Virus record (IMG/VR): IMGVR_UViG_3300046003_007892
Location: 124,001 to 188,000 of that record
Direction: 5' to 3' (one strand)
Length of the DNA stretch: 64,000 bases
Positions 1-64,000 of this stretch are shown here, piece by piece (position 1 is the first letter of the stretch; each line of letters opens with the position of its first letter). The position numbers and the translations under genes are program-made. The notes below the pieces were generated by a model. The model did no database searches and was not told where the DNA came from. It saw nothing but the letters and a program-made list of their open reading frames with translations.

Positions 1-219
1 GGTCTGGTGGCTGAGATAAAACGAGATGCAGTCCGTGTGGGTCTCGAAGTTGACGGTGAAAATCAGGAAAGCGTCATCGGCCACGGAGATGACGTCAATG
101 TCCTTGAACTGATACCACAAGGTCTGCCCGCGATACCTAGAGCGTACTTCGCAGAAATCTTTCACGCTGCCGGTCATATAGAACCGGTAGGCAAACGGTT
201 CTCCGGTCTCGAACTTCAC
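1..219 (-). CDS. Hypothetical protein, 3'-truncated by window edge; member of small F-x4-D-x3-F-x-L family
   Basis: GTG at 219 overlaps the TGA of 216..446; open to the window edge; contains NFETHTDCISFYLSH. Confidence 0.6.
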   Translation of the reverse strand, partial: MKFETGEPFAYRFYMTGSVKDFCEVRSRYRGQTLWYQFKDIDVISVADDAFLIFTVNFETHTDCISFYLSHQT

Positions 220-446
220 TGGCCGACCATCTTGATGTGGCTGATTCGACATTCGGCGGCGTGACGGAGGAAGAACTCGACGGCGGCAGCCTCGCTCTCG
301 AACTCTTTGTTCACGACGAAATAAATCGTGCTGTCTTCCTCTACAATGGTTCCCTTGGTGAGACCAGTGGTGACGAGGACATCGACATCCCCGGTGAGAA
401 ACATGTCCTTCAACGGTCGCAAAAAGAACCGATACCGGTAGGCCAT
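216..446 (-). CDS. Hypothetical protein (small-family member)
   Basis: ATG 446 in ATGA overlap with upstream stop; EFESEAAAVEFFLRH. Confidence 0.7.
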   Translation of the reverse strand: MAYRYRFFLRPLKDMFLTGDVDVLVTTGLTKGTIVEEDSTIYFVVNKEFESEAAAVEFFLRHAAECRISHIKMVGQ

Positions 447-931
447 CAGTCTTCGGTGTTCTCGGTCAGCCCCATGAGCATGACGAGTCGCTCCCATTGG
501 CCCCGGTAGTCGTCGTTAGCCAGGATGGCGTCGAGCATGATCTGGAAGTCGCAACCCTTCTCGGCCGCGTTCAGGATGTTGGTCACCATGTCGATGTCGG
601 ACTGGTTGTTCTCCGTCGAGGCAAGCTCGCTGTCGAGTTCCTCTGACCGGGTAAACTGCCAACGCAGAGGGATTCGCCGCTCTAGCCCGCCCATGGAGAG
701 CATATTGAAGAAATTGCTGACCCGCTCGTTATTGCTACGCAGAAGAGCCACGTGTTCGGCGTGCTGGGACTTCAGTCTCGTGATCTCCGACATCCACCGT
801 TGCTCGGCGGCCTGCTCGATGGCGAAAGTGTCGGGAGTCTGCGAGGCCATCTGGATGAGGGCGGCGCGGAGATCATCAGAGCCGCCCTGCGAGTTGAGGG
901 CGTCGTTCATGTCGTCGTTGGTTTGGGTCAT
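446..931 (-). CDS. Hypothetical protein
   Basis: 161-aa ORF, AAGGA SD, coupled to the downstream ORF. Confidence 0.7.
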   Translation of the reverse strand: MTQTNDDMNDALNSQGGSDDLRAALIQMASQTPDTFAIEQAAEQRWMSEITRLKSQHAEHVALLRSNNERVSNFFNMLSMGGLERRIPLRWQFTRSEELDSELASTENNQSDIDMVTNILNAAEKGCDFQIMLDAILANDDYRGQWERLVMLMGLTENTED

Positions 932-951
932 TCGTCCTTTCGGCCGACGAC

Positions 952-1263
952 TTAAGCGGTCGGCTCGGTGGTGATCTTCACGCTATGCTGGCCGTGTTGG
1001 GCGCAGAAAGCGGTAGCGCGATCAACGCGCTGGTTTGCGACTTCACGGGGGTAGGTCCCCACGGTGGCGCGCTTCTTGTCCTGAATGGTCGCCGCCAGGG
1101 ACTTGGCCTCGGAGGCTTCCTTGTAGAAGATGGCCGCCAGCAGGGCGATCAGGAACTGCGGCGGCGCCGGGGTTCCATCCTCATTGTGAACGATGACGCG
1201 CCACAGCTTCGGCATCGAGAGCCGTTGCTTGGTACGGGATTCGGTCATCGTATCGTCGGACAA
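952..1263 (-). CDS. clpS: ClpS-like protease adaptor (divergent)
   Basis: PKLWRVIVHNEDGT...IF...A...ATVGTYPREVA...KITTEP follows the ClpS pattern; start could be ATG 1248. Confidence 0.8.
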   Translation of the reverse strand: MSDDTMTESRTKQRLSMPKLWRVIVHNEDGTPAPPQFLIALLAAIFYKEASEAKSLAATIQDKKRATVGTYPREVANQRVDRATAFCAQHGQHSVKITTEPTA

Positions 1264-1320
1264 GGGACACCTCTGAAAAACTTGAAATCAGAGCATGACC
1301 CCAAAACGCGATTTGGTCAA

Positions 1321-1352
1321 CTAAAAAAGACGGCCCCGAGAGGCCGCCTCCT
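1321..1352 (-). terminator. Intrinsic terminator after rpsU
   Basis: Minus strand GGCGGCC-tctcgg-GGCCGTC followed by T6. Confidence 0.85.
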
Positions 1353-1579
1353 TATGCGTTCTCGGCAGCGAGACGCTTGGCTTTGGCGACCCGGCGCGTG
1401 CCTTCGGCTGCCTTGCGACGACGAACCGTGGACGGTTTCTCGAAGAATTGGCGAGCACGAATTTCCTTGAGAATGCCCTCTTGCTTGACCTTGCGGTTCA
1501 GCAAACGGATGGCCTTCTCAATGTTGTTGTTGCGGACTTCGACCAGAAGGCCCCGCTTTTCAAAAGACTTTACAGCCAC
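1352..1579 (-). CDS. rpsU: Ribosomal protein bS21
   Basis: VEVRNNNIEKAIRLLNRKVKQEGILKEIRARQFFEKPSTVRRRK; GGAG SD; GTG start. Confidence 0.95.
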   Translation of the reverse strand: MAVKSFEKRGLLVEVRNNNIEKAIRLLNRKVKQEGILKEIRARQFFEKPSTVRRRKAAEGTRRVAKAKRLAAENA

Positions 1580-1620
1580 GAAAATAACTCCAAGTATTAC
1601 CCCTGCGGCAATACTATGAA

Positions 1621-1650
1621 ATTATAGGTCTTTACTGTATTGGTTGTCAA
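1621..1650 (-). promoter_or_regulatory. Sigma70-type promoter for rpsU
   Basis: TTGACA-N18-TATAAT on minus strand. Confidence 0.8.
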
Positions 1651-1653
1651 ATA

Positions 1654-2190
1654 TTATTGATGGCGTTCTTTGTAGATGTCAGCCTTCGACTTGACCGGAG
1701 CCAGGACGGCTTGCATGTCGCGACCACCATCGGCGAGGGGTTTGTCGAGCTTGTGCTCTCCGACCATCCCAAGGAAGGAATCGACTGTCGCTCGACCGAT
1801 ATCCTTGTGGGCCCGTTCGCGGCCACGGAAGCGGACCACGATCTTGACCTTGTTGCCTTCAGCGAGGAACCCTGCGGCCCGCTTCGCCTTGACGAGAAGA
1901 TCGTTGTCGTCGGTGCCCGGCCGTAGCTGAACTTCCTTGACCTCAATCGTTAGCTCCCGCTGGCGGCGGGCAAGCTCTCGCTCCTGTTTCTTTTTCTCGA
2001 AGACAAACTTCCCGGCGTCCATGATGCGGCAGACCGGGATATCCCCGCTCCCGATTTGAACAACGTCAAGGCCTTGGTGGCGGGCACTGTTGAGGGCTTC
2101 CTTCAACAGATACACACCCATCTGCTTGCCGCTGTCATCTACCAACCGGACCTTCAGGGCCCGGATTTTATCATTCACGAATACGCTCAC
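1654..2190 (-). CDS. infC: Translation initiation factor IF-3
   Basis: VNDKIRALKVRLVD...VCRIMDAGKF...KEVQLRPGTDDND...NKVKIVVRFRGRE; GTG start. Confidence 0.97.
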   Translation of the reverse strand: MSVFVNDKIRALKVRLVDDSGKQMGVYLLKEALNSARHQGLDVVQIGSGDIPVCRIMDAGKFVFEKKKQERELARRQRELTIEVKEVQLRPGTDDNDLLVKAKRAAGFLAEGNKVKIVVRFRGRERAHKDIGRATVDSFLGMVGEHKLDKPLADGGRDMQAVLAPVKSKADIYKERHQ

Positions 2191-2198
2191 GCGAGAGT

Positions 2199-3479
2199 TT
2201 AGCTTTCTACTACGACTGGGGTTGGGGTTGGCTCCACCGGCTTAGTCGGCCCAGTCGGGGAGTGTTCGAGGTGCGGTTGCTCGTGATTGGTCACGACGCC
2301 CTCGTGGACCCGAACCGTTCCGACGCCGTCGTTGCGGAGATCGGGAAGGCGGAACTGGGTCTTCATCAGGATAGTTTCGATGACGCTGCGGAGGCCGCGT
2401 GCGCCGGTCTTTTGGTCGATGGCCCGCTTGGCGATAGCCAGGAGGGCGTTGTCTTCGAAGACGAGATCGACTTCGTCGATCTTGAACAGCTTGGCGAACT
2501 GACGGATGACCGCGTTCTTCGGCTTGGTGAGGATGTGGACCAGTTGCTCCTCAGAGAGTTCATCGAGCACGGCGATGACCGGTAGGCGGCCAACCATTTC
2601 AGGGATGAGGCCGAACTTGACGAGATGGCTGGGCTGGATGTGGACCATGACTTCCGACAGCGGGCGATTGCCCTTGGCGCCGACGTTTGAAGCCGAGAAC
2701 CCGATGGTCGCGCCGGATTTCTCCATGTCCTTCTGAACGACCTTGTCGAGACCGACGAAGGCGCCGCCAACGATGAACAGGATGTTCTTGGTGTTGATCT
2801 TGATCATCGTGTGGTTGGCATTCTTCTTGCCACCCGAAGGAGGAACGTAAACTTCCGAGCCTTCGATGATCTTCAGCAGGGCCTGCTGCACGCCCTCGCC
2901 CGACACGTCGCGCGTTCCTGAGCCGCCAGCTTCCTTGGCTTTTTTCTTGTCGATCTCGTCGATGTAGATGATGCCCCGCTCGGCTTTCTCGACGTCGTGG
3001 TTGCACGACTGAAGGAGACGAGTGATGATCGACTCGACGTCGTCACCCACGTATCCGGCTTCGGTCAGCGAGGTCGCATCGGCGATGGCGAACGGGACGT
3101 CCAGGTAACGGGCGATGGACTGGGCGATCAGAGTCTTGCCCGAGCCAGTCGGGCCCAGCAAGAGGATGTTGGATTTTTCGATTTCGACGTCGTCGATGAT
3201 CGGATATTCAAGACGCTTGTAGTGGTTGTAGACCGCTACGGCGAGGGTCTCTTTGGCCGAATCCTGGCCGATGACGTATTGGTCGAGATGGTCTTTGATT
3301 GTCTGAGGGGTGGGGAGGGATTTCTTTTCCACCTCTTCGTTGGATTTGACCGTCTCGTTCATGACGGAGAGGCAAAGGTTTACGCACTCATCACAGATAT
3401 AGACACTGGGTCCGGCGATCAACTTTTTCACTTCCGTTGCGCTCTTCGAGCAGAAGGAGCAGTGCAGGGAATCAGACAT
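2199..3479 (-). CDS. clpX: ClpX AAA+ unfoldase
   Basis: Zn finger CSFC..ICDEC, Walker [36 protein letters not shown] loop, TGARGLR. Confidence 0.98.
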
Positions 3480-3509
3480 TTCAAATCCTTACTGGGAATA
3501 CTGTAGTAG

Positions 3510-3516
3510 TATTTAG
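3510..3516 (-). promoter_or_regulatory. Late-type promoter CTAAATA upstream of clpX
   Basis: Motif recurs 13 times upstream of genes; here followed by an SD-containing leader. Confidence 0.65.
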
Positions 3517-3546
3517 GAAAGCCGAGGCGGCTTCAATAATTACGAC

Positions 3547-4752
3547 CTAGGACGGGTCATTATCCCGTGGTTGAAAGTTTTCAGCCGTAAGCCACCCAGT
3601 ATCGACCATTTCTTGCTCAGATTTGTCGCTTTCGTGAACGGCGGCGACAATTTCTTCCAGGAGGTGAGGATTGTTTTCCAGGATGGTAAGCACCTGTTCC
3701 TTGGCCGATACTGAACTTTCTTCGGCAACTGTGGACTGAATTTCCGGCTCAGCTTCGGGTGTGTCCGCTACCGTATCGTCTTGACTCGCCAGAGCTTCTT
3801 TGGCAGCGATTTCAAAAATCGATGGTTCCTGGAGGAATGCCGATAGGCGTTCGTTCGGTGCCGGGACGAGTGGGATGACATCCTCGTAGGAAACCGGTCG
3901 TTCATCTTCCGGGATGAAGTCGTCCTCTGGGGAATCTTCTTCGATGACATCGGTCTCGCTGAGGTCTTCCTCGACTGGTTCCTGAACGGCTTCCACGACC
4001 ACCGGCTTCGGTTGGCGAGAACGTGACCATTCTCCAAGCGTGATCGTGCCTGAGATCATCAGGACGATAGCCAGAGGGTCGAAGGCGAACATCAGTGTTC
4101 CGATGACGGCTTGAACGGCTGCCGTGGGGTCTTTGAAGCCCATGGTGGTCAGGGGGCCCAGCTTGGCGGTGGCGGCGTTGGCCTGACTCCGCAAAGGTGC
4201 CATCTCGACGTTCTTGGCGGTGATCTGCGCGTTCAGGGCGGCGATCTCTCTGGAGATGCGATCACGGTCCCGGCGTTGTTGGCTCATGAACGTCGTTGCG
4301 CCCCTGGCCGAGCCGCCCGCAAGATAGGTGTCCACGGTCTTGTTGATGTTGGCTTGCTGGCGTTCCAGTTCCGTCCGTTGGGCGAGCAACTGGTCAAGTT
4401 GAGCCTGATGACTTTCAACCTGCATCGTGATCTCGGCCGCAGGCGCCTTCTGGTCGAGATGGGCCTTCATCAGATAGCCGTAGATGCCCAAGCTCGTGAT
4501 CAGCATCAGGGCGATGACCGCTGCGCAGAGGTAGAAGCGGTGGAACTTGCTGACGAGGGGGTTCTTCCAGTTGGAATGGACCCAACCCGCAGCGACGAGC
4601 TTGCTGACTTCGAGGACGACGCCCATGATGGCGACCGGCAAGAATGCAGCCGAGAACAAAGCAGCCAGTCCGACCACGCTGAAATAAGCCGCAACAGCGG
4701 AGATCGCCACGGCACAAAACAGGGTCAAGGACCCGACGAGAAGTTTTTGCAA
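3547..4752 (-). CDS. Membrane protein with coiled coil and acidic tail
   Basis: N-terminal hydrophobic helices, Q/E-rich heptads, further TM segment, D/E-rich C-terminus; start uncertain. Confidence 0.75.
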   Translation of the reverse strand: MQKLLVGSLTLFCAVAISAVAAYFSVVGLAALFSAAFLPVAIMGVVLEVSKLVAAGWVHSNWKNPLVSKFHRFYLCAAVIALMLITSLGIYGYLMKAHLDQKAPAAEITMQVESHQAQLDQLLAQRTELERQQANINKTVDTYLAGGSARGATTFMSQQRRDRDRISREIAALNAQITAKNVEMAPLRSQANAATAKLGPLTTMGFKDPTAAVQAVIGTLMFAFDPLAIVLMISGTITLGEWSRSRQPKPVVVEAVQEPVEEDLSETDVIEEDSPEDDFIPEDERPVSYEDVIPLVPAPNERLSAFLQEPSIFEIAAKEALASQDDTVADTPEAEPEIQSTVAEESSVSAKEQVLTILENNPHLLEEIVAAVHESDKSEQEMVDTGWLTAENFQPRDNDPS

Positions 4753-4756
4753 AGGT

Positions 4757-5143
4757 TTAGCCTTCTTTCACCAAAGTCAGGCCATGCTCACGATCAAGGA
4801 ACTTGTATTCAACCTTGACTGTCTCAAACACGCCTAGAGCTTCGATCACCATATCTGTGTCTAGCTCAGAGCAGGTGTAAAGATCAAATTGAAGAACAGC
4901 CGGAACGCATTCGTCCCATGAGTGCATGCCGATGTGGCTAGTCTCAATGATGGCGTCGGCGGTCAGTCCACGATTACCTTCTACTGGACAATAACGTGCA
5001 CGCGGCGCGGCGAGTTCTTTCATCCCGATATCCTTGATCAGCTTGGACATCCAAGCACAAACAGCGGCAATGTCCTTCTCCAGCGGAGGATTCATGACCT
5101 CGGCGCGGACAATGAGGTGTTGGTGGCGGTTATCGGGTGTCAT
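4757..5143 (-). CDS. speD: Pyruvoyl-dependent AdoMet decarboxylase-like proenzyme
   Basis: IIETSHIGMHSWDE...FDLYTC matches the ESH.S.HTWPE...DxFTC pattern. Confidence 0.85.
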   Translation of the reverse strand: MTPDNRHQHLIVRAEVMNPPLEKDIAAVCAWMSKLIKDIGMKELAAPRARYCPVEGNRGLTADAIIETSHIGMHSWDECVPAVLQFDLYTCSELDTDMVIEALGVFETVKVEYKFLDREHGLTLVKEG

Positions 5144-5212
5144 TATTCGTGAACGACCTCTCTAAAAGTAGTGGAACCGGAAATACTATCTAGGTTGTAG
5201 TATAGGTGCGAA

Positions 5213-5743
5213 TTAAATCGCGGTGACTGTGATGGCCGCTTCGGCTGCGGCAAGGTTTGCCGCCAGAGAACCCACGTCGATCTTCTCGATGCGAGTGCCA
5301 AAGCGGGCAACGTTGGTCGTGAGGCCAGCGTCATTCTCGGAGGCGGTTGCGGTGGGGTCGAAATAGTCTCCAGACTCGATACGGTTCGTCAGCAGAGAGC
5401 GGGCGATCACGCGCTTGAGCGCAGCGGCGCCGACCAGACCTTCGGCAGCCAAGCAATCCTCGCCGTGTTCGCTCACCAGAGTGAACGCGAACGTGGTGGC
5501 GTCCGTGTTGGCGTCAGCGTCCGACGTCACCGAGGTGACGTAGAGGTTGCCCATCATGCCCAGCATCCCGATCATCATTTCGTAGCGGGAGTTGCCGCGT
5601 TCCTTGGCGAGAGATGCGGCAACATCGGCAGCGAAATCGTCTTCGGCCATGTATTGTTCGATTTTTTTATTGTCGATGAAACCGTCGCCATCGGTTGCCC
5701 CGACCAGCGTTGTGATTTCAACTTCATAGGTTTTGCTCGCCAT
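5213..5743 (-). CDS. Hypothetical protein, probably virion structural
   Basis: Ala/Thr-rich ORF with GGAG SD, downstream of ATAAATA. Confidence 0.7.
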   Translation of the reverse strand: MASKTYEVEITTLVGATDGDGFIDNKKIEQYMAEDDFAADVAASLAKERGNSRYEMMIGMLGMMGNLYVTSVTSDADANTDATTFAFTLVSEHGEDCLAAEGLVGAAALKRVIARSLLTNRIESGDYFDPTATASENDAGLTTNVARFGTRIEKIDVGSLAANLAAAEAAITVTAI

Positions 5744-5768
5744 GGGGTATCTCCAGAATCCAGTCAGT

Positions 5769-5775
5769 TATTTAT
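5769..5775 (-). promoter_or_regulatory. Late-type promoter ATAAATA
   Basis: Recurrent motif. Confidence 0.6.
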
Positions 5776-5862
5776 CGTAATGCACTGTCCACGATTGTAT
5801 TTTGACTGTCGGGACTCTGCTTTGATAAATGGTTTGCAGACACCCTGTGTAAACGAGACCTA

Positions 5863-7731
5863 ATGACAACGACCAAAGAGTGGAAAAAGCTCAGCCCATA
5901 TCAACAAGCCCGCCAACGGACAGAGATGTGGCTAGGCTCACGCGACCCCCATACGCAATCCATTCTCGAATATACCGAGGATGGACCGGTCTCGGTTTCG
6001 ACGACCTGGGTCCCGGCCCTGTTCACCGCGTTCCGCGAACTCTTCGACAACGCTCTCGACGAAGTCGTCTCGCACGGCAACGGTGACCGCATCGACGTCA
6101 GCTATGATGAGACCAGCAAGGTGTTCAGCATCCGAGACAACGGACGCGGTGTCCCCATCGAATGGGACGAGACCGAACAGAAATATGCCGCCACCGTCCT
6201 CCTATCTGAGCAGAACGCGGGACGGAACTTCGAGGATGACCGTGGTGCGACTCGCGGTCTGAATGGCGTCGGCGGCGCCGTGGTCAATTTCACCTCGGAA
6301 TATTTCCTCGCACACATCATTCGTGGCGGTCAGTCCTTCACCCAGAGGTTCGTCGAAGGTTTGGAGCACGTCGCCGAAGACCCCGTCATCCTTCCGGCCA
6401 AGAAATCCGACGTCAACGGGACCCGCATCGAGTTCAAGCTCTCGAAGAAAGTCTTCAAGGACATGCGCCTGCCCGAATCGTTCATTCGTTCGCGAATGTT
6501 CGAGGCCGCCCTCTGCTACCCGAATCTCAAGATTTTCTACAACGGCAAGCAGGTGAAAACGCGCGGCGTCGAGAAAGACCTGTTCCCGAAAAGGAAGCCC
6601 ATCACGGTCGAGATCGACGAGCCCGGTTTCCGCTCACGCTTCTGGTTGGTCCCGCAGTTCTTTGCCGATGGAACCGAGACCTCCCACAGTCTCGTCAACG
6701 CCATCCCGATGTTCAATGGCGGCGTGCACATCGACACCTTCAAGCGGATGTTCTTCTCCGGGCTCATCAACGCGCTGGCCAAGGAATCGAAAAAGCGCAA
6801 GCTGACGCCGAACCGCTCCGACCTCGCGGACGGAATGCTGATCTACAACATCACCGAGATGGATGCCCCGCATTTCGACAGCCAGTCGAAGACCCGAGTC
6901 ATCAACGAAGGGGTGAACAAGATCGTCACCGCCGCGCTCGACAACCCGGATTTCTTCAAGAACGTCATCCGCAAAAATGGTGAATGGATTGAGGACGTCT
7001 ACAAGCGGTGCGCCGAGCGGACCCTGAAGAAAGAATCGTCGGAAATCTCCAAGCTGGCCAAGAAGGGCGGCAAGGTCCGCGTGGCCAAACTCAAGGACGC
7101 CACCCACTCCGACCGCCAGCAGTGCAGCCTCTACATCACCGAGGGCGATTCGGCCGTTGGTGGTCTCGTCGATGCCCGCGACGCCCGCATCCATGCCGCC
7201 ATGCCCCTGAAGGGGAAGGTGATGAATGTGCACGGCATGTCGCCCAAGCAGATTTACGAGAACGAAGAACTGGCCAGGATGATGAACGCCATCGGGCTCG
7301 TGCCCGGCCAGCGCGTGAACCGCCATCTGCTCCGCTATGGCCGCGTCTACATCACCTGCGACGCCGACGAGGACGGTAAGTCGATCACCGGCCTGCTGAC
7401 CAACTTCTTCTACCTGAACTGGCCGGAGCTTTTCGAGGCCGACCGCCCGTTCATCCACGTCTTCGACACCCCGCTCATCATTGCGGCGAAAGGCAAAGAG
7501 CGGAAGTATTGGTACGCCGACAATGAGCACACGTTCAAGCAGGAAGATTTCAAGGGCTGGGAGATCACCCGTGCCAAGGGTCTGGCCCAGTTGAAGAAAC
7601 CGGACTGGCAGTTCGCGCTCAATAATCCGAAGTCCATCCCGCTCACCGATGACGGCGACCTCAATGCCGCCTTGTCACTGATCTTTGACCCCAAAAAAGC
7701 CGACGCCCGCAAAGAGTGGATTGGCATCTAA
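5863..7731 (+). CDS. DNA topoisomerase II large (ATPase+TOPRIM) subunit, T4 gp39/60-like
   Basis: FRELFDNALDE, DNGRGVP, GLNGVG, EGDSA, PLKGK, DADEDG. Confidence 0.97.
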   Translation: MTTTKEWKKLSPYQQARQRTEMWLGSRDPHTQSILEYTEDGPVSVSTTWVPALFTAFRELFDNALDEVVSHGNGDRIDVSYDETSKVFSIRDNGRGVPIEWDETEQKYAATVLLSEQNAGRNFEDDRGATRGLNGVGGAVVNFTSEYFLAHIIRGGQSFTQRFVEGLEHVAEDPVILPAKKSDVNGTRIEFKLSKKVFKDMRLPESFIRSRMFEAALCYPNLKIFYNGKQVKTRGVEKDLFPKRKPITVEIDEPGFRSRFWLVPQFFADGTETSHSLVNAIPMFNGGVHIDTFKRMFFSGLINALAKESKKRKLTPNRSDLADGMLIYNITEMDAPHFDSQSKTRVINEGVNKIVTAALDNPDFFKNVIRKNGEWIEDVYKRCAERTLKKESSEISKLAKKGGKVRVAKLKDATHSDRQQCSLYITEGDSAVGGLVDARDARIHAAMPLKGKVMNVHGMSPKQIYENEELARMMNAIGLVPGQRVNRHLLRYGRVYITCDADEDGKSITGLLTNFFYLNWPELFEADRPFIHVFDTPLIIAAKGKERKYWYADNEHTFKQEDFKGWEITRAKGLAQLKKPDWQFALNNPKSIPLTDDGDLNAALSLIFDPKKADARKEWIGI

Positions 7732-7734
7732 GAC

Positions 7735-9078
7735 ATGAAAACTTCAGAATATATTCTCAAGACCAACCGCGAATATTCCCTCTACGTCTGCTCGCAGCGG
7801 GCCATCCCCAATATCGAAGACGGGCTCAAACCCTCTCAGCGGATGCCGTTGTGGCTGCTGCGGAACAAGGCCGGGAAGATCAAGGTCTCGGCTCTCTCGG
7901 GCATGCTGGCGGCCGAGAAAATCTACAATCACGGTGAGATGTCGGCCAACAACGCCATCTCCCTCCTGGCGGCGCCGTTCAAGAACAACAACTGCCTCAT
8001 CGAAGGCGTCGGTATGTTCGGCAGCCGCGTGGTTCCCGATGGCATCGGGGCCCCTCGTTATGTCGAGGTCGCCCGTGCCGCCATCTCAGAGAAGGTTCTC
8101 TACCGGGACCTCGATCTCGTTCCCCAGACGGAGAACTACGACGCTTCGACCATGCAGCCCATCCACATGCTGCCCATCATCCCTCTGGTGCTCCTCAACG
8201 GCATTGAGGGCATCGCGGTCGGTTGGTCCACCTCCATCCTGCCCAGGTCTCTGAAGGCCATCGTAGACGCCAGCATCGCCGCCCTTGAAGGCAAGAAGAT
8301 CAAGACCCTGGTGCCCCACTACGGCCGGTATGACGTCAGCGTCGCGCCTCTGGCCGTCAACCAGTGGGAAATCCGTGGCAAGGTCAAGATCGAAGACACC
8401 TCGACGATTCGCGTCACCGAGCTTCCTCCGGGCCTGCACGTCGAGAACTTCCTCAAGCGTCTCGACGAGATGGAAGACCGCGATCAGATCACCGGCTTCA
8501 CCGACAACTCATCCGAGGCCATCGACATCGTCGTCCGTTTCAAGCGCGGCACCCTGAAAGCATGGGACGAGGAGTCGGCCATCGACTTCCTCAAGCTGAA
8601 GGAGAAAGTCACCGAGCGCATCACCGTCGTCGATTTCGGCGGGCAGTCCATCCGCACCTATGAGAATGCCGAAGAGGTCGTCAAGGCTTTCGTCCAGTGG
8701 CGTCTGGGTTGGTATTCAAAGCGGTTCGACAAGATGCTCGCCGACGCCGTCTATGAGGTCAACTACTGGCGAGTCCTCAAGGCCCTGTTCGATGACGGCT
8801 TCACCAAACGACTCGGCACGTTCGCCGACAGGTCAGCCGTTGAAGCCGACGTCGAAAAGGTCTCGAAGAAGGTTAAGCTCAACCTGGACGCCAAGCAGTT
8901 GGACCGTGTCGTCAACCTCCCGACCTACCGGTGGACGAAGGCGTTCGAGGCCGACGTGGATGCCAAGATCATCGACATCGACGGGGCCATCTCCGACTAT
9001 CAGGCCATTCTGTCATCGCCGGACCTCCTCAAGTCCGTCTACGCGGGGGAACTCGACGAACTGCGGAAGAAAATCTGA
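7735..9078 (+). CDS. DNA topoisomerase II breakage-reunion subunit, T4 gp52-like
   Basis: RAIPNIEDGLKPSQR, YNHGEMS, GAPRY (catalytic Tyr), LLNGIEGIAVGWST; no CTD. Confidence 0.97.
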   Translation: MKTSEYILKTNREYSLYVCSQRAIPNIEDGLKPSQRMPLWLLRNKAGKIKVSALSGMLAAEKIYNHGEMSANNAISLLAAPFKNNNCLIEGVGMFGSRVVPDGIGAPRYVEVARAAISEKVLYRDLDLVPQTENYDASTMQPIHMLPIIPLVLLNGIEGIAVGWSTSILPRSLKAIVDASIAALEGKKIKTLVPHYGRYDVSVAPLAVNQWEIRGKVKIEDTSTIRVTELPPGLHVENFLKRLDEMEDRDQITGFTDNSSEAIDIVVRFKRGTLKAWDEESAIDFLKLKEKVTERITVVDFGGQSIRTYENAEEVVKAFVQWRLGWYSKRFDKMLADAVYEVNYWRVLKALFDDGFTKRLGTFADRSAVEADVEKVSKKVKLNLDAKQLDRVVNLPTYRWTKAFEADVDAKIIDIDGAISDYQAILSSPDLLKSVYAGELDELRKKI

Positions 9079-9256
9079 TGGTGGTGTTCGTCGTCGGAAC
9101 CGCGCTGTTCCTGTCTGTCATCATCGGCGTTCTCGCGGCCAAATGAATACGGTGTGACCGGGTCCTGCGGGGTCCGGTCATCGGTCGTGTCCTACCAGCT
9201 AACATTTTTTGGGTAGGGTATTGCGGCTCAATCGGCTTCACCGTATAGGTTCGGAA

Positions 9257-9529
9257 ATGATAGTAGATTTCGTACCCCCAACAAAAAAATATCGTTTTGG
9301 AACAGCGAGTAAGAGTGCGCGGCTCACCGACAGCATCGTGATTGCGATTCGTCAGGCTGACCCGAGAATTTCGTGCAAAACCCTTGGCGAACGCTACGGA
9401 TGTTCGCACGTTTCGGTATGGAAGGCCCGCACAGGCGCGTCCTGGAAGCACGTCCCCATGTACGCCCCCGTGATCGATCATTCGCTGGACGGTGAAACCG
9501 GTTACCTCGAACTCCAAACCGGGACTTGA
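9257..9529 (+). CDS. Stand-alone HTH resembling the DNA-binding tail of HNH homing endonucleases
   Basis: ARLTDSIVIAIR...TLGERYGCSHVSVWKARTGASWKHV. Confidence 0.6.
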   Translation: MIVDFVPPTKKYRFGTASKSARLTDSIVIAIRQADPRISCKTLGERYGCSHVSVWKARTGASWKHVPMYAPVIDHSLDGETGYLELQTGT

Positions 9530-9560
9530 AGGAGTCGGAAATGCCATCTATCGTGGCACC

Positions 9561-9782
9561 ATGACCATCAAGAACATCACCCACTGCTATCCGCCCGGTT
9601 TCGAGGACGGAGACGACGATGCGAAGACCTACGACGTCATCCAGTACGCAGACGGCACGGTGGTCATCCACAGCGAGTCCACCAGCCAGACCCTGACCGC
9701 CAAGGAAGGTGTTCCGCAGGAATTCCGTTCGGCGGTGACGCTCGGCAAGAAGCTGGCGAAACAGGCTATAGGGTGGCGATGA
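9561..9782 (+). CDS. Hypothetical protein
   Basis: 73-aa ORF with phage-like codon usage. Confidence 0.55.
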   Translation: MTIKNITHCYPPGFEDGDDDAKTYDVIQYADGTVVIHSESTSQTLTAKEGVPQEFRSAVTLGKKLAKQAIGWR

Positions 9783-10155
9783 TCTCGGCCTGAGGACAAC
9801 CGCGCTTCACGGCGGCCGGAGTGGCGGGGAGTTCGCCGATCAGGATGACTTTGATCGTCAGGTTCTTGCAGTCGATGACGTGCGAATCACACATGAACCC
9901 GTCCGAGTAGATTACGAGTTCGCCCTGGCCGCAGTCGTGCTTGTCCGCCCAATCGACGACCGGCTGGAACAGGGTTCCCCCACCAGAACGCAGACGCTGG
10001 CTCCGAAGCGAGCCCACGCAGGTCTCGGACATAACCTCCGTTGTGAATGTGCAGACGAAATCGAGGGGATGGCCGCGCTTCTCGATATCGGAGACCACCG
10101 CTTCCAGCGTCTCCGCCGTGATTCCACCCGACACGTCGATGGCGAACAGTCTCAT
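9766..10155 (-). CDS. Stand-alone vWA-like (MIDAS) protein
   Basis: AIDVSGGI, GGGTLF, VIYSDG. Confidence 0.75.
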   Translation of the reverse strand: MRLFAIDVSGGITAETLEAVVSDIEKRGHPLDFVCTFTTEVMSETCVGSLRSQRLRSGGGTLFQPVVDWADKHDCGQGELVIYSDGFMCDSHVIDCKNLTIKVILIGELPATPAAVKRGCPQAEIIATL

Positions 10156-10589
10156 GCGCGGGTTTCCTTGCGGGCTGCTTTCTGGCGAGCCAGGGACCGC
10201 TGGCGGTCACGTACCTTCTTGCGGATAATGTTCATGGTCGTGACGTCCATGAGTTCGACGGAGAACTCGTCGGCGGGGCCGTTGTATTCGGCCATCAGGG
10301 CGCCGACCAGACGCTCTGCCGGAGTGGCGAGCGGGAACACGCGTTCGCGGACGATGCAGGACGTGTCGTGCGCGAGTTTGAACTTGGCCGCGTCGATCTC
10401 GGACAGCCAGATGGGCCGCTCGTAGACGTCGGCGAGGGTATGGGAGTTCGAGCGGAACACGTAGAGGACCGTCGAATGATTGTGGGCGAACTTCCACGTC
10501 GGGCAGTTGTCGTCCAGCCATGCGATCACGGTCGGCCACACCGACGAGTGCAGACGGACGTTCAGGAACGCGGTGTTAGGGCGGCTCAC
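10152..10589 (-). CDS. Hypothetical protein (small-family member)
   Basis: GTGA overlap; VIAWLDDNCPTW...WLSEIDAAKFKLAH. Confidence 0.7.
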   Translation of the reverse strand: MSRPNTAFLNVRLHSSVWPTVIAWLDDNCPTWKFAHNHSTVLYVFRSNSHTLADVYERPIWLSEIDAAKFKLAHDTSCIVRERVFPLATPAERLVGALMAEYNGPADEFSVELMDVTTMNIIRKKVRDRQRSLARQKAARKETRA

Positions 10590-10891
10590 AGGCTCGTCCT
10601 CAGGCCGGTCACGCGCTCGAAGACGGGGCGGAGTTGGTCGTTGAAGAGACCATCGACCTTCTCGACCTCGGTGACTTCGAGGTTGGTCGGCGAGTAGCGC
10701 GAGAACGTGATGTTGTAGAGATCGGCCCCGGTGAGTTCGATGGTCACGCGGTTGATGCGCTTGAGGGCGCGGCCGATCTGGAACTGAAGGCTGGTCGGCG
10801 TGGACTGAAGGTTCTTCGCGCCGGTCATGGCAGCGAAGCGGCTTCCGCCAAGCTGGTTCAGGATGGTGTGGGCGACGGTTTGATCGGACAT
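10586..10891 (-). CDS. Conserved phage hypothetical protein
   Basis: TILNQLGG..FAAMTGAKN...DLYNITF...QLRPVFERVTGLRTSL. Confidence 0.75.
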   Translation of the reverse strand: MSDQTVAHTILNQLGGSRFAAMTGAKNLQSTPTSLQFQIGRALKRINRVTIELTGADLYNITFSRYSPTNLEVTEVEKVDGLFNDQLRPVFERVTGLRTSL

Positions 10892-11253
10892 CAGATTGCC
10901 ACCACGCCGCAGGTGACTTCACCGAACATGGCCGGGGTGCCGTTCAGGGGCGGGAAGATTTTGCGGAACTGGCCGGGGAGGACGCGGTCGGGCTGGTCTT
11001 CGCCGCCGATGACGACGCGGTCCACCAGGATGCGGTAGCGTTGGCATCCTTCGAGACGGTCATTCCCGATGGCCTCCAGCACGCCTTCCACATAGGCGGC
11101 GCGCTCGCTGTCGGTTTCCATCCCGAGCACGACGTTGCCGGGAGTGATGAGCGGGAAGTCGAAGGACCGGACCCGCTGGCCGACCGTCAGGGTCTTGCCA
11201 TAGATGTCGGTCGTCGAGGTCAGGGTGGCGGGGTCAAACGTCGGGTTCGTCAT
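10891..11253 (-). CDS. Hypothetical protein
   Basis: GGAG SD; coupled stop/start. Confidence 0.65.
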   Translation of the reverse strand: MTNPTFDPATLTSTTDIYGKTLTVGQRVRSFDFPLITPGNVVLGMETDSERAAYVEGVLEAIGNDRLEGCQRYRILVDRVVIGGEDQPDRVLPGQFRKIFPPLNGTPAMFGEVTCGVVAI

Positions 11254-11312
11254 GGCGATCTCCTCAAACTTGACTCGTTTTCGCATGCCGCGAAAATCTT
11301 GTCAAGTAAATA

Positions 11313-11453
11313 TCAGTGACCCTTGCGCGGACCCTTCGGCGGCTGGTTCATGCGGTGGAAGTTCTTGACCGGCTTGCCCGGAAGGGCACCGGCCTCGAAA
11401 CGGCTCCAGCGGCCATAGTTGTCCGAGAACCTGATGTTGAAGATCATGTTCAT
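11313..11453 (-). CDS. Small hypothetical protein (46 aa)
   Basis: ATGA overlap with upstream stop; MNMIFNIRFSDNYGRW. Confidence 0.45.
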   Translation of the reverse strand: MNMIFNIRFSDNYGRWSRFEAGALPGKPVKNFHRMNQPPKGPRKGH

Positions 11454-11740
11454 GTGTAGGCCTCCAGCATGTCGGCGGCGCGGCGAATGGCGCGCTCATA
11501 GTCGAGATCGGCGGACGGGTCGGCGGGCAGGTGCTTGCGCAGATCGGCCACGAGTTCATCCCGCTCGGTGACGCGGAGTTCGGCCAGGAGCTTCTTGAAG
11601 TCCTTGATGGCCGCGTCGCGGTCGGGCGTCAGCACGTGCAGGGCCTGCAAGTTGGCGATGTGACCCTCGGTCTGCTTGATCATGTGTTCGGTCGGGGCGC
11701 CGCTGGCGACGAGTACCCGCATCCCTTTGGCGAAATCCAT
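11450..11740 (-). CDS. Hypothetical protein
   Basis: TGATG coupling, GGGAGG SD. Confidence 0.65.
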   Translation of the reverse strand: MDFAKGMRVLVASGAPTEHMIKQTEGHIANLQALHVLTPDRDAAIKDFKKLLAELRVTERDELVADLRKHLPADPSADLDYERAIRRAADMLEAYT

Positions 11741-12036
11741 CACGCCCTCCCTGCCATAACGTTGTCGTAGTGTTCCTGGCCGTAGGCCCTGATGTAGGAG
11801 GCCTTGATGATCTCGGCCTTCCGGTTCTTCAAGACGGTGGCGCACATATCGAGCGAGTCGCCCGCCGAGATTTGCTCGAAGCCTTCGCGCCAGACGATCT
11901 TGGTGTGGCCGAACTTCACCACGGAGCCGCGCCCGTATTCGTCCACGACGATGGCGGCGGTCTTGGGGTCACGGCAGGAGGCGACATAGACGCCGTCCGG
12001 GCCGAACACTTTCCAGTCGTGGGATTCGCGAGCCAT
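11740..12036 (-). CDS. Hypothetical protein
   Basis: AAGGAG SD; upstream TTGACA-N16-TAGGTG. Confidence 0.7.
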   Translation of the reverse strand: MARESHDWKVFGPDGVYVASCRDPKTAAIVVDEYGRGSVVKFGHTKIVWREGFEQISAGDSLDMCATVLKNRKAEIIKASYIRAYGQEHYDNVMAGRA

Positions 12037-12098
12037 CAGTTTCTCCTTCACGACCATCACCTAGCATGGTTCGGCAAGGTGTCAATGTTTATTTGACA

Positions 12099-12130
12099 AA
12101 AAAGGGCCCCCACGCTTGCGAGGACCCCTC
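12099..12130 (-). terminator. Intrinsic terminator
   Basis: GC-rich hairpin followed by T6 on minus strand. Confidence 0.65.
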
Positions 12131-12139
12131 CGACCAGAT

Positions 12140-12235
12140 TTAGCGATGCTTCACGAGATACTGAGCGGTTCCTCTCGGGTGTTTCCGAGCGTCTCGCCAC
12201 GCGTTGTCACCGGTCTTTCTTTTTTGCCCAACCAC
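12140..12235 (-). other. Short transcription unit: 31-aa basic peptide or structured sRNA
   Basis: TTGACA at 12258-12263 and terminator at 12099-12130 bracket GTG..TAA encoding VVGQKRKTGDNAWRDARKHPRGTAQYLVKHR. Confidence 0.35.
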
Positions 12236-12402
12236 TCTGGATGCTGCCCCATTTCCTGTCAAGTAAATATTTCACTTTTCTGAAAAAGTATTTTGACCTC
12301 AAGGGGTTAACTATGGCTAAATAGGTTCACACGGGAATTCACCCGTGGTGGGCAGGAAGACCTCTCAAGACGGAGAGGCAGCTAAGACCCACAAGGAGAA
12401 AT

Positions 12403-13053
12403 ATGACTGCTACCCCACAAGGGCGGCGCGTAAATGCGCATGCCATAAAATCCCCCACAATCGAAACCCCCACCATCATCGAGTTTATCCTCGACGAGAC
12501 CGGCTCCATGGGTGTCTGCAAAGATGCTGTCGTGGCCGGGTTCAACGACTACATAGAAGAACAGCGAAGTGTGCCGGGCCTGTGCCAGATCACACTGACC
12601 AAGTTCGAGGGCGGCAAGCTCGTCACGCCGTATCAAGACCTCGACATCGGGCTCGTGCCCCTCATGACTGACCGGATGTTCAATCCTGGTGGCATGACCA
12701 ACCTCTACGATGCCATCGGCGAGCGGATAGCTTCCGTTCAAGAGCGCACTCGGGATTGGTCTGTGACGCCAAACGTCCTGATCGTCGTCATGACTGACGG
12801 TGCCGACAACCAGAGCCGGGACTATTCACACAAGGCCATCAAATCGGTCCTGTGGTCCCACCAGCGTCTGGGCTGGACGTGCGTCTATCTGGGCGCACAG
12901 GAAGGAGCGATGAAGATCGCCTCCGGCCTCGGCTTCAAAGAAGGCAACATCAAATGCTTCAAGCAAGCACAGATGAAAGAGACCATGCGTGATCTCTCTG
13001 CCGCCACCACGGTCTACCGCACTCAACCTGCTACCGCAGCAGCGTTCTTCTAA
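12403..13053 (+). CDS. vWA domain protein
   Basis: FILDETGSM, GGMTNLYDAIG, VMTDGADNQS; AAGGAG SD. Confidence 0.92.
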   Translation: MTATPQGRRVNAHAIKSPTIETPTIIEFILDETGSMGVCKDAVVAGFNDYIEEQRSVPGLCQITLTKFEGGKLVTPYQDLDIGLVPLMTDRMFNPGGMTNLYDAIGERIASVQERTRDWSVTPNVLIVVMTDGADNQSRDYSHKAIKSVLWSHQRLGWTCVYLGAQEGAMKIASGLGFKEGNIKCFKQAQMKETMRDLSAATTVYRTQPATAAAFF

Positions 13054-13063
13054 GGATAACGAA

Positions 13064-13954
13064 ATGAAAACCAACGAATTTGAAATCCGGCTCCTGATCA
13101 AGGGCCGCCCGGTCGTCGAATACCCCCACAACGGACGCACCTTCATTGAAGGTCGCGAAGGTAGTGAGTTCGAGATCGAGTTCATCAATCACCGCGCTGA
13201 GCGAGTCGAAGCCCTCATCTCCGTCGATGGCCTTTCGGTCACGGACGGCAAGACCGCTGGCATCGAGTCCACCGGCTATCTCGTCGAGCCAAACGGTCGC
13301 ATCACCATTCCGGGCTGGAAGCTCAACAACGAAGCCGTGGCGAAGTTCTTCTTCTCCGGCAAGAACAAATCCTACTCCACCCAGACGACCGGGTCGTCGG
13401 CCAACAACGGCGTCATCGGCGCCATGGTCTTCAGGGAGCGTTACGTTCTGCCCGTGCATGTGGCTCCTCCGGGCGTCTATCACCAGTACCTGCGCGGTGG
13501 CGTTTGGGGCGGGTCGGCAGGAGACGTCAACACCACGCTGATCGGCATGAACGGTGGTTCTGGTCTCGACGCGGATACCCTGGATGGCTTCGGAGTGGCG
13601 TCGTTCACCTCCGCAATGGCCTGTTCTGCTCCTCTTGAGCGGTCGCGGGCGGCTGCTCCCCCGAGCGGGGCTCGTCGCAAGGGTATCGCCACAACCCTTC
13701 AGAACACTCGGCCGGAAACCGTGACCTTGAACCAACTCGGCACTGGCTTCGGTCGCGCTGAGGAGTTCGCCACCACGGTGGTGTCGTTCGAACGCGGTGA
13801 TCTGGCTGCCCAGATCGTCGTCTACTACGACAACGCTCAAGGCCTGAAGGCTCGGGGCATCCAGGTCGGTCGTCCGTCGCGGCTCAAGTATGCTGTGGAG
13901 CCTCAGGCATTCCCTGGCATGGGCTGCACGCCGCCGAAAGACTGGCGGGCGTAA
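13064..13954 (+). CDS. Conserved hypothetical protein (beta-rich N-domain), vWA neighbour
   Basis: ISVDGLSV..G...GYLV....IPGW...F.F...SY...GVIGAMVFRE; strong codon bias. Confidence 0.8.
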   Translation: MKTNEFEIRLLIKGRPVVEYPHNGRTFIEGREGSEFEIEFINHRAERVEALISVDGLSVTDGKTAGIESTGYLVEPNGRITIPGWKLNNEAVAKFFFSGKNKSYSTQTTGSSANNGVIGAMVFRERYVLPVHVAPPGVYHQYLRGGVWGGSAGDVNTTLIGMNGGSGLDADTLDGFGVASFTSAMACSAPLERSRAAAPPSGARRKGIATTLQNTRPETVTLNQLGTGFGRAEEFATTVVSFERGDLAAQIVVYYDNAQGLKARGIQVGRPSRLKYAVEPQAFPGMGCTPPKDWRA

Positions 13955-13960
13955 TAAATA

Positions 13961-13993
13961 AGGGGGAGGGGTTTCGGCCCCTCCTTTCTTTTT
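13961..13993 (+). terminator. Intrinsic terminator
   Basis: GGAGGGG-tttcgg-CCCCTCC then T-rich run. Confidence 0.85.
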
Positions 13994-13996
13994 ATG

Positions 13997-14025
13997 TTGA
14001 CACCCTGAGTGGTATCGCCTACATT
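13997..14025 (+). promoter_or_regulatory. Sigma70-type promoter
   Basis: TTGACA-N17-TACATT. Confidence 0.75.
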
Positions 14026-14066
14026 CAAATCTCAACCCCGGCTCGGGTTCGCCCCGGCCACCTTTC

Positions 14067-14199
14067 GGAGACTACCGTCGTGACCATGTAGATTGCTACT
14101 AACGACATTCTGACCGACCACCAGATCGACTCCCCGTGCCTCCCGCACGGTACGGAGCCGGTCTTTTTTTGTGCCCGGAGTTCGCTCCAATGGAAATGA
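14067..14199 (+). promoter_or_regulatory. Attenuator-like leader: amber-interrupted uORF, terminator and SD-sequestering hairpin
   Basis: GGAG-N9-GTG ACC ATG TAG; readthrough frame stays open to TGA 14197-14199 overlapping ATG 14196; hairpin 14134-14150 and T7 at 14164-14170; GGAG-TTCG-CTCC at 14177-14188. Confidence 0.55.
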
Positions 14200-14525
14200 A
14201 GGATGACTTCTATGACGACAATCTAGATCGCACCTACAACGAATCGGACCTGGAGATACACGCTCTCCTGTTCGATGATGATGATGACTACGAGTGGGAA
14301 GACAGGCCCGCCATAGCCACTATCCGACAGCAGTATCCGGGCTGGTACTTGATGAAGATCATCAACTACTCGGCTCCCAAGCTCGCTGAAATCGAGAAGT
14401 GGCTCGAAGACAATACGAGGGGGCGTTGGGCCCGCATCGGTTGGTCTTCAGGCTGTGCCTACACGGTCGGTCTCGCTTTCGAGAACGACTACGACACCCT
14501 CCTCTACAAGCTGCAATGGCAGTGA
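14190..14525 (+). CDS. Hypothetical protein (small-family member)
   Basis: IEKWLEDNTRGRW...AFENDYDTLLYKLQW; start 14190 or 14196. Confidence 0.75.
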   Translation: MEMKDDFYDDNLDRTYNESDLEIHALLFDDDDDYEWEDRPAIATIRQQYPGWYLMKIINYSAPKLAEIEKWLEDNTRGRWARIGWSSGCAYTVGLAFENDYDTLLYKLQWQ

Positions 14526-14551
14526 AACTCATCTCATCAAAGGAAAACACC

Positions 14552-15124
14552 ATGTCTGCTCTGAACCTCAAGCCCACTTTCACCGACCGCGAATCCTACA
14601 AGGCCTGGATTGCCTCGTGGCGGGCCGCCTACCGCGAAATGTCCCAGGACATCCGCACGCGGAAATACAAGCTCAAGGACGCCCAGCGGGCCGAAGAGAG
14701 CAACGCCGGAACCCTTCAGGCCCAGCTTCGTCAGCACCGCCACATGGCGGCCAAGATGATGATGCTCCGTGAGGAGGCCACGCAGCGTCGTGACCGAATC
14801 CTGGGCATGCACAAAGCCCTGAAGGAACAGTTCGACTCGTTCCCGCTCGACCTCGGCACCTGCAAGAACGTCGATTTCCACTTCAACAAGGGTCACATCG
14901 AATTCCCCTTCCTGCCCATGTGGGCTCTGAAGGTGAAGGGCCAGACCTTCTACGTCCACAACATCGAGTCCGAGGCTCCGTGGAATACCCACGAGCGTTC
15001 CTCGGGTTCGACCAAGGGCGTGCTCCGCTTCAAGAAATGCAACATCGTGATCGATCAGTCCGGCACTGCTCGCATCACGGAGGCCGTCGATTTTTTCGTT
15101 GACGAAATGGCGGAGGCAGCATAG
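14552..15124 (+). CDS. Hypothetical protein
   Basis: AAAGGA SD; FHFNK...PMWALKVKGQTFYV...TKG; ends TAG GAG TAA. Confidence 0.8.
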   Translation: MSALNLKPTFTDRESYKAWIASWRAAYREMSQDIRTRKYKLKDAQRAEESNAGTLQAQLRQHRHMAAKMMMLREEATQRRDRILGMHKALKEQFDSFPLDLGTCKNVDFHFNKGHIEFPFLPMWALKVKGQTFYVHNIESEAPWNTHERSSGSTKGVLRFKKCNIVIDQSGTARITEAVDFFVDEMAEAA

Positions 15125-15417
15125 GAGTAAAGGACTGAGAGTGTCTTGGAGGCCGAGACCGCATTCTGGAACTAAGCGACTTCCCGCAAGGGACGCTCCA
15201 GATGCCCGAACGCTAGCCAAGTAGTCCTCCAAGCGGAGGCAAGAAGTGGGCGCACATCCTGCCGCACTCTCTAGACCCGGCGACGGGTCGAGGTAGAAGC
15301 TCTGAAGCACAAGGAAATCCTCTCGGGGATAGTGTGCCCTCGGAATTGGCGGCTCTTAGCGGGGTCGTCATGTAGCCGGGGAGGTATGGAGGTGAAAATC
15401 CCCCTGAGCATCTATTA
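15125..15417 (+). ncRNA. Unidentified ~290-nt structured RNA with predicted pseudoknot
   Basis: GNRA hairpins (tccc-GCAA-ggga, gacccg-GCGA-cgggtc, ggt-GAAA-atc); crossing helices 15131-36/15223-28 and 15137-44/15264-71; no plausible ORF. Confidence 0.7.
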
Positions 15418-15418
15418 C

Positions 15419-15487
15419 GCGCCCGAAAGGCCTATCCTGGGCTTCTAACCCCCAAGGGTGAGGTTTCGATTACCTCCGGGCGCACCA
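15419..15487 (+). tRNA. D-armless tRNA-like element; anticodon CUA by register (UCU alternative)
   Basis: Acceptor GCGCCCG/CGGGCGC+A+CCA; T arm GAGGT-TTCGATT-ACCTC; anticodon stem TGGG/CCCA; only 12 nt replace the D arm. Confidence 0.7.
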
Positions 15488-15494
15488 TTTTGAG

Positions 15495-15530
15495 GAAAGG
15501 CGGGGACCAGCGGGTCTCCGCCTTTCTTTC
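15495..15530 (+). terminator. Strong hairpin, probable terminator
   Basis: GAAAGGCGGGGACC-agcg-GGTCTCCGCCTTTC then TTTC. Confidence 0.75.
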
Positions 15531-15654
15531 ACAGGCTTCGGTGGCTTGGGAACCTGGGACCCAAGCGACTGTTGAGCCGCCATTGTCTTCGGAGGTGGCG
15601 GTGTGGGGGCGGTATGGATTTGGCGGCGCCGCTGGCCTGCCGTCCCCAACCAGC

Positions 15655-15730
15655 GCGTCGTTAGCTCAGATGGTAGAGCATCGGCTTCTAACACCGAGGG
15701 TCACGGGTTCGAGTCCCGTCCGACGCGCCA
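15655..15730 (+). tRNA. tRNA with CUA anticodon (amber suppressor candidate)
   Basis: 76 nt; D stem GCTC/GAGC; anticodon stem TCGG/CCGA with C31-A39 mismatch puts CTA at 34-36 (15688-15690); T arm ACGGG/CCCGT; G73, encoded CCA. Confidence 0.85.
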
Positions 15731-15783
15731 TTTCCTTTACAATAAATCTTGCCTTTGCTGCATTGCGATGGTATCCCTATTTT

Positions 15784-16371
15784 ATGCAAAATAGTAATGT
15801 CTCTTTGGTCCGAGCAGATGGCTCGCCCCGCATCCGCGTCAACCTGGACGTCGATGGCGTCATGTGTGATTTCGATGGCTGGTGCCGCACCAACTACGGT
15901 GGCGGCTCGCGCGAACTCTCGTTCGAAAACCCCGATGGCAGCATCCTGACTGGCGACGAAGCCCTGTGGGCCTATGTCGATCAGCACCCGGAGTTCTGGC
16001 TCGACATGCCGTTCTTCTACGGTGCCGACGAAATCATGGACATCTGCCGCCCCTACGGCGTCCGGTTCCTGACCGGCTGCCCGCGCGATGAGAATCGTTT
16101 CGCTCGCGCCTCGGCCGAAAAGGTCCAGAAACTGAACGGCAAGTTCCCCGGCATCGAAGTCGTCACGTGCTGGTCGAAGCACAAGATGCTCCACATGCAG
16201 GAGCCCGGCGACATCCTGGTCGATGATTTCATCGCCAACATTCGCCGCTGGGAAAAGGCGGGCGGCTGCGCGGTCTACTTCAAGACCCACAAGCAGGCCG
16301 TGTCCGATCTCCGTTCGGCTCTGGCTCGTCAGTTCCCCGACATCAAAGCGGGCGAGCGCGTCTGGGTGTGA
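15784..16371 (+). CDS. HAD-family 5'(3')-deoxyribonucleotidase-like
   Basis: NLDVDGVMCDF, FLTG, ILVDD...N...W..AGG. Confidence 0.88.
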   Translation: MQNSNVSLVRADGSPRIRVNLDVDGVMCDFDGWCRTNYGGGSRELSFENPDGSILTGDEALWAYVDQHPEFWLDMPFFYGADEIMDICRPYGVRFLTGCPRDENRFARASAEKVQKLNGKFPGIEVVTCWSKHKMLHMQEPGDILVDDFIANIRRWEKAGGCAVYFKTHKQAVSDLRSALARQFPDIKAGERVWV

Positions 16372-16757
16372 TGACCACGGTCCTCTATCCTCTGTCACCA
16401 CGCCAGAAGATCATGGCCTTGATCATTCACGCCCATGCGGCTGTACTGAATAAGAAAAGCCGGTCGTATCCCGACGCAGATTTCGGCGACATCGACTGGT
16501 TTTTCGAGGTCAAAGAGTTCGGCTACACGATGAACTTCAGACTATCGAGTCCTCACGAAATCATGACCCGTGACTGGAAGGTCTATATGGACCCTTCTCT
16601 TCAGGATATGAATTTCGTAGCCAACACCGATGACTTCGGATATTTCACCAAATCGTTCTGGCAACTCTACAGAGACGTCAACGCGGTCTTCGCCAAAGAG
16701 CCGACGCCCGACTGGTTGGTGCCTCGTCTGAAGAAAATAGGGGGCTGTCATCCCTAA
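16368..16757 (+). CDS. Hypothetical protein
   Basis: GTGA coupling; 129 aa. Confidence 0.65.
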   Translation: MMTTVLYPLSPRQKIMALIIHAHAAVLNKKSRSYPDADFGDIDWFFEVKEFGYTMNFRLSSPHEIMTRDWKVYMDPSLQDMNFVANTDDFGYFTKSFWQLYRDVNAVFAKEPTPDWLVPRLKKIGGCHP

Positions 16758-17013
16758 GGCGCGAAAGAAAAAATGTTTCCGGCGCCTCTACACGCCGGAC
16801 TCGACCGGACTCGAATTCCGTTTCGATTTCGTTCGTCCGCTGGGTTCTCGGGCGCGGGCAACGCACCCTCTACGGGATGACCAGTTGCAGGAAATGTGGG
16901 GGCATTGGAGCCGTGACAGCATCGAGCTAGATGACGAGCGGCAGATGATCTCGCTCTACTTTGAGGATGAACGTGATTTTGTCCTCGCCAGCCTGACAAT
17001 TCCCGCAGAATAA
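16750..17013 (+). CDS. Probable small-family protein lacking a canonical start codon
   Basis: Frame open 16741-17013 ending LYFEDERDFVLASLTIPAE; possible ATC start after GGGGG. Confidence 0.45.
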   Translation: MPKARKKKCFRRLYTPDSTGLEFRFDFVRPLGSRARATHPLRDDQLQEMWGHWSRDSIELDDERQMISLYFEDERDFVLASLTIPAE

Positions 17014-17055
17014 GCTTGCCAGGATGGCAACGGGCCTGTAAGGAAAGATTTCTAC

Positions 17056-17146
17056 GCGAGGGTGCCAGAGCATTCAAATGGGCCGGACTGCAAATCCGGT
17101 GGAGCCAATAACTCCTACGAAGGTGCGAATCCTTCCCCTCGCTCCA
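17056..17146 (+). tRNA. tRNA-Cys(GCA) with long variable arm (class II / Tyr-like scaffold)
   Basis: Acceptor GCGAGGG/CCCTCGC, U73, CCA; CCGGA-CTGCAAA-TCCGG; V-arm GGAG-ccaataa-CTCC; T arm GAAGG-TGCGAAT-CCTTC. Confidence 0.88.
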
Positions 17147-17164
17147 CCCTTTCTGGAGCCAGTC

Positions 17165-17641
17165 GTGAATGTCGTAGACGAACACGAATACGGCGACGAC
17201 GGCTACCTTCTCGAAATTCGCGACTGGTGGGGCGGAGAAAGCATCGGTGCCTTCGGTCATATCCCCATCAAGGAAGTCGCCACGCAGGCTCGGCGCGACG
17301 GTAGGTCGTTCGGCTCCCAGGTTCGCGACATCCGTGCATCGGAAGGCTACTACCTGAAATCCATCAACTACGGCGCCTACCATGAACTTCGAGTTGAGTT
17401 CGAAGGTCGGGCGGGTCGCCGGACCATAACCTTGGCTGAAATCTCGGACGCCGTCTACCGCACGTTTTTGGAGTTCAGCGTTTCGTTCGAGAAACCTTGG
17501 ACGTCGATGGTGGTCAGAGCCAGGAACAAACTCCCGGAAGGCTTCATCGTTGGTTTTCAGAGCGACGCCGACCTGACCAAATACATCATGATGCTGGACG
17601 CCGCGATTGCCAGCCTGAACAAACCCTTTATAGTCAAGTAG
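17165..17641 (+). CDS. Hypothetical protein (small-family motif at C-terminus)
   Basis: GGAG SD, GTG start; [16 protein letters not shown]. Confidence 0.7.
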
Positions 17642-17649
17642 GCCCCAAG

Positions 17650-19596
17650 ATGAGCAAGTATCGCACCCACACCTGTGGCAAAGTAGACAAATGGACCGCT
17701 GGCGTCCGGGTCAAGCTCTCCGGCTGGGTCCATTCGCGTCGCGATCACGGTGGCCTGTGCTTCATCGATCTCCGGGACAACTACGGCATCGTCCAACTCG
17801 TCGCCCACCCCGAGAGCCCCGCTTTCGCTATCCTCAACGATGTCCGCCTCGAAAGCGTGATCTGCGTCGAGGGACCGGTGATTATGCGGGCCAAGGAACA
17901 CGTCAACGCCAATCTGGCTTCCGGCGAGGTCGAGGTTCAGGTCATGGCCTGCGAAGTTCTCAGCGAAGCCGAACCCCTTCCGGTGCCGGTCGTGCCGCCG
18001 CGCAACAAGGAAGGTGAGGAAGTCCTCTACCCGGAAGAGCTTCGCCTCAAGCACCGCTATCTCGACCTCCGCCGTGACGCCCTGCACCGCAACATTCTCC
18101 TCCGCAGCGACGTCATCGCTCATATTCGCGAGGGCATGATCTATCAGGGATTCCGGGAGTTTCAGACCCCCATCCTGACCGCCTCTTCGCCCGAGGGGGC
18201 GCGGGACTTCCTGGTGCCCTCCAGGGTCCATCCGGGCCAGTATTACGCCCTCCCGCAGGCCCCGCAGCAGTTCAAGCAACTCCTCATGGTCGCGGGCTTC
18301 GACCGCTATTTCCAGATCGCTCCCTGTTTCCGCGACGAGTCCGCGCGTGCCGACCGCAGCCCTGGTGAGTTCTACCAACTCGACATCGAGATGTCGTTCG
18401 TCGAGCAGGACGAAGTCTTCGCTGTCGCCGAAAAGATTCTGTCGAGCACCTTCGAAAAGTTCGCCCCCAAAGGCATGACCGTCGATCAGGCGCCCTACGT
18501 CCGTATTCCCTACCGGGAATCCATTCAGCGTTTCGGCTCCGACAAGCCCGATCTCCGAAACCCTCTGGAGTTCCGTGACGTCACCGAAACTTTCCGGGAC
18601 GGTGACTTCCCGTTCTTCGCCGACATGATCGCCAAGGACCCCGAGGCCCGCGTCTGGGGCATCGTGGCTTACGACAAGCAGTATCTGCAAGGCCTGCACG
18701 ACCCTCTGCTCCCCGAAGGCTATCCACTGGTCACGTCGGGTTTCTGCAAGAAAATGGACCAGTGGGCCAAAGACGAGGGACGGGGTCTGGCTTATATCCG
18801 CTACGCCGACGACCCCTATGTCGATGGCGTGACCCCCTATGCCCATCGCCCGCATGGGCCGGTGGCGAACAAGATCGGCGAAGACGCGGCTGGCAAGATC
18901 GGCCAGGACTTCAACATCCTCGACGCCAACGAGTGTGCCATCTTCTTCGTCGCGGGGCGGCCGGATGAGATGTATAAGTTCGCCGGACTGGTGCGCACCA
19001 AGCTGGGAGAAGAACTCGACCTGATCGAGAAGAATGCCTTCAGGTTCTGTTGGGTGGTTGACTTTCCCATGTTCGAACTCAACGACGAAGGCCGGGTGGA
19101 TTTCTCCCACAACCCCTTCTCGATGCCACAGGGCGAGATGGACGCTCTGGAGAACCAGAACCCGCTCGACATTCTCGCCTATCAATACGACATCGTCTGC
19201 AACGGCATCGAACTCTGCTCGGGCGGCATTCGGAACCACAAGCCGGAGATCATGCTCAAGGCTTTCGAGATCGCCGGGTATGGGCCCGAGATTGTCGAGC
19301 AGCAGTTCGGCGGTATGCTCAATGCTTTCCGCTACGGGGCTCCCCCGCATGGCGGCATGGCGCCCGGTATCGACCGCATCGTCATGCTCCTGGCTGGTGA
19401 GGAGAGCATCCGCGACGTCATCGCCTTCCCGCTCAACCAGCAGGGCCAGGATTTGATGATGAACGCGCCCGCGCCGCCGACCGAGAAACAGGTTCGGGAA
19501 CTCGGCCTGAAGGTTCGTCTCAAGGATGGGCCGCACCTCATCGACGGCAAGACCGCAGACGTCAAGAACGGCGTCATCACGGTGGTGCAGGGGTAG
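17650..19596 (+). CDS. aspS: Aspartyl-tRNA synthetase, probably non-discriminating
   Basis: YRTHTCG, RRDHGG (His at the ND position), [35 protein letters not shown]. Confidence 0.98.
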
Positions 19597-19597
19597 C

Positions 19598-19912
19598 GTG
19601 AGGGGCATCGAACAACAGACGGTGTATGACAAGCCGCCGCCTGCGGTGGGTGTCCTCGCGGCTGCGCTGAACATCAGCATCCCGGAGGCCAAGGCGGCTC
19701 TTCGGGAGTTGATCTCCGCAGGCTACGTCATCGCCCCGCGTGAGCCTACAAACTCGATGCTGGTCGCCTACTTCGAATCCTACGGCAAAGTTGCCACCAA
19801 CCCGAATACGTTCGTGGTCGGTATTGGAAAAGCTCGGCGGCGATGGGCGGCGATGGGCAAAGCGGGAACAGCGGTCGCGCTCTCGACAAAGGCTATCCCA
19901 GATGAAACGTGA
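19598..19912 (+). CDS. Hypothetical protein
   Basis: GTG start 1 nt after the aspS stop. Confidence 0.6.
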   Translation: MRGIEQQTVYDKPPPAVGVLAAALNISIPEAKAALRELISAGYVIAPREPTNSMLVAYFESYGKVATNPNTFVVGIGKARRRWAAMGKAGTAVALSTKAIPDET

Positions 19913-20120
19913 TCTAGAAGCCATCGACGCCGCGACCGACGCTGCCGCAAAGGTGGTGTCGGCTCGCCTGCCGGAGATCATCCGCGAGCACATGGGCCGT
20001 GACATGACTTTCGCCGAGGTCATCCGTGCCGGTAATGCCGCTGTGCCCGACCCGGCCGCTGGGAGGTGCCGTGCGGCGATCTCGGTTGAACTCTATAAGG
20101 AAACGATGGCCCGCCTATGA
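19902..20120 (+). CDS. Hypothetical protein
   Basis: Overlap-coupled ORF. Confidence 0.55.
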   Translation: MKRDLEAIDAATDAAAKVVSARLPEIIREHMGRDMTFAEVIRAGNAAVPDPAAGRCRAAISVELYKETMARL

Positions 20121-20506
20121 TCGACATCGACGACGAGGACAGCGAAGAAAAAGTCTGGGATGATTTCCAGAAAAACGGGTCAGCTTCGATCAGCATCAAC
20201 GGCGAGGTCGTGACCCTGACCGAACTCTTCTTCTACCGAGAGCCCGACAACCAAATCTTTTGGGCCGGGTACGTGGAGCCGCGTCGTGGTCGCGGTGGCG
20301 GCTGTGAAGACCTCAACATCCCCGACAAAGCCTTAGAGGCGATCTGTCCTGGACTGGGCATACACTGGAACACGTGCGAGCAGGGGCACGAAGTCGGCGA
20401 GCCCATCTACATGGGACGGAACAAACGGTCTCAGCAGCCCTACGATGAGGCGGAAATGAAGAGAATCGAGGCCATCTTCGTCTCGAAGGGTTTCCGGGTC
20501 CTCTAA
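20117..20506 (+). CDS. Hypothetical protein
   Basis: ATGA coupling. Confidence 0.65.
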   Translation: MIDIDDEDSEEKVWDDFQKNGSASISINGEVVTLTELFFYREPDNQIFWAGYVEPRRGRGGGCEDLNIPDKALEAICPGLGIHWNTCEQGHEVGEPIYMGRNKRSQQPYDEAEMKRIEAIFVSKGFRVL

Positions 20507-20509
20507 CAT

Positions 20510-20541
20510 TTACTTGACAAGTCATCGCGGCATGCTACTGT
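20510..20541 (+). promoter_or_regulatory. Early-type promoter ACTTGACAAG-class
   Basis: TTGACA-N16-TACTGT; first 20 nt identical to 62407-62426. Confidence 0.75.
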
Positions 20542-20568
20542 GCGGCATCGCTTCACAGGATTGTCCCG

Positions 20569-21426
20569 ATGATCGTCGCCCCGCACCTTCACCTCGCCCT
20601 CTTCTGCCTCGTCAGTTTCCAGGTCTGGACTCGCGAAGACCGCGCGTGGGTGGTCGGCGCCAAGGATGAGATCGACCTCGATTTTGAGGGCGTGCAGGAA
20701 CTGATCGACCTCGGTCTCGTGGACCGTCAGGTGAACCCCAAGCAAGGCGCCAACGTCGGCAACACGTGGCTGCGCGTCGATGACTACGACAGCCCGGCCA
20801 ATAAGGCGTTCGACGAGACGTTCGCTGTCCATCCCCTGCCGGAACATCCGGGCCTGTGGGCCATCGGCGACTGGGATGAGGGCACGAACACCATCTACGT
20901 CCCGGCACCGGAAGGCAGCGTCCAAGGCGAAAACGGCGTCTTCGACAGCGAATCGAACGGTTGCCTCATGATGCCGGTCAATACGCCGGTCCCGCGTCTC
21001 CGCAACGCCTTCAACGAAGACCTCAGGATGTGGGGGCCGACGACCGAGAGAAACGCCTACTATGCGCGTTTCCGGGGTTCGAAGCGGCGTCACAATGTCG
21101 GCTACGCCGACGCCTCCATGCTGGCCACGCTGCGGTGTATCATCGAAGATGAGGTCTACTCGTCGGGTCACCTCTACTGCGTGGGGGTCGAGGACAAGTT
21201 CAAGGGCACGGGCAAGTATGCCCCTATTCTCGACAGCAGTGCCCTGTATGTGATGCTTCGCTTCGGCATTGCGGAAGTCACCCGCGAATACGAGCGCGGC
21301 GTCTCCAGCGAGGGCTACGGCGTCACCGACCTGGGCCGCAAGGTCTACGAAATCCTGATGGCCAACTACGACAAGTTGGCCGACAAGAAACGCTACGAAG
21401 AAATCGCCAAAGCGATGGGGTGGTAA
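20569..21426 (+). CDS. Hypothetical protein
   Basis: 285 aa, strong codon bias. Confidence 0.75.
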   Translation: MIVAPHLHLALFCLVSFQVWTREDRAWVVGAKDEIDLDFEGVQELIDLGLVDRQVNPKQGANVGNTWLRVDDYDSPANKAFDETFAVHPLPEHPGLWAIGDWDEGTNTIYVPAPEGSVQGENGVFDSESNGCLMMPVNTPVPRLRNAFNEDLRMWGPTTERNAYYARFRGSKRRHNVGYADASMLATLRCIIEDEVYSSGHLYCVGVEDKFKGTGKYAPILDSSALYVMLRFGIAEVTREYERGVSSEGYGVTDLGRKVYEILMANYDKLADKKRYEEIAKAMGW

Positions 21427-21427
21427 G

Positions 21428-21730
21428 ATGGCCCAGACGGGAAGACTTGTTCGGAAAACCGACCACGACACCGACGCCGGTATTCTGGCCGTCTACAGCA
21501 ATGGCCTGACCGGAAAGTTCGTCTGCCTCTACGACGGTGCCGCGCAGGGTCTGGACACCGACGCGGGGAAATACACCCTGCTGTGCACCTGCCACGGCCT
21601 GACGCTGTCCCACAACAACCGCGCCCAAGCGGCGCAGATGGCCCGCAACCCGACTGAATGGTGCGAGGAGTGCCGCGATGCGGACGACGAACTCCAAGCC
21701 CTGGCGGCCAAGATCAAAGGAGAACTGTAA
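21428..21730 (+). CDS. Hypothetical protein with possible Zn-binding motif
   Basis: CTCHG...WCEEC. Confidence 0.7.
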   Translation: MAQTGRLVRKTDHDTDAGILAVYSNGLTGKFVCLYDGAAQGLDTDAGKYTLLCTCHGLTLSHNNRAQAAQMARNPTEWCEECRDADDELQALAAKIKGEL

Positions 21731-21936
21731 TGCGTCTCGGCGAACTCAAGAAACAGATCGGCGACCATCCGGGCTCCGTCTTCGCTTGGTCGAACCTCCT
21801 CGATAGCTGGGTTGCCCAACAGAAGGGCAGTCTCAAGGATGCGCTCGACCACAAGTTCGAGAAGAAACGCAACGTCGAGACCTACATGAAGATCGAGCCC
21901 GCGACCGGGCGTCTGGTCCACGACCGCGAAGACTGA
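21730..21936 (+). CDS. Hypothetical protein
   Basis: TAATG coupling, GGAG SD. Confidence 0.65.
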   Translation: MRLGELKKQIGDHPGSVFAWSNLLDSWVAQQKGSLKDALDHKFEKKRNVETYMKIEPATGRLVHDRED

Positions 21937-21972
21937 CTTGACATTACCATCGGGGCGAGTATTGGGTATCGT

Positions 21973-22287
21973 ATGGAATGGTTCACCGAAAAATATGCAG
22001 CCCTGATGGCCAACGAAGTTTTCGTCTCGTTGGCCATGAGCGTGATCGCAGCCGTTGGCTCCACCATGCTGGTCGTCATGCCCCTCCTGGTCTGGTGCGC
22101 ATGGCGGGTGCGGAAGCACATGGCCGACATGGTCAACTGGGACGTCGTCCGCGTCGTCACCACGCAGGCCCACGAATATCAGATTCATCGAACCACCGGC
22201 AAGCGACGTGTGACCTCGCGTCTCATCCCCGTTCCGCCCATCGACAAAGACTGGCTGGCCGGTCGCACGGAGAAACTCCATGACTGA
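21973..22287 (+). CDS. Hypothetical membrane protein
   Basis: One TM segment; upstream TTGACA promoter. Confidence 0.65.
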   Translation: MEWFTEKYAALMANEVFVSLAMSVIAAVGSTMLVVMPLLVWCAWRVRKHMADMVNWDVVRVVTTQAHEYQIHRTTGKRRVTSRLIPVPPIDKDWLAGRTEKLHD

Positions 22288-22960
22288 CGCTCCAATCAAG
22301 ACGGCGGCCGAAATAAGCCGCGAGTATCGTCGCAGCCTCAACAAATGGCAGATCGCTTTTCTGTATCTGTTCTGCGCTTGCGCCATCGCCTTCCTTGTTG
22401 TGATCATCGCCGCCGTGAACGGTTTCCTACCGGAATCGTATCTCAAGACGGCGGTCGAGACTTTTCCGTGGGTCATCGGGCCGATCTTTGGCGCCATCAT
22501 GGTCTTTCAAACCATGAGCATCATTGCCGAAGGCAAAGCCTTACTGGCGAGAGATGTGCGCATCGCCGCCCTGATGGCCCGCCGCTACAAAATCTACACA
22601 GTGGTCTCCCGTGAGGCCATGGCCAAGATGGGCGACGAGGTCGGCAAGATGTTCGCACAGGGCGGACACGCCGCCCTTCATGCTTGGTGGGATTCCTTCA
22701 CTCGCTTCCCCCTGTTTGCTAAGGCGTACAAGGACAGCCAGCACGCTTTCAAGATCACTCTGGTCGTGGACACCGATGCGGAGCTTGAGGCCCTCTACGA
22801 GGCCTTCCAGCCGATTTGCGGGGTATCCCTGGTTCGAGACGCCGGGTTCACCGTTTTCAAGGAGCCCACGATCACCTGTTTGGGCATCGGCCCCATCGCC
22901 GACGAGGACCGGGGTGCGCTGGCCGACCTGAAGACCCTGAGGCCCGCCAAGTCGAAATGA
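22280..22960 (+). CDS. Pth2-type peptidyl-tRNA hydrolase with N-terminal two-TM extension
   Basis: GKMFAQGGHA, KITLVV, VRDAGFT, TITCLGIGP; two hydrophobic helices in the first 85 aa. Confidence 0.88.
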   Translation: MTDAPIKTAAEISREYRRSLNKWQIAFLYLFCACAIAFLVVIIAAVNGFLPESYLKTAVETFPWVIGPIFGAIMVFQTMSIIAEGKALLARDVRIAALMARRYKIYTVVSREAMAKMGDEVGKMFAQGGHAALHAWWDSFTRFPLFAKAYKDSQHAFKITLVVDTDAELEALYEAFQPICGVSLVRDAGFTVFKEPTITCLGIGPIADEDRGALADLKTLRPAKSK

Positions 22961-23325
22961 GTTGGCCCCCTCGCTATCTCGATATCCACAACTACTTCAA
23001 CGAGGATGAATTCCGCTCGTTGGGGTATGTGGATATCGGCCTCTTCACGCAGGCCGAACTCGTTGATGAGGATAGGCGGGTCGATCTGTCCCGCGTCGGC
23101 TTCCCCTACATCTTCCGAATCGAAGACACCGACCGCACGAGCGCATTCACCCTCGCCGTGGCGAACATGATCTTCGCCCAGCCGGGTCTCCTCGAACGCT
23201 GGACGTCGCTCCGGGTGGGGAGCGAGATCATCATGGGGTTCACGACCGCGCTCGAAGTGACCAAGTTCCGCCTCATGGTGGACCCCCTTCTGGCCGAGTA
23301 TCAATTTCAGATTCCCGATGATTGA
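22957..23325 (+). CDS. Hypothetical protein (small-family-like)
   Basis: ATGA coupling; GFTTALEVTKFRLMV. Confidence 0.65.
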   Translation: MSWPPRYLDIHNYFNEDEFRSLGYVDIGLFTQAELVDEDRRVDLSRVGFPYIFRIEDTDRTSAFTLAVANMIFAQPGLLERWTSLRVGSEIIMGFTTALEVTKFRLMVDPLLAEYQFQIPDD

Positions 23326-23785
23326 ATTCCTCACCCCGGTCGAGGATGACCACTTCCTTCGCGGCGCCCCAGCCGAGCCCCTGTTCTGCGACTGGTTCAT
23401 CCCCGAGCATTTCACCCATCTGGGCTACCAACCGCTGGCGGAATGCGGGCCCGTCATGAGCCAGGAAGACGGTGAGAACATCATCGACCTGACGCCCAGC
23501 GGCTTCGTACATTTCATGAAGATTCCGCGTGGTCGAGACCAGATCGCGTTCGGGAACGCGGTCGGTTCGGTCATCATCGACCAGAGTCTTTCGATGCGGT
23601 TTACGTCGATCAATGCCCGCTACGTTGGGGGCGTGTACGACAAGAGTATCGCCCACAAAAACGCCGCACGGCCCACGCTCCACGACGGCGACGGCTATAT
23701 CATGCTCACCAAGTTGTCCGAACTCGCCAAACTCAAGATGCTTATATTGCAAGTCACTGAGGACTATGGTTATCGTTTCAGATGA
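23318..23785 (+). CDS. Hypothetical protein (small-family-like)
   Basis: Overlap coupling; MLTKLSELAKLKML. Confidence 0.65.
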   Translation: MIEFLTPVEDDHFLRGAPAEPLFCDWFIPEHFTHLGYQPLAECGPVMSQEDGENIIDLTPSGFVHFMKIPRGRDQIAFGNAVGSVIIDQSLSMRFTSINARYVGGVYDKSIAHKNAARPTLHDGDGYIMLTKLSELAKLKMLILQVTEDYGYRFR

Positions 23786-24177
23786 CCTACAAATGCCCCG
23801 GCGACGAAAAGCAGCCGAACAACTGGTTCAATCCCGTCACCTTCAAGCCGTATGGCTACGTCGATTACATCGACCTTCGCGATAAAGGTTTCGAGACCCT
23901 GGTCAGCACTGACGGGGAGCGGCGAGAGTGGTCATTCGACACCGCTGCCGTGGGTTTCATGAAGGAATGCTATAGCATCTCTGGAGATCAGAGAACCATG
24001 GACATCATGATGGAGGAATTGGCCGTTCTCCTGATAGAGTACGGTCTCGTCATGCAACCCTGGTCCTCTGTGACCATACGGGGGACCGTCATGATGTTCT
24101 TTACCGACAAAAAAGATTTGACCAAGCTCCTCTTCATTGGAGACCCGGTTTTGGGAAAAATCCCTGACGCCGAATGA
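23782..24177 (+). CDS. Hypothetical protein (small-family member)
   Basis: MFFTDKKDLTKLLFI. Confidence 0.65.
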   Translation: MTYKCPGDEKQPNNWFNPVTFKPYGYVDYIDLRDKGFETLVSTDGERREWSFDTAAVGFMKECYSISGDQRTMDIMMEELAVLLIEYGLVMQPWSSVTIRGTVMMFFTDKKDLTKLLFIGDPVLGKIPDAE

Positions 24178-24179
24178 AT

Positions 24180-24209
24180 ACTTGACAAGTATCCATTATC
24201 CCCTACACT
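24180..24209 (+). promoter_or_regulatory. Early-type promoter ACTTGACAAG-class
   Basis: TTGACA-N16-TACACT. Confidence 0.7.
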
Positions 24210-24223
24210 GGCGTGAGGAGGAT

Positions 24224-24634
24224 ATGATGAAAACCACGACTTTGGATTTGGTGATGGACAAGCCGCTCGCCAACGCCCCGTATGTGCGCCCGCAAGAGAT
24301 GGCGCCCGCGTCGATGAACGGCATCATCTTCGGCGTTCGGTCGCGCATCCTGGTCCGCTCCGCCGATTATCTGCTGGTCTGGGTTCCCGGCCACACCATC
24401 TATCTGAATCGCATGCAGGGCTCGGGCTATGGCTCGTCGTCCCTCCAGGTCGTCGGCAACAAGCGGCCGGTCCAGTATTACCGCACGCTGGTTCGCGGTG
24501 GTCGTCTCAATGAGGCGATGCTCAAGAGCAAGGCGGTCGAGATCGACGAACTCTTCGGTGAAGGAACTGCTGCCGCCATCGATCTCAAAGCCACCTTCGC
24601 CCTCGGCACGCCCGACTGGTTCCAGCCCCGGTGA
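24224..24634 (+). CDS. Hypothetical protein
   Basis: GAGGAGG SD. Confidence 0.7.
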   Translation: MMKTTTLDLVMDKPLANAPYVRPQEMAPASMNGIIFGVRSRILVRSADYLLVWVPGHTIYLNRMQGSGYGSSSLQVVGNKRPVQYYRTLVRGGRLNEAMLKSKAVEIDELFGEGTAAAIDLKATFALGTPDWFQPR

Positions 24635-24909
24635 AGAAAACCACCTACGAGTATGGGGTCCACGAGACCAATGCGGAGGCCTGTCAGTTCGTGGTCTGCT
24701 TCCCGGTACGCCGACATGCAGGGCGTCACTGGGGCGACCGCAAGCTGATCATGAAATGGCTGCGCAACAACGCCCCCAAGGGCAGCTACCTCACGCCGTC
24801 GCACAACTTCCGCAACGAAGCCGGGGAAGAAATCTGGATGGTTCGCGTTGAGACCTTCACGCTCGCCACCGCCCTCTACTTGGTCTTCGGTGAAGGTTTC
24901 GGCGGGTAG
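24631..24909 (+). CDS. Hypothetical protein (small-family-like)
   Basis: LIMKWLRNN...VRVETFTLATALYLVF. Confidence 0.6.
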   Translation: MKKTTYEYGVHETNAEACQFVVCFPVRRHAGRHWGDRKLIMKWLRNNAPKGSYLTPSHNFRNEAGEEIWMVRVETFTLATALYLVFGEGFGG

Positions 24910-26570
24910 ACGGAGTCCACGATCTTCTTCAGAACGCCGCCGTGGCGGTCGTAGGCGCACGCGCCGATAGCACTCGTTCGGTCCAGCTTCTGGACGGCCA
25001 TCTTCATCTGCGCTGGCGTGAATTCCTTCTGCGGCATGTAGCCGACCATCTGCATCCGGTTGTAGGGCTCAAGCTTGTCCAGGAAATTTAGGAAGATCGG
25101 CATCGGGATGCGGTTGGCCTCATAGGAGGCATAATACTTTCTCGCGAACATTTCGACGTCGTGATCGAGTGTCGCTTGCAGGATAAACGGCGGGACGTCG
25201 CCGGGACCACCAGTCCAGGATTCAAGAACGTGGGGGTCGCGGGCAATCAGGGTTTCCATGTTGGCTTGGCTCATCCGCAGGCCCTGGTAATATTTTCTGA
25301 ACTTCTCGTGGTTCTGGAGAATGAACTGCTGAACTCCAGCGGACAGCTTGCGGCCGACTGCGCGGCGAGGCGTCTCTGAGATGATCTCGATCACCTGCTT
25401 GTCTCCAAACGGAGCGATGCTCATGATGAGATTGTCAGTCTCCCCCATGGCGCACAACGGGTCAGCCATGATGCGGTCCTGCACGGACTTCGGAAGATCG
25501 CTCCACTGTATACCATTGTTGCCCAGACCGGACAGCACGATAGACGACGTGTAGAGGAATGAGATGATCTCATCGTCGGACAGTTTGCCTTGCCGCATCT
25601 GGTTGATGAAAATCTGCGGCTTGGCCGACCAGATTGCACGGTTGGACTTCGGCTCGTTGCCTTCGTAGCGGTTATTGACCGTCTGGAGGAGCTTGATGCC
25701 CTTCATGGACATGAAGACAGCCTGCGAGGGCTCGTTCTCGTGGATGATGCCCTGGCCCTCGTGCTTGGACCAGTCGTAGTCCAGGACGCCGTCGTAGCCC
25801 ATCTTGCGAAGAATCTTGTTCCAGTCCAGAGACGGGTTGAGGCTTTCTTCGTCGTCGGCCCAAGAATTCTGGGTCTCGTATTCGTCGAGGTCGCGATGAT
25901 ATTGCTCTACCGCCCCCGCGTGGGTCTCCAGTGCCTCTTCCCATTCGTCTTCGCTGTCGAAGTCCTCGTATTCTGGCTCGTCGGGCCATTCCGGGCGGGT
26001 CAGGTCGGGGTCCACGAGACGCATCTTCGTTTTTTCGAGTGCGGCCTTGTAGAGAACATTCCACAGGGCGCCGCCCTCGGTATCTACGGGGAGATCGTCA
26101 TCCGGGACTTCGTTGAACTCCGAAGATGCGTAGCGGACATCCGATACGCTCACCTTGGCGAGGTCGAGAACATTCAGCGACGGGCTGATCTCGAATACCT
26201 GGATGTATGGAGCCGTGGAAGCGAACTCGACGCCGCCTTTGCCCTTATGGAGCACGTAGTCGATAGGGTAGGCGTAGATGCCCAGCGGTGTCCGATAGCT
26301 GGACTGGGGGTTGATGCCCAGTTTGGCTCCACGGGTATTGTGGGTCTTACCGGATGCGCCCGAGACGCCGCCGTCGCGGAAGTTCTTGCCTTCGATCTTG
26401 CCGCCGTAACTGCCAGCCTTGCCCATATGGGTCAGGTTGCCGACGTCTTCCGTGTAGGAGACGAACACGTCCTTTCGGCCCTCGTAGGGACGAAGCTGAT
26501 CTTCAATCGAACGCTTGAAGTTCTGGTCGGGATTCCGTCGCTGTTCGAGGAGGATTTCGTGGAAACGCAT
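24876..26570 (-). CDS. Putative internal head protein with ART-like motifs and acidic insert
   Basis: MRFHEILLE N-terminus; PLGIYAYP, GYDGVLDY, GIIHENEPSQAVF; CTAAATA 4 nt upstream of ATG. Confidence 0.75.
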   Translation of the reverse strand: MRFHEILLEQRRNPDQNFKRSIEDQLRPYEGRKDVFVSYTEDVGNLTHMGKAGSYGGKIEGKNFRDGGVSGASGKTHNTRGAKLGINPQSSYRTPLGIYAYPIDYVLHKGKGGVEFASTAPYIQVFEISPSLNVLDLAKVSVSDVRYASSEFNEVPDDDLPVDTEGGALWNVLYKAALEKTKMRLVDPDLTRPEWPDEPEYEDFDSEDEWEEALETHAGAVEQYHRDLDEYETQNSWADDEESLNPSLDWNKILRKMGYDGVLDYDWSKHEGQGIIHENEPSQAVFMSMKGIKLLQTVNNRYEGNEPKSNRAIWSAKPQIFINQMRQGKLSDDEIISFLYTSSIVLSGLGNNGIQWSDLPKSVQDRIMADPLCAMGETDNLIMSIAPFGDKQVIEIISETPRRAVGRKLSAGVQQFILQNHEKFRKYYQGLRMSQANMETLIARDPHVLESWTGGPGDVPPFILQATLDHDVEMFARKYYASYEANRIPMPIFLNFLDKLEPYNRMQMVGYMPQKEFTPAQMKMAVQKLDRTSAIGACAYDRHGGVLKKIVDSVYPPKPSPKTK

Positions 26571-26574
26571 CCAC

Positions 26575-26581
26575 TATTTAG
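26575..26581 (-). promoter_or_regulatory. Late promoter, leaderless configuration
   Basis: CTAAATA-GTGG-ATG; the TAA is also the stop of 26578..26994. Confidence 0.7.
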
Positions 26582-26994
26582 ACCGGGTCGCTGACCTCGA
26601 ACGAGTCGAAAATAAAAACGAGACGGTGAACCTGGGGGTTGCCGTCCATGGTGTTCATATTCATGTCGGTGACCGCGTGCGTGTAGAGACGGCAGCCGAG
26701 AAAGTTTCTCGTCGCCCCCTTCTCTCTCTTGCCCTGCCGATTGATATTGTGGGGCGTCATTCGAACCGCGACTTTGCTGGCCTCGTCATTGGAACCTCGG
26801 GACGACGCCATGCGGCCGATCATCCTGACGATGCGTCCGTCGAGATCATCGGCGGCAGCTAGCCAAACCCGATGAGCGGTGAGATCAAATCCGATTTCGT
26901 GGACATGGTTGGCCCAGATGCTCGGCTCATCGGCCAGCATGAGCATCATTCCAGTCACATCCACCACGAACCTGTTGGACGCGGTTCTGGTCAT
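26578..26994 (-). CDS. Hypothetical protein, paralog of 26991..27464
   Basis: RFVVDV...HRLVFIFDSFEV aligns by eye with its neighbour. Confidence 0.7.
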   Translation of the reverse strand: MTRTASNRFVVDVTGMMLMLADEPSIWANHVHEIGFDLTAHRVWLAAADDLDGRIVRMIGRMASSRGSNDEASKVAVRMTPHNINRQGKREKGATRNFLGCRLYTHAVTDMNMNTMDGNPQVHRLVFIFDSFEVSDPV

Positions 26995-27464
26995 CGGCCG
27001 CCCTTGCGGAGCTTGATCGGTTTCGTCTTCGGCAAACGGACCTCGAACAGCCCGTAGGTGAACGTCAGACGATGCGAGATCATGACCCGCTCGGATTCAT
27101 AGTCGCGCCTCATCGGCGTGATGCGGTCGTGCCGTTTCAGCACGAGATCGCTGAACACCTTGGTGTGCCCCTCTGTGAATTCGTCCGGGTCACCCTTGAC
27201 CGAAATCGTGAGCCCGTCTGGACAGTGGAGGCGCGACATCATCATGGCCACCTGACCATGGCGGTCCTCCGAGACGGTGAACCTTACGGTTTTCTTCGCG
27301 ACGTTGAAGTGGATGTTCCACACGAACCGACCGATATCTTCGCAGTCGTTGAGGGCCAGGAAGACCGAGTTGACGGTGACCTCGAAGTCTTGGTTGAGGG
27401 CCGTGAAATCGTCATCCTCTCCAAGAAAATGTTCGTCCTCGGGGTCGTACTTGTAGACGCTCAC
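26991..27464 (-). CDS. Hypothetical protein, paralog of 26578..26994
   Basis: DFEVTV...HRLTFTYGLFEV. Confidence 0.7.
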   Translation of the reverse strand: MSVYKYDPEDEHFLGEDDDFTALNQDFEVTVNSVFLALNDCEDIGRFVWNIHFNVAKKTVRFTVSEDRHGQVAMMMSRLHCPDGLTISVKGDPDEFTEGHTKVFSDLVLKRHDRITPMRRDYESERVMISHRLTFTYGLFEVRLPKTKPIKLRKGGR

Positions 27465-28072
27465 GCGCCCTTCTCCCCATGGATGGCTTTCACGAGGGCC
27501 ATCTGCGTGGTGAGCAGATGCTTGATGTTCTCGTAGGCGGCCTCCTGGTCGGGGAAGAGGCGACGAGCCTTCTTGATCATCGGCAGGAAGAACTCCTCGC
27601 CCTCAGCCACGTAGGCGAGTTGTTTCTTGGCATTGAAAACGCCCACCATGGAGTTGAAGTTGTGGCCCCGGTCGGCGCCCTTGCCGATGCTCGCATAGGG
27701 GTCTTGAGCGATGCTGGCGAAAACCTCGGTAGGGTTGCGTTTGACGCCCTTGAACTCCTTGGTCATCGCCCAGACAGAGGTCGCGACATCCTCGCCGAAG
27801 CGGCGGGCCTGTTCGTCGCGCGCAATCCCATAGTCTTCGGAGACGTCGTGGAGGAGACAGACCGTCAGGGTCTTCTCCATGTCGCGCAGCGCGGGCAGGG
27901 TGCGGACGTAGTGGCAGATCGCGATCTGATGACTGAACTCCGGCGTGACGCCGTCCTTGCGGAAGCCATTGTGATGGAAAGCTGCGAACTCCATGGCCTC
28001 TAGGGCGAGGTTGTAGCCTCGACCCAGAAGCCAGTATCGGAGGGCGATTTCTTGTTTCTTGAGAGGGTCCAT
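27461..28072 (-). CDS. HD-domain RelA/SpoT-type hydrolase (Mesh1/small alarmone hydrolase-like)
   Basis: AAFHH.G.RKDGVTPEFSH, LLHDVSED, KGADRGHN. Confidence 0.88.
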   Translation of the reverse strand: MDPLKKQEIALRYWLLGRGYNLALEAMEFAAFHHNGFRKDGVTPEFSHQIAICHYVRTLPALRDMEKTLTVCLLHDVSEDYGIARDEQARRFGEDVATSVWAMTKEFKGVKRNPTEVFASIAQDPYASIGKGADRGHNFNSMVGVFNAKKQLAYVAEGEEFFLPMIKKARRLFPDQEAAYENIKHLLTTQMALVKAIHGEKGA

Positions 28073-28102
28073 GACTTCATGATGGCTCCTTACTCAGGAT
28101 TG

Positions 28103-28789
28103 TCAAGAAGAAGGAGCATCAATTCCCGCAAGTCTGGCAAGAATTTCGCAGTCGCCTACGTTGACCTCGACCAGACCCATTGCTTCGGTGCGGTCAGCGA
28201 AGCATTTGTTCGCAGCTTCGGCCACAGCGACACCCGCATCGCGCTTGCCGTTGTCATATCCCTTGCCTTGTCCGAAGTGATGACCGAGGCCGAACATGAC
28301 GGCGCAGACGAACGTCAGAAGGAGTATGCTGCTGACGATCTCAACCACGCTGTGCTCGCCGGGTTTCTTGACGACGGGCTTGGGCTTCGGGGCATTGGTG
28401 ACGAGGGCGGCAGCCGGTGACACAGCCTCATTGAGGATTTGGCGAGAGCCGGAAAGACCCAGTCGATCACCTAGAGGGCTGTAGCCGTCGCTGATCAACG
28501 GCGCGATCAGACGAAGCTTGTTCAGTTTATCGATTCGGCTGTTTTCCAGTTTGGTGACGTCGAGGAGACCGCGCTCGACCGCAAACGACGTGGCGCCGAG
28601 AACATCACCGATCTCGTCGTGGATGAGGTCCAGGTTGGTCCTCTTCGATTTGTCGTCGGGATTGTAGGAGTCGTAGCCGTGGCGGAGGGTCTTGCCGATG
28701 ATCTGCACGACTTCGCCGCACTCTTCTGACAGGACGCCGATCTCGTATTGATGAGCAAGTTTCTCGGGATGGGGATGACGATTGGACAA
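28103..28789 (-). CDS. MazG-like NTP pyrophosphohydrolase fused to a C-terminal TM region
   Basis: LSEECGEVVQIIGKTLRHG...DEIGDVL; then SILLLTFVCAVMFGLG. Confidence 0.8.
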   Translation of the reverse strand: MSNRHPHPEKLAHQYEIGVLSEECGEVVQIIGKTLRHGYDSYNPDDKSKRTNLDLIHDEIGDVLGATSFAVERGLLDVTKLENSRIDKLNKLRLIAPLISDGYSPLGDRLGLSGSRQILNEAVSPAAALVTNAPKPKPVVKKPGEHSVVEIVSSILLLTFVCAVMFGLGHHFGQGKGYDNGKRDAGVAVAEAANKCFADRTEAMGLVEVNVGDCEILARLAGIDAPSS

Positions 28790-28842
28790 AATATGACCTA
28801 GTGGGACGTGGTTATAGGTCTGTTGCTGTCCCTCAATACGAC

Positions 28843-28867
28843 AAAAGACCGGGGATTAACCCCGGCC
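28843..28867 (-). terminator. Intrinsic terminator
   Basis: GGCCGGGG-ttaat-CCCCGGTC-TTTT on minus strand. Confidence 0.8.
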
Positions 28868-28909
28868 TTATGGTAACCGATAGGGTTCGGCAGAGCCGAA
28901 TTAAATCGA

Positions 28910-29218
28910 TCAGACGGCGCGCAGCGTCGGCGTTGTTTTGCCGCGTTGAATGCCGAACGGTTCTCCCGCGACCTGAAGGGCCTGCTTGGCGGTTTGCAGC
29001 GCGGCGAGGGCCTCGCCGATTTTGTTGATCTGGATGGTCTCCAGTCCAGCCCGCGTCTTCGACAGCGCAGTCAGGCGCGTGATCGAATCGTTGACGACCA
29101 GCAGGTTGCTCGTCAGTTCCTGTTCCAGGAGAGCAGGCAGGGACTGCGAGATCGAATTGATCTGGTCGATCACCGAGAGATCGGTTGTCGGGGCGACAGA
29201 TGCGGGAATTGCGGACAT
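28910..29218 (-). CDS. Small coiled-coil-like protein downstream of the large ncRNA
   Basis: GAGGAGG SD; L/I/A/Q-rich heptads. Confidence 0.75.
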   Translation of the reverse strand: MSAIPASVAPTTDLSVIDQINSISQSLPALLEQELTSNLLVVNDSITRLTALSKTRAGLETIQINKIGEALAALQTAKQALQVAGEPFGIQRGKTTPTLRAV

Positions 29219-29284
29219 GGGTTCCTCCTCAGGAATTTCACAGGATGGTCACAGAATATCCGGTTTCCCAAATTTGGAAAGGTT

Positions 29285-29938
29285 TTTTTCGGACTACGAG
29301 ATGTCCGACTGTCGTCGTCCATCTGCTTCTGTTCGTCTCACTCGCAAGCTCGTTCGCTTGAACATCAGCAATTCAGACACTTAAACAAACAAGTCATCAT
29401 CCCTAGATCGCGAAGCATCACTTTTATCCCCCTATGATTCTGGAGGTCCCCATAGGGGCAGAATCATAGAAGGAAAAGTAATCAGACACCCTGAGTCGGC
29501 TCATGACCAGCCACATCAGCCGCGATGTCGTTTTACGGACGGCTGGCGGTTCCCCGCTACCAGCATGAGCGGCCCAATCCCGGCGAGCTTACTATGGTGA
29601 ACGAGACCTCAGCTTGTTCCTCTGGATATCGATCAGGTCGATTTAATCCCCAGGAGCCTATGTCTCAGCGTGCTATTTTTGTGCCGAACGGTTATGGAAT
29701 TGCTTCCAAGCTTACACGGAGGGCGATGGGCGGACCCCACGTGCACGGATAGACGTCAAGCGTTAGACGTAGCTATCCTCTTTGTTTAAGTGCCTTTTCG
29801 CGAATACGAACTCCGCCGAGGGGCTGACCGCTGGGAAGCAAATCACCTCACTGGTCGTCCTACCCTGTAGCCGGTCATTCTTCCCGACTTTCAGTGTTGA
29901 GGCGGGCATCACCTCTAGTAGCCCTGGACGCGCTATGT
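29285..29938 (-). ncRNA. Unidentified ~650-nt highly structured RNA
   Basis: Own promoter; no credible ORF; 12-bp long-range helix 29378-89/29781-92; 11-bp helix 29432-42/29459-69 extended by G-U only on the minus strand; GGAA and GCAA GNRA loops; G(CUUG)C loop with tandem GA pairs. Confidence 0.8.
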
Positions 29939-29945
29939 AGGGGTA

Positions 29946-29975
29946 ACTATAGAATCGAATCCTCGGAGTCGTCAA
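29946..29975 (-). promoter_or_regulatory. Sigma70-type promoter for the large ncRNA
   Basis: TTGACG-N18-TATAGT. Confidence 0.75.
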
Positions 29976-29993
29976 ATAGAATCAGAGGTTGTA

Positions 29994-30803
29994 TTAGCGG
30001 CACCCCATGGCGCGTCTATACTGTGCGAAGTTTGCTTGCACCCATTGGATTACTACGCTCATGTCGTCGTTCACGAACAGAGGCCGCAATCCCCTGTTCT
30101 GGTTTTTGTTTATCACCTTCCAGGTCCCGCCATCGTTGGCGATGAAGACGATATCGCGGGGGTCAACGTCTGCTCCCCAGAACACGATCTGTTCTTCCTG
30201 ATCGCCGTGGTGGTCACACTTGACGCCTGAGTTCATGAACATGACGGCCTCTCGCCCATACTTGCTGCCGCTGTCGGCATTGCGGTAGTTGGCGTCGTAG
30301 GCGAAATTGTAGCCGCCGTGCTTTTTTGCCTCGTCTGAGAACCACGTAGTCAGCCCGAGCTTGTCCATCTCGTCCATTCCGTACTTGAAACCATAGAGGG
30401 AGATTTCGCGGGCGTTGTCCGAAAAATGGATGAGCCACGTCGTGCGAGGAATCAGGCGATCTTTCCCGAGTGTCATGTGGGCGGTGGTCGGGGCATCGGC
30501 CGGGTCGTGGTGCAAGATCGTACCGATGATATCCTGGGCGCATTCTTTCTGGATGTGCTCGGGGAGCTTGTAGAAAAAATCGGCATCATACGTGATGGAG
30601 TTGGCGAGATCGTTCCAGGTGACCTCTTCGCCCGCCGCCTCATTGGTCTCGTCGGGATAGTTGTCCACGAGCCATGACGCGATATGACTCCAGTGCTGGT
30701 AGGGGTCGAAATCTCCACCCTTCATGTACTGGAGGAAATTCGTGTTGTCGGGAGAATACTTCTCCATCACGGACTCGGCGACGATTTCGAAGTAGGTTTT
30801 CAT
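29994..30803 (-). CDS. Putative internal head protein, ART-like C-domain
   Basis: MKTYFEIVAE resembles the T4 capsid-targeting sequence; WLIHFS...NFAY...DQEEQIVFW; ATAAATA 5 nt upstream. Confidence 0.75.
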   Translation of the reverse strand: MKTYFEIVAESVMEKYSPDNTNFLQYMKGGDFDPYQHWSHIASWLVDNYPDETNEAAGEEVTWNDLANSITYDADFFYKLPEHIQKECAQDIIGTILHHDPADAPTTAHMTLGKDRLIPRTTWLIHFSDNAREISLYGFKYGMDEMDKLGLTTWFSDEAKKHGGYNFAYDANYRNADSGSKYGREAVMFMNSGVKCDHHGDQEEQIVFWGADVDPRDIVFIANDGGTWKVINKNQNRGLRPLFVNDDMSVVIQWVQANFAQYRRAMGCR

Positions 30804-30808
30804 CCACC

Positions 30809-30815
30809 TATTTAT
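30809..30815 (-). promoter_or_regulatory. Late promoter, leaderless configuration
   Basis: ATAAATA-GGTGG-ATG. Confidence 0.7.
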
Positions 30816-30850
30816 TGACTGGCCGGGCCCGGTTGTCCTATCGCTCCCGT

Positions 30851-31261
30851 ATGAACATGTCATTTGAGAGCCACGGCTTCACCTACCTGATCGGGCACCC
30901 GATCACCAAAATCGAAATCGGCAACTCGGGTGCCTATCTGCGTCTGACTGCCTTCGGCGTCGAGTATGCATTCGGAGCCTTCGGTGACTGCTGCTCGCAT
31001 AGTTGGATTGAGCACATCGACGGCGTCGCCGCTTTGCATTCTGGAATCGTTGAGGTCGAAGAAGTCACCCAGACCGTAGACGAGAAAGACAACCGGGACG
31101 AACTCGTTCAGGTGTATTTCTACAAGCTCATTACTGCGCTCGGAAATGTCACCATCGAGATGCGGAATGCCAGCAACGGCTACTACGGTGGCTGGCTGGA
31201 GACTTGCCCGCACGGCACTCCAAAGGACGTCGTGTGGAAGACCATCACGGAGGATTTCTGA
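30851..31261 (+). CDS. Conserved phage hypothetical protein
   Basis: GDCCSHSW...EMRNASNGYYGGWL. Confidence 0.75.
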   Translation: MNMSFESHGFTYLIGHPITKIEIGNSGAYLRLTAFGVEYAFGAFGDCCSHSWIEHIDGVAALHSGIVEVEEVTQTVDEKDNRDELVQVYFYKLITALGNVTIEMRNASNGYYGGWLETCPHGTPKDVVWKTITEDF

Positions 31262-31530
31262 TGCTAACCGCGAGTGATCGTGCCCTCCAACTCGCCTTGC
31301 TGGTTCTCGTCGTCCCATACGCGATTTTGTGTTGGGTGGTGGCTCCATGCTTCCTGCTTTTTGCCGCGATAATAACGCTCGGCGCCGCCTTGCTCGACCG
31401 GTGCGGCTTCGAAGAGTTCTCCGGGATGTTCATCGTCACGCTGTTTGTCGTCACATCGCCGTTCCGCTTCGTGTTCGACCGAATCTACGCAGCCGTGTTG
31501 GGTCGCGAACACGAGTGGAAGTTTCACTAA
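31261..31530 (+). CDS. Hypothetical membrane protein
   Basis: Two or three hydrophobic helices; TGATG coupling. Confidence 0.65.
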   Translation: MLTASDRALQLALLVLVVPYAILCWVVAPCFLLFAAIITLGAALLDRCGFEEFSGMFIVTLFVVTSPFRFVFDRIYAAVLGREHEWKFH

Positions 31531-31533
31531 ATA
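31527..31533 (+). promoter_or_regulatory. Late promoter, leaderless configuration
   Basis: CTAAATA-TGGA-ATG; the TAA is the upstream stop. Confidence 0.7.
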
Positions 31534-31537
31534 TGGA

Positions 31538-32122
31538 ATGCGTCTGACCGAACTCTCTATCCCGCACGACCGCGAAGAACTCTCGCTGGAACTCATGGTC
31601 GCAGGCTACAGTCCGTTGGGTTCCGGCGACTTCGCCGATGTCTACCACAAGCCCGGCGCCGCCTACGTCCTAAAGGTTTTCGAGCCTCGCGACGAAGCCT
31701 ATCGGGCATTCCTGACCCTGGCCCGCTCCCATCAGGACAACCCGCATTTCCCGAAGATCATCGGGAAGCTCGTAAATATCAAAAACAAATGGTTCGCTGT
31801 TCGGCTCGAAAAGCTGGAGCGGTATCGCTACGACAGCACTCTGATCTACCGCTACATTCGCTGGCGGGATGAGCGAGGCAAGCATGACCCGCAGGGTATG
31901 TTCGCGATGGAACTCGAAGACGCGTTCGAGTTCATGGAGGAATACCCGAAACTCCAAGAAGCATGCGATCTCATCATCGACAATCTCCTCACGCAGGGCG
32001 GCCAATCCCTGGCCGGTCATGTGCCGGATTTCCGTCAGGACATCCGCAACGACAACATCATGATGCGGGGAAATACCATCGTGATCGTTGACCCTATCGT
32101 GCCCAACAAAGAGATGAAGTAG
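31538..32122 (+). CDS. Protein kinase-like fold enzyme, putative head cargo
   Basis: LGSGDFADVY, VLKV, DIRNDNIM (DxxxxN), IVIVDP; MRLTE N-terminus. Confidence 0.8.
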   Translation: MRLTELSIPHDREELSLELMVAGYSPLGSGDFADVYHKPGAAYVLKVFEPRDEAYRAFLTLARSHQDNPHFPKIIGKLVNIKNKWFAVRLEKLERYRYDSTLIYRYIRWRDERGKHDPQGMFAMELEDAFEFMEEYPKLQEACDLIIDNLLTQGGQSLAGHVPDFRQDIRNDNIMMRGNTIVIVDPIVPNKEMK

Positions 32123-32132
32123 CGGATAGAAG

Positions 32133-32160
32133 AAAGGCCCGGACTTGCGTCCGGGCCCCT
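32133..32160. terminator. Hairpin between convergent genes
   Basis: GGCCCGGA-cttgcg-TCCGGGCC. Confidence 0.7.
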
Positions 32161-32161
32161 C

Positions 32162-32707
32162 TCAAAATCCTCTCAATCTTACAAAAACGTGCTGACCATT
32201 CCTCCAGGAGTGGAGCGGGTTTCGGGCCCAAGATGGTCTGACGCTGACGTTATGGAAGTGGGTAGCCCCTCCGGTCGGGTCGCCTGACGTGGCGAGATCG
32301 GTCCCATAGAGGGTATCGTAGGCGAGTTGCTGGGAAGCCAGCCAAGCAGAGCGTTCGCGGGGAATGATTCCGCCAACCGGGCGGGTCGTCCACGTGAACT
32401 GTCCGTCATCCCATACGACGCCGCATACTGTTTGCGGAAAACGAGGGGATTCGGAACGGTTGAGAACTACGTGCGCTACGGCACGTCGGCCGTCGATGTC
32501 ACGGACACCTCGGGCTTCATGATAGATAGTCAGAGCGAGACAAAGAAACTCACGACGCTCGTTATCTTGCAGTTCCTGGGCTTGTTGGAACACGGGCACC
32601 TGACTACTCAGGGGTCCCATCTTCCATGCGTTCGCGAACGCGGTAGTAGACGTAAAGAGTGAAATGACTACTGCCGCAGCCGCGAGAGCGGCTTTGGATA
32701 TCTTCAA
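32162..32707 (-). CDS. Secreted SleB/Hydrolase_2-family cell wall hydrolase
   Basis: Signal peptide; CLALTIYHEARG, AVAHVVLNR, FPQTVCGVV, QFTWT, GGATHFH; late motif at 32736-32742. Confidence 0.92.
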   Translation of the reverse strand: MKISKAALAAAAVVISLFTSTTAFANAWKMGPLSSQVPVFQQAQELQDNERREFLCLALTIYHEARGVRDIDGRRAVAHVVLNRSESPRFPQTVCGVVWDDGQFTWTTRPVGGIIPRERSAWLASQQLAYDTLYGTDLATSGDPTGGATHFHNVSVRPSWARNPLHSWRNGQHVFVRLRGF

Positions 32708-32797
32708 AATAGCGGTCCTTTTGCTGTTGAAGGGTTATTTAGGCATTTTGGTTGCCCAAATGTCAAAATCAGCGTGGCGCGCATTGTCGCAGCCAGT

Positions 32798-32923
32798 TCA
32801 CTGGCGGTGTTTCTGCCATGCGGAGATGCCCCACAGGGTGCCGACGAGGGCGCCGATCACGTAGCCGAGACCGAATGCGGGCATGGAAATGTTGGCGAGT
32901 TGGTCTGCTGTCAGGCCGTACAT
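32798..32923 (-). CDS. Small single-TM protein
   Basis: GGAG SD; FGLGYVIGALVGTLWGISAW. Confidence 0.5.
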   Translation of the reverse strand: MYGLTADQLANISMPAFGLGYVIGALVGTLWGISAWQKHRQ

Positions 32924-33067
32924 TTTCTGCTCCGAAACAATTTGATCGCGTGGGGAATAAACTCGTATAACCAAACCAGACGGAAACGTTCCGAGCCCGG
33001 CGTTCTGCAAATCATACCACGGGTTCTCATATTACAGCAAGGCTTCATTATTTTGTCCGCCAACACT

Positions 33068-33445
33068 TTGAACAATAACAACAATCGCCCGAGCACGGGT
33101 CCCCGCAAGCCCCGTTCGGAGACGGCTGTTCGTTCACCGAAAGCGGTGCGCCGCCTGTCGGACCCGGACGCCATCCACGATTTCGTCAAGCCCCTGCGGG
33201 ACCTCGTCGAATCCTTCGGTCTGCACGTCAAGCCGACCGTGCACGTCAATGGCCCGTCGTCGGACGCCGCCATCATCGTCGTCGATTTCGGCTCACCGCT
33301 CGTCCAGGTCCGCCTCAACTCCGAGCAGTCCGGTGAACTCGCTGCCCGCCTGCGCCGCCTCACCAAGGAATTCTACCAAGGCGAAGTCAACGTCCGCATC
33401 GGCGTCGATAACCAGAACGGCATTCACTGGTCGGCTCTCGCTTAA
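33068..33445 (+). CDS. Hypothetical protein
   Basis: Strong codon bias; start uncertain (TTG). Confidence 0.65.
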   Translation: MNNNNNRPSTGPRKPRSETAVRSPKAVRRLSDPDAIHDFVKPLRDLVESFGLHVKPTVHVNGPSSDAAIIVVDFGSPLVQVRLNSEQSGELAARLRRLTKEFYQGEVNVRIGVDNQNGIHWSALA

Positions 33446-33476
33446 TACTTGACAAGTTTTGCAACTGGTCTACAAG
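33445..33476 (+). promoter_or_regulatory. Early-type promoter ACTTGACAAG-class
   Basis: TTGACA-N16-TACAAG. Confidence 0.6.
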
Positions 33477-33518
33477 GGGGTTCCGAGCAATCGGAACCCT
33501 TTTTGGTTGGAGAGCGGC

Positions 33519-33746
33519 GTGAAGTTTTCTGAGGCTCCGGGTTCATCTCTACCCAACGACAGCAGTGGCTGGACCGTTATGGCGTGGATTGTCGGGCTAT
33601 TTTTCTGGAACGTCCGGGACTTCATTTTCGACGTTCCCCATGACCCCACCCATCTCGTCGTCGCTTTCCTGTGTGTGTTCGTCGTCGCATTGCAGATTTC
33701 CCTGAATCGCCTCACTGCGATCATTCGCGGCCTGGAAGGAAAATAA
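33519..33746 (+). CDS. Small two-TM protein
   Basis: GGAG SD, GTG start, two hydrophobic segments. Confidence 0.55.
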   Translation: MKFSEAPGSSLPNDSSGWTVMAWIVGLFFWNVRDFIFDVPHDPTHLVVAFLCVFVVALQISLNRLTAIIRGLEGK

Positions 33747-33747
33747 G

Positions 33748-34044
33748 ATGTCGCTTCATTTCGAACCCGTATCGACCACGGTCGCTCGCGTCGGCTATCG
33801 TGCTGGCAGGGCCCGCGACGTGAATCTCATCCGCTACGCCGTCTATAGCGACGGCGTCTTTGTCGGCCATGTCGCCAATGAAATGGTCACCTTCGAAAAG
33901 AGCCGTCCGGGCAAAAACTATGTGGACCGCCGCTGGCAGTCCCCGCGCTGGAAGTTCTACGAAGAGGACAGCGTGCGGTGCCGCGTCTATTTCGAAACCC
34001 GAGATCGGGCAGTGGCTGAGCTTCTCGCTCAAGTCGCCGCGTAA
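33748..34044 (+). CDS. Hypothetical protein
   Basis: GGAAGGA SD. Confidence 0.65.
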   Translation: MSLHFEPVSTTVARVGYRAGRARDVNLIRYAVYSDGVFVGHVANEMVTFEKSRPGKNYVDRRWQSPRWKFYEEDSVRCRVYFETRDRAVAELLAQVAA

Positions 34045-34124
34045 TTTTGGGTAAACGAAGCCTCTTGCAAACCTGCCAATATAGGTTGTAGTTTGCGACT
34101 CCCTGCCTCAAGGAGTCACCCCAC

Positions 34125-34592
34125 ATGGTCACCAAGCCACCCAGGAAAAACAACCTCAACCTCGCGGCGCAACCGTCCGCTCAGGGCTATCGCTTCATCG
34201 ACAAAGACCCCGACATGGAAGTCGTCGTCGCCGCGATTGCCAACTCGGGCCTCACGGTCGAAGCCATCAGCGAAATGACTGAACGGCAAGGCAACAAGGT
34301 CTCCGCCGCCGCCATGGTGGGCTGGATGTACGGCAAAACCAAGCGTCCCCAGAACTACACCCTCACCGCCGTCATGCAGGCTCTGGGCTATAATCGGAAG
34401 TGGATGGAAGCCAACATGGCCCCGACCGTCTCCATCGCCGTCGCCACCGCCGCCGTGGACAACATGGTGTCGAAGTTCAAGCTCAAAGGCGGTCTGCCGC
34501 CTCGGGGCCAGAAGGGCAAGACGGCCAAGAAAGCCCTCAAGGGAAAGACGGCCAAGTCCGGTAAACCGAAAGCCTTGGAGGCGACATCGTGA
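34125..34592 (+). CDS. Cro/XRE-like HTH protein with Lys-rich tail
   Basis: GLTVEAISE...VSAAAMVGWMYGKTKRPQNYTLTAVMQALG; AAGGAG SD. Confidence 0.7.
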   Translation: MVTKPPRKNNLNLAAQPSAQGYRFIDKDPDMEVVVAAIANSGLTVEAISEMTERQGNKVSAAAMVGWMYGKTKRPQNYTLTAVMQALGYNRKWMEANMAPTVSIAVATAAVDNMVSKFKLKGGLPPRGQKGKTAKKALKGKTAKSGKPKALEATS

Positions 34593-35653
34593 TCGACCCC
34601 AAGCACCTCTCGGAGTTCATCACCTCCCCCGACGCCACCGATATCATGCAGGCTTTCTCCTCCATGGACCAGGGGCCCTTCAGAGCCTCGCTGGTGGCTC
34701 ACCTGATGACGATGTCGTCCATGGCCGCCATGACCGCGAACGCCGCTCCAGCACCCGTTCCCGCGCCCCCTGCACCGGTCCCCGACCGACCGTTCGTCTC
34801 CGAGACTGTGGAAGGACGGATTCTGGAGCGTAAGCTTCGGGGCGAGACCATTCGCAGCATCGAGAAGTCGGAGAACGTCTCCTTCCGTTTCGTTCGCACC
34901 GTTCTGGACAAAGCGTCCAAGCAAGGCGTGGACGTCGGTCGCCTCCCGGCCAAAGCCCCTGCGGCCAAAGCCCCTCCGGCCAAGCACACACTGAGCAAGG
35001 AAGATCGCGGCCTGCGTCGCAAGGAAGCCATCCGTCTTCGCTACCTCGGGATGGGTCCCAAGGAGATCGCCGTTCAACTCGACATGTCGATTGGCAACGT
35101 CGGGAATGCGATCTGGGCCGCGAAGACTGGCGACAAAGGAGAGCCCGTCACGGTCTTTCCCGATATCGACGAGACCATCCTGGCGGGAAGCATCCCCGGA
35201 CCATTCAATGTGAAGTCTTCGGGGAAACGGTTCGTCTGGGCTGATCATCCCGAGATCGAGCACGCCGTGATCGACCGCTTTCTTCAGGGCGAACGAGCCA
35301 GCACCCTGATGAAGTTCATCCGCGAGCAATCCGGCGACGACATCACCGAGAACATGGTTCTGGGCCGTCTCTACAACCGCCGCCCTGAGTTCCCCGTCGA
35401 AGTCCTCCGCGATGGTCCGATCTCGTGGATGGAGGCGTGGACGATCATGTCGGTGGTGAACAAGTCCCCCGAGGGCTGGCTGACCAAACTGTCTGATCGT
35501 CTCGGTCTTCGGGAGCGCATCACGCCGCCGCAGGATATCAACGCGATTGCGGCGCCGGAGAAGATCGCACTCATTCGGTCGGCCTACCACGCGACCATTC
35601 TCGCGCGGGGAAATACGGGAACGGTTGCCCAAACGGTCGCCCAAACGGCCTGA
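34589..35653 (+). CDS. Multi-HTH DNA-binding protein (LuxR/sigma4-like and GcrA-like HTHs)
   Basis: GMGPKEIAVQLDMSIGNV; W...LQGERASTL...ITENMVLGRLYNR. Confidence 0.6.
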   Translation: MIDPKHLSEFITSPDATDIMQAFSSMDQGPFRASLVAHLMTMSSMAAMTANAAPAPVPAPPAPVPDRPFVSETVEGRILERKLRGETIRSIEKSENVSFRFVRTVLDKASKQGVDVGRLPAKAPAAKAPPAKHTLSKEDRGLRRKEAIRLRYLGMGPKEIAVQLDMSIGNVGNAIWAAKTGDKGEPVTVFPDIDETILAGSIPGPFNVKSSGKRFVWADHPEIEHAVIDRFLQGERASTLMKFIREQSGDDITENMVLGRLYNRRPEFPVEVLRDGPISWMEAWTIMSVVNKSPEGWLTKLSDRLGLRERITPPQDINAIAAPEKIALIRSAYHATILARGNTGTVAQTVAQTA

Positions 35654-35698
35654 CCCAACGATGGCCCCGGTGGTGCAAGCCACCGGGGTTCTGTCCGT

Positions 35699-35705
35699 CT
35701 AAATA
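35699..35705 (+). promoter_or_regulatory. Late promoter, leaderless configuration
   Basis: CTAAATA-AGCC-GTG. Confidence 0.65.
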
Positions 35706-35709
35706 AGCC

Positions 35710-36480
35710 GTGCGCATAGCGGTATGTATATCTGGGCAGTTGCGAAACTGGGACCAATGCGGAGCATGGTGGGAACCTCTGTTCTCCCATCTCGCCCCCA
35801 CGTATGACGTCTTCGTCCACACCTGGGATTACCGCACGGAGCCGGGCAGCACGGTCTCGGCCCCGGTCTCCGATATCGAACTCGCCGCCTTTCGGGATTG
35901 CTTTGACCCAGTCGCCATGCAGGTTAGCCCTGCGGCCGATTATGCGTGGCTGGACGAACGAGCAGCCAGGATTCCCAACACCTGCCACCTCGTCACACCC
36001 GGACGACCATCGACCCAGCACGCCAGCCAGTTCGATTCGATGCGGCGAGCCTTCCATCTCAAACGAGAGCACGAGATCGCCGAGGGGTTCCTCTACGACA
36101 TCGTCATACGCGCCCGCACAGACATTCGCATAACCAAGCCCCAGCCCCTTGCGGCTCCAGGACGCGACACCGTCATGGGTGAACTGTTCCGTCGTCTTGC
36201 GTGGCGGCACACCCATTTCTCCGACCGTTTCTTCATCTCCGATTCGGTGACGGCGGACAAGATCGGCAACGTCTTCGCTGCCCTCCCCATGATTCGCTCC
36301 GGCGTTTTCTTTGAACCCGACAAGGACATCACGCCCGAGACCGTTCTGCATTTCTACCTTCGAATGCTGGGACTCAAAATTCAATCTATCGACGTCGCCA
36401 CCCGCCTCGTTCGATCATCTCAATACGCCGCCGCCCAGTGCGAGCTTGGGCGCGGACTGGGAGCCCATGAAACGATCTAG
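35710..36480 (+). CDS. Putative glycosyltransferase-like protein
   Basis: RIAVCISGQLR...DVFVHTWD...YDIVIRARTD...SDRFF. Confidence 0.7.
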   Translation: MRIAVCISGQLRNWDQCGAWWEPLFSHLAPTYDVFVHTWDYRTEPGSTVSAPVSDIELAAFRDCFDPVAMQVSPAADYAWLDERAARIPNTCHLVTPGRPSTQHASQFDSMRRAFHLKREHEIAEGFLYDIVIRARTDIRITKPQPLAAPGRDTVMGELFRRLAWRHTHFSDRFFISDSVTADKIGNVFAALPMIRSGVFFEPDKDITPETVLHFYLRMLGLKIQSIDVATRLVRSSQYAAAQCELGRGLGAHETI

Positions 36481-37183
36481 AATTGCCGTCTGCCTATCGG
36501 GCCAGCCCCGCACGTGGAAGACCTGTGCGGCCAACATTCGAGCTTTCTTCGACCCGGCCGGAGACGTGGATTATTTCATCTCGACCTGGACGCGGAACAC
36601 ATGGTGGAACGACGGTCAGGCGTACCTCGAAGATGCCGACACTGAAGGACTATCTGAGGCTTTCAACCCTGTTGCTCTACGGATTGAACCCCTGCCTAAG
36701 AAATTCGGATGGAACGGTCTATTCGATTCGTTCACTTCTAGTGTGCATGATAAGAAAAGTCATGAAATCGCGAACTCTTTCCTGTATGATGTTGTAGTAA
36801 AAGGCCGGTTGGATTGCGTATTTGATCCTCGCTTGACGTTCAAGCCCGGCGCAGTAGAGTCCATGACCGCCTATTCTGTAAATCATATGGAGAGAATGCC
36901 CCACGAATACTATGGGGCCAATTTCTCCGACATGTGGTTCCACTCTGGAACCATGGAGATGGACATCCTCGCCGACTGCATGCGGGATGCCGACATCATC
37001 GAGCACGAGGACTACGGCCCCGGAGTTCTTCTCTGGAACCACATGACCAAGTATCGCATCCATCCAAGCTATTCTCCCGCGATGGTGCACAACACCATCG
37101 TCCGCAAGGAGTTCGAGCATCTCGACGGCCTCGTGGATTACGAGGAGATCAGGGACCGCTTCAAGGGCTGGGTGGGACGATGA
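36467..37183 (+). CDS. Putative glycosyltransferase-like protein (paralog)
   Basis: RIAVCLSGQPR...DYFISTW...YDVVVKGRLD...SDMWF. Confidence 0.7.
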   Translation: MKRSRIAVCLSGQPRTWKTCAANIRAFFDPAGDVDYFISTWTRNTWWNDGQAYLEDADTEGLSEAFNPVALRIEPLPKKFGWNGLFDSFTSSVHDKKSHEIANSFLYDVVVKGRLDCVFDPRLTFKPGAVESMTAYSVNHMERMPHEYYGANFSDMWFHSGTMEMDILADCMRDADIIEHEDYGPGVLLWNHMTKYRIHPSYSPAMVHNTIVRKEFEHLDGLVDYEEIRDRFKGWVGR

Positions 37184-38766
37184 CCGAGACTGTAGTCATC
37201 CTCGCTGCGGGATACGGGAGCCGCATGGGACCCTACGCGGACAAAATCGCCAAGACCCTCTTGCCGGTCGGCCAGAAAGCTGTGGTGAGTCACATCATCG
37301 ACCGCTTCGACCCCCAGACCCATTTCGTGATCGCGGTCGGTCATCTCGGGACGCAGATCAAATCCTATATCGCGATGGCGCACCCTCGGCTCAACGTCAC
37401 CTTCGTGGACGTCGATATCACTGCGGCGCCCGACTCCACTTTCGGACCAAACGCGGCCGGTCCCGGCACCACCCTCTTGGCCTGTCGCCCCGACCTCGGT
37501 GAAGGCCCGTTCTTTCTCGTGACCGGAGACACCCTGTTCGAACTTCCCGCCGACCTGACGGGCAACTGGGTTGGCATTCAGCACGTCGATGATCAGACCG
37601 AATACTGCAATGTCGTCCTCGACGGCGACATGGTCATAGAGGTGGCGGACAAGGTCGAGAAACCAGGAAGCATGGCCTGGACTGGTCTTGCCCACATCGA
37701 AGATCACAGCTTCCTCGACAAGCTCGACTACGCGTCAAACACCGGCCTTCCGCCTAGCGTGGTCAGATGGTTGAACGTGCGGACCAACCAGGAGAACTCC
37801 CTCTCGCGGGGTATCCGCCACCTGACCGATATGGGCACCCTCAAAGGACGTTGCCATGAGTGGTCGGACACGGGCACCTATGCGAAATACCGAGCAGTCG
37901 CAGGGGCAGAGGGGACATTCGCCTTCGAGAAAGAGGGTGAGTTCCTCTATCGGGTCGGAGATAGAATCGTAAAATATTTTGAGAATCCCAAGATTGCCTA
38001 TGATCGCGTCTGCAAGGCGACCATGCGGGAGGACGTCTTCCCCAAGATCGTCGGCTCCAGTGGGTCCTTCTATGCATACGAGTTCGTCCCCGGCCGGACC
38101 CTATACGAAGGTCTGACGCCGGGGCGTTTCATTGAACTCACCCTCTTTCTTCACGACCGGGTCTGGGACCCCAACGGCGACCCCGTGCACCCAACGCTCG
38201 TTCATGATTTCTATGTCCGCAAGACTGAAGCTCGTCTCGCGGCCTTCATGGAACGGAACCCCGATTTCGAAGAGGCCGAGTGCGTTAACGGTTTCGAAGT
38301 CAGACCCATCGCGGAACTCCTTCTGACCATTCCCGCGCACGAGGGCGTGAAGTCTTTCATCCACGGTGATTTGCAGTTCGACAACATCATCGACGACGGA
38401 ACAAAGTTCACCCTGATTGACTGGCGGCAGGATTTCGCAGGCCGGGTCGAGTACGGCGATCTCTACTACGATTTCGCAAAACTCCTGGCTGGCATATGGG
38501 TGGATTTCAGAGCCGTGAAAACCATTCAGCCAACCGTGGACGGTGGTCGAACGACAACCCTGTCATGCTTGCCGTCGATTGGTAACACGCTCGCCTACGC
38601 GTCGATTCTACAGGCAGCGGCGGCGCGGTATGATCTGGATTTCGCTGTCGTGAAAAAAATCACCGGCCTCATCTACTTGAATATGGCGGGACTCCACAAC
38701 AATCCGCTAGACTTGTATTTCTACAGTCTAGCTCAAGTGGTCCTCTCCGGTTATGATCTCGCGTAA
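37180..38766 (+). CDS. Nucleotidyltransferase + APH/choline-kinase-like fusion
   Basis: ILAAGYGSRM...KTLLPVG; IHGDLQFDNII...LIDWR...GDLYYDFAKL. Confidence 0.88.
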   Translation: MTETVVILAAGYGSRMGPYADKIAKTLLPVGQKAVVSHIIDRFDPQTHFVIAVGHLGTQIKSYIAMAHPRLNVTFVDVDITAAPDSTFGPNAAGPGTTLLACRPDLGEGPFFLVTGDTLFELPADLTGNWVGIQHVDDQTEYCNVVLDGDMVIEVADKVEKPGSMAWTGLAHIEDHSFLDKLDYASNTGLPPSVVRWLNVRTNQENSLSRGIRHLTDMGTLKGRCHEWSDTGTYAKYRAVAGAEGTFAFEKEGEFLYRVGDRIVKYFENPKIAYDRVCKATMREDVFPKIVGSSGSFYAYEFVPGRTLYEGLTPGRFIELTLFLHDRVWDPNGDPVHPTLVHDFYVRKTEARLAAFMERNPDFEEAECVNGFEVRPIAELLLTIPAHEGVKSFIHGDLQFDNIIDDGTKFTLIDWRQDFAGRVEYGDLYYDFAKLLAGIWVDFRAVKTIQPTVDGGRTTTLSCLPSIGNTLAYASILQAAAARYDLDFAVVKKITGLIYLNMAGLHNNPLDLYFYSLAQVVLSGYDLA

Positions 38767-39223
38767 GCCCCAGCATCTCATCTTCGACGTCGATGGCGTA
38801 TTCACTGACGGGAAGTTCTACTACACCGCTGACGGCAAAGTCATGAAGGCGTTCTGCTGCCAGGATAGCGATGGTCTCAGAGACCTCATGGGCGAGTTCA
38901 ACATCCATCTCATCACCGCCGACAAGAACGGCTTCGAAATCTCTCAGGTGCGGGCCAAGGATATGGGATTCCCCATCCATCTGGTCCCCAACGCAGACCG
39001 TGCCGCGCACGTTGCCCACTACGTCAAGTTCGGTGGTGCGATCTTCATGGGTGACTCGATGACGGACATCCCGGCCCTCAGGGAGGCCACCTACGCCATC
39101 GTCCCCAAACAGTCCCGCATCGAAGTCCGCGATGAAGCCGACTACGTGACCGCCTACGCTGGCGGAGAGGGCGCCGTCTTGGACGCCTGCCTGCATCTGA
39201 AAGAGAAGTTCCGAGCCCGCTAA
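38753..39223 (+). CDS. KdsC/YrbI-family HAD sugar-phosphate phosphatase
   Basis: IFDVDGVFTDG, KAF...D..G, FMGDSMTD. Confidence 0.88.
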   Translation: MISRKPQHLIFDVDGVFTDGKFYYTADGKVMKAFCCQDSDGLRDLMGEFNIHLITADKNGFEISQVRAKDMGFPIHLVPNADRAAHVAHYVKFGGAIFMGDSMTDIPALREATYAIVPKQSRIEVRDEADYVTAYAGGEGAVLDACLHLKEKFRAR

Positions 39224-39226
39224 ATA
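39220..39226 (+). promoter_or_regulatory. Late promoter, leaderless configuration
   Basis: CTAAATA-TGGC-ATG; the TAA is the upstream stop. Confidence 0.7.
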
Positions 39227-39230
39227 TGGC

Positions 39231-39740
39231 ATGCGATATGCCGAACTGAGCGAGAAGTGGGTTGGGGCCGTCAAGACCAAATGGTCCAACGATCACATCG
39301 ACCTCTACATGGACCCGTCGCGGGCTGAGTTCATGAAACTCATGAAGGAATGGGGCACCGCCGCCCGCGCACTCGTGTCCACGCAGGGCAACCTTCTTTT
39401 CTGGCATATGGACCAAGCCCTCCACAGCGAGGCCGCAATGTCGATTGAAGGTCACGCCTGGGTCCCCGCCCATCTTGTCCTGTATCCGCCCGGCAACGAA
39501 TGTTCGATCATCATCAACGAGTTCGAGAACTTCATGTGGGATGACGACTTCGATGACGCCAACGGCGGTGGCTATAAACCCCTGCTGACCCGCGTCGTCT
39601 CGACCCTTCAGGCCAACGAGCATCTCCAGCGCATCTACGGCACGGTCGAACTCTGGGGTCTCGCCGAAGACCGTGGTCTCGACAATCCCTACATCGCCAT
39701 CACGCCGGAATGGCTGGCTGCCAACGTGGTGAAGAAATGA
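39231..39740 (+). CDS. Putative internal head protein (domain shared with 41296..42525)
   Basis: MRYAELSE; LYMDPS...ARAL...FW...ALH. Confidence 0.7.
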   Translation: MRYAELSEKWVGAVKTKWSNDHIDLYMDPSRAEFMKLMKEWGTAARALVSTQGNLLFWHMDQALHSEAAMSIEGHAWVPAHLVLYPPGNECSIIINEFENFMWDDDFDDANGGGYKPLLTRVVSTLQANEHLQRIYGTVELWGLAEDRGLDNPYIAITPEWLAANVVKK

Positions 39741-40294
39741 AGTTCGACGACATCCTCCTCCATGAAGCGGTCGGCGACGACTACCTCTATCACGGCACCG
39801 ACTGCGACAACGCCGAGAGCATCCTGCACGCCAACGTCCTGCGCGGAGAGACCGATCACCATTCCACCACCCTGATGCCCATCAAGGGTTTGAACCGGGC
39901 CCACCCCCTGCCATTCCGGGCCAAGGAGGTCGAGCAGAACGGCCGAGTTTGGGGAGTGTCGCTGACCAGGAGCCTGAGGTTCGCCCGGCAGTGGACATCC
40001 GGCTGGGGTGCCGTCTTCGTCCTAGATCGGAAGAAGCTGGCAACCCGTCATCGGTTCGTCCCCATCGACTACGACAAGAATCGCCGCGAGGCCGAGGAGT
40101 TCCTTCTCGGGAGCATCGAGAGCCTTGATGACTTCCTGGTCCGCATCGAGATCAGCGGCGAAGCACACGAAACCCTTCTGGAAGCCAACGAGGATTTTCT
40201 CGACGGTCAGAAGCCCAACGAACTTCTCCTCGCGCACCCCAAGCTTGTCGTGGTCGGCAAGGCGTGGAACATCAATGGGATGGTGAATACCTAG
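39737..40294 (+). CDS. ART-like putative head protein
   Basis: MKFDDILLHE; YLYHGT, VSLTRS..FA, EAEEF. Confidence 0.65.
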   Translation: MKFDDILLHEAVGDDYLYHGTDCDNAESILHANVLRGETDHHSTTLMPIKGLNRAHPLPFRAKEVEQNGRVWGVSLTRSLRFARQWTSGWGAVFVLDRKKLATRHRFVPIDYDKNRREAEEFLLGSIESLDDFLVRIEISGEAHETLLEANEDFLDGQKPNELLLAHPKLVVVGKAWNINGMVNT

Positions 40295-40596
40295 TCGCGA
40301 GGCGGCACATAGAAGCCGTAGCGAATGCGCTCCCGGCGAATTTGCTCGTCGGCCATCGCCTGCTCGTCGTTGAGGTCTTTGTAGATGCCCCAGCGAAGAA
40401 CCCGCCACATTCCACTACCGAGTTTCTCGACCATCGCCTGAGCTTCCTCCTGCGAGCAGAAGCCAGCATAGACGGAGTTGGTCCCGGCACCAACGACGTA
40501 GATGCCGTTGCGGTCCTGCCACTCGGTCCAGGTCCCCTTCACGATCTTGTCGTTCGGGGTCATGCTCTGTTCGACGATGTCTATGATTTCGCGCAT
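40291..40596 (-). CDS. Hypothetical protein with head-cargo-like N-terminus
   Basis: MREIIDIVE. Confidence 0.65.
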   Translation of the reverse strand: MREIIDIVEQSMTPNDKIVKGTWTEWQDRNGIYVVGAGTNSVYAGFCSQEEAQAMVEKLGSGMWRVLRWGIYKDLNDEQAMADEQIRRERIRYGFYVPPRD

Positions 40597-40603
40597 ACCG
40601 CCT

Positions 40604-41299
40604 TTAAGCAGTGTAGGTAATATTTGTCAAGTTAATAGGTTTCTCATTGAGGAGATCGTATCTCTCGATCACGCTCTGAACAAACAGGGGAGAACCCTTG
40701 AGGACGCGAAGTTCGTATTCGTTCTCGCCGGTTTCCCAATCCATCCCGGCCATGATGGTGTGGTGCCAGTCAATGTGGGATGGGTCTACGACGGCGTGGA
40801 TGACCACGTTGACGCCTTCGGACTTGAGATCGCTCCAGACGGGTTCGAAATCCCAAGCATGGGGGTCGTAGGTCCAGTAGATGCCCAAGCTGGTCTGGCC
40901 GATGCGCTGGACGGTAGCCGCCCAGTTGGTCGGGACCTTCATGATGCGGTGGATGGAATACAGGCCGGAATGTTTCTCAATAGCGGTCAGGCGTGCGATG
41001 ACCTCGTCGTAGCGATTGTCGCACCACCACATCGCAAACGCACGGAACTCCGGCGTATCCTGGACGTCGATATCTTCCATGTCCGCGAATTGATCGGGGA
41101 ACGGATAGTTGAAATCACCCTCTCGCCAGTATTCAATCATGCGTGCGCCATTGTCGGAACCCTGGAACTTGCCCGGATAGGCCGCATGCGCTTGATCATC
41201 CCAGAAGAGACCCTGAACGAGGCTGTCCGTCATCTTGGCGCAGATGGCAGCCTTGTCCGTGGCGCCGACGCTTTCCGCGAGCGTGATCAAATGTCTCAT
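40604..41299 (-). CDS. ART-like putative head protein
   Basis: MRHLITLAE; IHRIM, SLGIYWT, ENEYEL. Confidence 0.65.
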   Translation of the reverse strand: MRHLITLAESVGATDKAAICAKMTDSLVQGLFWDDQAHAAYPGKFQGSDNGARMIEYWREGDFNYPFPDQFADMEDIDVQDTPEFRAFAMWWCDNRYDEVIARLTAIEKHSGLYSIHRIMKVPTNWAATVQRIGQTSLGIYWTYDPHAWDFEPVWSDLKSEGVNVVIHAVVDPSHIDWHHTIMAGMDWETGENEYELRVLKGSPLFVQSVIERYDLLNEKPINLTNITYTA

Positions 41300-42525
41300 C
41301 GGAACTCGTAGGGACGCAGTCCCGAGAAGAGTTTCTTGAAGGCCGGGTTGGCGAGCATCTGAGCGGCCGAGTGCTTCGGCACGTAGACGAACACGTCGCC
41401 GGTCGTGAAGAAGGCCATCTTGGAAGTTCCGCCGATTTCGCCCGCCGCATCGCCGAGGAGTTTGTCGAAGTCCGTGGCGGCCATGAAGGGAGCAACGGTG
41501 GTGATGTCGTCGGTCATCTGACGGTAAATCTGTTGGTGGATGGCTGAGTTGGCGTCCCAGATATAGACCGACGCCCCGAACGTGACGCCACGGACGAGGC
41601 CGTATTTGGCGTTAGCGATGAGGCTCCTGGTCGTGTTCGGTGTGGGGTCGATATGAACGATGACTTCGCGGTCCCGGACATCGAACTTCTCCATCCGTTC
41701 CGTCAGGGGGCGAGCCGATTTTCGCAACATCAAATCGCTGTCGGCGTCGAACTCAAATCCGAGACGTTCATACCAGCTTTCAAGATCGATCTGGCCGAGC
41801 GCATTCGTGTTGTCGTCCTCGGCGTTTCCGAACTCGACATCCGATCTAGGGAACAACTCCAGGTCCACGCTGAGTTGATCAGCCGTCCGCATAAGGTCGG
41901 TCATGATCTGGCGACCCTTCCCATCATGGCGTTCGCCAGCCGGAACATGGAGCCATCGAATTTCTACGGTGTCGTGGTTGAGCGCAATGAGCTTCAGGTT
42001 GCTGCGGTGATATTTTTCCGCCATCGCCTTGATGAGCGCAGCAGCGTTGCCGGTGTTCTCGATCAGGGAGCGTTTCATCTCCTCAGAGACGTCGATGATG
42101 CGCGGATTGAACATTCGCTGGAACGCCGGGTTGCCCATCAGGTCGCCCTCGGCACCAGCGGCGACATAGAAGAAACCGACCTCGGGGTCTTCGATGAAGG
42201 TGAAGAAGTTGGCCTTCTCGTATTCCCGACGCGCATCATCGACCACCGTTTGGAGATCAAAGCCCATCATGAACAGGCGGACCTCGTGGAACTGGTCTGT
42301 AACCTGACGCCAGATGTCGGCGTGGATAGCCTTGCTGGCATCCCAGAAGAAAATGTCGTTGTTGACCGCAAAGCCACGCACCATGCCGAACTGCGCATTG
42401 GCCAGCAGGGCTTCCAGCGTGTTCGCGGTTGGATTGCTGTGCACGACAACGTCGCGGCCACGAACATCAAACTGTTCGGCGCGCTCCGTGAGGTCGGACT
42501 CAGCGAGAGATATGAACTGACGCAT
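41296..42525 (-). CDS. Putative head polyprotein: repeat domain - GNAT - repeat domain
   Basis: MRQFISLAE; WLHVPAGERHDGKGRQIM...WYERLGF (GNAT); two copies of LTER..FDVR.R.V.VH..PT.NT...L.ANA..G.VRG. Confidence 0.78.
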   Translation of the reverse strand: MRQFISLAESDLTERAEQFDVRGRDVVVHSNPTANTLEALLANAQFGMVRGFAVNNDIFFWDASKAIHADIWRQVTDQFHEVRLFMMGFDLQTVVDDARREYEKANFFTFIEDPEVGFFYVAAGAEGDLMGNPAFQRMFNPRIIDVSEEMKRSLIENTGNAAALIKAMAEKYHRSNLKLIALNHDTVEIRWLHVPAGERHDGKGRQIMTDLMRTADQLSVDLELFPRSDVEFGNAEDDNTNALGQIDLESWYERLGFEFDADSDLMLRKSARPLTERMEKFDVRDREVIVHIDPTPNTTRSLIANAKYGLVRGVTFGASVYIWDANSAIHQQIYRQMTDDITTVAPFMAATDFDKLLGDAAGEIGGTSKMAFFTTGDVFVYVPKHSAAQMLANPAFKKLFSGLRPYEFR

Positions 42526-43064
42526 TACTCGTCTTCATGCCACGTCTGGGGATTGCCGTAGAAATGGCGAATCTGTTGTGCATCAGCGGGGTCCTGCATG
42601 TCAAACACTGCTTGACGGGACAGTCCCTCGACGTTCTTCAACCATCCATCCACGATGAAGCGATCATCTACCACGGCGAAGGCGTGACCGTCGCAATAGT
42701 CGGCCAGCGCGGATTCGTCGTTGTCCTCATAGTTGATTCCGCCTGCGCCATGCATCCAGAACCCCATTTTCTTGGCTCGCTCCGGTAGGGCGGCGACAAC
42801 GAAGCGGGCCCAACTATCACAGAACACGGCGGGGCCATGGTCTCCCATGACGTGTTGCCCGCCGCCCATGGCGTCGTATTCTTCATCGGAAAGATCATTG
42901 ATCTCGGGGGTGGACTCGTCGTGATCATCGAACTCGATGCTGTTTGGATAGTTGGACTCATCTCCGAAATAGTCTTCGAGTTCGGCCTTGACCTGGAGGG
43001 CCGTCTTAGGAGGCGTGGCGTCTCGGTGGCGAGCCATGGCTTCGAGGAGGTTGGCGTATCTCAA
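42525..43064 (-). CDS. Putative head protein
   Basis: TTG in TTGA overlap; RYANLLE; C...A...GHAF..VDD.FIVDGW could be a papain-like triad. Confidence 0.65.
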   Translation of the reverse strand: MRYANLLEAMARHRDATPPKTALQVKAELEDYFGDESNYPNSIEFDDHDESTPEINDLSDEEYDAMGGGQHVMGDHGPAVFCDSWARFVVAALPERAKKMGFWMHGAGGINYEDNDESALADYCDGHAFAVVDDRFIVDGWLKNVEGLSRQAVFDMQDPADAQQIRHFYGNPQTWHEDE

Positions 43065-43513
43065 CGGTTTTCTCCGATGCGGTCCCATAGGCCATCGAGT
43101 TTGCCACCGATGACCGTGCGGTAGAGGAACTGGTAGCCGTCGTCGCGGAGTTTATCGAAAGCCTGCACGTCTTCGTGCCGGTTATCGCAGATGAAATCTC
43201 CCCGGTCGGTGGTCACGCACAGGACGGCGTGACCCTCATTTTCTTCAGTCTTGCAGACAGTAAAGAGAAGCGCGGATGCGGGGAACCCCGCCTTGAGGAG
43301 CATGTCGAGTTTGTAGAGGGTGATGCCGTCACAATCCTCGATCTTGTCGCTAGCAACATCGCGCGGGAAATCCCAGCGTTCGATGACGCCCCAGGTCTCC
43401 TCGTCCGAGGTCCACACGACCTCATTGCCCAGACGATTGACGCGTCGGAGTTCAGCCCATGCCTTGGTGGTCAGGACGAGACGATTATTTCCATCAACGG
43501 TGTATTTCAGCAT
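43061..43513 (-). CDS. Transglutaminase-like cysteine peptidase (BTLCP/LapG-like)
   Basis: RVN...W...D...W...EDCDGITLYK...GHAVLCV.T..GD.ICDN. Confidence 0.85.
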   Translation of the reverse strand: MLKYTVDGNNRLVLTTKAWAELRRVNRLGNEVVWTSDEETWGVIERWDFPRDVASDKIEDCDGITLYKLDMLLKAGFPASALLFTVCKTEENEGHAVLCVTTDRGDFICDNRHEDVQAFDKLRDDGYQFLYRTVIGGKLDGLWDRIGENR

Positions 43514-43695
43514 TGTTCGAACTCCGGGTTGCGCTCGCAGAACTCTGTCGCCGCTGGGGGAGTTGTGACCCTGCCCTGCGTTTCCATGTGCTCAGCACAG
43601 GGCAGGCCGGGCTCTGGAGTGCAGTGATCGTATTTGGGTTGTTCAGTACAGCCCAAGACAAACAGCGTGGCGAGGATAGCAAAAGCAGCTTTCAT
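43507..43695 (-). CDS. Small lipoprotein
   Basis: MKAAFAILATLFVLGC lipobox; leaderless after CTAAATA. Confidence 0.75.
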   Translation of the reverse strand: MKAAFAILATLFVLGCTEQPKYDHCTPEPGLPCAEHMETQGRVTTPPAATEFCERNPEFEQC

Positions 43696-43700
43696 GCTGC

Positions 43701-43741
43701 TATTTAGACAAAGAAAATCCAGATAAGGTGGAGGATAAATA
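43701..43741. promoter_or_regulatory. Back-to-back late promoters
   Basis: TAAATA on minus strand at 43701-06 and on plus strand at 43736-41. Confidence 0.7.
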
Positions 43742-43769
43742 CCCAAAACACACCGTTTTGGAGAAACCA

Positions 43770-44267
43770 ATGTCTAAGAAACCCGCATGGCTCGAAGTAG
43801 CCGAACGTTACATCGGCACGAAAGAATATCCCGGCGCCGGAAACAACCCCGTCATCCTCCAGTGGGCCAGCAAGACCGCCCGCTTCCTCGGTATTTCCTA
43901 CAAACAGGACAGCGTGCCGTGGTGTGGCCTCTTCACTGCATTCTGCATCAACGAAGTAGGTCTGGTGCCGGTCAAGGTCGCGGTTCGCGCGTCCGAGTGG
44001 GCCAAGTTCGGCGTCGCCGTTCGGGAACCCGTTCTCGGAGCTATCGCGGTCTTCACCCGCGAGGGTGGTGGTCACGTCGGCTTCGTTGTCGGCCATGACG
44101 CCGACGCCCTGCACGTTCTCGGTGGCAACCAATCTGACGCCGTCAACGTCCAGCGTATCGCGAAGTCGCGCTGCTCTGCGATGCGCTACCCGGCCGGTCT
44201 CCCGACCCCGCGTCCGCTCGCACATTCGACCCTGGCTGATTCCCGTCTGAGCACCAACGAAGCCTAA
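43770..44267 (+). CDS. TIGR02594-family NlpC/P60-like peptidoglycan peptidase (endolysin candidate)
   Basis: WLEVA...GTKEYPG..NNP.I, PWCG.F, GGGHVGF, VLGGNQ. Confidence 0.9.
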   Translation: MSKKPAWLEVAERYIGTKEYPGAGNNPVILQWASKTARFLGISYKQDSVPWCGLFTAFCINEVGLVPVKVAVRASEWAKFGVAVREPVLGAIAVFTREGGGHVGFVVGHDADALHVLGGNQSDAVNVQRIAKSRCSAMRYPAGLPTPRPLAHSTLADSRLSTNEA

Positions 44268-44641
44268 TGCGCGATCTGATCAAGCTGGCCGAAGGCCTGC
44301 GGCTCCTGACCCTCTACCACGGCACCTGCGCGCACAACGCGAAGATGATCTGTAAGGATGGTTGGCAGCCGCATTCCGGGGCTCCCTACGGGGCCTCACA
44401 CGGCGGCCAGTCTGATTATCTCTACATGAGTACCGACGAGGAAGACGCTCTTTGGTTTGCCGAAGAGCAGGGCTGCACGACGGTCATTCAGGTCATCAAC
44501 GTCCCCATCGATTACTTGATAGTGGACCCCGAAGACGGTTGCTCTGAGACAGTCGAGGAAGAAATCTCGGGACCGTATCCGGGCAAGGTTGCTTTGACTC
44601 GCGCCCTTGGTCCCGAACACTTCATTCTTTCTCAGGTCTAA
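44267..44641 (+). CDS. ART-like putative head protein
   Basis: MRDLIKLAE; LYHGT, LYMSTD...A..FA. Confidence 0.65.
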   Translation: MRDLIKLAEGLRLLTLYHGTCAHNAKMICKDGWQPHSGAPYGASHGGQSDYLYMSTDEEDALWFAEEQGCTTVIQVINVPIDYLIVDPEDGCSETVEEEISGPYPGKVALTRALGPEHFILSQV

Positions 44642-44644
44642 ATA
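44638..44644 (+). promoter_or_regulatory. Late promoter, leaderless configuration
   Basis: CTAAATA-GCTG-ATG; the TAA is the upstream stop. Confidence 0.7.
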
Positions 44645-44648
44645 GCTG

Positions 44649-45983
44649 ATGATCAGAGAACTCGACTACTGGTATGGCGCGCAGACGAAGCGTTTCCTCG
44701 AACAAATCGTCCGCGCCTTCTCGGGCTATCAATACATGACCGGCTGGCGCAATGGCGACGAGCCCCAGTTGAAGATGGTCCCATGCCGGGTCGATTCTCG
44801 TGATCGCCTCGTCGGTCACATCATGCGCAACAACTCGGAGAACACCCTCCTGGCGGCGCCGATGATCACGGTGTCCCACACCGGCCTGACGATGCGCCGT
44901 GAGGACGTTCAGAACCTGACCCACATCGACACGCTCCAAATTCACGAGCGCGAGGTTGATGAGAACGGCGAGTACACGGGCAGATCGGGGAACCGCTACA
45001 CCGTGGAACGCCTGATGCCCCGGCCATTCAACATGCTGGTCAGCGTCGATATCTGGACCTCAAACCTGGACCAGAAGCATCAACTCCTGGAACAAATCCT
45101 GACCGTGATTGTCCCCACGTTCGAAATTCAGAACTCCGACAATCCGCTGGATTGGACAGCCAAGACGCACGTCGAGGTCGAGGACATCAACTGGTCCTCT
45201 CGTCAAATCCCCATCGGAACTGGCGGAGAGAACGATCTCGAAATCGCGACCATCACCCTGCGGGTTCCGATCTGGCTCTCTCCTCCGGCCAAGATCACCC
45301 AACAGCGTCGCATCGAGAAAATCATCACGAACATTCACGACGACACCATTGAGGGTGACACCGGCTCACCACACGTCGTGACGCCGGGCAACCACCGCAT
45401 CAGTGTCTCGGGCGACACCATTACTCTGCTGGGCTCCAAGGGAGCACTGAAGAATGACGCGAACGAATTCCACTCGTGGGCTGATTTGATCAACGACTAT
45501 TCGAAAGACCTTCGCCCGACCCTGAGCCAACTTCGTCTGAGCAAGAACCTCGTTCTCGAAGACGAAGACGAGATCGTGGGAACGCTTCAGTACGACAACG
45601 CGCACCCGAACAAACTCTTCTGGCAGATCGACCCCGACACCCTACCGTCCAACACCCTCTCGCCGGTTCTGGCGATCATCGACCCACTGCGGAACTGGCC
45701 CGATAACGGCCTGCCGGTTAGTGCCTCCGGTCAACGCTATCTGGTGGTCTCTGCGGTCGGTGCTTCCACTCAAGCTTGGGGCAACCTCGTCGCGTCTGAA
45801 AATGACATCATCCAATACAACAATGGTCAATGGTCGGTCGTGTTCGACGCCAGCGTGGCCATTACTGAGCGGCACTATATGGTAAACCTGAACAGAAGCA
45901 AGCAGTTGAAATGGACGGGAGAGAACTGGGTCGTGGCCATTGACGGTGACTATGCTCCCGGATATTGGCGTCTCGTGCTCTGA
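44649..45983 (+). CDS. Tail completion/sheath stabiliser (T4 gp15-like) with C-terminal extension
   Basis: YWYGAQTKRF...F, VP, MPRPFNM...DIWTSN.DQK.QLLEQIL, WT...EL. Confidence 0.7.
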   Translation: MIRELDYWYGAQTKRFLEQIVRAFSGYQYMTGWRNGDEPQLKMVPCRVDSRDRLVGHIMRNNSENTLLAAPMITVSHTGLTMRREDVQNLTHIDTLQIHEREVDENGEYTGRSGNRYTVERLMPRPFNMLVSVDIWTSNLDQKHQLLEQILTVIVPTFEIQNSDNPLDWTAKTHVEVEDINWSSRQIPIGTGGENDLEIATITLRVPIWLSPPAKITQQRRIEKIITNIHDDTIEGDTGSPHVVTPGNHRISVSGDTITLLGSKGALKNDANEFHSWADLINDYSKDLRPTLSQLRLSKNLVLEDEDEIVGTLQYDNAHPNKLFWQIDPDTLPSNTLSPVLAIIDPLRNWPDNGLPVSASGQRYLVVSAVGASTQAWGNLVASENDIIQYNNGQWSVVFDASVAITERHYMVNLNRSKQLKWTGENWVVAIDGDYAPGYWRLVL

Positions 45984-46055
45984 GTTTGTCAAATAAATGC
46001 TTGACTAGGTTTTTGACTCGTCCTATACATGTTCTCACACCGCTGGAGAACACCG

Positions 46056-46577
46056 ATGACCGACCGCAAATACCTCTCGTGCTCCGAAACCGCGAAGATC
46101 ATTCGGGCCGCCCTCAAGGAGAGCTTCCCCGGCGTCAAGTTCTCGGTTAGGAGCCAGACCTACGCGGGCGGTGCCTCGATCAACATCGGCTACCGGGACG
46201 GCCCTGCCGCCAAGCTCGTCGAAGCCATCACGAGCAAGTTCGAAGCTGCCTCGTTCGACGGCATGCAGGACTTGAAGACCTACAACCGCCACACCTACGA
46301 GGGCCGTGAAGTTTCGTTCGGCGCCGACTACATCTTCGTGCGCCGCGAGACGTCCCATGACGCCCTGGCCGCCGCCAAGGACCGCGCTGACACCCTGCGG
46401 GAAACCGACGTTCAGGCTTACTGCGACGCCGTGAACGGCAACCGCGATCTCGTCTATCGTCACGGTCCCGAGGACGGCGAACTCAACTATCGGGCTTGGG
46501 CCGAGTTCTTCGCTCTCAGCTACCCGGTCAAGCCCAGCCCGACTGCCGACAAGGTCGTCATGGTCCAGAAGGGCTAG
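46056..46577 (+). CDS. LPD29-like domain protein
   Basis: ETAKIIRAALKESFPGVKFSVRS..YAGGASI...FDGMQD...FGADYIFV.R; own TTGACT-N17-TATACA promoter. Confidence 0.75.
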   Translation: MTDRKYLSCSETAKIIRAALKESFPGVKFSVRSQTYAGGASINIGYRDGPAAKLVEAITSKFEAASFDGMQDLKTYNRHTYEGREVSFGADYIFVRRETSHDALAAAKDRADTLRETDVQAYCDAVNGNRDLVYRHGPEDGELNYRAWAEFFALSYPVKPSPTADKVVMVQKG

Positions 46578-46855
46578 TAGAAGAGCGGCTCTCCCCGATG
46601 CGGGTGAGCCGGTTCTTCGCGAGGCGAGGACGGCGTTGTCCGCACATAGGCGGCTGGTGGCTCCGCGTAGGTTCCTTGTGGGGGAACGCTCATGACTGCT
46701 TGCGCGGGCGGGGCCACGACCACAATCCTGACCTCCGGGTCAACGACGGTCGGCATCCGACGATCAGGCTCGGGAGGCCTGATGTCCTTGGCGAGCCAAA
46801 GGCCAGCCAGCACGGCAGAGCCCACGAGACCGATCACAAACATGACTTTCCGCAT
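46574..46855 (-). CDS. Hypothetical protein, N-terminal TM, Pro-rich
   Basis: GGAGG SD. Confidence 0.55.
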   Translation of the reverse strand: MRKVMFVIGLVGSAVLAGLWLAKDIRPPEPDRRMPTVVDPEVRIVVVAPPAQAVMSVPPQGTYAEPPAAYVRTTPSSPREEPAHPHRGEPLFY

Positions 46856-47017
46856 ACTGTCCTCCTGACGAGCCAACGGAAATCTCATTGGTCCGTTCCG
46901 CGTCAATAGCCTGGGATTGTGGAAATAACCAGAAGATTTCGTGGTGCGAAAAAACCGTTGCACGTCTGGCTAGTATATGGGATAGAGGTAATCTCGCTTT
47001 CCCCTTGAGGACTTACC

Positions 47018-47452
47018 ATGCCTGTTCAGAGCCGCGACGAACGCATCGACGCCGACCCAACCATCGAAACCATCGAGAAAAAGATCAAGGGCAAGGTCGT
47101 CTACGTCGCCGACAAAGCCAAGGGGGATTTCCTCGCCAAGGCGGTGCTGGTTTCGCGTGGCGCGGACACCAACATGATCGTCCACCTGGAATGGAAGGGC
47201 AAGGACGGCGGCCTTCGGCGCGACACGGCCCCCTACGCCAACATCCGAACGCTCGACGAGGTCGCCTCGGCCCTGAAGTCGGCGGCCACGGACGCGGTCT
47301 CGCGTGAGAACGTCGAGCGCACCGTCACCGACCTTTACGCCAAGGCCAAGACGCTGGTCCCGGACACCCGCCTTCTGCGCGGCACCGCGATGGCGGCCTT
47401 CGGCATCTTCATGGAGCGGGTCAACCGCCGCAAGGGCGACGACACGAAATGA
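47018..47452 (+). CDS. Hypothetical protein
   Basis: GAGG SD, strong codon bias. Confidence 0.7.
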   Translation: MPVQSRDERIDADPTIETIEKKIKGKVVYVADKAKGDFLAKAVLVSRGADTNMIVHLEWKGKDGGLRRDTAPYANIRTLDEVASALKSAATDAVSRENVERTVTDLYAKAKTLVPDTRLLRGTAMAAFGIFMERVNRRKGDDTK

Positions 47453-47892
47453 TCGAGTATCCGGCCTCATTCTATTGTGCGGTCGGAGAAGGTCATATCC
47501 GGGACCGCAGGCAAGACGGCGAATGGCGGTGGTTCACCATCGACGACCAACACGGTCTGGCCATTCCCCTGATTGCTCTGCGGGCCAACGAAGTCGATGC
47601 GAGCGGCGATCTCTCATACACGGGTCGCTTCGCCAATCTGGTTGAGGATGATCTCGGTCTCGCCGTTGTGGTCATGATCGATTTCTCCCTCAAGCACCAT
47701 CAGGCGTTTCTGAACGACATTTTTCGTTTCGTCGTTGAATCCGGTTCCCCTTGGACGATGCGGGTGGCCCGCCAACTTGAGGTGGCCCCCGTGCAGATGA
47801 TCATCGGGACGGCATGCTTCCGCACCTATGCGGCCATGTTCGAGCAGTGGCCGAAGGACGTCCTCGACGCAACCGACCCCGCCTACCGATAG
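47449..47892 (+). CDS. Hypothetical protein
   Basis: ATGA coupling. Confidence 0.65.
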   Translation: MIEYPASFYCAVGEGHIRDRRQDGEWRWFTIDDQHGLAIPLIALRANEVDASGDLSYTGRFANLVEDDLGLAVVVMIDFSLKHHQAFLNDIFRFVVESGSPWTMRVARQLEVAPVQMIIGTACFRTYAAMFEQWPKDVLDATDPAYR

Positions 47893-47899
47893 GGCCATC

Positions 47900-48808
47900 A
47901 TGTATTCGAAAATCAGAGACCTCCATAACGTAGCCGACGCGGTGTCTGATCGCACGGCACCGGACTCCGTCGTCAACCAAGAGATCGATTCGGCTTGCCG
48001 GGACGTGCCCGGATATCGGTCTCTCGACTATGCGGGTTCCTCGGAAAATGCTCTGGTTCTTGTTTCCCTCCTGGCCGGGACCCGCGTTCGTGTCCTGATC
48101 GATTCGGACCCAGACCGCAGCCCCGAATGGCGATGCCTCATCCGTCTTTCAGGAGAGGATGGGACCTCGGCCCAAGGGTTGACCCATCACAGCATGGCGC
48201 GCGCTATTCTGCGTGCTCTGTTCGCCCACATAGCGAACCAGTGCAGTCATACCTGGACACCAGCCATGGCCAGCTATGGCATGTATTGTGGCACCTGTGG
48301 GGTGTTCTCGACGGCGGTGTTCGACGGCGATGACCCGGTCGAGAAGGTCGTGAACCAAAAATCCATCATCGACGTCATTGATACCCCCGAGGCCCCCAAG
48401 GGAAGTCAACGATTTCGGGGTGAACTCGGTGAGCTTTATCATTGGGCTTCTCAGCACATCGACCGCACACCCAAGCTCCCGTGCGCCGTCACCGATATGA
48501 CCCCGAGGGAGTTCAAGATTTTCGAGGTCACCGCCTACGCGTGCGGGTTCGGCCTGTTCATCCGCGATCTTCTTCACGCCCGCCTTGTGCGCGAGCAGTC
48601 TGAATCCGTGACCGACGCTCTCAATGCGGCGGCAGAGGCTATCGGGACCTGGGTGTGCACCTACGCCTCTGACATGTGCTCAGAGGAAGACGTTGTCGAA
48701 GCCCAGAATCGCATCGCCGAAGGCGGCGGCACGCTCGCCTATACGGCCGAGGTGGGGCGCCGCATCCAGAACGCCATTGATGACATCAAAGGGCGGAAGG
48801 ATGTCTGA
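47900..48808 (+). CDS. Hypothetical protein
   Basis: 302-aa ORF. Confidence 0.65.
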   Translation: MYSKIRDLHNVADAVSDRTAPDSVVNQEIDSACRDVPGYRSLDYAGSSENALVLVSLLAGTRVRVLIDSDPDRSPEWRCLIRLSGEDGTSAQGLTHHSMARAILRALFAHIANQCSHTWTPAMASYGMYCGTCGVFSTAVFDGDDPVEKVVNQKSIIDVIDTPEAPKGSQRFRGELGELYHWASQHIDRTPKLPCAVTDMTPREFKIFEVTAYACGFGLFIRDLLHARLVREQSESVTDALNAAAEAIGTWVCTYASDMCSEEDVVEAQNRIAEGGGTLAYTAEVGRRIQNAIDDIKGRKDV

Positions 48809-49562
48809 CGCCGAACTCCTCCTTGACCCCAAACACAGAGGCGAAGTCTCGCGGGTGCTCCGCAGTGCCTTGGAGATCAAGGACCGTGACCGCCACATCA
48901 TGGCGGTCTACCAGAAAGCCTTGGAGGCTATCGAGCACCATGGCACCAACACACAGTCGGCCTTCGTTGGTCACGTCCGTGGCGTCGTCCGCTACGCCTT
49001 GGGCGAAGTCCAGCGTCTCAAGAAAGAAAACACCACCGCCGACCATGAGATCGCCGTCAATCCCAAGATCGCCGCCATCGTCGAAGAGTGCTGGCGGTAT
49101 TGGGAACAGGTCAAGGGGAACTGCGGCGACGACATCAACATCGAAAACCAGGAGTTCAACGTCGGGCTCATCTCGTCTTGGGTTCGGGCCACGCATTCTC
49201 TGTCGAAGGCTCCCGGCGAATACATGATCTACGAGAAAGACCTGGACGCTGACTTGATCTTCGACGAAGCCGCTGTCGCCTATCTCCTCGCCCAGCAAGG
49301 GACCACGACATTCAAGACCGATGCGGCCACTTACGTGGACATGTCGGGAATCACGACAGCCATGACCGAGATGGTCAAAATCCTTCTGTCGATCTCCCGC
49401 GTCCGCATCATTCTCATGAACCGTACCATGAAGGAGTTCGCCCGCGAGGCCGAGCACACCGAGCACAAACTCCGGCAGGAGAACATGCTCCTCAGGGCAG
49501 AGCGGGACCAACTCAAGAAGCGGCTCGACAAATATGAGCCGGACATTAAGTCAACGATGTAG
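48801..49562 (+). CDS. Hypothetical coiled-coil protein
   Basis: GGAAGG SD; C-terminal heptads. Confidence 0.7.
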   Translation: MSDAELLLDPKHRGEVSRVLRSALEIKDRDRHIMAVYQKALEAIEHHGTNTQSAFVGHVRGVVRYALGEVQRLKKENTTADHEIAVNPKIAAIVEECWRYWEQVKGNCGDDINIENQEFNVGLISSWVRATHSLSKAPGEYMIYEKDLDADLIFDEAAVAYLLAQQGTTTFKTDAATYVDMSGITTAMTEMVKILLSISRVRIILMNRTMKEFAREAEHTEHKLRQENMLLRAERDQLKKRLDKYEPDIKSTM

Positions 49563-49640
49563 CCCTAAATAATCTCAAGCCGGTTGACGAGCGACCCGCG
49601 CGCAGTTACCATTTTTTGGTAGCCCGAGATTGGTTTGAAA

Positions 49641-49844
49641 ATGATCGATTGTCTGCATCGTCCCGCGCCCTTCCACCGCATCCTCGTGGACGGCGTCATA
49701 GGCGTCATCCACAAGATCACCCATGGCCCAAAAAACACTAGACTTATCGTAGTGGTTGTGGGTAAAACAGAGCTTACAATTCCCTTCGCGGCCCTTGCTT
49801 GGGACGCGACGAATGCGCTCTGGAGACCTTTGTGCACGATCTGA
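49641..49844 (+). CDS. Possible small hypothetical protein
   Basis: Follows TTGACG-N17-TACCAT; overlaps the serS start. Confidence 0.35.
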   Translation: MIDCLHRPAPFHRILVDGVIGVIHKITHGPKNTRLIVVVVGKTELTIPFAALAWDATNALWRPLCTI

Positions 49845-51151
49845 AAGCAATCACGTCTGACCCCGAAGCATTCATCACCCGGTCGTTGGGTCGAGTGGAT
49901 GCCCAAAGGGTCAAGCAGATTGCCGAACTTCATAGTGGCGCCAAGACTCATCTTCGCATCGTCGAAGAGGCCGCAGCAAACATAAAGCATCTGAGCCGTC
50001 AGATTGGCCCTCTGATGCGAGACCCCGTCGCCAACGCAGAGCAGATCGCGGAACTCAAGTCCCAGGTCGCCGGGTTCAAGGACGCCGAGGTGCGCTCGGC
50101 CGCCCATCACGAAAAGCTCGAAGAAGCGGCACAGGCCGCTGCTCTGGCACTCCCCAACCTGCCCGCGCCAGACGTCCCATTCGGCGTTGGTGAGGAAGAC
50201 AACGTCCAGACCGCAATCTGGGGCGATCTACCCGTGATCGCCAACCCGCTCGATCACGTCGCCATCGGCGAGCGTCTCGGGATGGATTTCGAACAGACGG
50301 TCAAGATGTCGGGCTCGCGCTATGTCACCCTGCGGGGCTCTCTGGCCCGACTGGAACGCGTGCTCGGGCAGTTCATGCTAGACACCCACGTCGCCAACGG
50401 TTGGGAAGAGGTCACGCCACCCCACATCGTCAAGCCCGACGCCATGTTGGGCACGGGTCAGCTTCCCAAGTTTGGCCACGACATGTTCCATACCGGAGAG
50501 ACTGATCTCTGGACCGAGGACACCCGTTTCCTTATCCCGACCGCCGAGGTCTCCCTGACCAATCTGGTCCGCGAAACCCTGATGGACGCGGAACCCCAGC
50601 ACCGCATGGTTGCCCTGACGCCCTGCTACCGCCGCGAAGCTGGTTCGTCGGGTCGTGACACCAAGGGGATGATTCGCCTCCACCAGTTCAACAAGGTCGA
50701 GTTGGTTTCGGTCGTCGCCGCCGAGCATTCGGAAGCCGAACATATCCACATGCTGGAAGCCGCCGAAGGCATCCTGCGTCTGCTCGGCCTGCCGTTCCGC
50801 CGCATTCTCCTGTGCAGCGGTGACATGGGCTTCTCGGCTCGCAAGACGTTCGATCTCGAAGTTTGGGTCCCGAGCCAGGACACCTATCGGGAGATTTCGT
50901 CGATTTCGAACTGCGGTGACTTCCAAGCTCGCCGCATGGATGCTCGCTGCCGTCGCGGGAGCCGGTCGGACCCGCACCGCAAGGGAACTGACTTCGTCCA
51001 TACCCTCAACGGGTCTGGCGTCGCTGTTGGCCGCGCCCTCGTGGCCATTCTGGAAAACTATCAGGAGCCGGACGGCAACGTCCGCATCCCTGGCGTCCTG
51101 CAAGATCGTCTCGGTGGTGCCGAACTCCTCACCCCGGAAGGTTTCAAATGA
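49832..51151 (+). CDS. serS: Seryl-tRNA synthetase
   Basis: GTG-HDLKAI start with GGAG SD; LIPTAEV, CYRREAGS.GRDT.GMIR.HQF.KVE, EISSISNC.DFQARR, HTLNGSG.AVGR. Confidence 0.98.
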   Translation: MHDLKAITSDPEAFITRSLGRVDAQRVKQIAELHSGAKTHLRIVEEAAANIKHLSRQIGPLMRDPVANAEQIAELKSQVAGFKDAEVRSAAHHEKLEEAAQAAALALPNLPAPDVPFGVGEEDNVQTAIWGDLPVIANPLDHVAIGERLGMDFEQTVKMSGSRYVTLRGSLARLERVLGQFMLDTHVANGWEEVTPPHIVKPDAMLGTGQLPKFGHDMFHTGETDLWTEDTRFLIPTAEVSLTNLVRETLMDAEPQHRMVALTPCYRREAGSSGRDTKGMIRLHQFNKVELVSVVAAEHSEAEHIHMLEAAEGILRLLGLPFRRILLCSGDMGFSARKTFDLEVWVPSQDTYREISSISNCGDFQARRMDARCRRGSRSDPHRKGTDFVHTLNGSGVAVGRALVAILENYQEPDGNVRIPGVLQDRLGGAELLTPEGFK

Positions 51152-51312
51152 GTGAAGACGAAACGCTGACCGAGGACGTCAAGCGCGCATATCAGATTTC
51201 TCGTAATTCCACTGGTTTCTCTGGCGATGCCTTGGCGTCAGTGGTGGCTGGTGTTTTGACCGTCATGGCGATCAACCGTCTCACACAGGCGATTCAAGAC
51301 CGTGAGGAATAG
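51148..51312 (+). CDS. Small hypothetical protein
   Basis: ATGA coupling to serS. Confidence 0.5.
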   Translation: MSEDETLTEDVKRAYQISRNSTGFSGDALASVVAGVLTVMAINRLTQAIQDREE

Positions 51313-51547
51313 CGTCCCGCACGACAAGCTCTCGCCGGGCTTCTGGTATATCCATATCGACGTCAAACCCTTTTATTCTATCGTGGAAATCACGCGAGAT
51401 ATCACCGGGTTCACCAACACCGGAGAGATCATCTTCGGTGATTTGGTCGTGTGGTCCATGGACCATGAAGGCAATCACGAACTCGGGGCCTACTGCCCTG
51501 ACCAGTTCATCGGTCTCGTTCCCGCCCCTCTGCAAGCAATGCCATGA
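51302..51547 (+). CDS. Hypothetical protein
   Basis: Overlap-coupled. Confidence 0.55.
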   Translation: MRNSVPHDKLSPGFWYIHIDVKPFYSIVEITRDITGFTNTGEIIFGDLVVWSMDHEGNHELGAYCPDQFIGLVPAPLQAMP

Positions 51548-51717
51548 GAAACATTCTCGAATACCCCATCACCGACGAGGAAATGCTCAACGCCATCGAC
51601 CGTGCAATTTCGGAGGTCGATTTCAGCACGCTCGCCATGGGGGACATGCATTTGGCTTCCCTTCACGCCGCGCGCGCCCGCCTTCTCGCGACCTTTGAAG
51701 TTCCTCCTTCAATTTAG
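51544..51717 (+). CDS. Small hypothetical protein
   Basis: ATGA coupling; YPITDEEML. Confidence 0.5.
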   Translation: MRNILEYPITDEEMLNAIDRAISEVDFSTLAMGDMHLASLHAARARLLATFEVPPSI

Positions 51718-51751
51718 TTGACGAAAAAATGAAAGACGGTAGTTTGTCAGG

Positions 51752-53548
51752 ATGGATTTCCTGCCCTCTGCCGCTCTTCGCTCCTGGCCGCATCGCCAAG
51801 CCATCGACGTTCTGCGTCACGTCGTAAAGACGCGCCTGCCGAGTGCTGCTCTGAAGGACGCTATGGCCCTGCTGTCGCAGGGTCGGGTCGAGGAACTCAT
51901 CACTGCGTTCCCGGCACTGTCCGGGCGTCAGGTCACCTTCCAGACCGGCTACGGCCCTTCGGGTGCCCCGCACATCGGCACCTTCGCTGAAGTCGTGCGG
52001 ACCTCGTGGGTCCAGCACGCTTTCCGGCACCTGACTGGAGACCGCATCAAGACTGCCCTCTACGTCGTCAGCGATGACTTCGATGGTTTCCGCAAGGTTC
52101 CCGATGGTCTCCCGGCGTGGATGGAAGAGGATTTCGGAAAGCCCCTGACGAGCGTTCGGGACCCCGATGACATCTATGAGAGCTTCGGCGCCGCGAACAA
52201 CGCCAAGCTCCGTGCGTTCCTGGCCAACCTCGGCATCGAACATTTCTTCGTCTCGGCGACGCGGGCGTATGACTCCGGCGTTTTCAACGACGAACTCCTC
52301 AACGTCTTCGATCATCACGACGCCATCCTGGACATCATTCTCCCGACGCTTGGCGAAGAGCGGCGCGCGACTTACTGCGCCTTCATGCCCCTCTCGCAGG
52401 AGGGGCGTCTGCTCCAGACCGGAACCCGTCTATCGCAAAACCATCGCGGCTTGCTCCTCTACGATGACCGGTTCGGCTGCCAGACCGGCAACGTGGTCAC
52501 GGATGGCAACGCCAAGCTTCAATGGAAGGTCGATTGGGCCATGCGTTGGGCTGCGCTCGGCACCGACTACGAAATGTCGGGAAAGGACTTGATCGAGTCG
52601 GTCAAGATCGGCAACCAGATCGTGCGCGTTCTGGGCAGCCAACCGCCCGTGCAGATGACCTACGAGATGTTCCTCGACGAGAATGGCGAGAAGATCAGCA
52701 AGTCGCGGGGCAACGGCCTCTCGGTTGAGCAATGGCTCCGCTATGGCTCGCGCGAGGGTCTGTCCTACTTCATGTTCGGCAACCCCACGGCGGCGAAGAA
52801 GCTCCACGTTGGCGTCATCCCACGCGCCGAGGACGACTATCTCGAAGACCTGGAAGCAGTCACGCCGGATTCGCCGTCGTGGCATATCCACCGAGCCGCC
52901 CCGCCCGCGCCGCTCACCACCGAAACCTCCTACGCGATGTTGGTCAACATGGCGTCGGTTTCGCGCGCCCCGGACCCCGGCATCCTCCTCCAGTATCTGA
53001 GCCAGAATCGTCCCATCGCCGAGGAAGAGATCGCCCGCGTCCATGCCCTGGCGCAGACGGTGGTCAACTACTGTGCTGGTGAGGTCTATCCGCACATGAA
53101 GCCCCGCGTGGCGACCAAGATGGAGAAGGTTGCCCTCTACGAATTCGCCTATGAACTCGAACAGATGGCCGATGGCCTCACGGCTGAGGAATACCAGACG
53201 GTCGTCTACGAGGTAGGCAAGACGCGGGGCTATGCGGACGACCTCCGTGCATGGTTCCGGGTCATCTATGAGACCGTCTTCGGTTCCGAAGAGGGCCCGC
53301 GCATCGGAGCGTTCATCTGTGCCATCGGCCGCCTGAACGCCATCTCGCTTTTCAACGGCGTGCCGATGGCTCGCGACCCCTTCATTGGTCGCAACCCCAC
53401 CGAGGTGCGCGCGTGGGAGATCGCCCGCGAGGCGCACGGCCCAGATATCCCGAGCCCGCACGAAGGCATGCCGCCCTCGGTGTGGTGCGCATTCGTGGCT
53501 GCCGCCGAGAAGGAACTCGGGCTGAGCAAGGAAATCGGAAATGCTTGA
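51752..53548 (+). CDS. lysS: Class I lysyl-tRNA synthetase with C-terminal extension
   Basis: TGYGPSGAPHIGT, SDDFDGFRKVP, KLQWKVDWAMRW, GKDL, KISKSRGNG, GPRIGAF. Confidence 0.97.
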   Translation: MDFLPSAALRSWPHRQAIDVLRHVVKTRLPSAALKDAMALLSQGRVEELITAFPALSGRQVTFQTGYGPSGAPHIGTFAEVVRTSWVQHAFRHLTGDRIKTALYVVSDDFDGFRKVPDGLPAWMEEDFGKPLTSVRDPDDIYESFGAANNAKLRAFLANLGIEHFFVSATRAYDSGVFNDELLNVFDHHDAILDIILPTLGEERRATYCAFMPLSQEGRLLQTGTRLSQNHRGLLLYDDRFGCQTGNVVTDGNAKLQWKVDWAMRWAALGTDYEMSGKDLIESVKIGNQIVRVLGSQPPVQMTYEMFLDENGEKISKSRGNGLSVEQWLRYGSREGLSYFMFGNPTAAKKLHVGVIPRAEDDYLEDLEAVTPDSPSWHIHRAAPPAPLTTETSYAMLVNMASVSRAPDPGILLQYLSQNRPIAEEEIARVHALAQTVVNYCAGEVYPHMKPRVATKMEKVALYEFAYELEQMADGLTAEEYQTVVYEVGKTRGYADDLRAWFRVIYETVFGSEEGPRIGAFICAIGRLNAISLFNGVPMARDPFIGRNPTEVRAWEIAREAHGPDIPSPHEGMPPSVWCAFVAAAEKELGLSKEIGNA

Positions 53549-53855
53549 GTCGTCTGGAAGAATCACCCGCGATGCCCTGCGGTCCATGTGCGAGAACTTC
53601 ATCCATCGGGCAGAAGCCGAGGCCGACGAGACGCGTGAACGTCTCCTGGCCCGCGAGGGCGAGCGACGCCATGGCTGGTTCACGTCAACCGAAAAGCTCC
53701 TGACTGCGCGCAAGCACGAAATCGACGACGCGGTGGCGACGGTCCATGGTCCCCGGTTGGACCGCGCCCGCACGCTCCTCAATTTGGCCAACCACGACGA
53801 ACTCACTGATCTCCGCATCAGTGCAAACGATCTCGCATTCCTCGAAGGTGCCTAG
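53541..53855 (+). CDS. Hypothetical protein
   Basis: Overlap-coupled. Confidence 0.6.
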   Translation: MLESSGRITRDALRSMCENFIHRAEAEADETRERLLAREGERRHGWFTSTEKLLTARKHEIDDAVATVHGPRLDRARTLLNLANHDELTDLRISANDLAFLEGA

Positions 53856-53857
53856 GG

Positions 53858-54082
53858 ATGTTCGCGTTCACTGGTCGCATCGAAACCCATCTCGACGATG
53901 GTGGCCAAGCCCGCATCGCGGAAGACCTGTCCTGCGTGAGCATCGATCATCCAGAAATCTTTGTCCGATTGCAAAGCTGGCATGACGCGGACGACTGGGG
54001 CGACAAGGGCCCCCGCCACCCGGCCATGGACGAACTCGAAGGCCGTAAGGTGATGATCACCATTGAGATTTTGCCCGAATGA
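53858..54082 (+). CDS. Hypothetical protein
   Basis: FVRLQSW...H...ELEGRKVMITIE. Confidence 0.6.
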   Translation: MFAFTGRIETHLDDGGQARIAEDLSCVSIDHPEIFVRLQSWHDADDWGDKGPRHPAMDELEGRKVMITIEILPE

Positions 54083-54345
54083 AAAAGATCACGCTCGAAC
54101 TCGACCTCGATATCCCGGACGAGCTTATGGCTCTGACGAGTGACGCCCTCCTTCTTGCTGCCGCCTCCAACGTAGTTGGCTTCGCCATAAAGGGTCACCT
54201 CCTCACGGTCATATCCAACCTCGGAATCAAAGGACTGCCCGCAGAATCCCAAGCCATTCTGGATAGGAGCAACCTGTCCCACAATGGCTGGGCGGAAGTC
54301 CTCTCTGCCTGCACGGAAGACGCCATTCGAGTGAGGCCGAGATGA
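54079..54345 (+). CDS. Hypothetical protein
   Basis: ATGA coupling. Confidence 0.55.
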   Translation: MKKITLELDLDIPDELMALTSDALLLAAASNVVGFAIKGHLLTVISNLGIKGLPAESQAILDRSNLSHNGWAEVLSACTEDAIRVRPR

Positions 54346-54557
54346 AAAAAGTTCGCCTGAAATCTTTTCCGAAAAAGAACTCTCGCCGAGAGCAAAACCG
54401 GATTGCCCGGCTGATGGCGAGTGAGATTTTCGATGATGGTGGTTCGCCCGCTCGGCCGGTCGCTCCCGGTCAGACGCGCCAGGACTACGTGGAGAAGAAC
54501 TGGCGCGTCCACGAAGATCGCGCCCGCTCCGCCGTGACGCTGAACAAGAGATACTGA
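54342..54557 (+). CDS. Small basic hypothetical protein
   Basis: ATGA coupling. Confidence 0.55.
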   Translation: MKKVRLKSFPKKNSRREQNRIARLMASEIFDDGGSPARPVAPGQTRQDYVEKNWRVHEDRARSAVTLNKRY

Positions 54558-55033
54558 TGAAGACGCTGGAATGCTCTTTCAATCAGGAAGGCATCGGCAA
54601 GACGCTGTCGAACTTGACCTTCCATCCATTCACCTTCCGAGACATCCGTTTCGGGAGCATTGAAGGTTTCCTGCAATCGTTGAAGGTCCGCGACGCCGAC
54701 CGTGCCGCCGACGTTCGCGTGCTGGCCGGATACCGGGCGTGGAAGCTCGGTCAAGAGGGCAACTCCTGGCAGGATAGCCAGACCCTGTGGTTCGATGGCG
54801 CCGCCTACCCCCGCGCCTCGCGCGAGTATCGCGAACTCATCACCGCAGCCTATGATGCCTGCTTCGAGCAGAACGACGGCTTCGTCATCGCCCTGATCGA
54901 GAGCGGCGACAGTTGCCTCGTCCACACCATCGGGAATCACGACCAGACCCGCACGACCCTCACGGAGTGCGAATACATCTATCAACTCTATCGGCTCCGC
55001 GCCCGCGCTCAGCAAATCCTGCGGGAGGACTGA
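54557..55033 (+). CDS. NADAR-like protein
   Basis: LSNL..HPF.F....F.SIEGFLQSLK...A...G...AL..SG...L.H. Confidence 0.7.
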   Translation: MKTLECSFNQEGIGKTLSNLTFHPFTFRDIRFGSIEGFLQSLKVRDADRAADVRVLAGYRAWKLGQEGNSWQDSQTLWFDGAAYPRASREYRELITAAYDACFEQNDGFVIALIESGDSCLVHTIGNHDQTRTTLTECEYIYQLYRLRARAQQILRED

Positions 55034-55452
55034 TGTGGTATGATGAAGAGCGCATTTGCCAGTTCACGATGGTGGACCAGCCGCGCCCCGCCGACCTCAA
55101 CTACTTCAACCTGGGCCGTTTCTGCGGCCCCTATGGTTCCCTGCGCACTCACCTCAAGCTTCGTGACGTCAGCGACGCGACCATAATCGGCCGCCCTGAC
55201 CACAAGCTCCACATTCACGTCTACTATGAGGGCAGAGAGGTGTTGCAGGATTTGCGGCGGGTCGGCTCAGAGCTTGCGAAGATGGACGTAACTTTGCGCC
55301 CGTGGTCGGCAGTGCAGATCGCTCAGCATGGTCGGGGTGACGCTAACAAACACCTGATCGTTCTTATGTTCTCGTCCGAAATCGACGCCATTATTGTTTG
55401 CGGAATGGTACTCCCGTCTCCAACCAAGAAGGTCACCCATGCCGTTCGCTAA
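55033..55452 (+). CDS. Hypothetical protein (small-family member)
   Basis: LMFSSEIDAIIV. Confidence 0.65.
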   Translation: MWYDEERICQFTMVDQPRPADLNYFNLGRFCGPYGSLRTHLKLRDVSDATIIGRPDHKLHIHVYYEGREVLQDLRRVGSELAKMDVTLRPWSAVQIAQHGRGDANKHLIVLMFSSEIDAIIVCGMVLPSPTKKVTHAVR

Positions 55453-55870
55453 TCTGCAAGACCTCTTCAAGGGTGACATCGAACCCTACGAGTGCACCCG
55501 CGTCGGCATGGTGCCGAGACACGAAGTCAACCGTCCCGCCGAAGTGACGTCGTGGGACTGGCCCTATGATTTGATTCTACCGCACATCGGTGGTTTCTCC
55601 GGCCCTGGTTTCTCTGGTTTCACCAGCTATCTCATCTATCGGGATACCATCGACAATCATTTCGCCATCGCCAGTGCTTGCGCTGATCTGATCAGTGCTG
55701 GAACGGTTCTATCGCCCTGGTTGGCCTTGTGCGCTGATATGGACCGTGTCCAAATTTTGTTATTTTCCAATGACAAAGATCAGATTGTAATGCGCATGAT
55801 GATCGATGCAGAAATCATAGTGGTCGAACCAAAAAAACCCTATGCAAGTAATACCCGCCATGCTAGATAG
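55439..55870 (+). CDS. Hypothetical protein (small-family member)
   Basis: LLFSNDKDQIVMRM. Confidence 0.65.
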   Translation: MPFANLQDLFKGDIEPYECTRVGMVPRHEVNRPAEVTSWDWPYDLILPHIGGFSGPGFSGFTSYLIYRDTIDNHFAIASACADLISAGTVLSPWLALCADMDRVQILLFSNDKDQIVMRMMIDAEIIVVEPKKPYASNTRHAR

Positions 55871-55900
55871 CCCATCTGATCTAAGAAAGGTCCCTTGAAC

Positions 55901-57064
55901 ATGTCCGAACCCAAGCCCGTCAAAATCACTCCGACGCCGTCACGCAAGAAAGCCGAAACGCCCTCCGTGCAGCAGGCCACCATCCTGGCTGAAATCCCGG
56001 TCGCGGCCCCGCCCGCTCCGCCCATCCTGTCAGTGGCGCCGACCCGCTCAGCGGTCGCGGTCCAGCAGGCCCCGCTGTCCATCACGGAAATCTCCCAGAT
56101 GGGCGGAACCACGCTGGTCAAGACGGCGGCCATCTCGGGCAAGATCACGTCCGTCGCCAAGGCTGGCGACATGGACGAACTCGGCAAGCTGGTCGGCCAA
56201 CTCCTCATCAAGGCGAAGGAATACGACCCGAGCAAGCTCGGCAAGGGCGGCATTCTGGGCTGGTTCCGCAAGTCCAAGCAGCAACTGCTGAACCACTATC
56301 AGACCGTGGACCAACAGGTCGGCGGCCTCGTCATCGAAGTCGATAAGCGTGTCGGCTTCTTCCGTGGTCGCGTCGCCGATCTGGAAGAGATGTTCAACGC
56401 CAACGAAGAATATCACGAGGAACTCGGTCAGACCATCGCGGCCATGCAGGAGCGCGTCGAGTGGATGCGCAGCAACCAGCCGGTCGTGGACGAGGCCGAC
56501 GCCTTCTCGGCGCAGAAGGCCGCCGACTGGCAGCAGGTGATCACCTTCGCCGAGAAGCGCATCGACGACCTGAGGCGCGGGCAGATGCTGTCCGAGCAAA
56601 CCGGGCCGCAGATCAAGCTGATGGCGATGAACTCCATCGCGCTGTCGCAGACGTTCGACGACATCAAGGTCACCACCATCCCGACCCTGCAACGGACGTT
56701 CGCCCTCTACATCATTAACAAGGAACAGCAGCAAGGCGCGGACATGGCGGAGGCGGTGCGCAACACCACCAACGCGGCCATCATCCAGAACGCCGACCTG
56801 TTGAAGTCCAACACGTCCAAGGTCCACACTCAGCTTTCCAGGTCGAACATCGACATGAAGACGCTGGAGCACAACCAGCAGGCCGTGTTCGATTCCTTGA
56901 AGGAAGTCGAACGCATCCGCGCCGAAATGAAGTCCCGGCTGCAATCGGAGGCACCGAAGATCGAACGCCTGTCGGCCGATCTTCACACCCGCATGGCCGA
57001 GTATGGCCGCGCTCTGCCGGGCGGCAACTCCGCCAAGCAGATCGAACAAACCGCGACCTTCTAA
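55901..57064 (+). CDS. telA: TelA/KlaA-family toxic anion resistance protein
   Basis: Long helical ORF; GWFRK...YQTVDQQV...FAEKRIDDL...QIKLM..N..L...F...TIP. Confidence 0.85.
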   Translation: MSEPKPVKITPTPSRKKAETPSVQQATILAEIPVAAPPAPPILSVAPTRSAVAVQQAPLSITEISQMGGTTLVKTAAISGKITSVAKAGDMDELGKLVGQLLIKAKEYDPSKLGKGGILGWFRKSKQQLLNHYQTVDQQVGGLVIEVDKRVGFFRGRVADLEEMFNANEEYHEELGQTIAAMQERVEWMRSNQPVVDEADAFSAQKAADWQQVITFAEKRIDDLRRGQMLSEQTGPQIKLMAMNSIALSQTFDDIKVTTIPTLQRTFALYIINKEQQQGADMAEAVRNTTNAAIIQNADLLKSNTSKVHTQLSRSNIDMKTLEHNQQAVFDSLKEVERIRAEMKSRLQSEAPKIERLSADLHTRMAEYGRALPGGNSAKQIEQTATF

Positions 57065-57076
57065 GGGAAACCCAGA

Positions 57077-57829
57077 ATGCCCATCGAACTCGACAAGAAA
57101 GCCGAAACCGTTCAGCGCGTGCTGCTCGACAAGGGCTTGGCCACGGCGCCGACCATGCGTGTCGCCGTCGCCATCGACATCTCCTACTCGATGAAGGATG
57201 AATTCGAGGACGGCAGCGTCCAGAAAGTTCTCGACCAGCTTCTCGGCGTCGCCAAGACGTTCGATGATGACGGCGCCTTCGACATGTGGCAGTTCGACGA
57301 CCGCACCGATTACATCGGTCAGGCGTCGGAAGCCGACTACGGCACCTACGTGCGGTCCAAGCGTCTGGGCGTCCGGGGCGGCACCCTCTACTCGCCGTGC
57401 CTGCGCGATATCACGTCGCGGATGTTCGGCGCGGCGCAGACCCAGACGACCACCCAGAAGAAGGGCGGCTTCCTCGGCTTCGGCGCCAAAACCGTGCAGC
57501 AGACGGCGAACATCGGCGGCTCCGACGAGCCCGTCATGGTCCTGTTCATCACGGACGGGGCCCCGCAGGAAACCATCTCGGCTGTCCGGGCCGTGCTGAA
57601 GGACGCGCAGAAGCACAACATCTACTTCCAGATGATCGGCATCAACAACCAGGGAGAAGAGTTCGAGTTGCTCTCGACCCTGGCCGACGAGCTTCCCAAC
57701 GTCGGCTTCGTCAAGATGAACGGCTTCCGCAACACCGACGAGCAACTCTATCGCGCCATGATCACCGACGAACTCGTCGCGTGGGTGTCGAAGTTCGCCA
57801 CGTCGGCTGCGAAACCCGCCGTCGCCTGA
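57077..57829 (+). CDS. Ter-associated vWA protein
   Basis: AIDISYSM, FDDDG, GGTLYSP, FITDG, IYFQMIG. Confidence 0.88.
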   Translation: MPIELDKKAETVQRVLLDKGLATAPTMRVAVAIDISYSMKDEFEDGSVQKVLDQLLGVAKTFDDDGAFDMWQFDDRTDYIGQASEADYGTYVRSKRLGVRGGTLYSPCLRDITSRMFGAAQTQTTTQKKGGFLGFGAKTVQQTANIGGSDEPVMVLFITDGAPQETISAVRAVLKDAQKHNIYFQMIGINNQGEEFELLSTLADELPNVGFVKMNGFRNTDEQLYRAMITDELVAWVSKFATSAAKPAVA

Positions 57830-57924
57830 TTCACCCTGCCGGGGGCGGGCAGCCGCCCCCGGTTCCTTCTCTGCTCAAAGAGTGCATTTCTAGAAAAGGG
57901 GCCCAAGTGCCGCAACGATCTTTC

Positions 57925-58989
57925 ATGAGCTACTTCCGTGGCTCGTTCATTTTCGCCGTCATCGCCATCATCGCGGGCGGCGTCTATGGATACTATACGG
58001 GCGGCACCATCGCCGCCACGCTCACCATGGCGTGGGTCGTCGCCGTGCTGGCCGTCCTTGAGACGAGCCTGTCGTTCGACAACGCCGTCGTCAACGCCAC
58101 CATTCTGGAGAACTGGGATGACAAGTGGCGCCGCATCTTCCTGACCTGGGGTATCTGGATTGCCGTGTTCGGTATGCGGATTGTCTTCCCCATCGCGGTC
58201 GTCGCCATCGCGGCGAACATGAACCCCGTGGACGTCATCAACATCGCCCTGTTCGACCCGGCCACCTATGAGGCCAGGATGCACGAGGTCCATCACGAGG
58301 TCGCTTTCTTCGGCGGCGCCTTCCTCGCCATGGTCGGTCTGGCCTTTTTCTTTGAAGAGCGTCAGGTCTACTGGTGGGAAGCCCTTGAGAGCAAGCTCGG
58401 CAAGGCCGGTGAGATCGAAAGCCTGTCCGCCATTCTGGTCATTCTGGTCGCCGTCTTCGCGTCCGCTGGCCTCGGCGAAGAGCGCATCTCGGCCCTTCTG
58501 GCAGCCATCTTCGGCGTCGGCGCCTTCATCGCCGCCCACGCCATGGGGACCCTGCTCGGCGGTGGTGAGGACGACGGCACCGGCAAGAAGGTCATTCGTG
58601 CTGGCGTCGGTGGCTTCCTCTACATCGAACTGCTCGACGCATCCTTCTCCTTCGACGGCGTGATCGGCGCGTTCGCCCTGACGAACCTGCTGGTCATCAT
58701 CGCCCTCGGCTTGGGTGTCGGCGCCTTCTTCGTCCGCTCGATGACCATCTATCTGGTTGACAAGGGGACGCTGGCCGAGTTTCGTTACCTCGAACACGGG
58801 GCCTTCTACGCGATCATCGCACTGGCCGCGATCATGTTCCTGAGCGGCGTCGGCATCGAACTGCCCGAATGGATTACGGGTCTCATCGGCGCGGCGTTGA
58901 TCGGCGCAGCCCTCGGACACTCCATCCTGGCCAATCGCAAGGACAAGAAACTCGAACAAGCCCACGTGATCAATCAACCGGGCACCTGA
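57925..58989 (+). CDS. TerC-family (DUF475-type) membrane protein
   Basis: LETSLSFDNAVVNA, WGIWIAVFGMR, ELLDASFSFDGVIGAFA, YLEHGA.YAI. Confidence 0.93.
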   Translation: MSYFRGSFIFAVIAIIAGGVYGYYTGGTIAATLTMAWVVAVLAVLETSLSFDNAVVNATILENWDDKWRRIFLTWGIWIAVFGMRIVFPIAVVAIAANMNPVDVINIALFDPATYEARMHEVHHEVAFFGGAFLAMVGLAFFFEERQVYWWEALESKLGKAGEIESLSAILVILVAVFASAGLGEERISALLAAIFGVGAFIAAHAMGTLLGGGEDDGTGKKVIRAGVGGFLYIELLDASFSFDGVIGAFALTNLLVIIALGLGVGAFFVRSMTIYLVDKGTLAEFRYLEHGAFYAIIALAAIMFLSGVGIELPEWITGLIGAALIGAALGHSILANRKDKKLEQAHVINQPGT

Positions 58990-59061
58990 CAACCTCCGGG
59001 AGCCCGCCCTTTCTTGGGCTCTCACTCATCCTCTGTTCAACTCTCGAAGGACCATAAGACC

Positions 59062-59661
59062 ATGGGTATCAATCTCGACAAAGGCGGTCGCGTCGCTCTC
59101 GGCAAGGACGACGGCCACACCAAGTTCATCGTCGGCCTCGGCTGGAACGCCAATCCCGGCACCGGCGCCACCTATGACCTCGACGCCTCGGCCTTCGGCT
59201 GTGCGCCGGACGCTGGCGGCGACCCCCATCTGATCGGTGACGACTACTTCATCTACTACCGCAACCTCAACTCGCCGTGCGGCGGCATCACCCACTCGGG
59301 CGACAACCTGACCGGCGACGGCGATGGCGACGACGAGCAGATCGTTCTGGACCTGTCGAAGGTCCCGGCGCATCTCCAGGAAATCGCCTGCATGGTGACC
59401 ATCTACGACGCCGCCTCCAAGGGTCAGAACTTCGGCCAAGTCCGCGCCGCCTACATCCGCATCGTGGACGCCGAGACGAATGTCGAGGTCGCCCGCTACG
59501 ACCTGACCGAGGACTACCACGACTCGACCGCCATCCAGTTCGGCTCGGTCTACAAGAAGTCGGACGGCTCGTGGGCCTTCAAGGCCATCGGCCAGGGCTT
59601 CAACACCGATCTGCGCGGCCTGCTGGGCGTTTACGCCCCCAACGCGCAGGTGGTCGGCTAA
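59062..59661 (+). CDS. terD: TerD-family protein
   Basis: VGLGW, YDLDASA, HSGDNLTGDGDGDDEQI, IYDA..GQNFGQV, W.FKAIGQG. Confidence 0.95.
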   Translation: MGINLDKGGRVALGKDDGHTKFIVGLGWNANPGTGATYDLDASAFGCAPDAGGDPHLIGDDYFIYYRNLNSPCGGITHSGDNLTGDGDGDDEQIVLDLSKVPAHLQEIACMVTIYDAASKGQNFGQVRAAYIRIVDAETNVEVARYDLTEDYHDSTAIQFGSVYKKSDGSWAFKAIGQGFNTDLRGLLGVYAPNAQVVG

Positions 59662-59688
59662 CCCGCCCTCCCCGGCTGTTAGACGACG

Positions 59689-59719
59689 GAAAGGCGGGTC
59701 CTCGGGCCCGCCTTTTTTC
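59689..59719 (+). terminator. Intrinsic terminator ending the Ter operon
   Basis: GGCGGGTC-ctcg-GGCCCGCC-T6. Confidence 0.85.
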
Positions 59720-59800
59720 GTCCACCGAAATGTAAAATAAAGTCTGGACTTTTAACCTAGTTCCCCTTACGGTGGCAGAGGTGAGAATGGGAGTTCAAGA

Positions 59801-60823
59801 GTGGCGCGCGATAAGGGTTCAACGAAGAAGCTGAAAGCACAGGCGACGGATGTTGCCGGTGAACCCAAGCCTATCGCGCCAGCCTCCCAAGTTGTTGTTC
59901 CGTTCGTTCGGAACGGCGTCAATACCGAGCCGAAAGCTCTGGACCCGACCCGTTTCGAGCCCCGCGCCATCCGCCTCCCGGAGACCCACTTGACCCCGAA
60001 GCCGCCGAAGCCAATCGCGCCAGCAGCAGCCCTGCCGGAACCGGCCGCTCCGCGCTCGCTGATGGACCGGCTGCGCAACAACCCGCCGCCCGCTCCGAAG
60101 CCCCAGCCGGTGGCGCCGCCGCGCGCGTTGGCACCTCCCCGTCCTTCCCCTCCTCGTGTGGAGCCCGTCAAGCCCGTGCCAAATCCGTACAACGTCACGA
60201 TTGACGACAAGATCGACCGCCTGATGGAGCGCGCCTTCGAGATCGACCCCCAGACGACGTCGAACATTCGCTTCCGTCCCCGACTGGACAAAGCGGTCAG
60301 CCAGACCGCCCGCGAGTGGATGGACTGGGGCCAGCGCGGTCTTGAAACCCTCCGCACCGTGACGGTCAAGAACGCCGAGTTCGTCAACAAATACACGACC
60401 CTGAACGCCGCGCAGTGGATTCAGGAGACCCAGAACGCCGCGAACAAGCCGCCGTCCTTCATGGACCGCTTCAACCGCAAGCCCGTCTCCTTCTATGAAG
60501 GCCAGATGGACCGCATTCGCGCCGACCTCGCCGACCTCCTGGTTCCGCTGGAAGCCGAGATCGCCGATCTCCGCCCCCGCTTCGACACCCTGCGCTTGGA
60601 TGTCCTGACCTTCTCGGTCCTCTACGAGACCCTGTCGGACCCGCACGACATCCAGGTCGTGCAGACCCGTCAGCGCACGCTCGTGAATGGCCAGACGTCG
60701 GTCGCCCAACTCCTCCAGATGATGGAGAACACGCGGGCGTCGATCACCCAGAATATCCAAACCATCGACGACCTTCTGCTGACCCTGATTCCGCAGTGGA
60801 AGATGGCTGAGAGCCAGCGGTGA
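59801..60823 (+). CDS. Pro-rich N-terminus + helical domain, possibly a remote TelA paralog
   Basis: SFMDRFNR...YE.QMDRI..DL...Q.RQRTL...QL..M..T..S...NI..I...LIPQW parallels TelA. Confidence 0.6.
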   Translation: MARDKGSTKKLKAQATDVAGEPKPIAPASQVVVPFVRNGVNTEPKALDPTRFEPRAIRLPETHLTPKPPKPIAPAAALPEPAAPRSLMDRLRNNPPPAPKPQPVAPPRALAPPRPSPPRVEPVKPVPNPYNVTIDDKIDRLMERAFEIDPQTTSNIRFRPRLDKAVSQTAREWMDWGQRGLETLRTVTVKNAEFVNKYTTLNAAQWIQETQNAANKPPSFMDRFNRKPVSFYEGQMDRIRADLADLLVPLEAEIADLRPRFDTLRLDVLTFSVLYETLSDPHDIQVVQTRQRTLVNGQTSVAQLLQMMENTRASITQNIQTIDDLLLTLIPQWKMAESQR

Positions 60824-61278
60824 AACGGCGGCAGTTCACGCCCCACGCGTCGATCAAGCCCCTTCCGACCGTGCACCTCTGGGAGAATCGCAACTCGCTC
60901 ACGGGGCAGAACCCGCACGAGGTCAACTTCATCTACACGATCAAGGGTGCGCTTCGAAACGCCCGCACGCTGAAGCAATGGGGGAGCTACAAGCCCGCCA
61001 AGCCGCTCGCCCACAAAGTCGTGCTGGTGTTCAAAGAACCGCTGACTTCCCGCTGGCTGATGGATTCCCCGTTGCTCTCGCTGGTGGCGTGGTTGACCGA
61101 ACACAGCCGTTCGACATGGGAAATCTCGCCACCGTTTCGTGCGCCGATTGATTATACGGAGTTTCCGAGAAGAGAGAATCCGCCCCAGGTCACCGTGGGT
61201 CTGGCCGATCACACCGACTTCGTAGCTCTCATGTTGCTCGGTGAACAGGCCTTCTCCTATCTGGAGACCCGGCCATGA
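60820..61278 (+). CDS. Hypothetical protein (small-family member)
   Basis: LVAWLTEHSRSTW...GLADHTDFVALML. Confidence 0.65.
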   Translation: MKRRQFTPHASIKPLPTVHLWENRNSLTGQNPHEVNFIYTIKGALRNARTLKQWGSYKPAKPLAHKVVLVFKEPLTSRWLMDSPLLSLVAWLTEHSRSTWEISPPFRAPIDYTEFPRRENPPQVTVGLADHTDFVALMLLGEQAFSYLETRP

Positions 61279-61703
61279 TTCCCTGCTGGGAGGCGTTGAA
61301 TAATCGACCGGGCGTTGGGGTGTCTTCGAGAGACCATCTGGAACCCCGGACGGAAAATCAGAAACGTTTTGTGGAAGAACTCCACCCGACGCAGAACCCC
61401 TGCATGGGTCGCGTCCGCAACGGAGTAGACTTCCGTGGTGGCTACGATGAGACCCAGTATATCGAGGTCCAAATCGTCCCGCCCCAATATCCAGACGAGC
61501 CCGACTTGTCTGTGACTCCTCGTTGGGTCATGCTCAACATTCTGGGATGGCTCCACTACGAATCTCGGGGCCGGTGGCGTATTGAGGGCTGGGACAAGTT
61601 CAAGATCGGCATCTCCTTCTGGCACCCCAGTGATGCGGCCGAGTTCGCCATGAACCCGCAGGGTCTGGCGATGTATCTGGAGGACCGCATATGGAACTCC
61701 TGA
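61275..61703 (+). CDS. Hypothetical protein (small-family member)
   Basis: ILGWLHYESRGRW...SFWHPSDAAEFAM. Confidence 0.65.
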   Translation: MIPCWEALNNRPGVGVSSRDHLEPRTENQKRFVEELHPTQNPCMGRVRNGVDFRGGYDETQYIEVQIVPPQYPDEPDLSVTPRWVMLNILGWLHYESRGRWRIEGWDKFKIGISFWHPSDAAEFAMNPQGLAMYLEDRIWNS

Positions 61704-62008
61704 CCGAACACCTGACCGCCTATCTGGGTCAGCACCCCCTCCCTATCCCCGACTTTGGCGAGTTCTTCGAGTTCGCCATGCCGGGCGATTACGCCATGCT
61801 GGTTCTTCCGTGCGGACTCCACTGCCTTATGTGCGATAGCGGTGGCGGCCACGCCTTGCTCGTTCATGCCATGGAGCGCGACGGGCAAGCTTGGAAAGAT
61901 GTCGATTTCGACGAGGCAGACCCCGAGGCCAACATGCGCTGGGCCGACGACGAAGATCGCGCGGCCTTCGTCCTGACCTTGCTCGCCGCCACAAGGGGAA
62001 CCGCATGA
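61691..62008 (+). CDS. Hypothetical protein (small-family member)
   Basis: RWADDEDRAAFVLTL. Confidence 0.65.
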   Translation: MELLTEHLTAYLGQHPLPIPDFGEFFEFAMPGDYAMLVLPCGLHCLMCDSGGGHALLVHAMERDGQAWKDVDFDEADPEANMRWADDEDRAAFVLTLLAATRGTA

Positions 62009-62406
62009 CCGAGGCGTCAATCGAATGCCCGACGTGTGGGCGTCGGTCCTGGCACCCCAAGGACGTAGAGCACCAGTGGTGCGCCGCGTGTGAACGGTTC
62101 CACTGCCTAATGTTTTACCGGACGATGTTCCACATCGTCACCGTCAAGCCCCTGACGTTCATTTGCCGAATGATCGGAGATGGCCTCATTGACGGCGATC
62201 TTGAGGAAGATCGCATCTATACGCCCGCCAGTCATGGAATCCTTCCCCCGGATTCCAGACCCGGCGACATCTGCACCGCCTATATGAACATCAATGCCGT
62301 GCACCGCCACAAACGGTATGATGGGCTCATCCTCCACACCATTGAGCGACAATTCCGCGAGGGTGAACTACCGACGTGGGAAGACCTCATGGAGTCTGAA
62401 ACATAA
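62005..62406 (+). CDS. Hypothetical protein with N-terminal Zn ribbon
   Basis: CPTCG...WCAAC. Confidence 0.6.
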   Translation: MTEASIECPTCGRRSWHPKDVEHQWCAACERFHCLMFYRTMFHIVTVKPLTFICRMIGDGLIDGDLEEDRIYTPASHGILPPDSRPGDICTAYMNINAVHRHKRYDGLILHTIERQFREGELPTWEDLMESET

Positions 62407-62438
62407 TTACTTGACAAGTCATCGCGCTCGGCTATTGT
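62407..62438 (+). promoter_or_regulatory. Early-type promoter ACTTGACAAG-class
   Basis: TTGACA-N16-TATTGT. Confidence 0.75.
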
Positions 62439-62458
62439 GCCGCTGAACGGAGGACACA

Positions 62459-63097
62459 ATGGTTCGCAAGATCACCTATCGGGGTTTCAACATTTCGTTC
62501 TGGGACGCGGCTTTTGACGTCTTGGACGAAAATGGCGTCAACGCCATTCCGGGGAATCTGTCCTTCGAAACCGTCAAGGCGGCCAAGCTCGCCATTGACA
62601 TTCTTTCTGAGGTTTCCTGCCGCCATGGCGCCGGAACCCCCGAGGCCGTGAAAGAGTTCGACCGTCGTCACCGCCTGTCCCTGGCCCGCGCCGCGAACGC
62701 TGACCGGCTCGCCGAAGCGGCTGAGATCATGCTGCGTTCGGTCTCTGCTGACTTCCACAACGACCAGGAGGGCCTCGCCCTGCGGATGGTCTTGCAGGAT
62801 ATCGCCAAGGCCGCCGACCCGCGAGCCACCAGCACGGTGCCGGGCCAGCCGGACAAGATCGCCTTCTACATCAACGACGATGGCAGCCGGGTTGCGGCCG
62901 ACGTCGCCTATCCGGTGATCGAGAATGGCTACAAGGACCCCGTCGAGGTCGAGTTCGACGGTCGCGTCTACATCGTCCGCTTCCGCAACGGTTGCTCGGC
63001 CTATTCGATTTCGGCCAAGGATAAATGCGACGTGCCGGTAGATTCGGATGTCACCGGAGCCATCGCCGACTTGGCCCGCCCGCTCGCGTGCTGCTGA
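62459..63097 (+). CDS. Hypothetical protein
   Basis: GGAGG SD. Confidence 0.75.
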   Translation: MVRKITYRGFNISFWDAAFDVLDENGVNAIPGNLSFETVKAAKLAIDILSEVSCRHGAGTPEAVKEFDRRHRLSLARAANADRLAEAAEIMLRSVSADFHNDQEGLALRMVLQDIAKAADPRATSTVPGQPDKIAFYINDDGSRVAADVAYPVIENGYKDPVEVEFDGRVYIVRFRNGCSAYSISAKDKCDVPVDSDVTGAIADLARPLACC

Positions 63098-63140
63098 ACT
63101 ATTTTCTTGACAAGTAATGCAGATCGACTAGATTGACGTC

Positions 63141-63719
63141 ATGGCCCTGATTGACCCCCGCCCCGCACACACTCTTACGGCTCGCGACCGCAGCTATGCT
63201 GAAAAGCATGCCGCCTCTGGCGCCAAGATGCCGGTGCCGTGGTTCACCGGGTCCACGATGGCCCGCCCCCTCACTTTCCTGATCGATCAGATCGAGGAGA
63301 ACCGCCTGCGTCCCCTTCAGGAGGGCGAACGCTACTGTGGGCCCTTCATTCTGCCGCCCTTCCAGCGTCCGGCCACGTGGTCGCTCGAACAGAAGGTTGC
63401 CCTGATCGAATCCATCTGGGCCGGGCTCCCCATTGGCTCGCTGGTCGTCAACGTCGCTGAGACCTATGCCTCGCGCTTCTCGTCCTGGCTGATCGACGGG
63501 CAGCAGCGTGCGACCGCCATCACCGAATACGCCGCCGACGCCTTCCCGGTGAACGGATGCCTGTGGTCCGAACTCGCCGAGGTGGACCGCCGCGTGTTCC
63601 GCATGGCGAAGATCATTTCCGTCTATGAGACCAAGTTCGAGGACGAGGACGTCCTCCGCGAGGTCTACAACCGCCTCGCCTACGGGGGCACCGCCCACAC
63701 CGAAGAGCAACGGGCGTGA
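63141..63719 (+). CDS. Stand-alone DUF262 (ParB/Srx-like) protein
   Basis: LPPFQRPATW, LIESI..GLPIG, LIDGQQR.TAI; upstream TTGACA-N16-TAGATT. Confidence 0.88.
   Translation: MALIDPRPAHTLTARDRSYAEKHAASGAKMPVPWFTGSTMARPLTFLIDQIEENRLRPLQEGERYCGPFILPPFQRPATWSLEQKVALIESIWAGLPIGSLVVNVAETYASRFSSWLIDGQQRATAITEYAADAFPVNGCLWSELAEVDRRVFRMAKIISVYETKFEDEDVLREVYNRLAYGGTAHTEEQRA

Positions 63720-64000: not shown

What the first reader, a model, noticed from the sequence alone, without database searches (positions are those of the whole stretch)
1352..3516. clpX-infC-rpsU-clpS block: initiation control joined to proteolysis
Seen: bS21 and IF3 are adjacent. IF3 starts with GTG and has no visible SD. bS21 has its own near-consensus TTGACA-N18-TATAAT promoter plus a terminator, while clpX-infC follow a late motif. 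Established: host infC usually starts with AUU and is autorepressed; bS21 affects SD-led initiation; IF3 level affects leaderless and non-canonical starts. Inference: the phage escapes IF3 autoregulation and retunes initiation for a mix of SD-led and leaderless mRNAs.
Basis: partly seen in the sequence, partly recalled or inferred. Interest (0 to 1): 0.6.

Follow-up and report, generated by a model that had tools for sequence, protein, structure and literature searches.

The report
Huge-phage ClpX–IF3–bS21–ClpS gene module
A roughly half-megabase phage carries its own copies of a translation initiation factor (IF3), a small ribosomal protein (bS21), the ClpX unfoldase and a ClpS-like adaptor side by side; this is a conserved module already seen in Agrobacterium phage Atu_ph07 and its relatives, so it is a real but largely known feature whose function is still untested.

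Summary
On the minus strand lie clpX (3479..2199), infC (2190..1654, GTG start, no SD, 8 nt after the clpX stop), rpsU/bS21 (1579..1352) and a ClpS-like gene (1263..952). bS21 has a perfect TTGACA-N18-TATAAT promoter, a GGAG SD and an intrinsic terminator. clpX follows a TAAATA motif.

The window belongs to a 240-kb fragment of a roughly 0.5-Mb phage. The block is not peculiar to it. clpX directly precedes infC in 36 of 85 IF3-carrying viral loci, usually with bS21 and ClpS downstream. The same holds in cultured Agrobacterium phage Atu_ph07 and Sinorhizobium phage Phosso, and the AP-J-162 paper already notes the clpX–IF-3 adjacency.

New details:
- A canonical, mostly GTG, infC start is conserved across the clade, whereas at least 23 of 73 bacterial infC need an AUH start.
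- infC overlaps or abuts clpX here and in the closest relatives.
- These IF3s share a 2-residue linker insertion.

The genome does hold about 60 predicted leaderless genes, 47 of them TAAATA-N4-6-ATG. Seven complete relatives with the module lack that pattern. "Escapes AUU autoregulation" is therefore reasonable. "Retunes SD-led versus leaderless initiation" and "late" are unproven.

The parts
952..1263 (-). ClpS-like adaptor gene (103 aa). TTG start with a GAGGTG SD. Divergent N-degron pocket.
   Evidence: PF02617 scores 45 bits against a cut-off of 23. The best NCBIfam ClpS equivalog scores 43.9 against 112. Alignment to E. coli ClpS shows a 2-aa insertion (PAPPQF) beside the gatekeeper position, D35E, and Q in place of His66. 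L114 shares this derived state. L018, L019, L021 and the low-GC clade do not.
1315..1320 (-). TTGACC, a -35-like hexamer immediately after the bS21 terminator. Possibly a weak own promoter for clpS.
   Evidence: TTGAC is conserved between the window and L114 in alignment A3. The -10 partner is poor (CATGCT), so this is inference only.
1322..1353 (-). Intrinsic terminator after bS21: a GC-rich stem-loop followed by six T.
   Evidence: dG -18.5 kcal/mol, z -3.9. It is conserved in L114 with a different stem sequence. The scan tool did not list it.
1352..1579 (-). rpsU, ribosomal protein bS21 (75 aa). GTG start. Has an N-terminal extension of about 9 aa and lacks the last six residues of E. coli bS21.
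   Evidence: TIGR00030 70.6 bits, PF01165 67 bits. Alignment to E. coli bS21 pairs query residues 13-75 with chain residues 4-65. The extension motif FEKRGL is shared with L018 and other relatives.
1584..1625 (-). bS21 leader hairpin, with the GGAG SD at 1591..1588. The inner stem (1614..1594) would sit at the 5' end of the promoter-derived transcript. The outer stem pairs the -10 region with the SD, so it can form only in read-through RNA from upstream.
   Evidence: dG -18.0 kcal/mol, z -6.4 for 1625..1580. The inner hairpin alone gives -10.5. L114 has an equivalent hairpin with changed stem bases. Any regulatory role is inference.
1621..1650 (-). Sigma-70 consensus promoter of bS21: TTGACA, N18, TATAAT.
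   Evidence: 12 of 12. It is the only exact match in 240 kb, with 0.019 expected. It is identical in the near-identical strain L117, degenerate in L114, and absent in more distant relatives.
1654..2190 (-). infC, translation initiation factor IF3 (178 aa from GTG 2190, or 174 aa from GTG 2178). No SD. The start lies 8 nt downstream of the clpX stop.
   Evidence: IF3_N plus IF3_C, TIGR00168 157 bits. It aligns with E. coli IF3 residues 15-179, with R99, K110, R129, R131, R133 and H137 kept. All bacterially conserved columns are kept, and the linker has a 2-aa insertion.
2199..3479 (-). clpX, the AAA+ unfoldase of ClpXP (426 aa). ATG start with an AAGGA SD at 3490..3486.
   Evidence: NF003745 581 bits; zf-C4_ClpX and AAA_2 domains. 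The C4 zinc finger, Walker A GPTGSGKT, pore loop GYVG and IGF loop can be read in the translation. The RKH loop is KKN. ClpP is encoded about 9 kb away at G000:115293-115832, outside the window.
3510..3515 (-). TAAATA promoter-like motif, 31 nt upstream of the clpX ATG.
   Evidence: 67 of 90 genomic copies are intergenic. There is a sharp spacing peak of TAAATA-N4-ATG: 34 copies against 0 for the reversed control. This copy is of the leadered kind.
3518..3534 (-). Hairpin between the upstream gene's stop (TAG at 3549..3547) and the TAAATA motif. It has no T-run, so it is a doubtful terminator.
   Evidence: dG -11.4 kcal/mol, z -3.3.

Best explanation
This is the local copy of a conserved auxiliary module of Atu_ph07-like huge phages (0.42-0.57 Mb). 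The order is clpX, infC, rpsU, sometimes hsp20, then clpS, and the module sits next to the phage type II topoisomerase genes.

Shown here:
- All four genes are intact, and clpX, infC and rpsU look canonical.
- The clpX-linked IF3s cluster together on the tree (branch support 83), share a derived 2-residue linker insertion, and are at most about 47% identical to any cellular IF3.
- clpX immediately precedes infC throughout.

Inferred expression plan in this phage:
1. clpX is transcribed from a TAAATA element and translated from an AAGGA SD.
2. infC has no SD of its own. Ribosomes terminating on clpX translate it, restarting at a GTG 8 nt downstream, so the IF3 dose follows ClpX and is not subject to AUU-based IF3 autorepression.
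3. bS21 is a separate unit with a consensus sigma-70 promoter, a 5' hairpin, a GGAG SD, a GTG start and a terminator. The unmodified host RNA polymerase can therefore make it.
4. clpS follows with its own SD.

Inferred function: phage IF3 and bS21 load onto host 30S subunits to keep up, or bias, initiation capacity during a long and protein-heavy infection. ClpXP, whose ClpP is encoded 9 kb away, and the ClpS-like adaptor remodel the proteome. The genes sit together because they are inherited and expressed as one host-takeover and proteostasis island, not because a mechanistic link between them has been shown.
For: - Gene identities.
- Record type: a virus record of 240,363 bp, 45% complete.
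- Synteny: clpX-infC in 36 of 85 viral IF3 loci, with bS21 and clpS downstream. The flanks are the same in L018, L019, L021 and L115: gyrB-like, AdoMet_dc, and DUF2201.
- Cultured phages: Atu_ph07 and Phosso share topoisomerase, clpX and infC. Atu_ph07 also has bS21, Hsp20 and ClpS.
- Tree: the clpX-linked IF3s cluster together, with the window inside an 18-row clade at 96% SH-aLRT. They share a linker insertion that 79 of 80 bacterial IF3s lack.
- Not a host operon: bacterial infC loci lack a neighbouring clpX. At most 1-3 of 80 have one, with weak scores.
- Coupling: an 8-nt gap here, and 4-8 nt overlaps in L018, L019, L114 and L115.
- GTG or TTG start conserved in clade A.
- Promoter, terminator and leader hairpin.
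- ClpP in the same genome.
- Literature: Al-Shayeb 2020 (PMC7162821); Chen 2022 (PMC9723584); the AP-J-162 paper (PMC11242549); Iyer 2021 (PMC7824862).
Against: - No expression, ribosome-binding or activity data exist for any member.
- Promoter classes are consensus matches only, so timing is unknown.
- Coupling is inferred from spacing alone. Subclade A2 and the cultured phages instead give infC its own TTGACA promoter and a strong SD, so coupling is not universal.
- The ClpS-like gene of this lineage has lost pocket residues, and no ClpA was found in the fragment. Its role is open.
- Tight clpX-infC linkage held over such divergence could reflect a functional link that this explanation leaves out.
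Confidence: 0.6

Rival explanations
1. Phage IF3 and bS21 are selectivity factors that retune host ribosomes for this phage's mix of SD-led and leaderless mRNAs, for example by switching between the two classes over time or by tolerating 5'-terminal AUGs.
For: - The genome has about 47 TAAATA-N4-6-ATG genes and 14 sigma-70-like promoters whose -10 ends 5-7 nt before ATG. Many other genes carry an SD peaking at -12 to -9.
- E. coli literature says that excess IF3 antagonises leaderless initiation (recalled from the literature, not re-read here).
- Ribosomes lacking bS21 and uS2 favour leaderless lambda cI mRNA (PMC10491246).
- The phage-clade IF3 has a longer interdomain linker.
Against: - The module is present in seven complete relatives of 417-524 kb, including Atu_ph07 and Phosso. 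These have only 0-6 TAAATA-N4-ATG sites, which is chance level.
- Both promoter classes contain leaderless and leadered genes alike, so an IF3 or bS21 dose change would not separate early genes from late ones.
- Every IF3 residue conserved in bacteria is kept.
- If phage IF3 behaved like E. coli IF3, it would inhibit rather than help the phage's many leaderless genes.
Confidence: 0.17
2. Replacement coupled to proteolysis. Phage ClpXP, with the ClpS-like adaptor, removes host initiation components or ribosome-bound factors, and the phage supplies resistant IF3 and bS21. This would explain why clpX and infC are kept fused into one translational unit.
For: - clpX-infC adjacency, often with overlapping stop and start, is held across IF3 divergence down to about 36% identity and in more than 30 lineages.
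- The arrangement is not a bacterial operon.
- ClpP is phage-encoded.
- The ClpX RKH loop (KKN) and the ClpS pocket are altered in this lineage, hinting at changed substrate choice.
Against: - No substrate is known.
- Subclades keep the canonical RKH loop and ClpS pocket yet have the same synteny.
- Adjacency can be explained by co-expression alone.
- bS21 is lost from, or moved about 3 kb away within, the block in several relatives.
Confidence: 0.1
3. ClpX serves DNA replication or remodelling next to the topoisomerase genes, as ClpX does with lambda O or Mu transposase. This is what the AP-J-162 authors proposed. On this view IF3 and bS21 are merely neighbouring auxiliary genes.
For: The block abuts, in divergent orientation, the type II topoisomerase subunits in the window (5863-9078) and in all relatives. 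The proposal appears in PMC11242549.
Against: - The topoisomerase genes are on the opposite strand and are separated from the block by 3-4 other genes.
- ClpP, ClpS and Hsp20 in the same genomes point to general proteostasis.
- This idea does not explain the translational fusion with infC.
Confidence: 0.08
4. Recently captured host genes (morons) with no phage-specific role.
For: All four are cellular housekeeping families.
Against: - No cellular IF3 exceeds about 47% identity, while phage relatives reach 76%.
- The clade is old, syntenic and intact.
- The gene order is unlike bacterial thrS-infC-rpmI-rplT or clpP-clpX (operon orders from general knowledge).
Confidence: 0.03

Closest known systems
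Agrobacterium phage Atu_ph07 (Polybotosvirus, 490 kb), Sinorhizobium phage Phosso (469 kb) and Sinorhizobium phage AP-J-162: the region from the topoisomerase genes through ClpX, IF-3, S21, Hsp20 and ClpS
   Same: - The order and orientation match: topo IV A and the topoisomerase large subunit diverge from x-clpX-infC. Atu_ph07 then continues with bS21, Hsp20 and ClpS.
- infC starts with GTG.
- IF3 is 42-46% identical, and the sheath-like structural protein is 40-41% identical.
- The clpX/IF-3 adjacency and the S21/IF-3 'translation redirecting' idea are already in print (PMC11242549).
   Different: - In the cultured phages, infC has its own TTGACA promoter and AAGGAG SD 60-70 nt after clpX. 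Here infC has no SD and sits 8 nt after the clpX stop.
- Phosso has no bS21 in the block.
- This phage has no Hsp20 in the block or in the fragment.
- Its bS21 carries a perfect sigma-70 promoter.
- Its ClpS pocket and ClpX RKH loop are derived.
- Its genome has the TAAATA-N4-ATG architecture, which the cultured phages lack.
Translation genes of huge phages (Al-Shayeb et al. 2020, PMC7162821) and viral ribosomal proteins (Mizuno et al. 2019, PMC6375957)
   Same: IF3 and bS21 are encoded by phages larger than 200 kb. bS21 has a basic and aromatic N-terminal extension. The proposed role is to intercept host initiation.
   Different: Those papers list the genes. As far as read here, they do not describe the conserved clpX-infC unit, its start codon or its coupling.
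bS21-encoding phages with late bS21 expression (Chen et al. 2022, PMC9723584)
   Same: A phage bS21 with Hsp20 and Clp protease genes among its frequent neighbours.
   Different: In those phages bS21 sits among structural genes and is expressed late, and the paper does not mention IF3. Here bS21 has a host-type consensus promoter, which suggests host-polymerase and possibly early expression. That timing is untested.
E. coli thrS-infC-rpmI-rplT operon with an AUU start and IF3 autorepression
   Same: The same protein family with both domains. The key basic residues of the C-terminal domain are kept.
   Different: The start is canonical GTG rather than AUU. The operon partners are different. There is no own SD. 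Among 73 bacterial loci, 23 require an AUH start, whereas none of the clpX-linked phage genes does.
T4 late promoters (TATAAATA, gp55) and the leaderless transcripts of the jumbo phages phiKZ and AR9
   Same: An A/T-rich -10-only element, TAAATA, lies upstream of many genes including a tail sheath. A large share are predicted leaderless. Leaderless transcripts in phiKZ and AR9 are indexed in PMC8244752 and PMC5312081 (the abstracts were listed but the papers were not read in full).
   Different: Only six bases are conserved, and the two bases before them vary. No gp55 homologue was found in the fragment. Transcription starts are not mapped.

Membership tests
Bacterial translation initiation factor IF3 (infC) | N-terminal and C-terminal IF3 domains joined by a basic linker, with an equivalog-level profile match | tested here: met
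   PF05198 83.5 bits, PF00707 86.1 bits, TIGR00168 157 bits against a cut-off of 60.
Bacterial translation initiation factor IF3 (infC) | Conserved residues of the 30S-binding C-terminal domain (E. coli R99, K110, R129, R131, R133, H137) | tested here: met
   Pairwise alignment to E. coli IF3 (8jsg_A). All columns that are at least 85% conserved in 80 bacterial IF3s are kept in the phage clade. Y107 is Leu and R116 is Gly in the window. The functional weight of those two residues is recalled from memory only.
Bacterial translation initiation factor IF3 (infC) | Non-canonical AUU/AUC/AUA start that underlies autorepression. This is a feature of the gene's regulation, not of the protein. | tested here: not met
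   The start is GTG, and there is no in-frame ATH upstream of the conserved motif. 23 of 73 bacterial loci need an ATH start.
Bacterial translation initiation factor IF3 (infC) | Binds the 30S subunit, prevents subunit association and proofreads the start codon | not testable with these tools
   Needs biochemistry.
Ribosomal protein bS21 (rpsU) | S21 profile match over the two-helix core | tested here: met
   TIGR00030 70.6 bits against 28.95; PF01165 67.4 bits. Aligns with E. coli bS21 residues 4-65.
Ribosomal protein bS21 (rpsU) | Incorporation into the host 30S platform next to the anti-SD | not testable with these tools
   Not tested. The protein has an N-terminal extension of about 9 aa and lacks the last six residues of E. 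coli bS21.
ClpX (ClpXP unfoldase) | C4 zinc finger, a single AAA+ module with Walker A and B, the GYVG pore loop, and the IGF loop that docks on ClpP | tested here: met
   NF003745 581 bits against 359; PF06689 61 bits. The motifs can be read in the translation.
ClpX (ClpXP unfoldase) | RKH loop, used for ssrA-tag recognition in E. coli (its role is recalled from memory) | tested here: not met
   The window has KKN. L018 and L021 have RKN. Subclades A2 and B keep RKH.
ClpX (ClpXP unfoldase) | A ClpP partner is available | tested here: met
   PF00574 269.6 bits at G000:115293-115832. A host ClpP is also likely.
ClpS (N-degron adaptor of ClpAP) | ClpS fold or profile | tested here: met
   PF02617 45.4 bits against 23. 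The NCBIfam equivalogs are not reached (43.9 against 112).
ClpS (N-degron adaptor of ClpAP) | N-degron pocket residues (E. coli N34, D35, D36, M40, H66) | tested here: not met
   D35 is Glu, a 2-aa insertion lies before the M40 position, and H66 is Gln. L114 is the same, whereas L018, L019, L021 and the low-GC clade are canonical.
ClpS (N-degron adaptor of ClpAP) | A ClpA partner | tested here: inconclusive
   No ClpA was found in the 240-kb fragment, but the record is only about 45% complete. Atu_ph07 encodes a ClpA (PMC7824862).
Atu_ph07-like huge-phage clpX-infC module | clpX immediately upstream of infC on the same strand, beside divergent type II topoisomerase genes, with bS21, Hsp20 and ClpS downstream | tested here: met
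   Hsp20 is missing here.
T4-type late transcription | A TATAAATA -10 element and a gp55-like sigma factor | tested here: inconclusive
   Only TAAATA is conserved. T4 gp55 and phrog_234 find nothing in the fragment. The fragment is incomplete, and the phrog control matched nowhere.
Leaderless mRNAs | Transcription starts at or within a few nt of the start codon | tested here: inconclusive
   The sequence pattern is strong: TAAATA-N4/5/6-ATG occurs 34, 10 and 3 times against 0 for the control, and 14 sigma-70-like -10 elements end 5-7 nt before ATG. No transcript 5' ends could be obtained.

The most novel reading that the evidence does not exclude
The clpX-linked phage IF3, marked by its 2-residue longer linker and conserved GUG start, would be a functionally shifted initiation factor. 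It would be made in fixed proportion to ClpX, replace host IF3 on 30S subunits, and tolerate or favour 5'-terminal start codons. In this lineage that would allow roughly 60 phage genes to be expressed as leaderless mRNAs from TAAATA and sigma-70-like promoters, while phage bS21, made from a host-type promoter, resets SD use.
Probability: 0.1. Interest if true: 0.75.

Novelty: new member of a known kind. Interest (0 to 1): 0.38.

Why it matters
Why large phages carry initiation factors and ribosomal proteins is an open question, and nobody has shown what a phage IF3 does.

This analysis shows that IF3 in one big lineage is not a stray gene. It is the second cistron of a clpX-infC unit kept for a very long time, and it has a canonical GUG start where many bacteria have an autoregulatory AUH.

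The same module sits in cultured phages with tractable hosts: Atu_ph07 on Agrobacterium tumefaciens C58, and Phosso and AP-J-162 on Sinorhizobium. That makes the function directly testable.

The window's own phage adds a natural contrast, with the same module in a genome rich in predicted leaderless genes. For this window alone the finding is mostly confirmation of a known module.

Tried and rejected
- Megablast of the block against GenBank phages found no match.
- A single-protein IF3 scan of viral contigs found none. An alignment-based scan was needed.
- Rfam found nothing in 1-6000.
- Host assignment stayed ambiguous. Named cellular best hits are scattered: Planctomycetota, Gammaproteobacteria and Spirochaetes for IF3, Verrucomicrobiaceae for ClpX, and many phyla at 38-47% identity. 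The only usable hint is kinship with Rhizobiaceae phages.
- The bS21 consensus promoter is not conserved beyond the near-identical strain. It cannot be called a clade feature.
- The idea that TAAATA-N4-ATG leaderless genes go with the IF3 module was rejected, because seven complete relatives lack the pattern.
- The phage does not supply an initiator tRNA in this fragment. Both tRNA(CAU) genes have a paired 1-72 end and no GGG/CCC anticodon stem.
- ClpA, Hsp20, L7/L12, IF1 and gp55 were not found in the fragment. This is inconclusive at 45% completeness.
- About ten TAAATA hits of the form ...GTCAAGTAAATA are the reverse complement of the sigma-70-like TTTACTTGACAAG motif. They should not be counted as TAAATA promoters.
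- Structure prediction, complex prediction and the large representative search were not run. Family scans and the word search had already settled the identities, and no binding claim is made.
Full report
WHAT IS THERE

The window is bases 124001-188000 of a 240,363-bp IMG/VR virus record that CheckV rates 45% complete. That makes it a fragment of a phage of roughly half a megabase.

Four genes lie on the minus strand at the left end:
- clpX, 3479..2199, 426 aa. NF003745 scores 581 bits against a cut-off of 359. It has a C4 zinc finger and an AAA+ module.
- infC, 2190..1654, 178 aa. It has IF3_N and IF3_C domains. TIGR00168 scores 157 bits against 60.
- rpsU (bS21), 1579..1352, 75 aa. TIGR00030 scores 70.6 bits against 29.
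- A ClpS-like gene, 1263..952, 103 aa. PF02617 scores 45 bits against 23, but the gene stays below every NCBIfam ClpS equivalog.

ClpP is encoded about 9 kb away, outside the window. The block diverges from the two type II topoisomerase subunits at 5863-9078. On the other side, an AAA_5-like protein and a DUF2201 metallopeptidase/VWA protein follow.

CHECK OF THE OBSERVATION

Every sequence statement holds.

infC can start only at GTG 2190 or GTG 2178. No in-frame ATT, ATC or ATA lies upstream, and no SD sits at a usable distance.

bS21 has TTGACA-N18-TATAAT at 1650..1621, scoring 12 of 12. This is the single exact match in the record, where 0.019 are expected. bS21 also has a GGAG SD 9 nt before its GTG. 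A stem-loop with six T follows the stop, with dG -18.5 and z -3.9. The simple scanner did not list this terminator.

TAAATA lies at 3515..3510, 31 nt before the clpX ATG, with an AAGGA SD between them. TAAATA is a genuine signal of this genome. Of its 90 copies, 67 are intergenic while only 19% of the record is intergenic. Its distance to ATG peaks sharply: N4 occurs 34 times, N5 10 times and N6 3 times, against 0 for the reversed control.

WHAT IT IS

The block is not peculiar to this phage.

IF3 relatives at 50-76% identity lie on contigs up to 570 kb, while cellular IF3s reach about 47% at most. Neighbourhoods of the relatives L018 (570 kb), L019 (373 kb), L021 (485 kb), L114 and L115 show the same order. 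A gyrB-like gene and AdoMet_dc come first, then clpX, infC, bS21 (absent from L021), Hsp20 or Phage_ABA_S in some, ClpS, and finally DUF2201.

An alignment-based scan of IMG/VR gave 80 more IF3 loci. Across all 85 loci, 36 have clpX directly upstream of infC on the same strand. About 30 have bS21 downstream, either adjacent or about 3 kb away, with ClpS 0.8-2 kb beyond.

On an IF3 tree the clpX-linked genes cluster together. The tree is the quick version with SH-aLRT support only, because the careful search did not finish. The window sits in an 18-row clade at 96%, and a second, low-GC clade sits next to it. A separate group of 32 phage IF3s has no clpX. The clpX-linked IF3s share a 2-residue insertion in the interdomain linker that 79 of 80 bacterial IF3s lack. 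Every column strongly conserved in bacteria is kept.

Bacterial infC loci do not have clpX next door. At most 1-3 of 80 do, with weak scores. The unit therefore looks assembled in phages rather than captured from a host operon.

Cultured phages carry it too. Agrobacterium phage Atu_ph07 (490 kb, Polybotosvirus) and Sinorhizobium phage Phosso (469 kb) have the topoisomerase genes, clpX and infC in the same arrangement. Atu_ph07 continues across its record origin with an unannotated bS21 (67.5 bits), Hsp20 and ClpS. A sheath-like structural protein of the window also hits these two phages best, at 40-41% identity. The phage is thus a distant member of the Atu_ph07-like huge phages, and an alphaproteobacterial host is a reasonable guess but no more than that.

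WHAT IS ALREADY IN PRINT

- Al-Shayeb 2020 lists IF1, IF3, S1 and S21 in huge phages. It notes basic N-terminal extensions on S21 and proposes interception of host translation.
- Chen 2022 links phage bS21 to late expression. It finds Hsp20 and Clp proteases among bS21's common neighbours but does not mention IF3.
- The AP-J-162 paper states that clpX is directly adjacent to IF-3 and the topoisomerase genes. It repeats the translation-redirecting idea for S21, L7/L12 and IF-3.
- Iyer 2021 lists Atu_ph07 ClpA, ClpX, ClpS and IF3.
- No paper held all four of the terms phage, ClpX, ClpS and infC together.

NEW DETAILS FOUND HERE

1. A conserved canonical start. Across clade A, infC starts at GTG (TTG in L021 and L034) at one conserved position. 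This includes the annotated Atu_ph07 gene and Phosso. The low-GC clade uses ATG. In contrast, 23 of 73 bacterial infC loci have no ATG, GTG or TTG anywhere between the upstream stop and the conserved N-terminus, so they must start at AUU, AUC or AUA.

2. Two solutions for initiating infC. In the window and its closest relatives the start overlaps or abuts the clpX stop. The gap is 8 nt here, and L018, L019, L114 and L115 overlap by 4-8 nt with GTGA-type junctions. That is the signature of translational coupling. In subclade A2 and in the cultured phages, infC has its own TTGACA promoter and a strong GAAAGGA or AAGGAG SD, yet still starts with GTG.

3. The bS21 unit. The perfect promoter is identical only in a near-identical strain (L117). 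It is degenerate in L114 and absent further out. The terminator and a 5' hairpin recur in L114 with different stem bases. In the window the extended hairpin (dG -18.0, z -6.4) pairs the -10 region with the SD. It can therefore form only in RNA read through from infC, not in the promoter's own transcript. A role in discriminating the two transcripts is inference.

4. Lineage-specific drift of the proteolysis parts. The ClpS-like protein of the window and of L114 has a 2-aa insertion beside the gatekeeper position and has lost the His66 equivalent. Other relatives keep the canonical pocket. The ClpX RKH loop is KKN here and RKN in L018 and L021, while RKH is kept in subclades A2 and B.

THE LEADERLESS QUESTION

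An SD peak exists at -12 to -9. At the same time, 34 of 52 TAAATA-associated genes and 14 of 32 genes with sigma-70-like promoters have the -10-like element ending 4-7 nt before the start codon. The sigma-70-like consensus is about TTTACTTGACAAG-N16-TAtnnT.

The TAAATA class includes a tail sheath (phrog_11196). It also includes an RNA ligase and a cytidylyltransferase/NUDIX protein. The sigma-70-like class includes GroEL and NAD synthetase. 'Late' is therefore plausible for TAAATA but not shown. No gp55-like sigma was found in the fragment.

Seven complete relatives that carry the module were checked: five IMG/VR genomes of 417-524 kb, plus Atu_ph07 and Phosso. They have only 0-6 TAAATA-N4-ATG sites each, which is chance level. 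The module is therefore older than this leaderless architecture and cannot have arisen to serve it. They could still have come to work together in this lineage.

From E. coli work, extra IF3 and bS21 should disfavour leaderless mRNAs. The IF3 part is recalled from the literature, and the bS21 part comes from PMC10491246. That would hurt many of this phage's own genes, unless the phage IF3 behaves differently. Nothing in its conserved residues suggests that it does. The longer linker is the only clade-specific mark.

MOST LIKELY WORKING

- Shown: intact clpX, infC and rpsU that look canonical, plus a divergent ClpS-like gene; conserved synteny; a canonical start codon; coupling-type spacing; a consensus promoter and a terminator around bS21; and ClpP in the genome.
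- Inferred: clpX-infC is one transcription and translation unit behind TAAATA, so the IF3 dose tracks ClpX and escapes AUU-based autorepression. bS21 can be made by unmodified host RNA polymerase. Both proteins load onto host 30S subunits to sustain or bias initiation. ClpXP and the ClpS-like adaptor remodel the proteome.

I give this composite reading 0.6. A proteolysis-coupled replacement model gets 0.1, a replication role for ClpX 0.08, and passive carriage 0.03.

LIMITS

Gene calls outside the block come from a simple codon-usage caller that I wrote. Promoter calls are consensus matches. The record is about half a genome, so the absences of ClpA, Hsp20, L7/L12, IF1 and gp55 are inconclusive. 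The host is unknown.

VERDICT

The block is a new member of a known huge-phage module, and its clpX-IF-3 adjacency has been noted in print. Its value lies in the comparative details (the conserved GUG start, coupling to clpX, and the linker insertion) and in pointing to cultured relatives where the function of phage IF3 and bS21 can be tested.

Noticed in passing
whole record G000; examples in the window: 44649 (tail sheath), 26570 (-), 35710, 39231: About 47 genes have TAAATA followed by 4-6 nt and then ATG (34, 10 and 3 copies against 0 for the reversed control), so they are predicted leaderless mRNAs. Seven complete relatives, including Atu_ph07 and Phosso, have only chance numbers of this pattern.
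   Followed up: partly
leaderless TAAATA genes across G000, e.g. window 26570 (-), 30803 (-), 39231 (+); L111:801, L111:1625: Roughly 20 of 45 of these proteins begin with a similar peptide, M-R-x-[YFL]-[IL]-[DN]-[LI]-x-E-[ST], although BLAST does not group them as paralogues. 20 of the 34 N4 genes have Arg (CGN) as the second codon. This could be a sorting or recognition signal, or a 5' coding feature that helps leaderless initiation.
   Followed up: partly
G000, e.g. window 62407..62438, 63103..63134, 28079..28110 (-): There is a second promoter class, TTTACTTGACAAG-N16-TAtnnT. The CTTGACAAG core is a 9-bp palindrome, and 14 of 32 sites are placed for leaderless starts. The reverse complement of its upstream part reads GTAAATA, which contaminates simple TAAATA counts.
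   Followed up: partly
window 15655-15730 (+): A tRNA with anticodon CUA (amber-suppressor type; ARAGORN labels it Pyl) has a good cloverleaf and an encoded CCA. TAG still ends 76 of 314 crude gene calls, so no general recoding is evident. The fragment carries 24 tRNA genes in all.
   Followed up: partly
G000:41602-41676 (-) and 64682-64756 (-), outside the window: Two tRNA(CAU) genes look like elongator Met or Ile2 types. Their 1-72 ends are paired and they have no GGG/CCC anticodon stem. The phage therefore does not appear to bring an initiator tRNA, at least in this fragment.
   Followed up: yes
window 952-1263 (-) and L114:1000-1305: The ClpS of this sub-lineage has a 2-aa insertion next to the gatekeeper position and has lost the His66 equivalent. 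Sister phages keep the canonical N-degron pocket. The adaptor may have been repurposed.
   Followed up: partly
window about 2750-2830 (-), inside clpX: The ClpX RKH loop reads KKN here and RKN in L018 and L021, while RKH is retained in other subclades of the same module.
   Followed up: partly
window 1584-1625 (-): A strong hairpin (dG -18, z -6.4) joins the bS21 -10 region to its SD. Only read-through RNA from infC could form the full stem. L114 has an analogous hairpin with different stem bases.
   Followed up: partly
L203:6100-6408 (-), which is MF403008.1 about 489096-489347: The Atu_ph07 ORF annotated 'hypothetical protein' in GenBank record MF403008.1 matches the phage bS21 profile (67.5 bits). 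It lies about 900 nt downstream of IF3 across the record origin.
   Followed up: yes
window 4757-5143 (-); L110:306-3049 (-): An S-adenosylmethionine decarboxylase-like gene lies upstream of the block. An AAA_5-like protein plus a DUF2201 metallopeptidase/VWA pair lies downstream. Both are conserved in relatives.
   Followed up: no
L121 (Ruminococcus bromii MAG contig) and L129 (Eubacteriales MAG contig): Two contigs labelled bacterial have a ClpX-like ORF (L121) or a bS21 gene (L129) beside infC. They may be phage contigs binned into MAGs.
   Followed up: no

What the first reader, a model, noticed from the sequence alone, without database searches (positions are those of the whole stretch)
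2199..3479. ClpX with rewired substrate-recognition loops but intact ClpP-docking loop
Seen: RKH loop reads GGKKN; pore-2 loop reads [13 protein letters not shown] instead of RKSDNPSITRD; GYVG and IGF are retained. Established: in E. coli ClpX the RKH and pore-2 loops set ssrA-tag specificity. Inference: a phage unfoldase that docks on host ClpP and redirects degradation, possibly of defence or cell-cycle proteins.
Basis: partly seen in the sequence, partly recalled or inferred. Interest (0 to 1): 0.6.

Follow-up and report, generated by a model that had tools for sequence, protein, structure and literature searches.

The report
Megaphage ClpX with remodelled entry loops
A giant lake-water phage encodes a complete ClpX unfoldase, with its own ClpP protease elsewhere in the genome; two of the loops that choose substrates have changed in a way shared by about a hundred related phage genes but by none of the 105 bacterial genes examined, so the enzyme probably degrades a different set of proteins.

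Summary
Window 2199-3479 (-) encodes a 426-aa ClpX (NCBIfam equivalog, 581 bits against a cut-off of 359). The zinc finger, Walker motifs, pore-1 GYVG and the ClpP-docking IGF are intact. The RKH motif reads KKN, and the centre of the pore-2 loop reads GGSG where E. coli has NPSI.

This is not chance. All 105 bacterial ClpX checked are canonical. About 99 metagenomic or megaphage ClpX (60-71% identical to this one) form one clade with a new conserved consensus: GSG(S/T)RD and (K/R)K(N/S/G)P, never His. Of 125 positions conserved elsewhere, only four are replaced in that clade, and two of them lie in these loops.

- The phage has its own ClpP with an intact catalytic triad, about 10 kb away. 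All five complete relatives carry ClpP and a ClpA-like gene, so host ClpP need not be involved.
- Four of the six known ssrA-contact residues are kept.
- The proposed substrates are untested.

The gene also sits in a conserved megaphage cassette: clpX, then infC (IF3), rpsU (S21) and clpS.

Best reading: a phage-borne ClpXP protease with an altered axial gate and altered specificity. I rate it a new variant of a known kind, of moderate interest.

The parts
2199..3479 (-). clpX coding sequence, 426 aa
   Evidence: ORF. NCBIfam ClpX equivalogs score 581.5 and 558.3 bits (cut-offs 359 and 371). Pfam finds zf-C4_ClpX, AAA_2 and ClpB_D2-small. E = 2e-143 to E. coli ClpX in the PDB.
3354..3464 (-). 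N-terminal C4 zinc-binding domain (residues 6-42)
   Evidence: PF06689, E = 1e-16. C7, C10, C29 and C32 are invariant in 40 relatives.
3132..3155 (-). Walker A motif GPTGSGKT (residues 109-116)
   Evidence: Read directly. G109, G112, G114, K115 and T116 are invariant and P110 and T111 nearly so in alignment A1.
3045..3056 (-). Pore-1 loop GYVG (residues 142-145; E. coli Y153 and V154 kept)
   Evidence: Y is kept in 100% and V in 99-100% of all groups.
2907..2945 (-). Pore-2 loop [13 protein letters not shown] (residues 179-191). E. coli I189-S-R-K-S-D-N-P-S-I198 is replaced by [10 protein letters not shown]; T199, R200 and D201 are kept.
   Evidence: Alignment to 8e91_A. Column statistics: P196 becomes G in 67% of the derived clade, I198 becomes G in 64% (Ile 0%), and T199 is S or T in 82%.
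2820..2834 (-). RKH-loop equivalent GGKKN (residues 216-220): R228 becomes K, K229 stays K, H230 becomes N
   Evidence: His is present in 100% of 75 bacterial and 54 RKH-type phage ClpX, and in 0% of 96 derived-clade sequences (N 42%, S 31%, G 16%).
2697..2705 (-). IGF tripeptide of the ClpP-docking loop (residues 259-261)
   Evidence: In the derived clade the first position is I, M, L or V, G is 100% and F is 99%.
2727..2729 (-). D251, at the position of E. coli R261 (base of the IGF loop); a clade-signature replacement
   Evidence: Arg in 100% of bacterial and 94% of RKH-type phage ClpX, 0% in the derived clade.
2625..2627 (-). H285, at the position of E. coli D294; a clade-signature replacement
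   Evidence: Asp in 100% outside the derived clade; His in 96% of the derived clade.
1654..2190 (-). infC (IF3), 8 nt after the clpX stop codon, probably co-transcribed
   Evidence: IF3_N plus IF3_C. TIGR00168 scores 157 bits. In relatives L179 and L180 it overlaps clpX by 8 nt.
1352..1579 (-). rpsU (ribosomal protein S21)
   Evidence: PF01165, E = 9e-19. TIGR00030 scores 70.6 bits.
1621..1650 (-). Sigma-70 consensus promoter TTGACA-18-TATAAT just upstream of rpsU
   Evidence: 12 of 12 consensus positions matched.
952..1263 (-). Divergent clpS-like adaptor gene
   Evidence: PF02617 scores 45.4 bits (cut-off 23), but it falls below the NCBIfam equivalog cut-offs. Aligned to E. coli ClpS: N34, D36, T38 and E79 are kept; D35 becomes E, H66 becomes Q, K84 becomes R.
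3547..4752 (-). Conserved upstream gene: 401-aa protein of unknown function with a hydrophobic N-terminus and an acidic C-terminal half (both read by eye from the sequence)
   Evidence: No Pfam or PHROG match. 35% identical (E = 1e-80) to the gene at the same position in L179.
4757..5143 (-). AdoMet-decarboxylase-like gene, the first gene of the conserved same-strand block
   Evidence: PF02675, E = 1.3e-9. Same position in L179 and L180.

Best explanation
This is the ATPase of a phage-encoded ClpXP protease. The 426-aa ClpX keeps everything needed to form a hexamer, burn ATP, grip a polypeptide (GYVG) and dock on a ClpP ring (IGF). Its most likely partner is the phage's own ClpP, encoded 10.3 kb away, though host ClpP could also serve.

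The gene belongs to a phage-specific ClpX lineage that travels as a cassette: clpX, infC (IF3), rpsU (S21) and clpS. Within that lineage one sub-clade, including this gene, has remodelled the mouth of the axial channel in two ways. The His of the RKH loop is lost, though two basic residues remain. The rigid N-P-S-I centre of the pore-2 'plug' has become a Gly-rich G-G-S-G.

Inference from E. coli biochemistry: H230A raises the KM for ssrA substrates more than 100-fold, and deleting NPS opens the channel, which slows GFP-ssrA degradation and speeds degradation of degron-less unfolded proteins. The phage enzyme should therefore bind ssrA-type tags weakly and have a more flexible gate. That would shift it to other degrons or to loosely folded proteins during infection.

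Shown here: the gene, its motifs, the clade-wide conservation of the new loop consensus, the phage ClpP, and the synteny. Inferred: binding to ClpP, altered specificity, and co-expression with IF3.
For: - Family membership and motifs.
- Phage ClpP: matches PF00574 at E = 1.7e-81 and E. coli ClpP at E = 1e-80; Ser97, His122, Asp171 and the N-terminal loop are kept.
- Relatives: five of five complete related megaphages (342-607 kb, CheckV 97-100%) have ClpP and a ClpA-like ORF of 743-792 aa.
- Bacterial loops: canonical in 75 distinct sequences plus 30 more. No bacterial ClpX exceeds 60% identity to the query.
- Trees: a phage clade of 179 rows (support 99) contains a nested 99-row clade (support 96), and 97 of those 99 carry both derived loops (FastTree). 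With the loop columns removed, IQ-TREE (LG+C20) still recovers the derived rows as one clade (45 rows plus 2 intermediates, SH-aLRT 90). Its sister is RKH-type phage ClpX.
- The new consensus is conserved rather than decaying: G186 67%, S187 71%, G188 64%, S/T189 82%, R/K190 99%, K/R218 100%, K219 86%, P221 72%.
- Only 4 of 125 otherwise conserved positions are replaced in the derived clade: I198, H230, R261 and D294.
- His-to-Asn also arose separately in other phage ClpX (Atu_ph07 L100, L086, L133, L146, P0072), and in none of the bacterial ones.
- Functional meaning of the residues: PMC7652416 and PMC10638403.
- Cassette: 41 of 43 IDKK-type IMG/VR loci have IF3 and/or S21 directly downstream. 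The nearest relatives L179 and L180 share the full synteny.
Against: - There is no biochemical or expression evidence. No RNA run holds the locus.
- The complex prediction for ClpX with phage ClpP gave no answer.
- Four of the six ssrA-contact residues (Y, V, T, V) are kept, along with both basic RKH residues, so recognition of C-terminal Ala-Ala tags may persist. A related phage with derived loops (G002) even encodes a tmRNA whose tag ends in -MAA.
- The effect of His-to-Asn or of NPSI-to-GGSG has not been measured; only H230A and the NPS deletion have.
- The bacterial sample does not cover every phylum (Bacillota, Actinomycetota and Bacteroidota were not sampled here).
- The phage ClpP is so like bacterial ClpP that partner choice cannot be read from sequence.
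Confidence: 0.55

Rival explanations
1. One reading: the phage ClpX is a stand-alone hijacker. It docks on the host's ClpP and redirects it to host defence or cell-cycle proteins.
For: IGF is intact. Phage and bacterial ClpP are about 63-68% identical, with similar N-terminal loops, so cross-docking is plausible. The phage ClpP is 10 kb away, not in the clpX operon.
Against: The phage has its own intact ClpP, as do five of five complete relatives. A phage that only needed host ClpP would have no reason to keep one. There is no evidence on the targets.
Confidence: 0.15
2. Same job, different spelling. The enzyme simply adds ordinary ClpXP capacity (ssrA and quality-control clearance) during the burst of phage translation, and the loop changes are neutral or compensated.
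For: Y153, V154, T199 and V202 equivalents and two basic RKH residues are kept. T199S costs only about 4-fold in E. coli. The gene sits next to the translation genes IF3 and S21. Relative G002 carries a tmRNA with an AA-ending tag.
Against: H230 is invariant in all 105 bacterial and 54 RKH-type phage sequences, yet is never His in 96 derived sequences. The replaced positions are concentrated in the two specificity loops (4 of 125) and have a new conserved consensus. H230A raises the KM more than 100-fold.
Confidence: 0.2
3. ClpP-independent remodeller. ClpX works alone as an unfoldase or chaperone for phage replication (it lies beside the topoisomerase II genes) or for virion assembly, as suggested for Atu_ph07, AP-J-162 and jumbo phages in general.
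For: Topoisomerase II subunit genes lie at 5863-9078, next to the block. The same adjacency was noted in PMC6102473 and PMC11242549. ClpX and ClpP were detected in the virion proteome of phage G (PMC12484599). E. coli ClpX remodels MuA without ClpP (established knowledge).
Against: The IGF motif is under strict conservation across the whole phage clade, and ClpP is present in every complete relative. Both argue that proteolysis is the selected activity. The two roles are not mutually exclusive.
Confidence: 0.07
4. Subunit poisoning. The phage ClpX co-assembles with host ClpX into mixed hexamers and so alters or blocks host ClpXP specificity.
For: It is 52-60% identical to bacterial ClpX across the whole AAA+ module, including the interface regions.
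Against: There is no direct evidence. The presence of a phage ClpP, and the conserved new loop consensus, fit an autonomous enzyme better.
Confidence: 0.03

Closest known systems
Bacterial ClpX (E. coli ClpX, P0A6H1; structures 8e91, 6wrf)
   Same: Same domain order (C4 zinc finger, large and small AAA+ domains). Same Walker A and B motifs, GYVG pore-1 and IGF loop. T199, R200, D201 and V202 are kept. The loop lengths are identical. Roughly 57% identity (estimated by eye from the printed alignment).
   Different: RKH reads KKN (H230 lost). The pore-2 centre NPSI reads GGSG, and I189 is K. R261 and D294 are replaced. There is a Pro/Thr-rich C-terminal tail. The gene is not in the bacterial clpP-clpX arrangement seen in the bacterial-type loci (ClpP directly upstream); it lies in a phage clpX-infC-rpsU-clpS block.
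ClpX of cultured jumbo phages (Agrobacterium phage Atu_ph07 gp2; Sinorhizobium phages Phosso and AP-J-162; Bacillus phage G gp258)
   Same: Phage-encoded ClpX next to IF3 and topoisomerase genes. Those genomes also carry ClpP, ClpA and ClpS. Atu_ph07 ClpX falls in the same 127-row phage clade, has IDKK, and has already lost His (RKN).
   Different: Identity is only 53-60%. Atu_ph07 lies outside the derived sub-clade and its pore-2 loop reads KAKKAEGTSASRD, not the Gly-rich GSG form. The published descriptions are annotation only and do not mention the loops.
Human mitochondrial ClpX (CLPX)
   Same: [quoted passage not shown] This is a precedent that these two loops set specificity.
   Different: Human ClpX also has Leu at the T199 position, whereas the phage protein keeps Thr. 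Different lineage: the phage protein sits inside the bacterial-type ClpX radiation.
Engineered E. coli ClpX with the NPS deletion (open-channel variant; PMC10638403)
   Same: The same three central pore-2 residues (N195-P196-S197) are the ones altered. The phage has G-G-S there, followed by G in place of I198.
   Different: The phage change is a substitution of equal length, not a deletion. Whether it opens the channel is unknown.

Membership tests
ClpX (AAA+ unfoldase of ClpXP) | Full-length match to curated ClpX equivalog models, above their cut-offs | tested here: met
   NF003745 scores 581.5 bits (cut-off 359). TIGR00382 scores 558.3 bits (cut-off 370.75). HslU scores only 201.7 bits, below its cut-off.
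ClpX (AAA+ unfoldase of ClpXP) | N-terminal C4 zinc-binding domain | tested here: met
   PF06689, E = 1e-16, residues 6-42. The four Cys are invariant in relatives.
ClpX (AAA+ unfoldase of ClpXP) | Walker A, Walker B and pore-1 GYVG | tested here: met
   GPTGSGKT at 109-116, DEID at 174-177, GYVG at 142-145.
ClpX (AAA+ unfoldase of ClpXP) | IGF tripeptide loop for docking on ClpP | tested here: met
   IGF at 259-261. G is 100% and F is 99% conserved in the derived clade.
ClpX (AAA+ unfoldase of ClpXP) | RKH motif in the channel-entry loop, said to be conserved specifically in the ClpX family (bioRxiv 10.64898/2026.07.31.739446) | tested here: not met
   The motif reads KKN. His is 0% in 96 derived-clade sequences, against 100% in the bacterial ones.
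ClpX (AAA+ unfoldase of ClpXP) | Canonical pore-2 loop (I-S/A-R-K-x-x-N/S-P-S-I-T-R-D) | tested here: not met
   Only T-R-D (followed by V) is kept. The ten residues before it are replaced, with GGSG at the centre.
ClpX (AAA+ unfoldase of ClpXP) | Physical and functional partnership with a ClpP tetradecamer | tested here: inconclusive
   A ClpP gene with an intact catalytic triad is present in the same genome. The complex prediction gave no answer. Actual binding cannot be tested with these tools.
ssrA-tag-recognising ClpX (E. coli type) | The six residues critical for ssrA binding: Y153, V154, T199, V202, R228, H230 (PMC7652416) | tested here: inconclusive
   Y, V, T and V are kept. R228 becomes K. 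H230 becomes N. The consequence for binding has not been measured.
Megaphage clpX-infC-rpsU(-clpS) cassette (defined in this work) | IDKK-type ClpX followed on the same strand by IF3 and/or S21, with ClpS a few kb further on | tested here: met
   In the window, clpX (2199-3479), infC (1654-2190), rpsU (1352-1579) and clpS (952-1263) are all on the minus strand. 41 of 43 IDKK-type IMG/VR loci have the cassette. L179 and L180 have it too.
ClpS (N-degron adaptor of ClpA/ClpC), for the neighbouring gene 952-1263 | ClpS fold, plus the N-degron pocket residues N34, D35, D36, T38 and H66 and the ClpA-binding residues E79 and K84 (E. coli numbering; the residue roles are from memory of the ClpS literature) | tested here: inconclusive
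   Pfam ClpS scores 45.4 bits (cut-off 23), but the match is below the NCBIfam cut-offs. N34, D36, T38 and E79 are kept. D35 becomes E, H66 becomes Q, K84 becomes R, and there is a 2-aa insertion. Relative L179 keeps NDD and H. No ClpA was found in this 45%-complete fragment, but one is present in all five complete relatives.

The most novel reading that the evidence does not exclude
A large clade of megaphages has evolved a ClpXP whose axial gate is deliberately loosened or re-aimed: a Gly-rich pore-2 plug and no RKH histidine. This ClpXP would be expressed together with phage IF3 and S21 as part of the takeover of host translation. It might clear host ribosome-bound or loosely folded host proteins, or phage early proteins, rather than ssrA-tagged products. 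If so, it would be a natural 'open-channel' ClpX and a link between phage-directed translation and phage-directed proteolysis.
Probability: 0.2. Interest if true: 0.75.

Novelty: new variant of a known kind. Interest (0 to 1): 0.5.

Why it matters
ClpX is the textbook model for how an AAA+ protease chooses its substrates. The RKH and pore-2 loops are the elements that mutagenesis and cryo-EM have tied to that choice.

In every bacterial ClpX looked at here these loops are essentially frozen. A natural radiation of about a hundred phage ClpX carries a different, conserved loop consensus, while the motor and the ClpP-docking parts stay intact. It therefore offers a ready-made natural experiment on gate and specificity design.

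It also shows that some of the largest phages carry a whole Clp system of their own (ClpX, ClpP, ClpA, ClpS). The ClpX gene is wired to phage translation-factor genes rather than to clpP. This suggests that these phages manage protein turnover themselves, and not only protein synthesis.

The practical value is modest until the substrates are known.

Tried and rejected
- Complex prediction (two copies of phage ClpP plus ClpX residues 55-405): the verdict was 'no answer'. It is not used as evidence either way.
- ClpS as an adaptor for this ClpX, an idea raised because no ClpA is in the fragment: dropped. All five complete relatives encode a ClpA-like protein with a Clp_N domain, so ClpS most likely serves a phage ClpA that lies in the missing half of this genome.
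- A link between the loop change and a phage-encoded tmRNA tag:
  - No tmRNA or SmpB was found in the own fragment.
  - Hits to RF00023 in the relatives are all below the cut-off and are mostly tRNAs.
  - The one real candidate, a two-piece tmRNA in G002, has a tag ending in -MAA, which is canonical.
  - No support.
- A phage-encoded SspB adaptor: none found in the own fragment or in four complete relatives.
- Co-evolution of the ClpP N-terminal loops or docking pocket with the changed pore-2 loop: the six phage ClpP look canonical, and there are too few for statistics.
- Near-identical phage records: megablast of 12 kb against 50,697 phage records found nothing.
- Expression evidence: none of the sequencing runs found to hold this stretch is on record as RNA.
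- The bacterial-type loci in IMG/VR (IDKI, with ClpP directly upstream; 8 loci) were set aside as probable host flanks or misclassified fragments.
- The spatial relation of R261 and D294 could not be examined, because no structure coordinates are available to scripts.
Full report
**1. What is at 2199-3479**

The minus strand carries a 426-aa ORF. It starts at an ATG preceded by AAGGA.
- It matches both NCBIfam ClpX equivalog models far above their cut-offs: 581.5 bits against 359, and 558.3 against 371. The next family, HslU, stays below its own cut-off.
- Pfam finds the ClpX C4 zinc finger, AAA_2 and the small D2 domain.
- Against solved structures the best match is E. coli ClpX (8e91), at E = 2e-143 over residues 5-405.

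In that alignment E. coli numbering is query numbering plus 10 across the loops of interest. Reading it gives:

| Element | Query residues | Reading |
|---|---|---|
| Pore-1 | 142-145 | GYVG (Y153 and V154 kept) |
| Pore-2 | 179-191 | [13 protein letters not shown], against E. coli ISRKSDNPSITRD |
| RKH loop | 216-220 | GGKKN, against GGRKH |
| ClpP-docking loop | 259-261 | IGF |

The loops have the same length as in E. coli.

**2. Is it more than chance, and is it real DNA?**

*Bacterial ClpX are canonical.*
- A pattern-seeded scan of one genome per bacterial species returned 80 loci, with at most 59% identity to the query.
- The 79 ClpX I could extract (75 distinct) come from Nitrospirota, Pseudomonadota, Desulfobacterota, Synergistota, Myxococcota, Spirochaetota and Cloacimonadota. 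All read IDKI(S/A/T)RK..(N/S)PSITRD and GGRKHP.
- An even sample of 201 Pseudomonadota genomes gave a ClpX in 197, with at most 60% identity to the query. All 30 loci fetched were canonical.

*The closest relatives share the odd loops.*
- The closest proteins in the 5.8-billion-protein collection are 60-71% identical. Many sit on contigs of 170-607 kb.
- They share the odd loops: IDKK, then a Gly-rich stretch ending in GSG(S/T)RD, and (K/R)K(N/S/G)P with no histidine.

*The DNA is reproducible.*
- Contigs from independent lake-water metagenomes (X4, X5, X6) reproduce the RKH-equivalent and IGF codons without a single difference.
- The only difference inside the pore-2 codons is a synonymous change in K179 in run X2, which may be the source sample.

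The feature is therefore real and non-random.

**3. Context: a megaphage with its own Clp system**

The window is bases 124001-188000 of a 240,363-bp IMG/VR virus record that CheckV rates as about 45% complete. That implies a genome of roughly half a megabase.

The window also holds:
- a T4 gp15-like tail-sheath stabiliser, a seryl-tRNA synthetase, a class-I lysyl-tRNA synthetase, TelA and TerC;
- 2 of the record's 24 tRNA genes.

The sequence recurs in lake-water metagenomes.

Crucially, the same record encodes a ClpP (G000:C1:115269-115898, minus strand), 10.3 kb from clpX.
- It matches PF00574 at E = 1.7e-81 and E. coli ClpP at E = 1e-80.
- It keeps Ser97, His122, Asp171 and the N-terminal LVPMV...RGERS loop.

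Five complete relatives carry a related ClpX: G001 to G005, 342-607 kb, CheckV 97-100%, two with terminal repeats, one of them Agrobacterium phage Atu_ph07.
- All five encode ClpP.
- All five encode a 743-792-aa ORF with a Clp_N domain, that is, a ClpA-like protein.

No ClpA, second AAA_2 protein, SmpB, SspB or tmRNA was found in the 240-kb fragment itself. With 55% of the genome missing, that says little.

**4. A conserved cassette**

On the same strand as clpX lie the following, in order:
- An AdoMet-decarboxylase-like gene (4757-5143).
- A 401-aa protein of unknown family (3547-4752). By eye it has a hydrophobic N-terminus and an acidic C-terminal half.
- clpX.
- infC (IF3, 1654-2190), 8 nt after the clpX stop codon.
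- rpsU (S21, 1352-1579), behind a perfect TTGACA-18-TATAAT promoter.
- A divergent clpS (952-1263).

Topoisomerase II subunit genes face the block at 5863-9078.

The two nearest relatives I looked up share the synteny. They are a 569,850-bp contig in NCBI assembly GCA_040384225.1 and a 171,789-bp JGI contig.
- Both have the order: topoisomerase, AdoMet_dc, a protein of about 460 aa, ClpX, IF3, S21, one variable gene, ClpS.
- In both, infC overlaps clpX by 8 nt.
- The upstream unknown protein is 35% identical to its counterpart in L179 (E = 1e-80).

Among 80 IMG/VR loci found with a ClpX profile, 41 of 43 with the phage-type IDKK signature have IF3 and/or S21 directly downstream. Eight loci with IDKI and ClpP directly upstream look like bacterial flanks.

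The adjacency of clpX to IF-3 and topoisomerase was noted for single phages (Atu_ph07, PMC6102473; AP-J-162, PMC11242549). I found no description of its breadth.

**5. Evolution of the loops**

A FastTree of 217 ClpX places the phage sequences in one clade.
- The phage clade has 179 rows (support 99).
- Inside it is a 127-row clade that includes Atu_ph07.
- Inside that is a 99-row clade (support 96), in which 97 rows have lost both RKH and S-I-T-R-D. The query sits in a 20-row sub-clade of it.

I rebuilt the tree with the loop columns removed and a site-heterogeneous model (IQ-TREE, LG+C20).
- The 45 sampled derived rows plus two intermediates (RKN but still SITRD) form one clade, with SH-aLRT support of 90.
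- The sister group is RKH-type phage ClpX.

Column statistics show a stepwise path:

| Group | Pore-2 loop | RKH loop |
|---|---|---|
| Bacteria | I-S-R-K-S-D-S/N-P-S-I-T-R-D | RKHP |
| RKH-type phage ClpX | K-x-K/R-K/R-G/S-E/D-x-x-S-I-T/S-R/K-D | RKHP |
| Derived clade | K-x-x-K/R-x-x-G-G-S-G-S/T-R/K-D | K/R-K-N/S/G-P |

- In the derived clade His230 is 0% and Ile198 is 0%, but the new residues are themselves conserved. The loops were re-specified, not lost.
- Of 125 positions held at 85-90% or more in both bacteria and RKH-type phage ClpX, only four are replaced in the derived clade: I198 (pore-2), H230 (RKH), R261 (just before the IGF loop) and D294 (His in 96%).
- His-to-Asn also arose separately in other phage ClpX (Atu_ph07, L086, L133, L146, P0072), and in none of the bacterial sequences.

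**6. What the changes should do (inference)**

*The ssrA-contact residues.*
- In the E. coli recognition complex the ssrA tag is held by Y153 and V154, by T199 and V202, and by R228 and H230.
- T199A/V, V202A and H230A raise the KM for GFP-ssrA from 1.3 uM to roughly 90-240 uM. T199S costs only about 4-fold.
- R228A shifts preference from ssrA toward an N-degron.
- Human ClpX has Leu at the T199 and H230 positions, ignores ssrA tags, and gains that activity with E. coli RKH and pore-2 loops (PMC7652416).

*The channel plug.*
- The channel of substrate-free ClpXP is plugged by a pore-2 loop.
- Deleting N195-P196-S197 destabilises the plug. It slows GFP-ssrA degradation and speeds degradation of degron-less non-native proteins (PMC10638403).

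*The phage protein.*
- It keeps Y, V, T and V, and two basic residues.
- It has Asn for H230, and G-G-S-G for N-P-S-I.
- I therefore expect weaker ssrA-type binding and a more flexible gate, with a shift toward other degrons or loosely folded proteins.

This is inference from E. coli mutants that are not the same substitutions. It is not shown.

**7. Partner**

IGF is kept, and it is under strict conservation in the whole clade. The phage and all complete relatives keep a catalytically intact ClpP. The most economical model is a phage ClpX with a phage ClpP.

Because the phage ClpP is 63-68% identical to bacterial ClpP, host ClpP could also be used. Sequence cannot decide this. The one complex prediction I ran returned 'no answer' and is not counted.

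**8. Literature**

Jumbo-phage ClpX, ClpP, ClpA and ClpS have been listed at annotation level:
- Atu_ph07, PMC6102473;
- a jumbo-phage survey, PMC7824862;
- phage G, with ClpX and ClpP in the virion proteome, PMC12484599;
- AP-J-162, PMC11242549.

The huge-phage survey PMC7162821 discusses S21, IF3 and tmRNA but not Clp. Full-text searches for phage-encoded or viral ClpX, ClpP or ClpXP phrases found nothing. None of the ClpX-loop papers retrieved concerns phage enzymes. I found no prior description of the loop divergence.

**9. Verdict**

- It is a phage ClpX with changed specificity loops and intact ClpP docking.
- The 'host ClpP' element is unnecessary, because the phage brings its own ClpP.
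- The loops are less completely rewired than claimed.
- The proposed targets are unsupported.

I class it as a new variant of a known kind, of moderate interest. The best follow-up is direct biochemistry and loop swaps.

Noticed in passing
window 15655-15730 (+): A tRNA with a CTA anticodon, a potential amber suppressor. ARAGORN labels it 'Pyl', and Rfam scores it as a tRNA at 57.7 bits. ORFs in the window read normally under code 11, so this suggests occasional TAG read-through rather than a recoded genome.
   Followed up: partly
window 1621-1650 (-) and about 1318-1345 (-): A perfect 12-of-12 sigma-70 consensus promoter (TTGACA-18-TATAAT) lies immediately upstream of the phage S21 gene. A GC-rich hairpin with a T-run follows the gene. 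S21 looks like a strongly expressed unit of its own, inside the clpX-infC-rpsU-clpS block.
   Followed up: partly
window 952-1263 (-): In the ClpS-like gene the N-degron pocket is partly replaced (D35 to E, H66 to Q, and a 2-aa insertion after T38-P39). The ClpA-contact Glu is kept. The ClpS of the related contig L179 keeps the canonical N-D-D and His. No ClpA was found in this 45%-complete fragment.
   Followed up: partly
window 3547-4752 (-): A 401-aa protein with no Pfam or PHROG family; by eye it has a hydrophobic N-terminus and an acidic C-terminal half. It is conserved at the same position, directly upstream of clpX, in relatives (35% identity, E = 1e-80 to L179:8539-9945).
   Followed up: partly
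window 2727-2729 and 2625-2627 (-): Two further clade-signature replacements lie outside the pore loops. The position of E. coli R261, at the base of the IGF loop, is D here and never R in the clade. D294 is His in 96% of the clade. They may be a coupled pair. Their spatial relation could not be checked.
   Followed up: no
window 49799-53548 and 55895-58989 (+): The phage encodes a seryl-tRNA synthetase and a class-I lysyl-tRNA synthetase, followed by TelA and a TerC/DUF475 membrane protein (tellurite-resistance-type genes).
   Followed up: no
L171:1512-2015 (G002, a 523,836-bp phage with terminal repeats): A related megaphage with derived-loop ClpX carries a permuted (two-piece) tmRNA candidate with the tag ANDNVFAMAA. 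That is the alphaproteobacterial type, a hint that this phage group infects Alphaproteobacteria.
   Followed up: partly
L100 (Atu_ph07), L086, L133, L146, P0072: Loss of the RKH histidine (His to Asn) has occurred several times independently in phage ClpX lineages outside the derived clade. None of the bacterial ClpX examined shows it.
   Followed up: partly
window 17056-17146 (+) and genome C1:40741-40829, 83023-83217: Several phage tRNA genes are unusually long (Cys 91 nt, Asn 89 nt, Lys 87-94 nt), which may reflect introns or long variable arms.
   Followed up: no
window 2772-3059: When metagenome contigs are laid on the locus, depth spikes and contigs break over the most conserved part of clpX (Walker B to pore-1). 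Fragments of other organisms' clpX map there. This is a reminder that this stretch is hard to assemble in metagenomes.
   Followed up: partly
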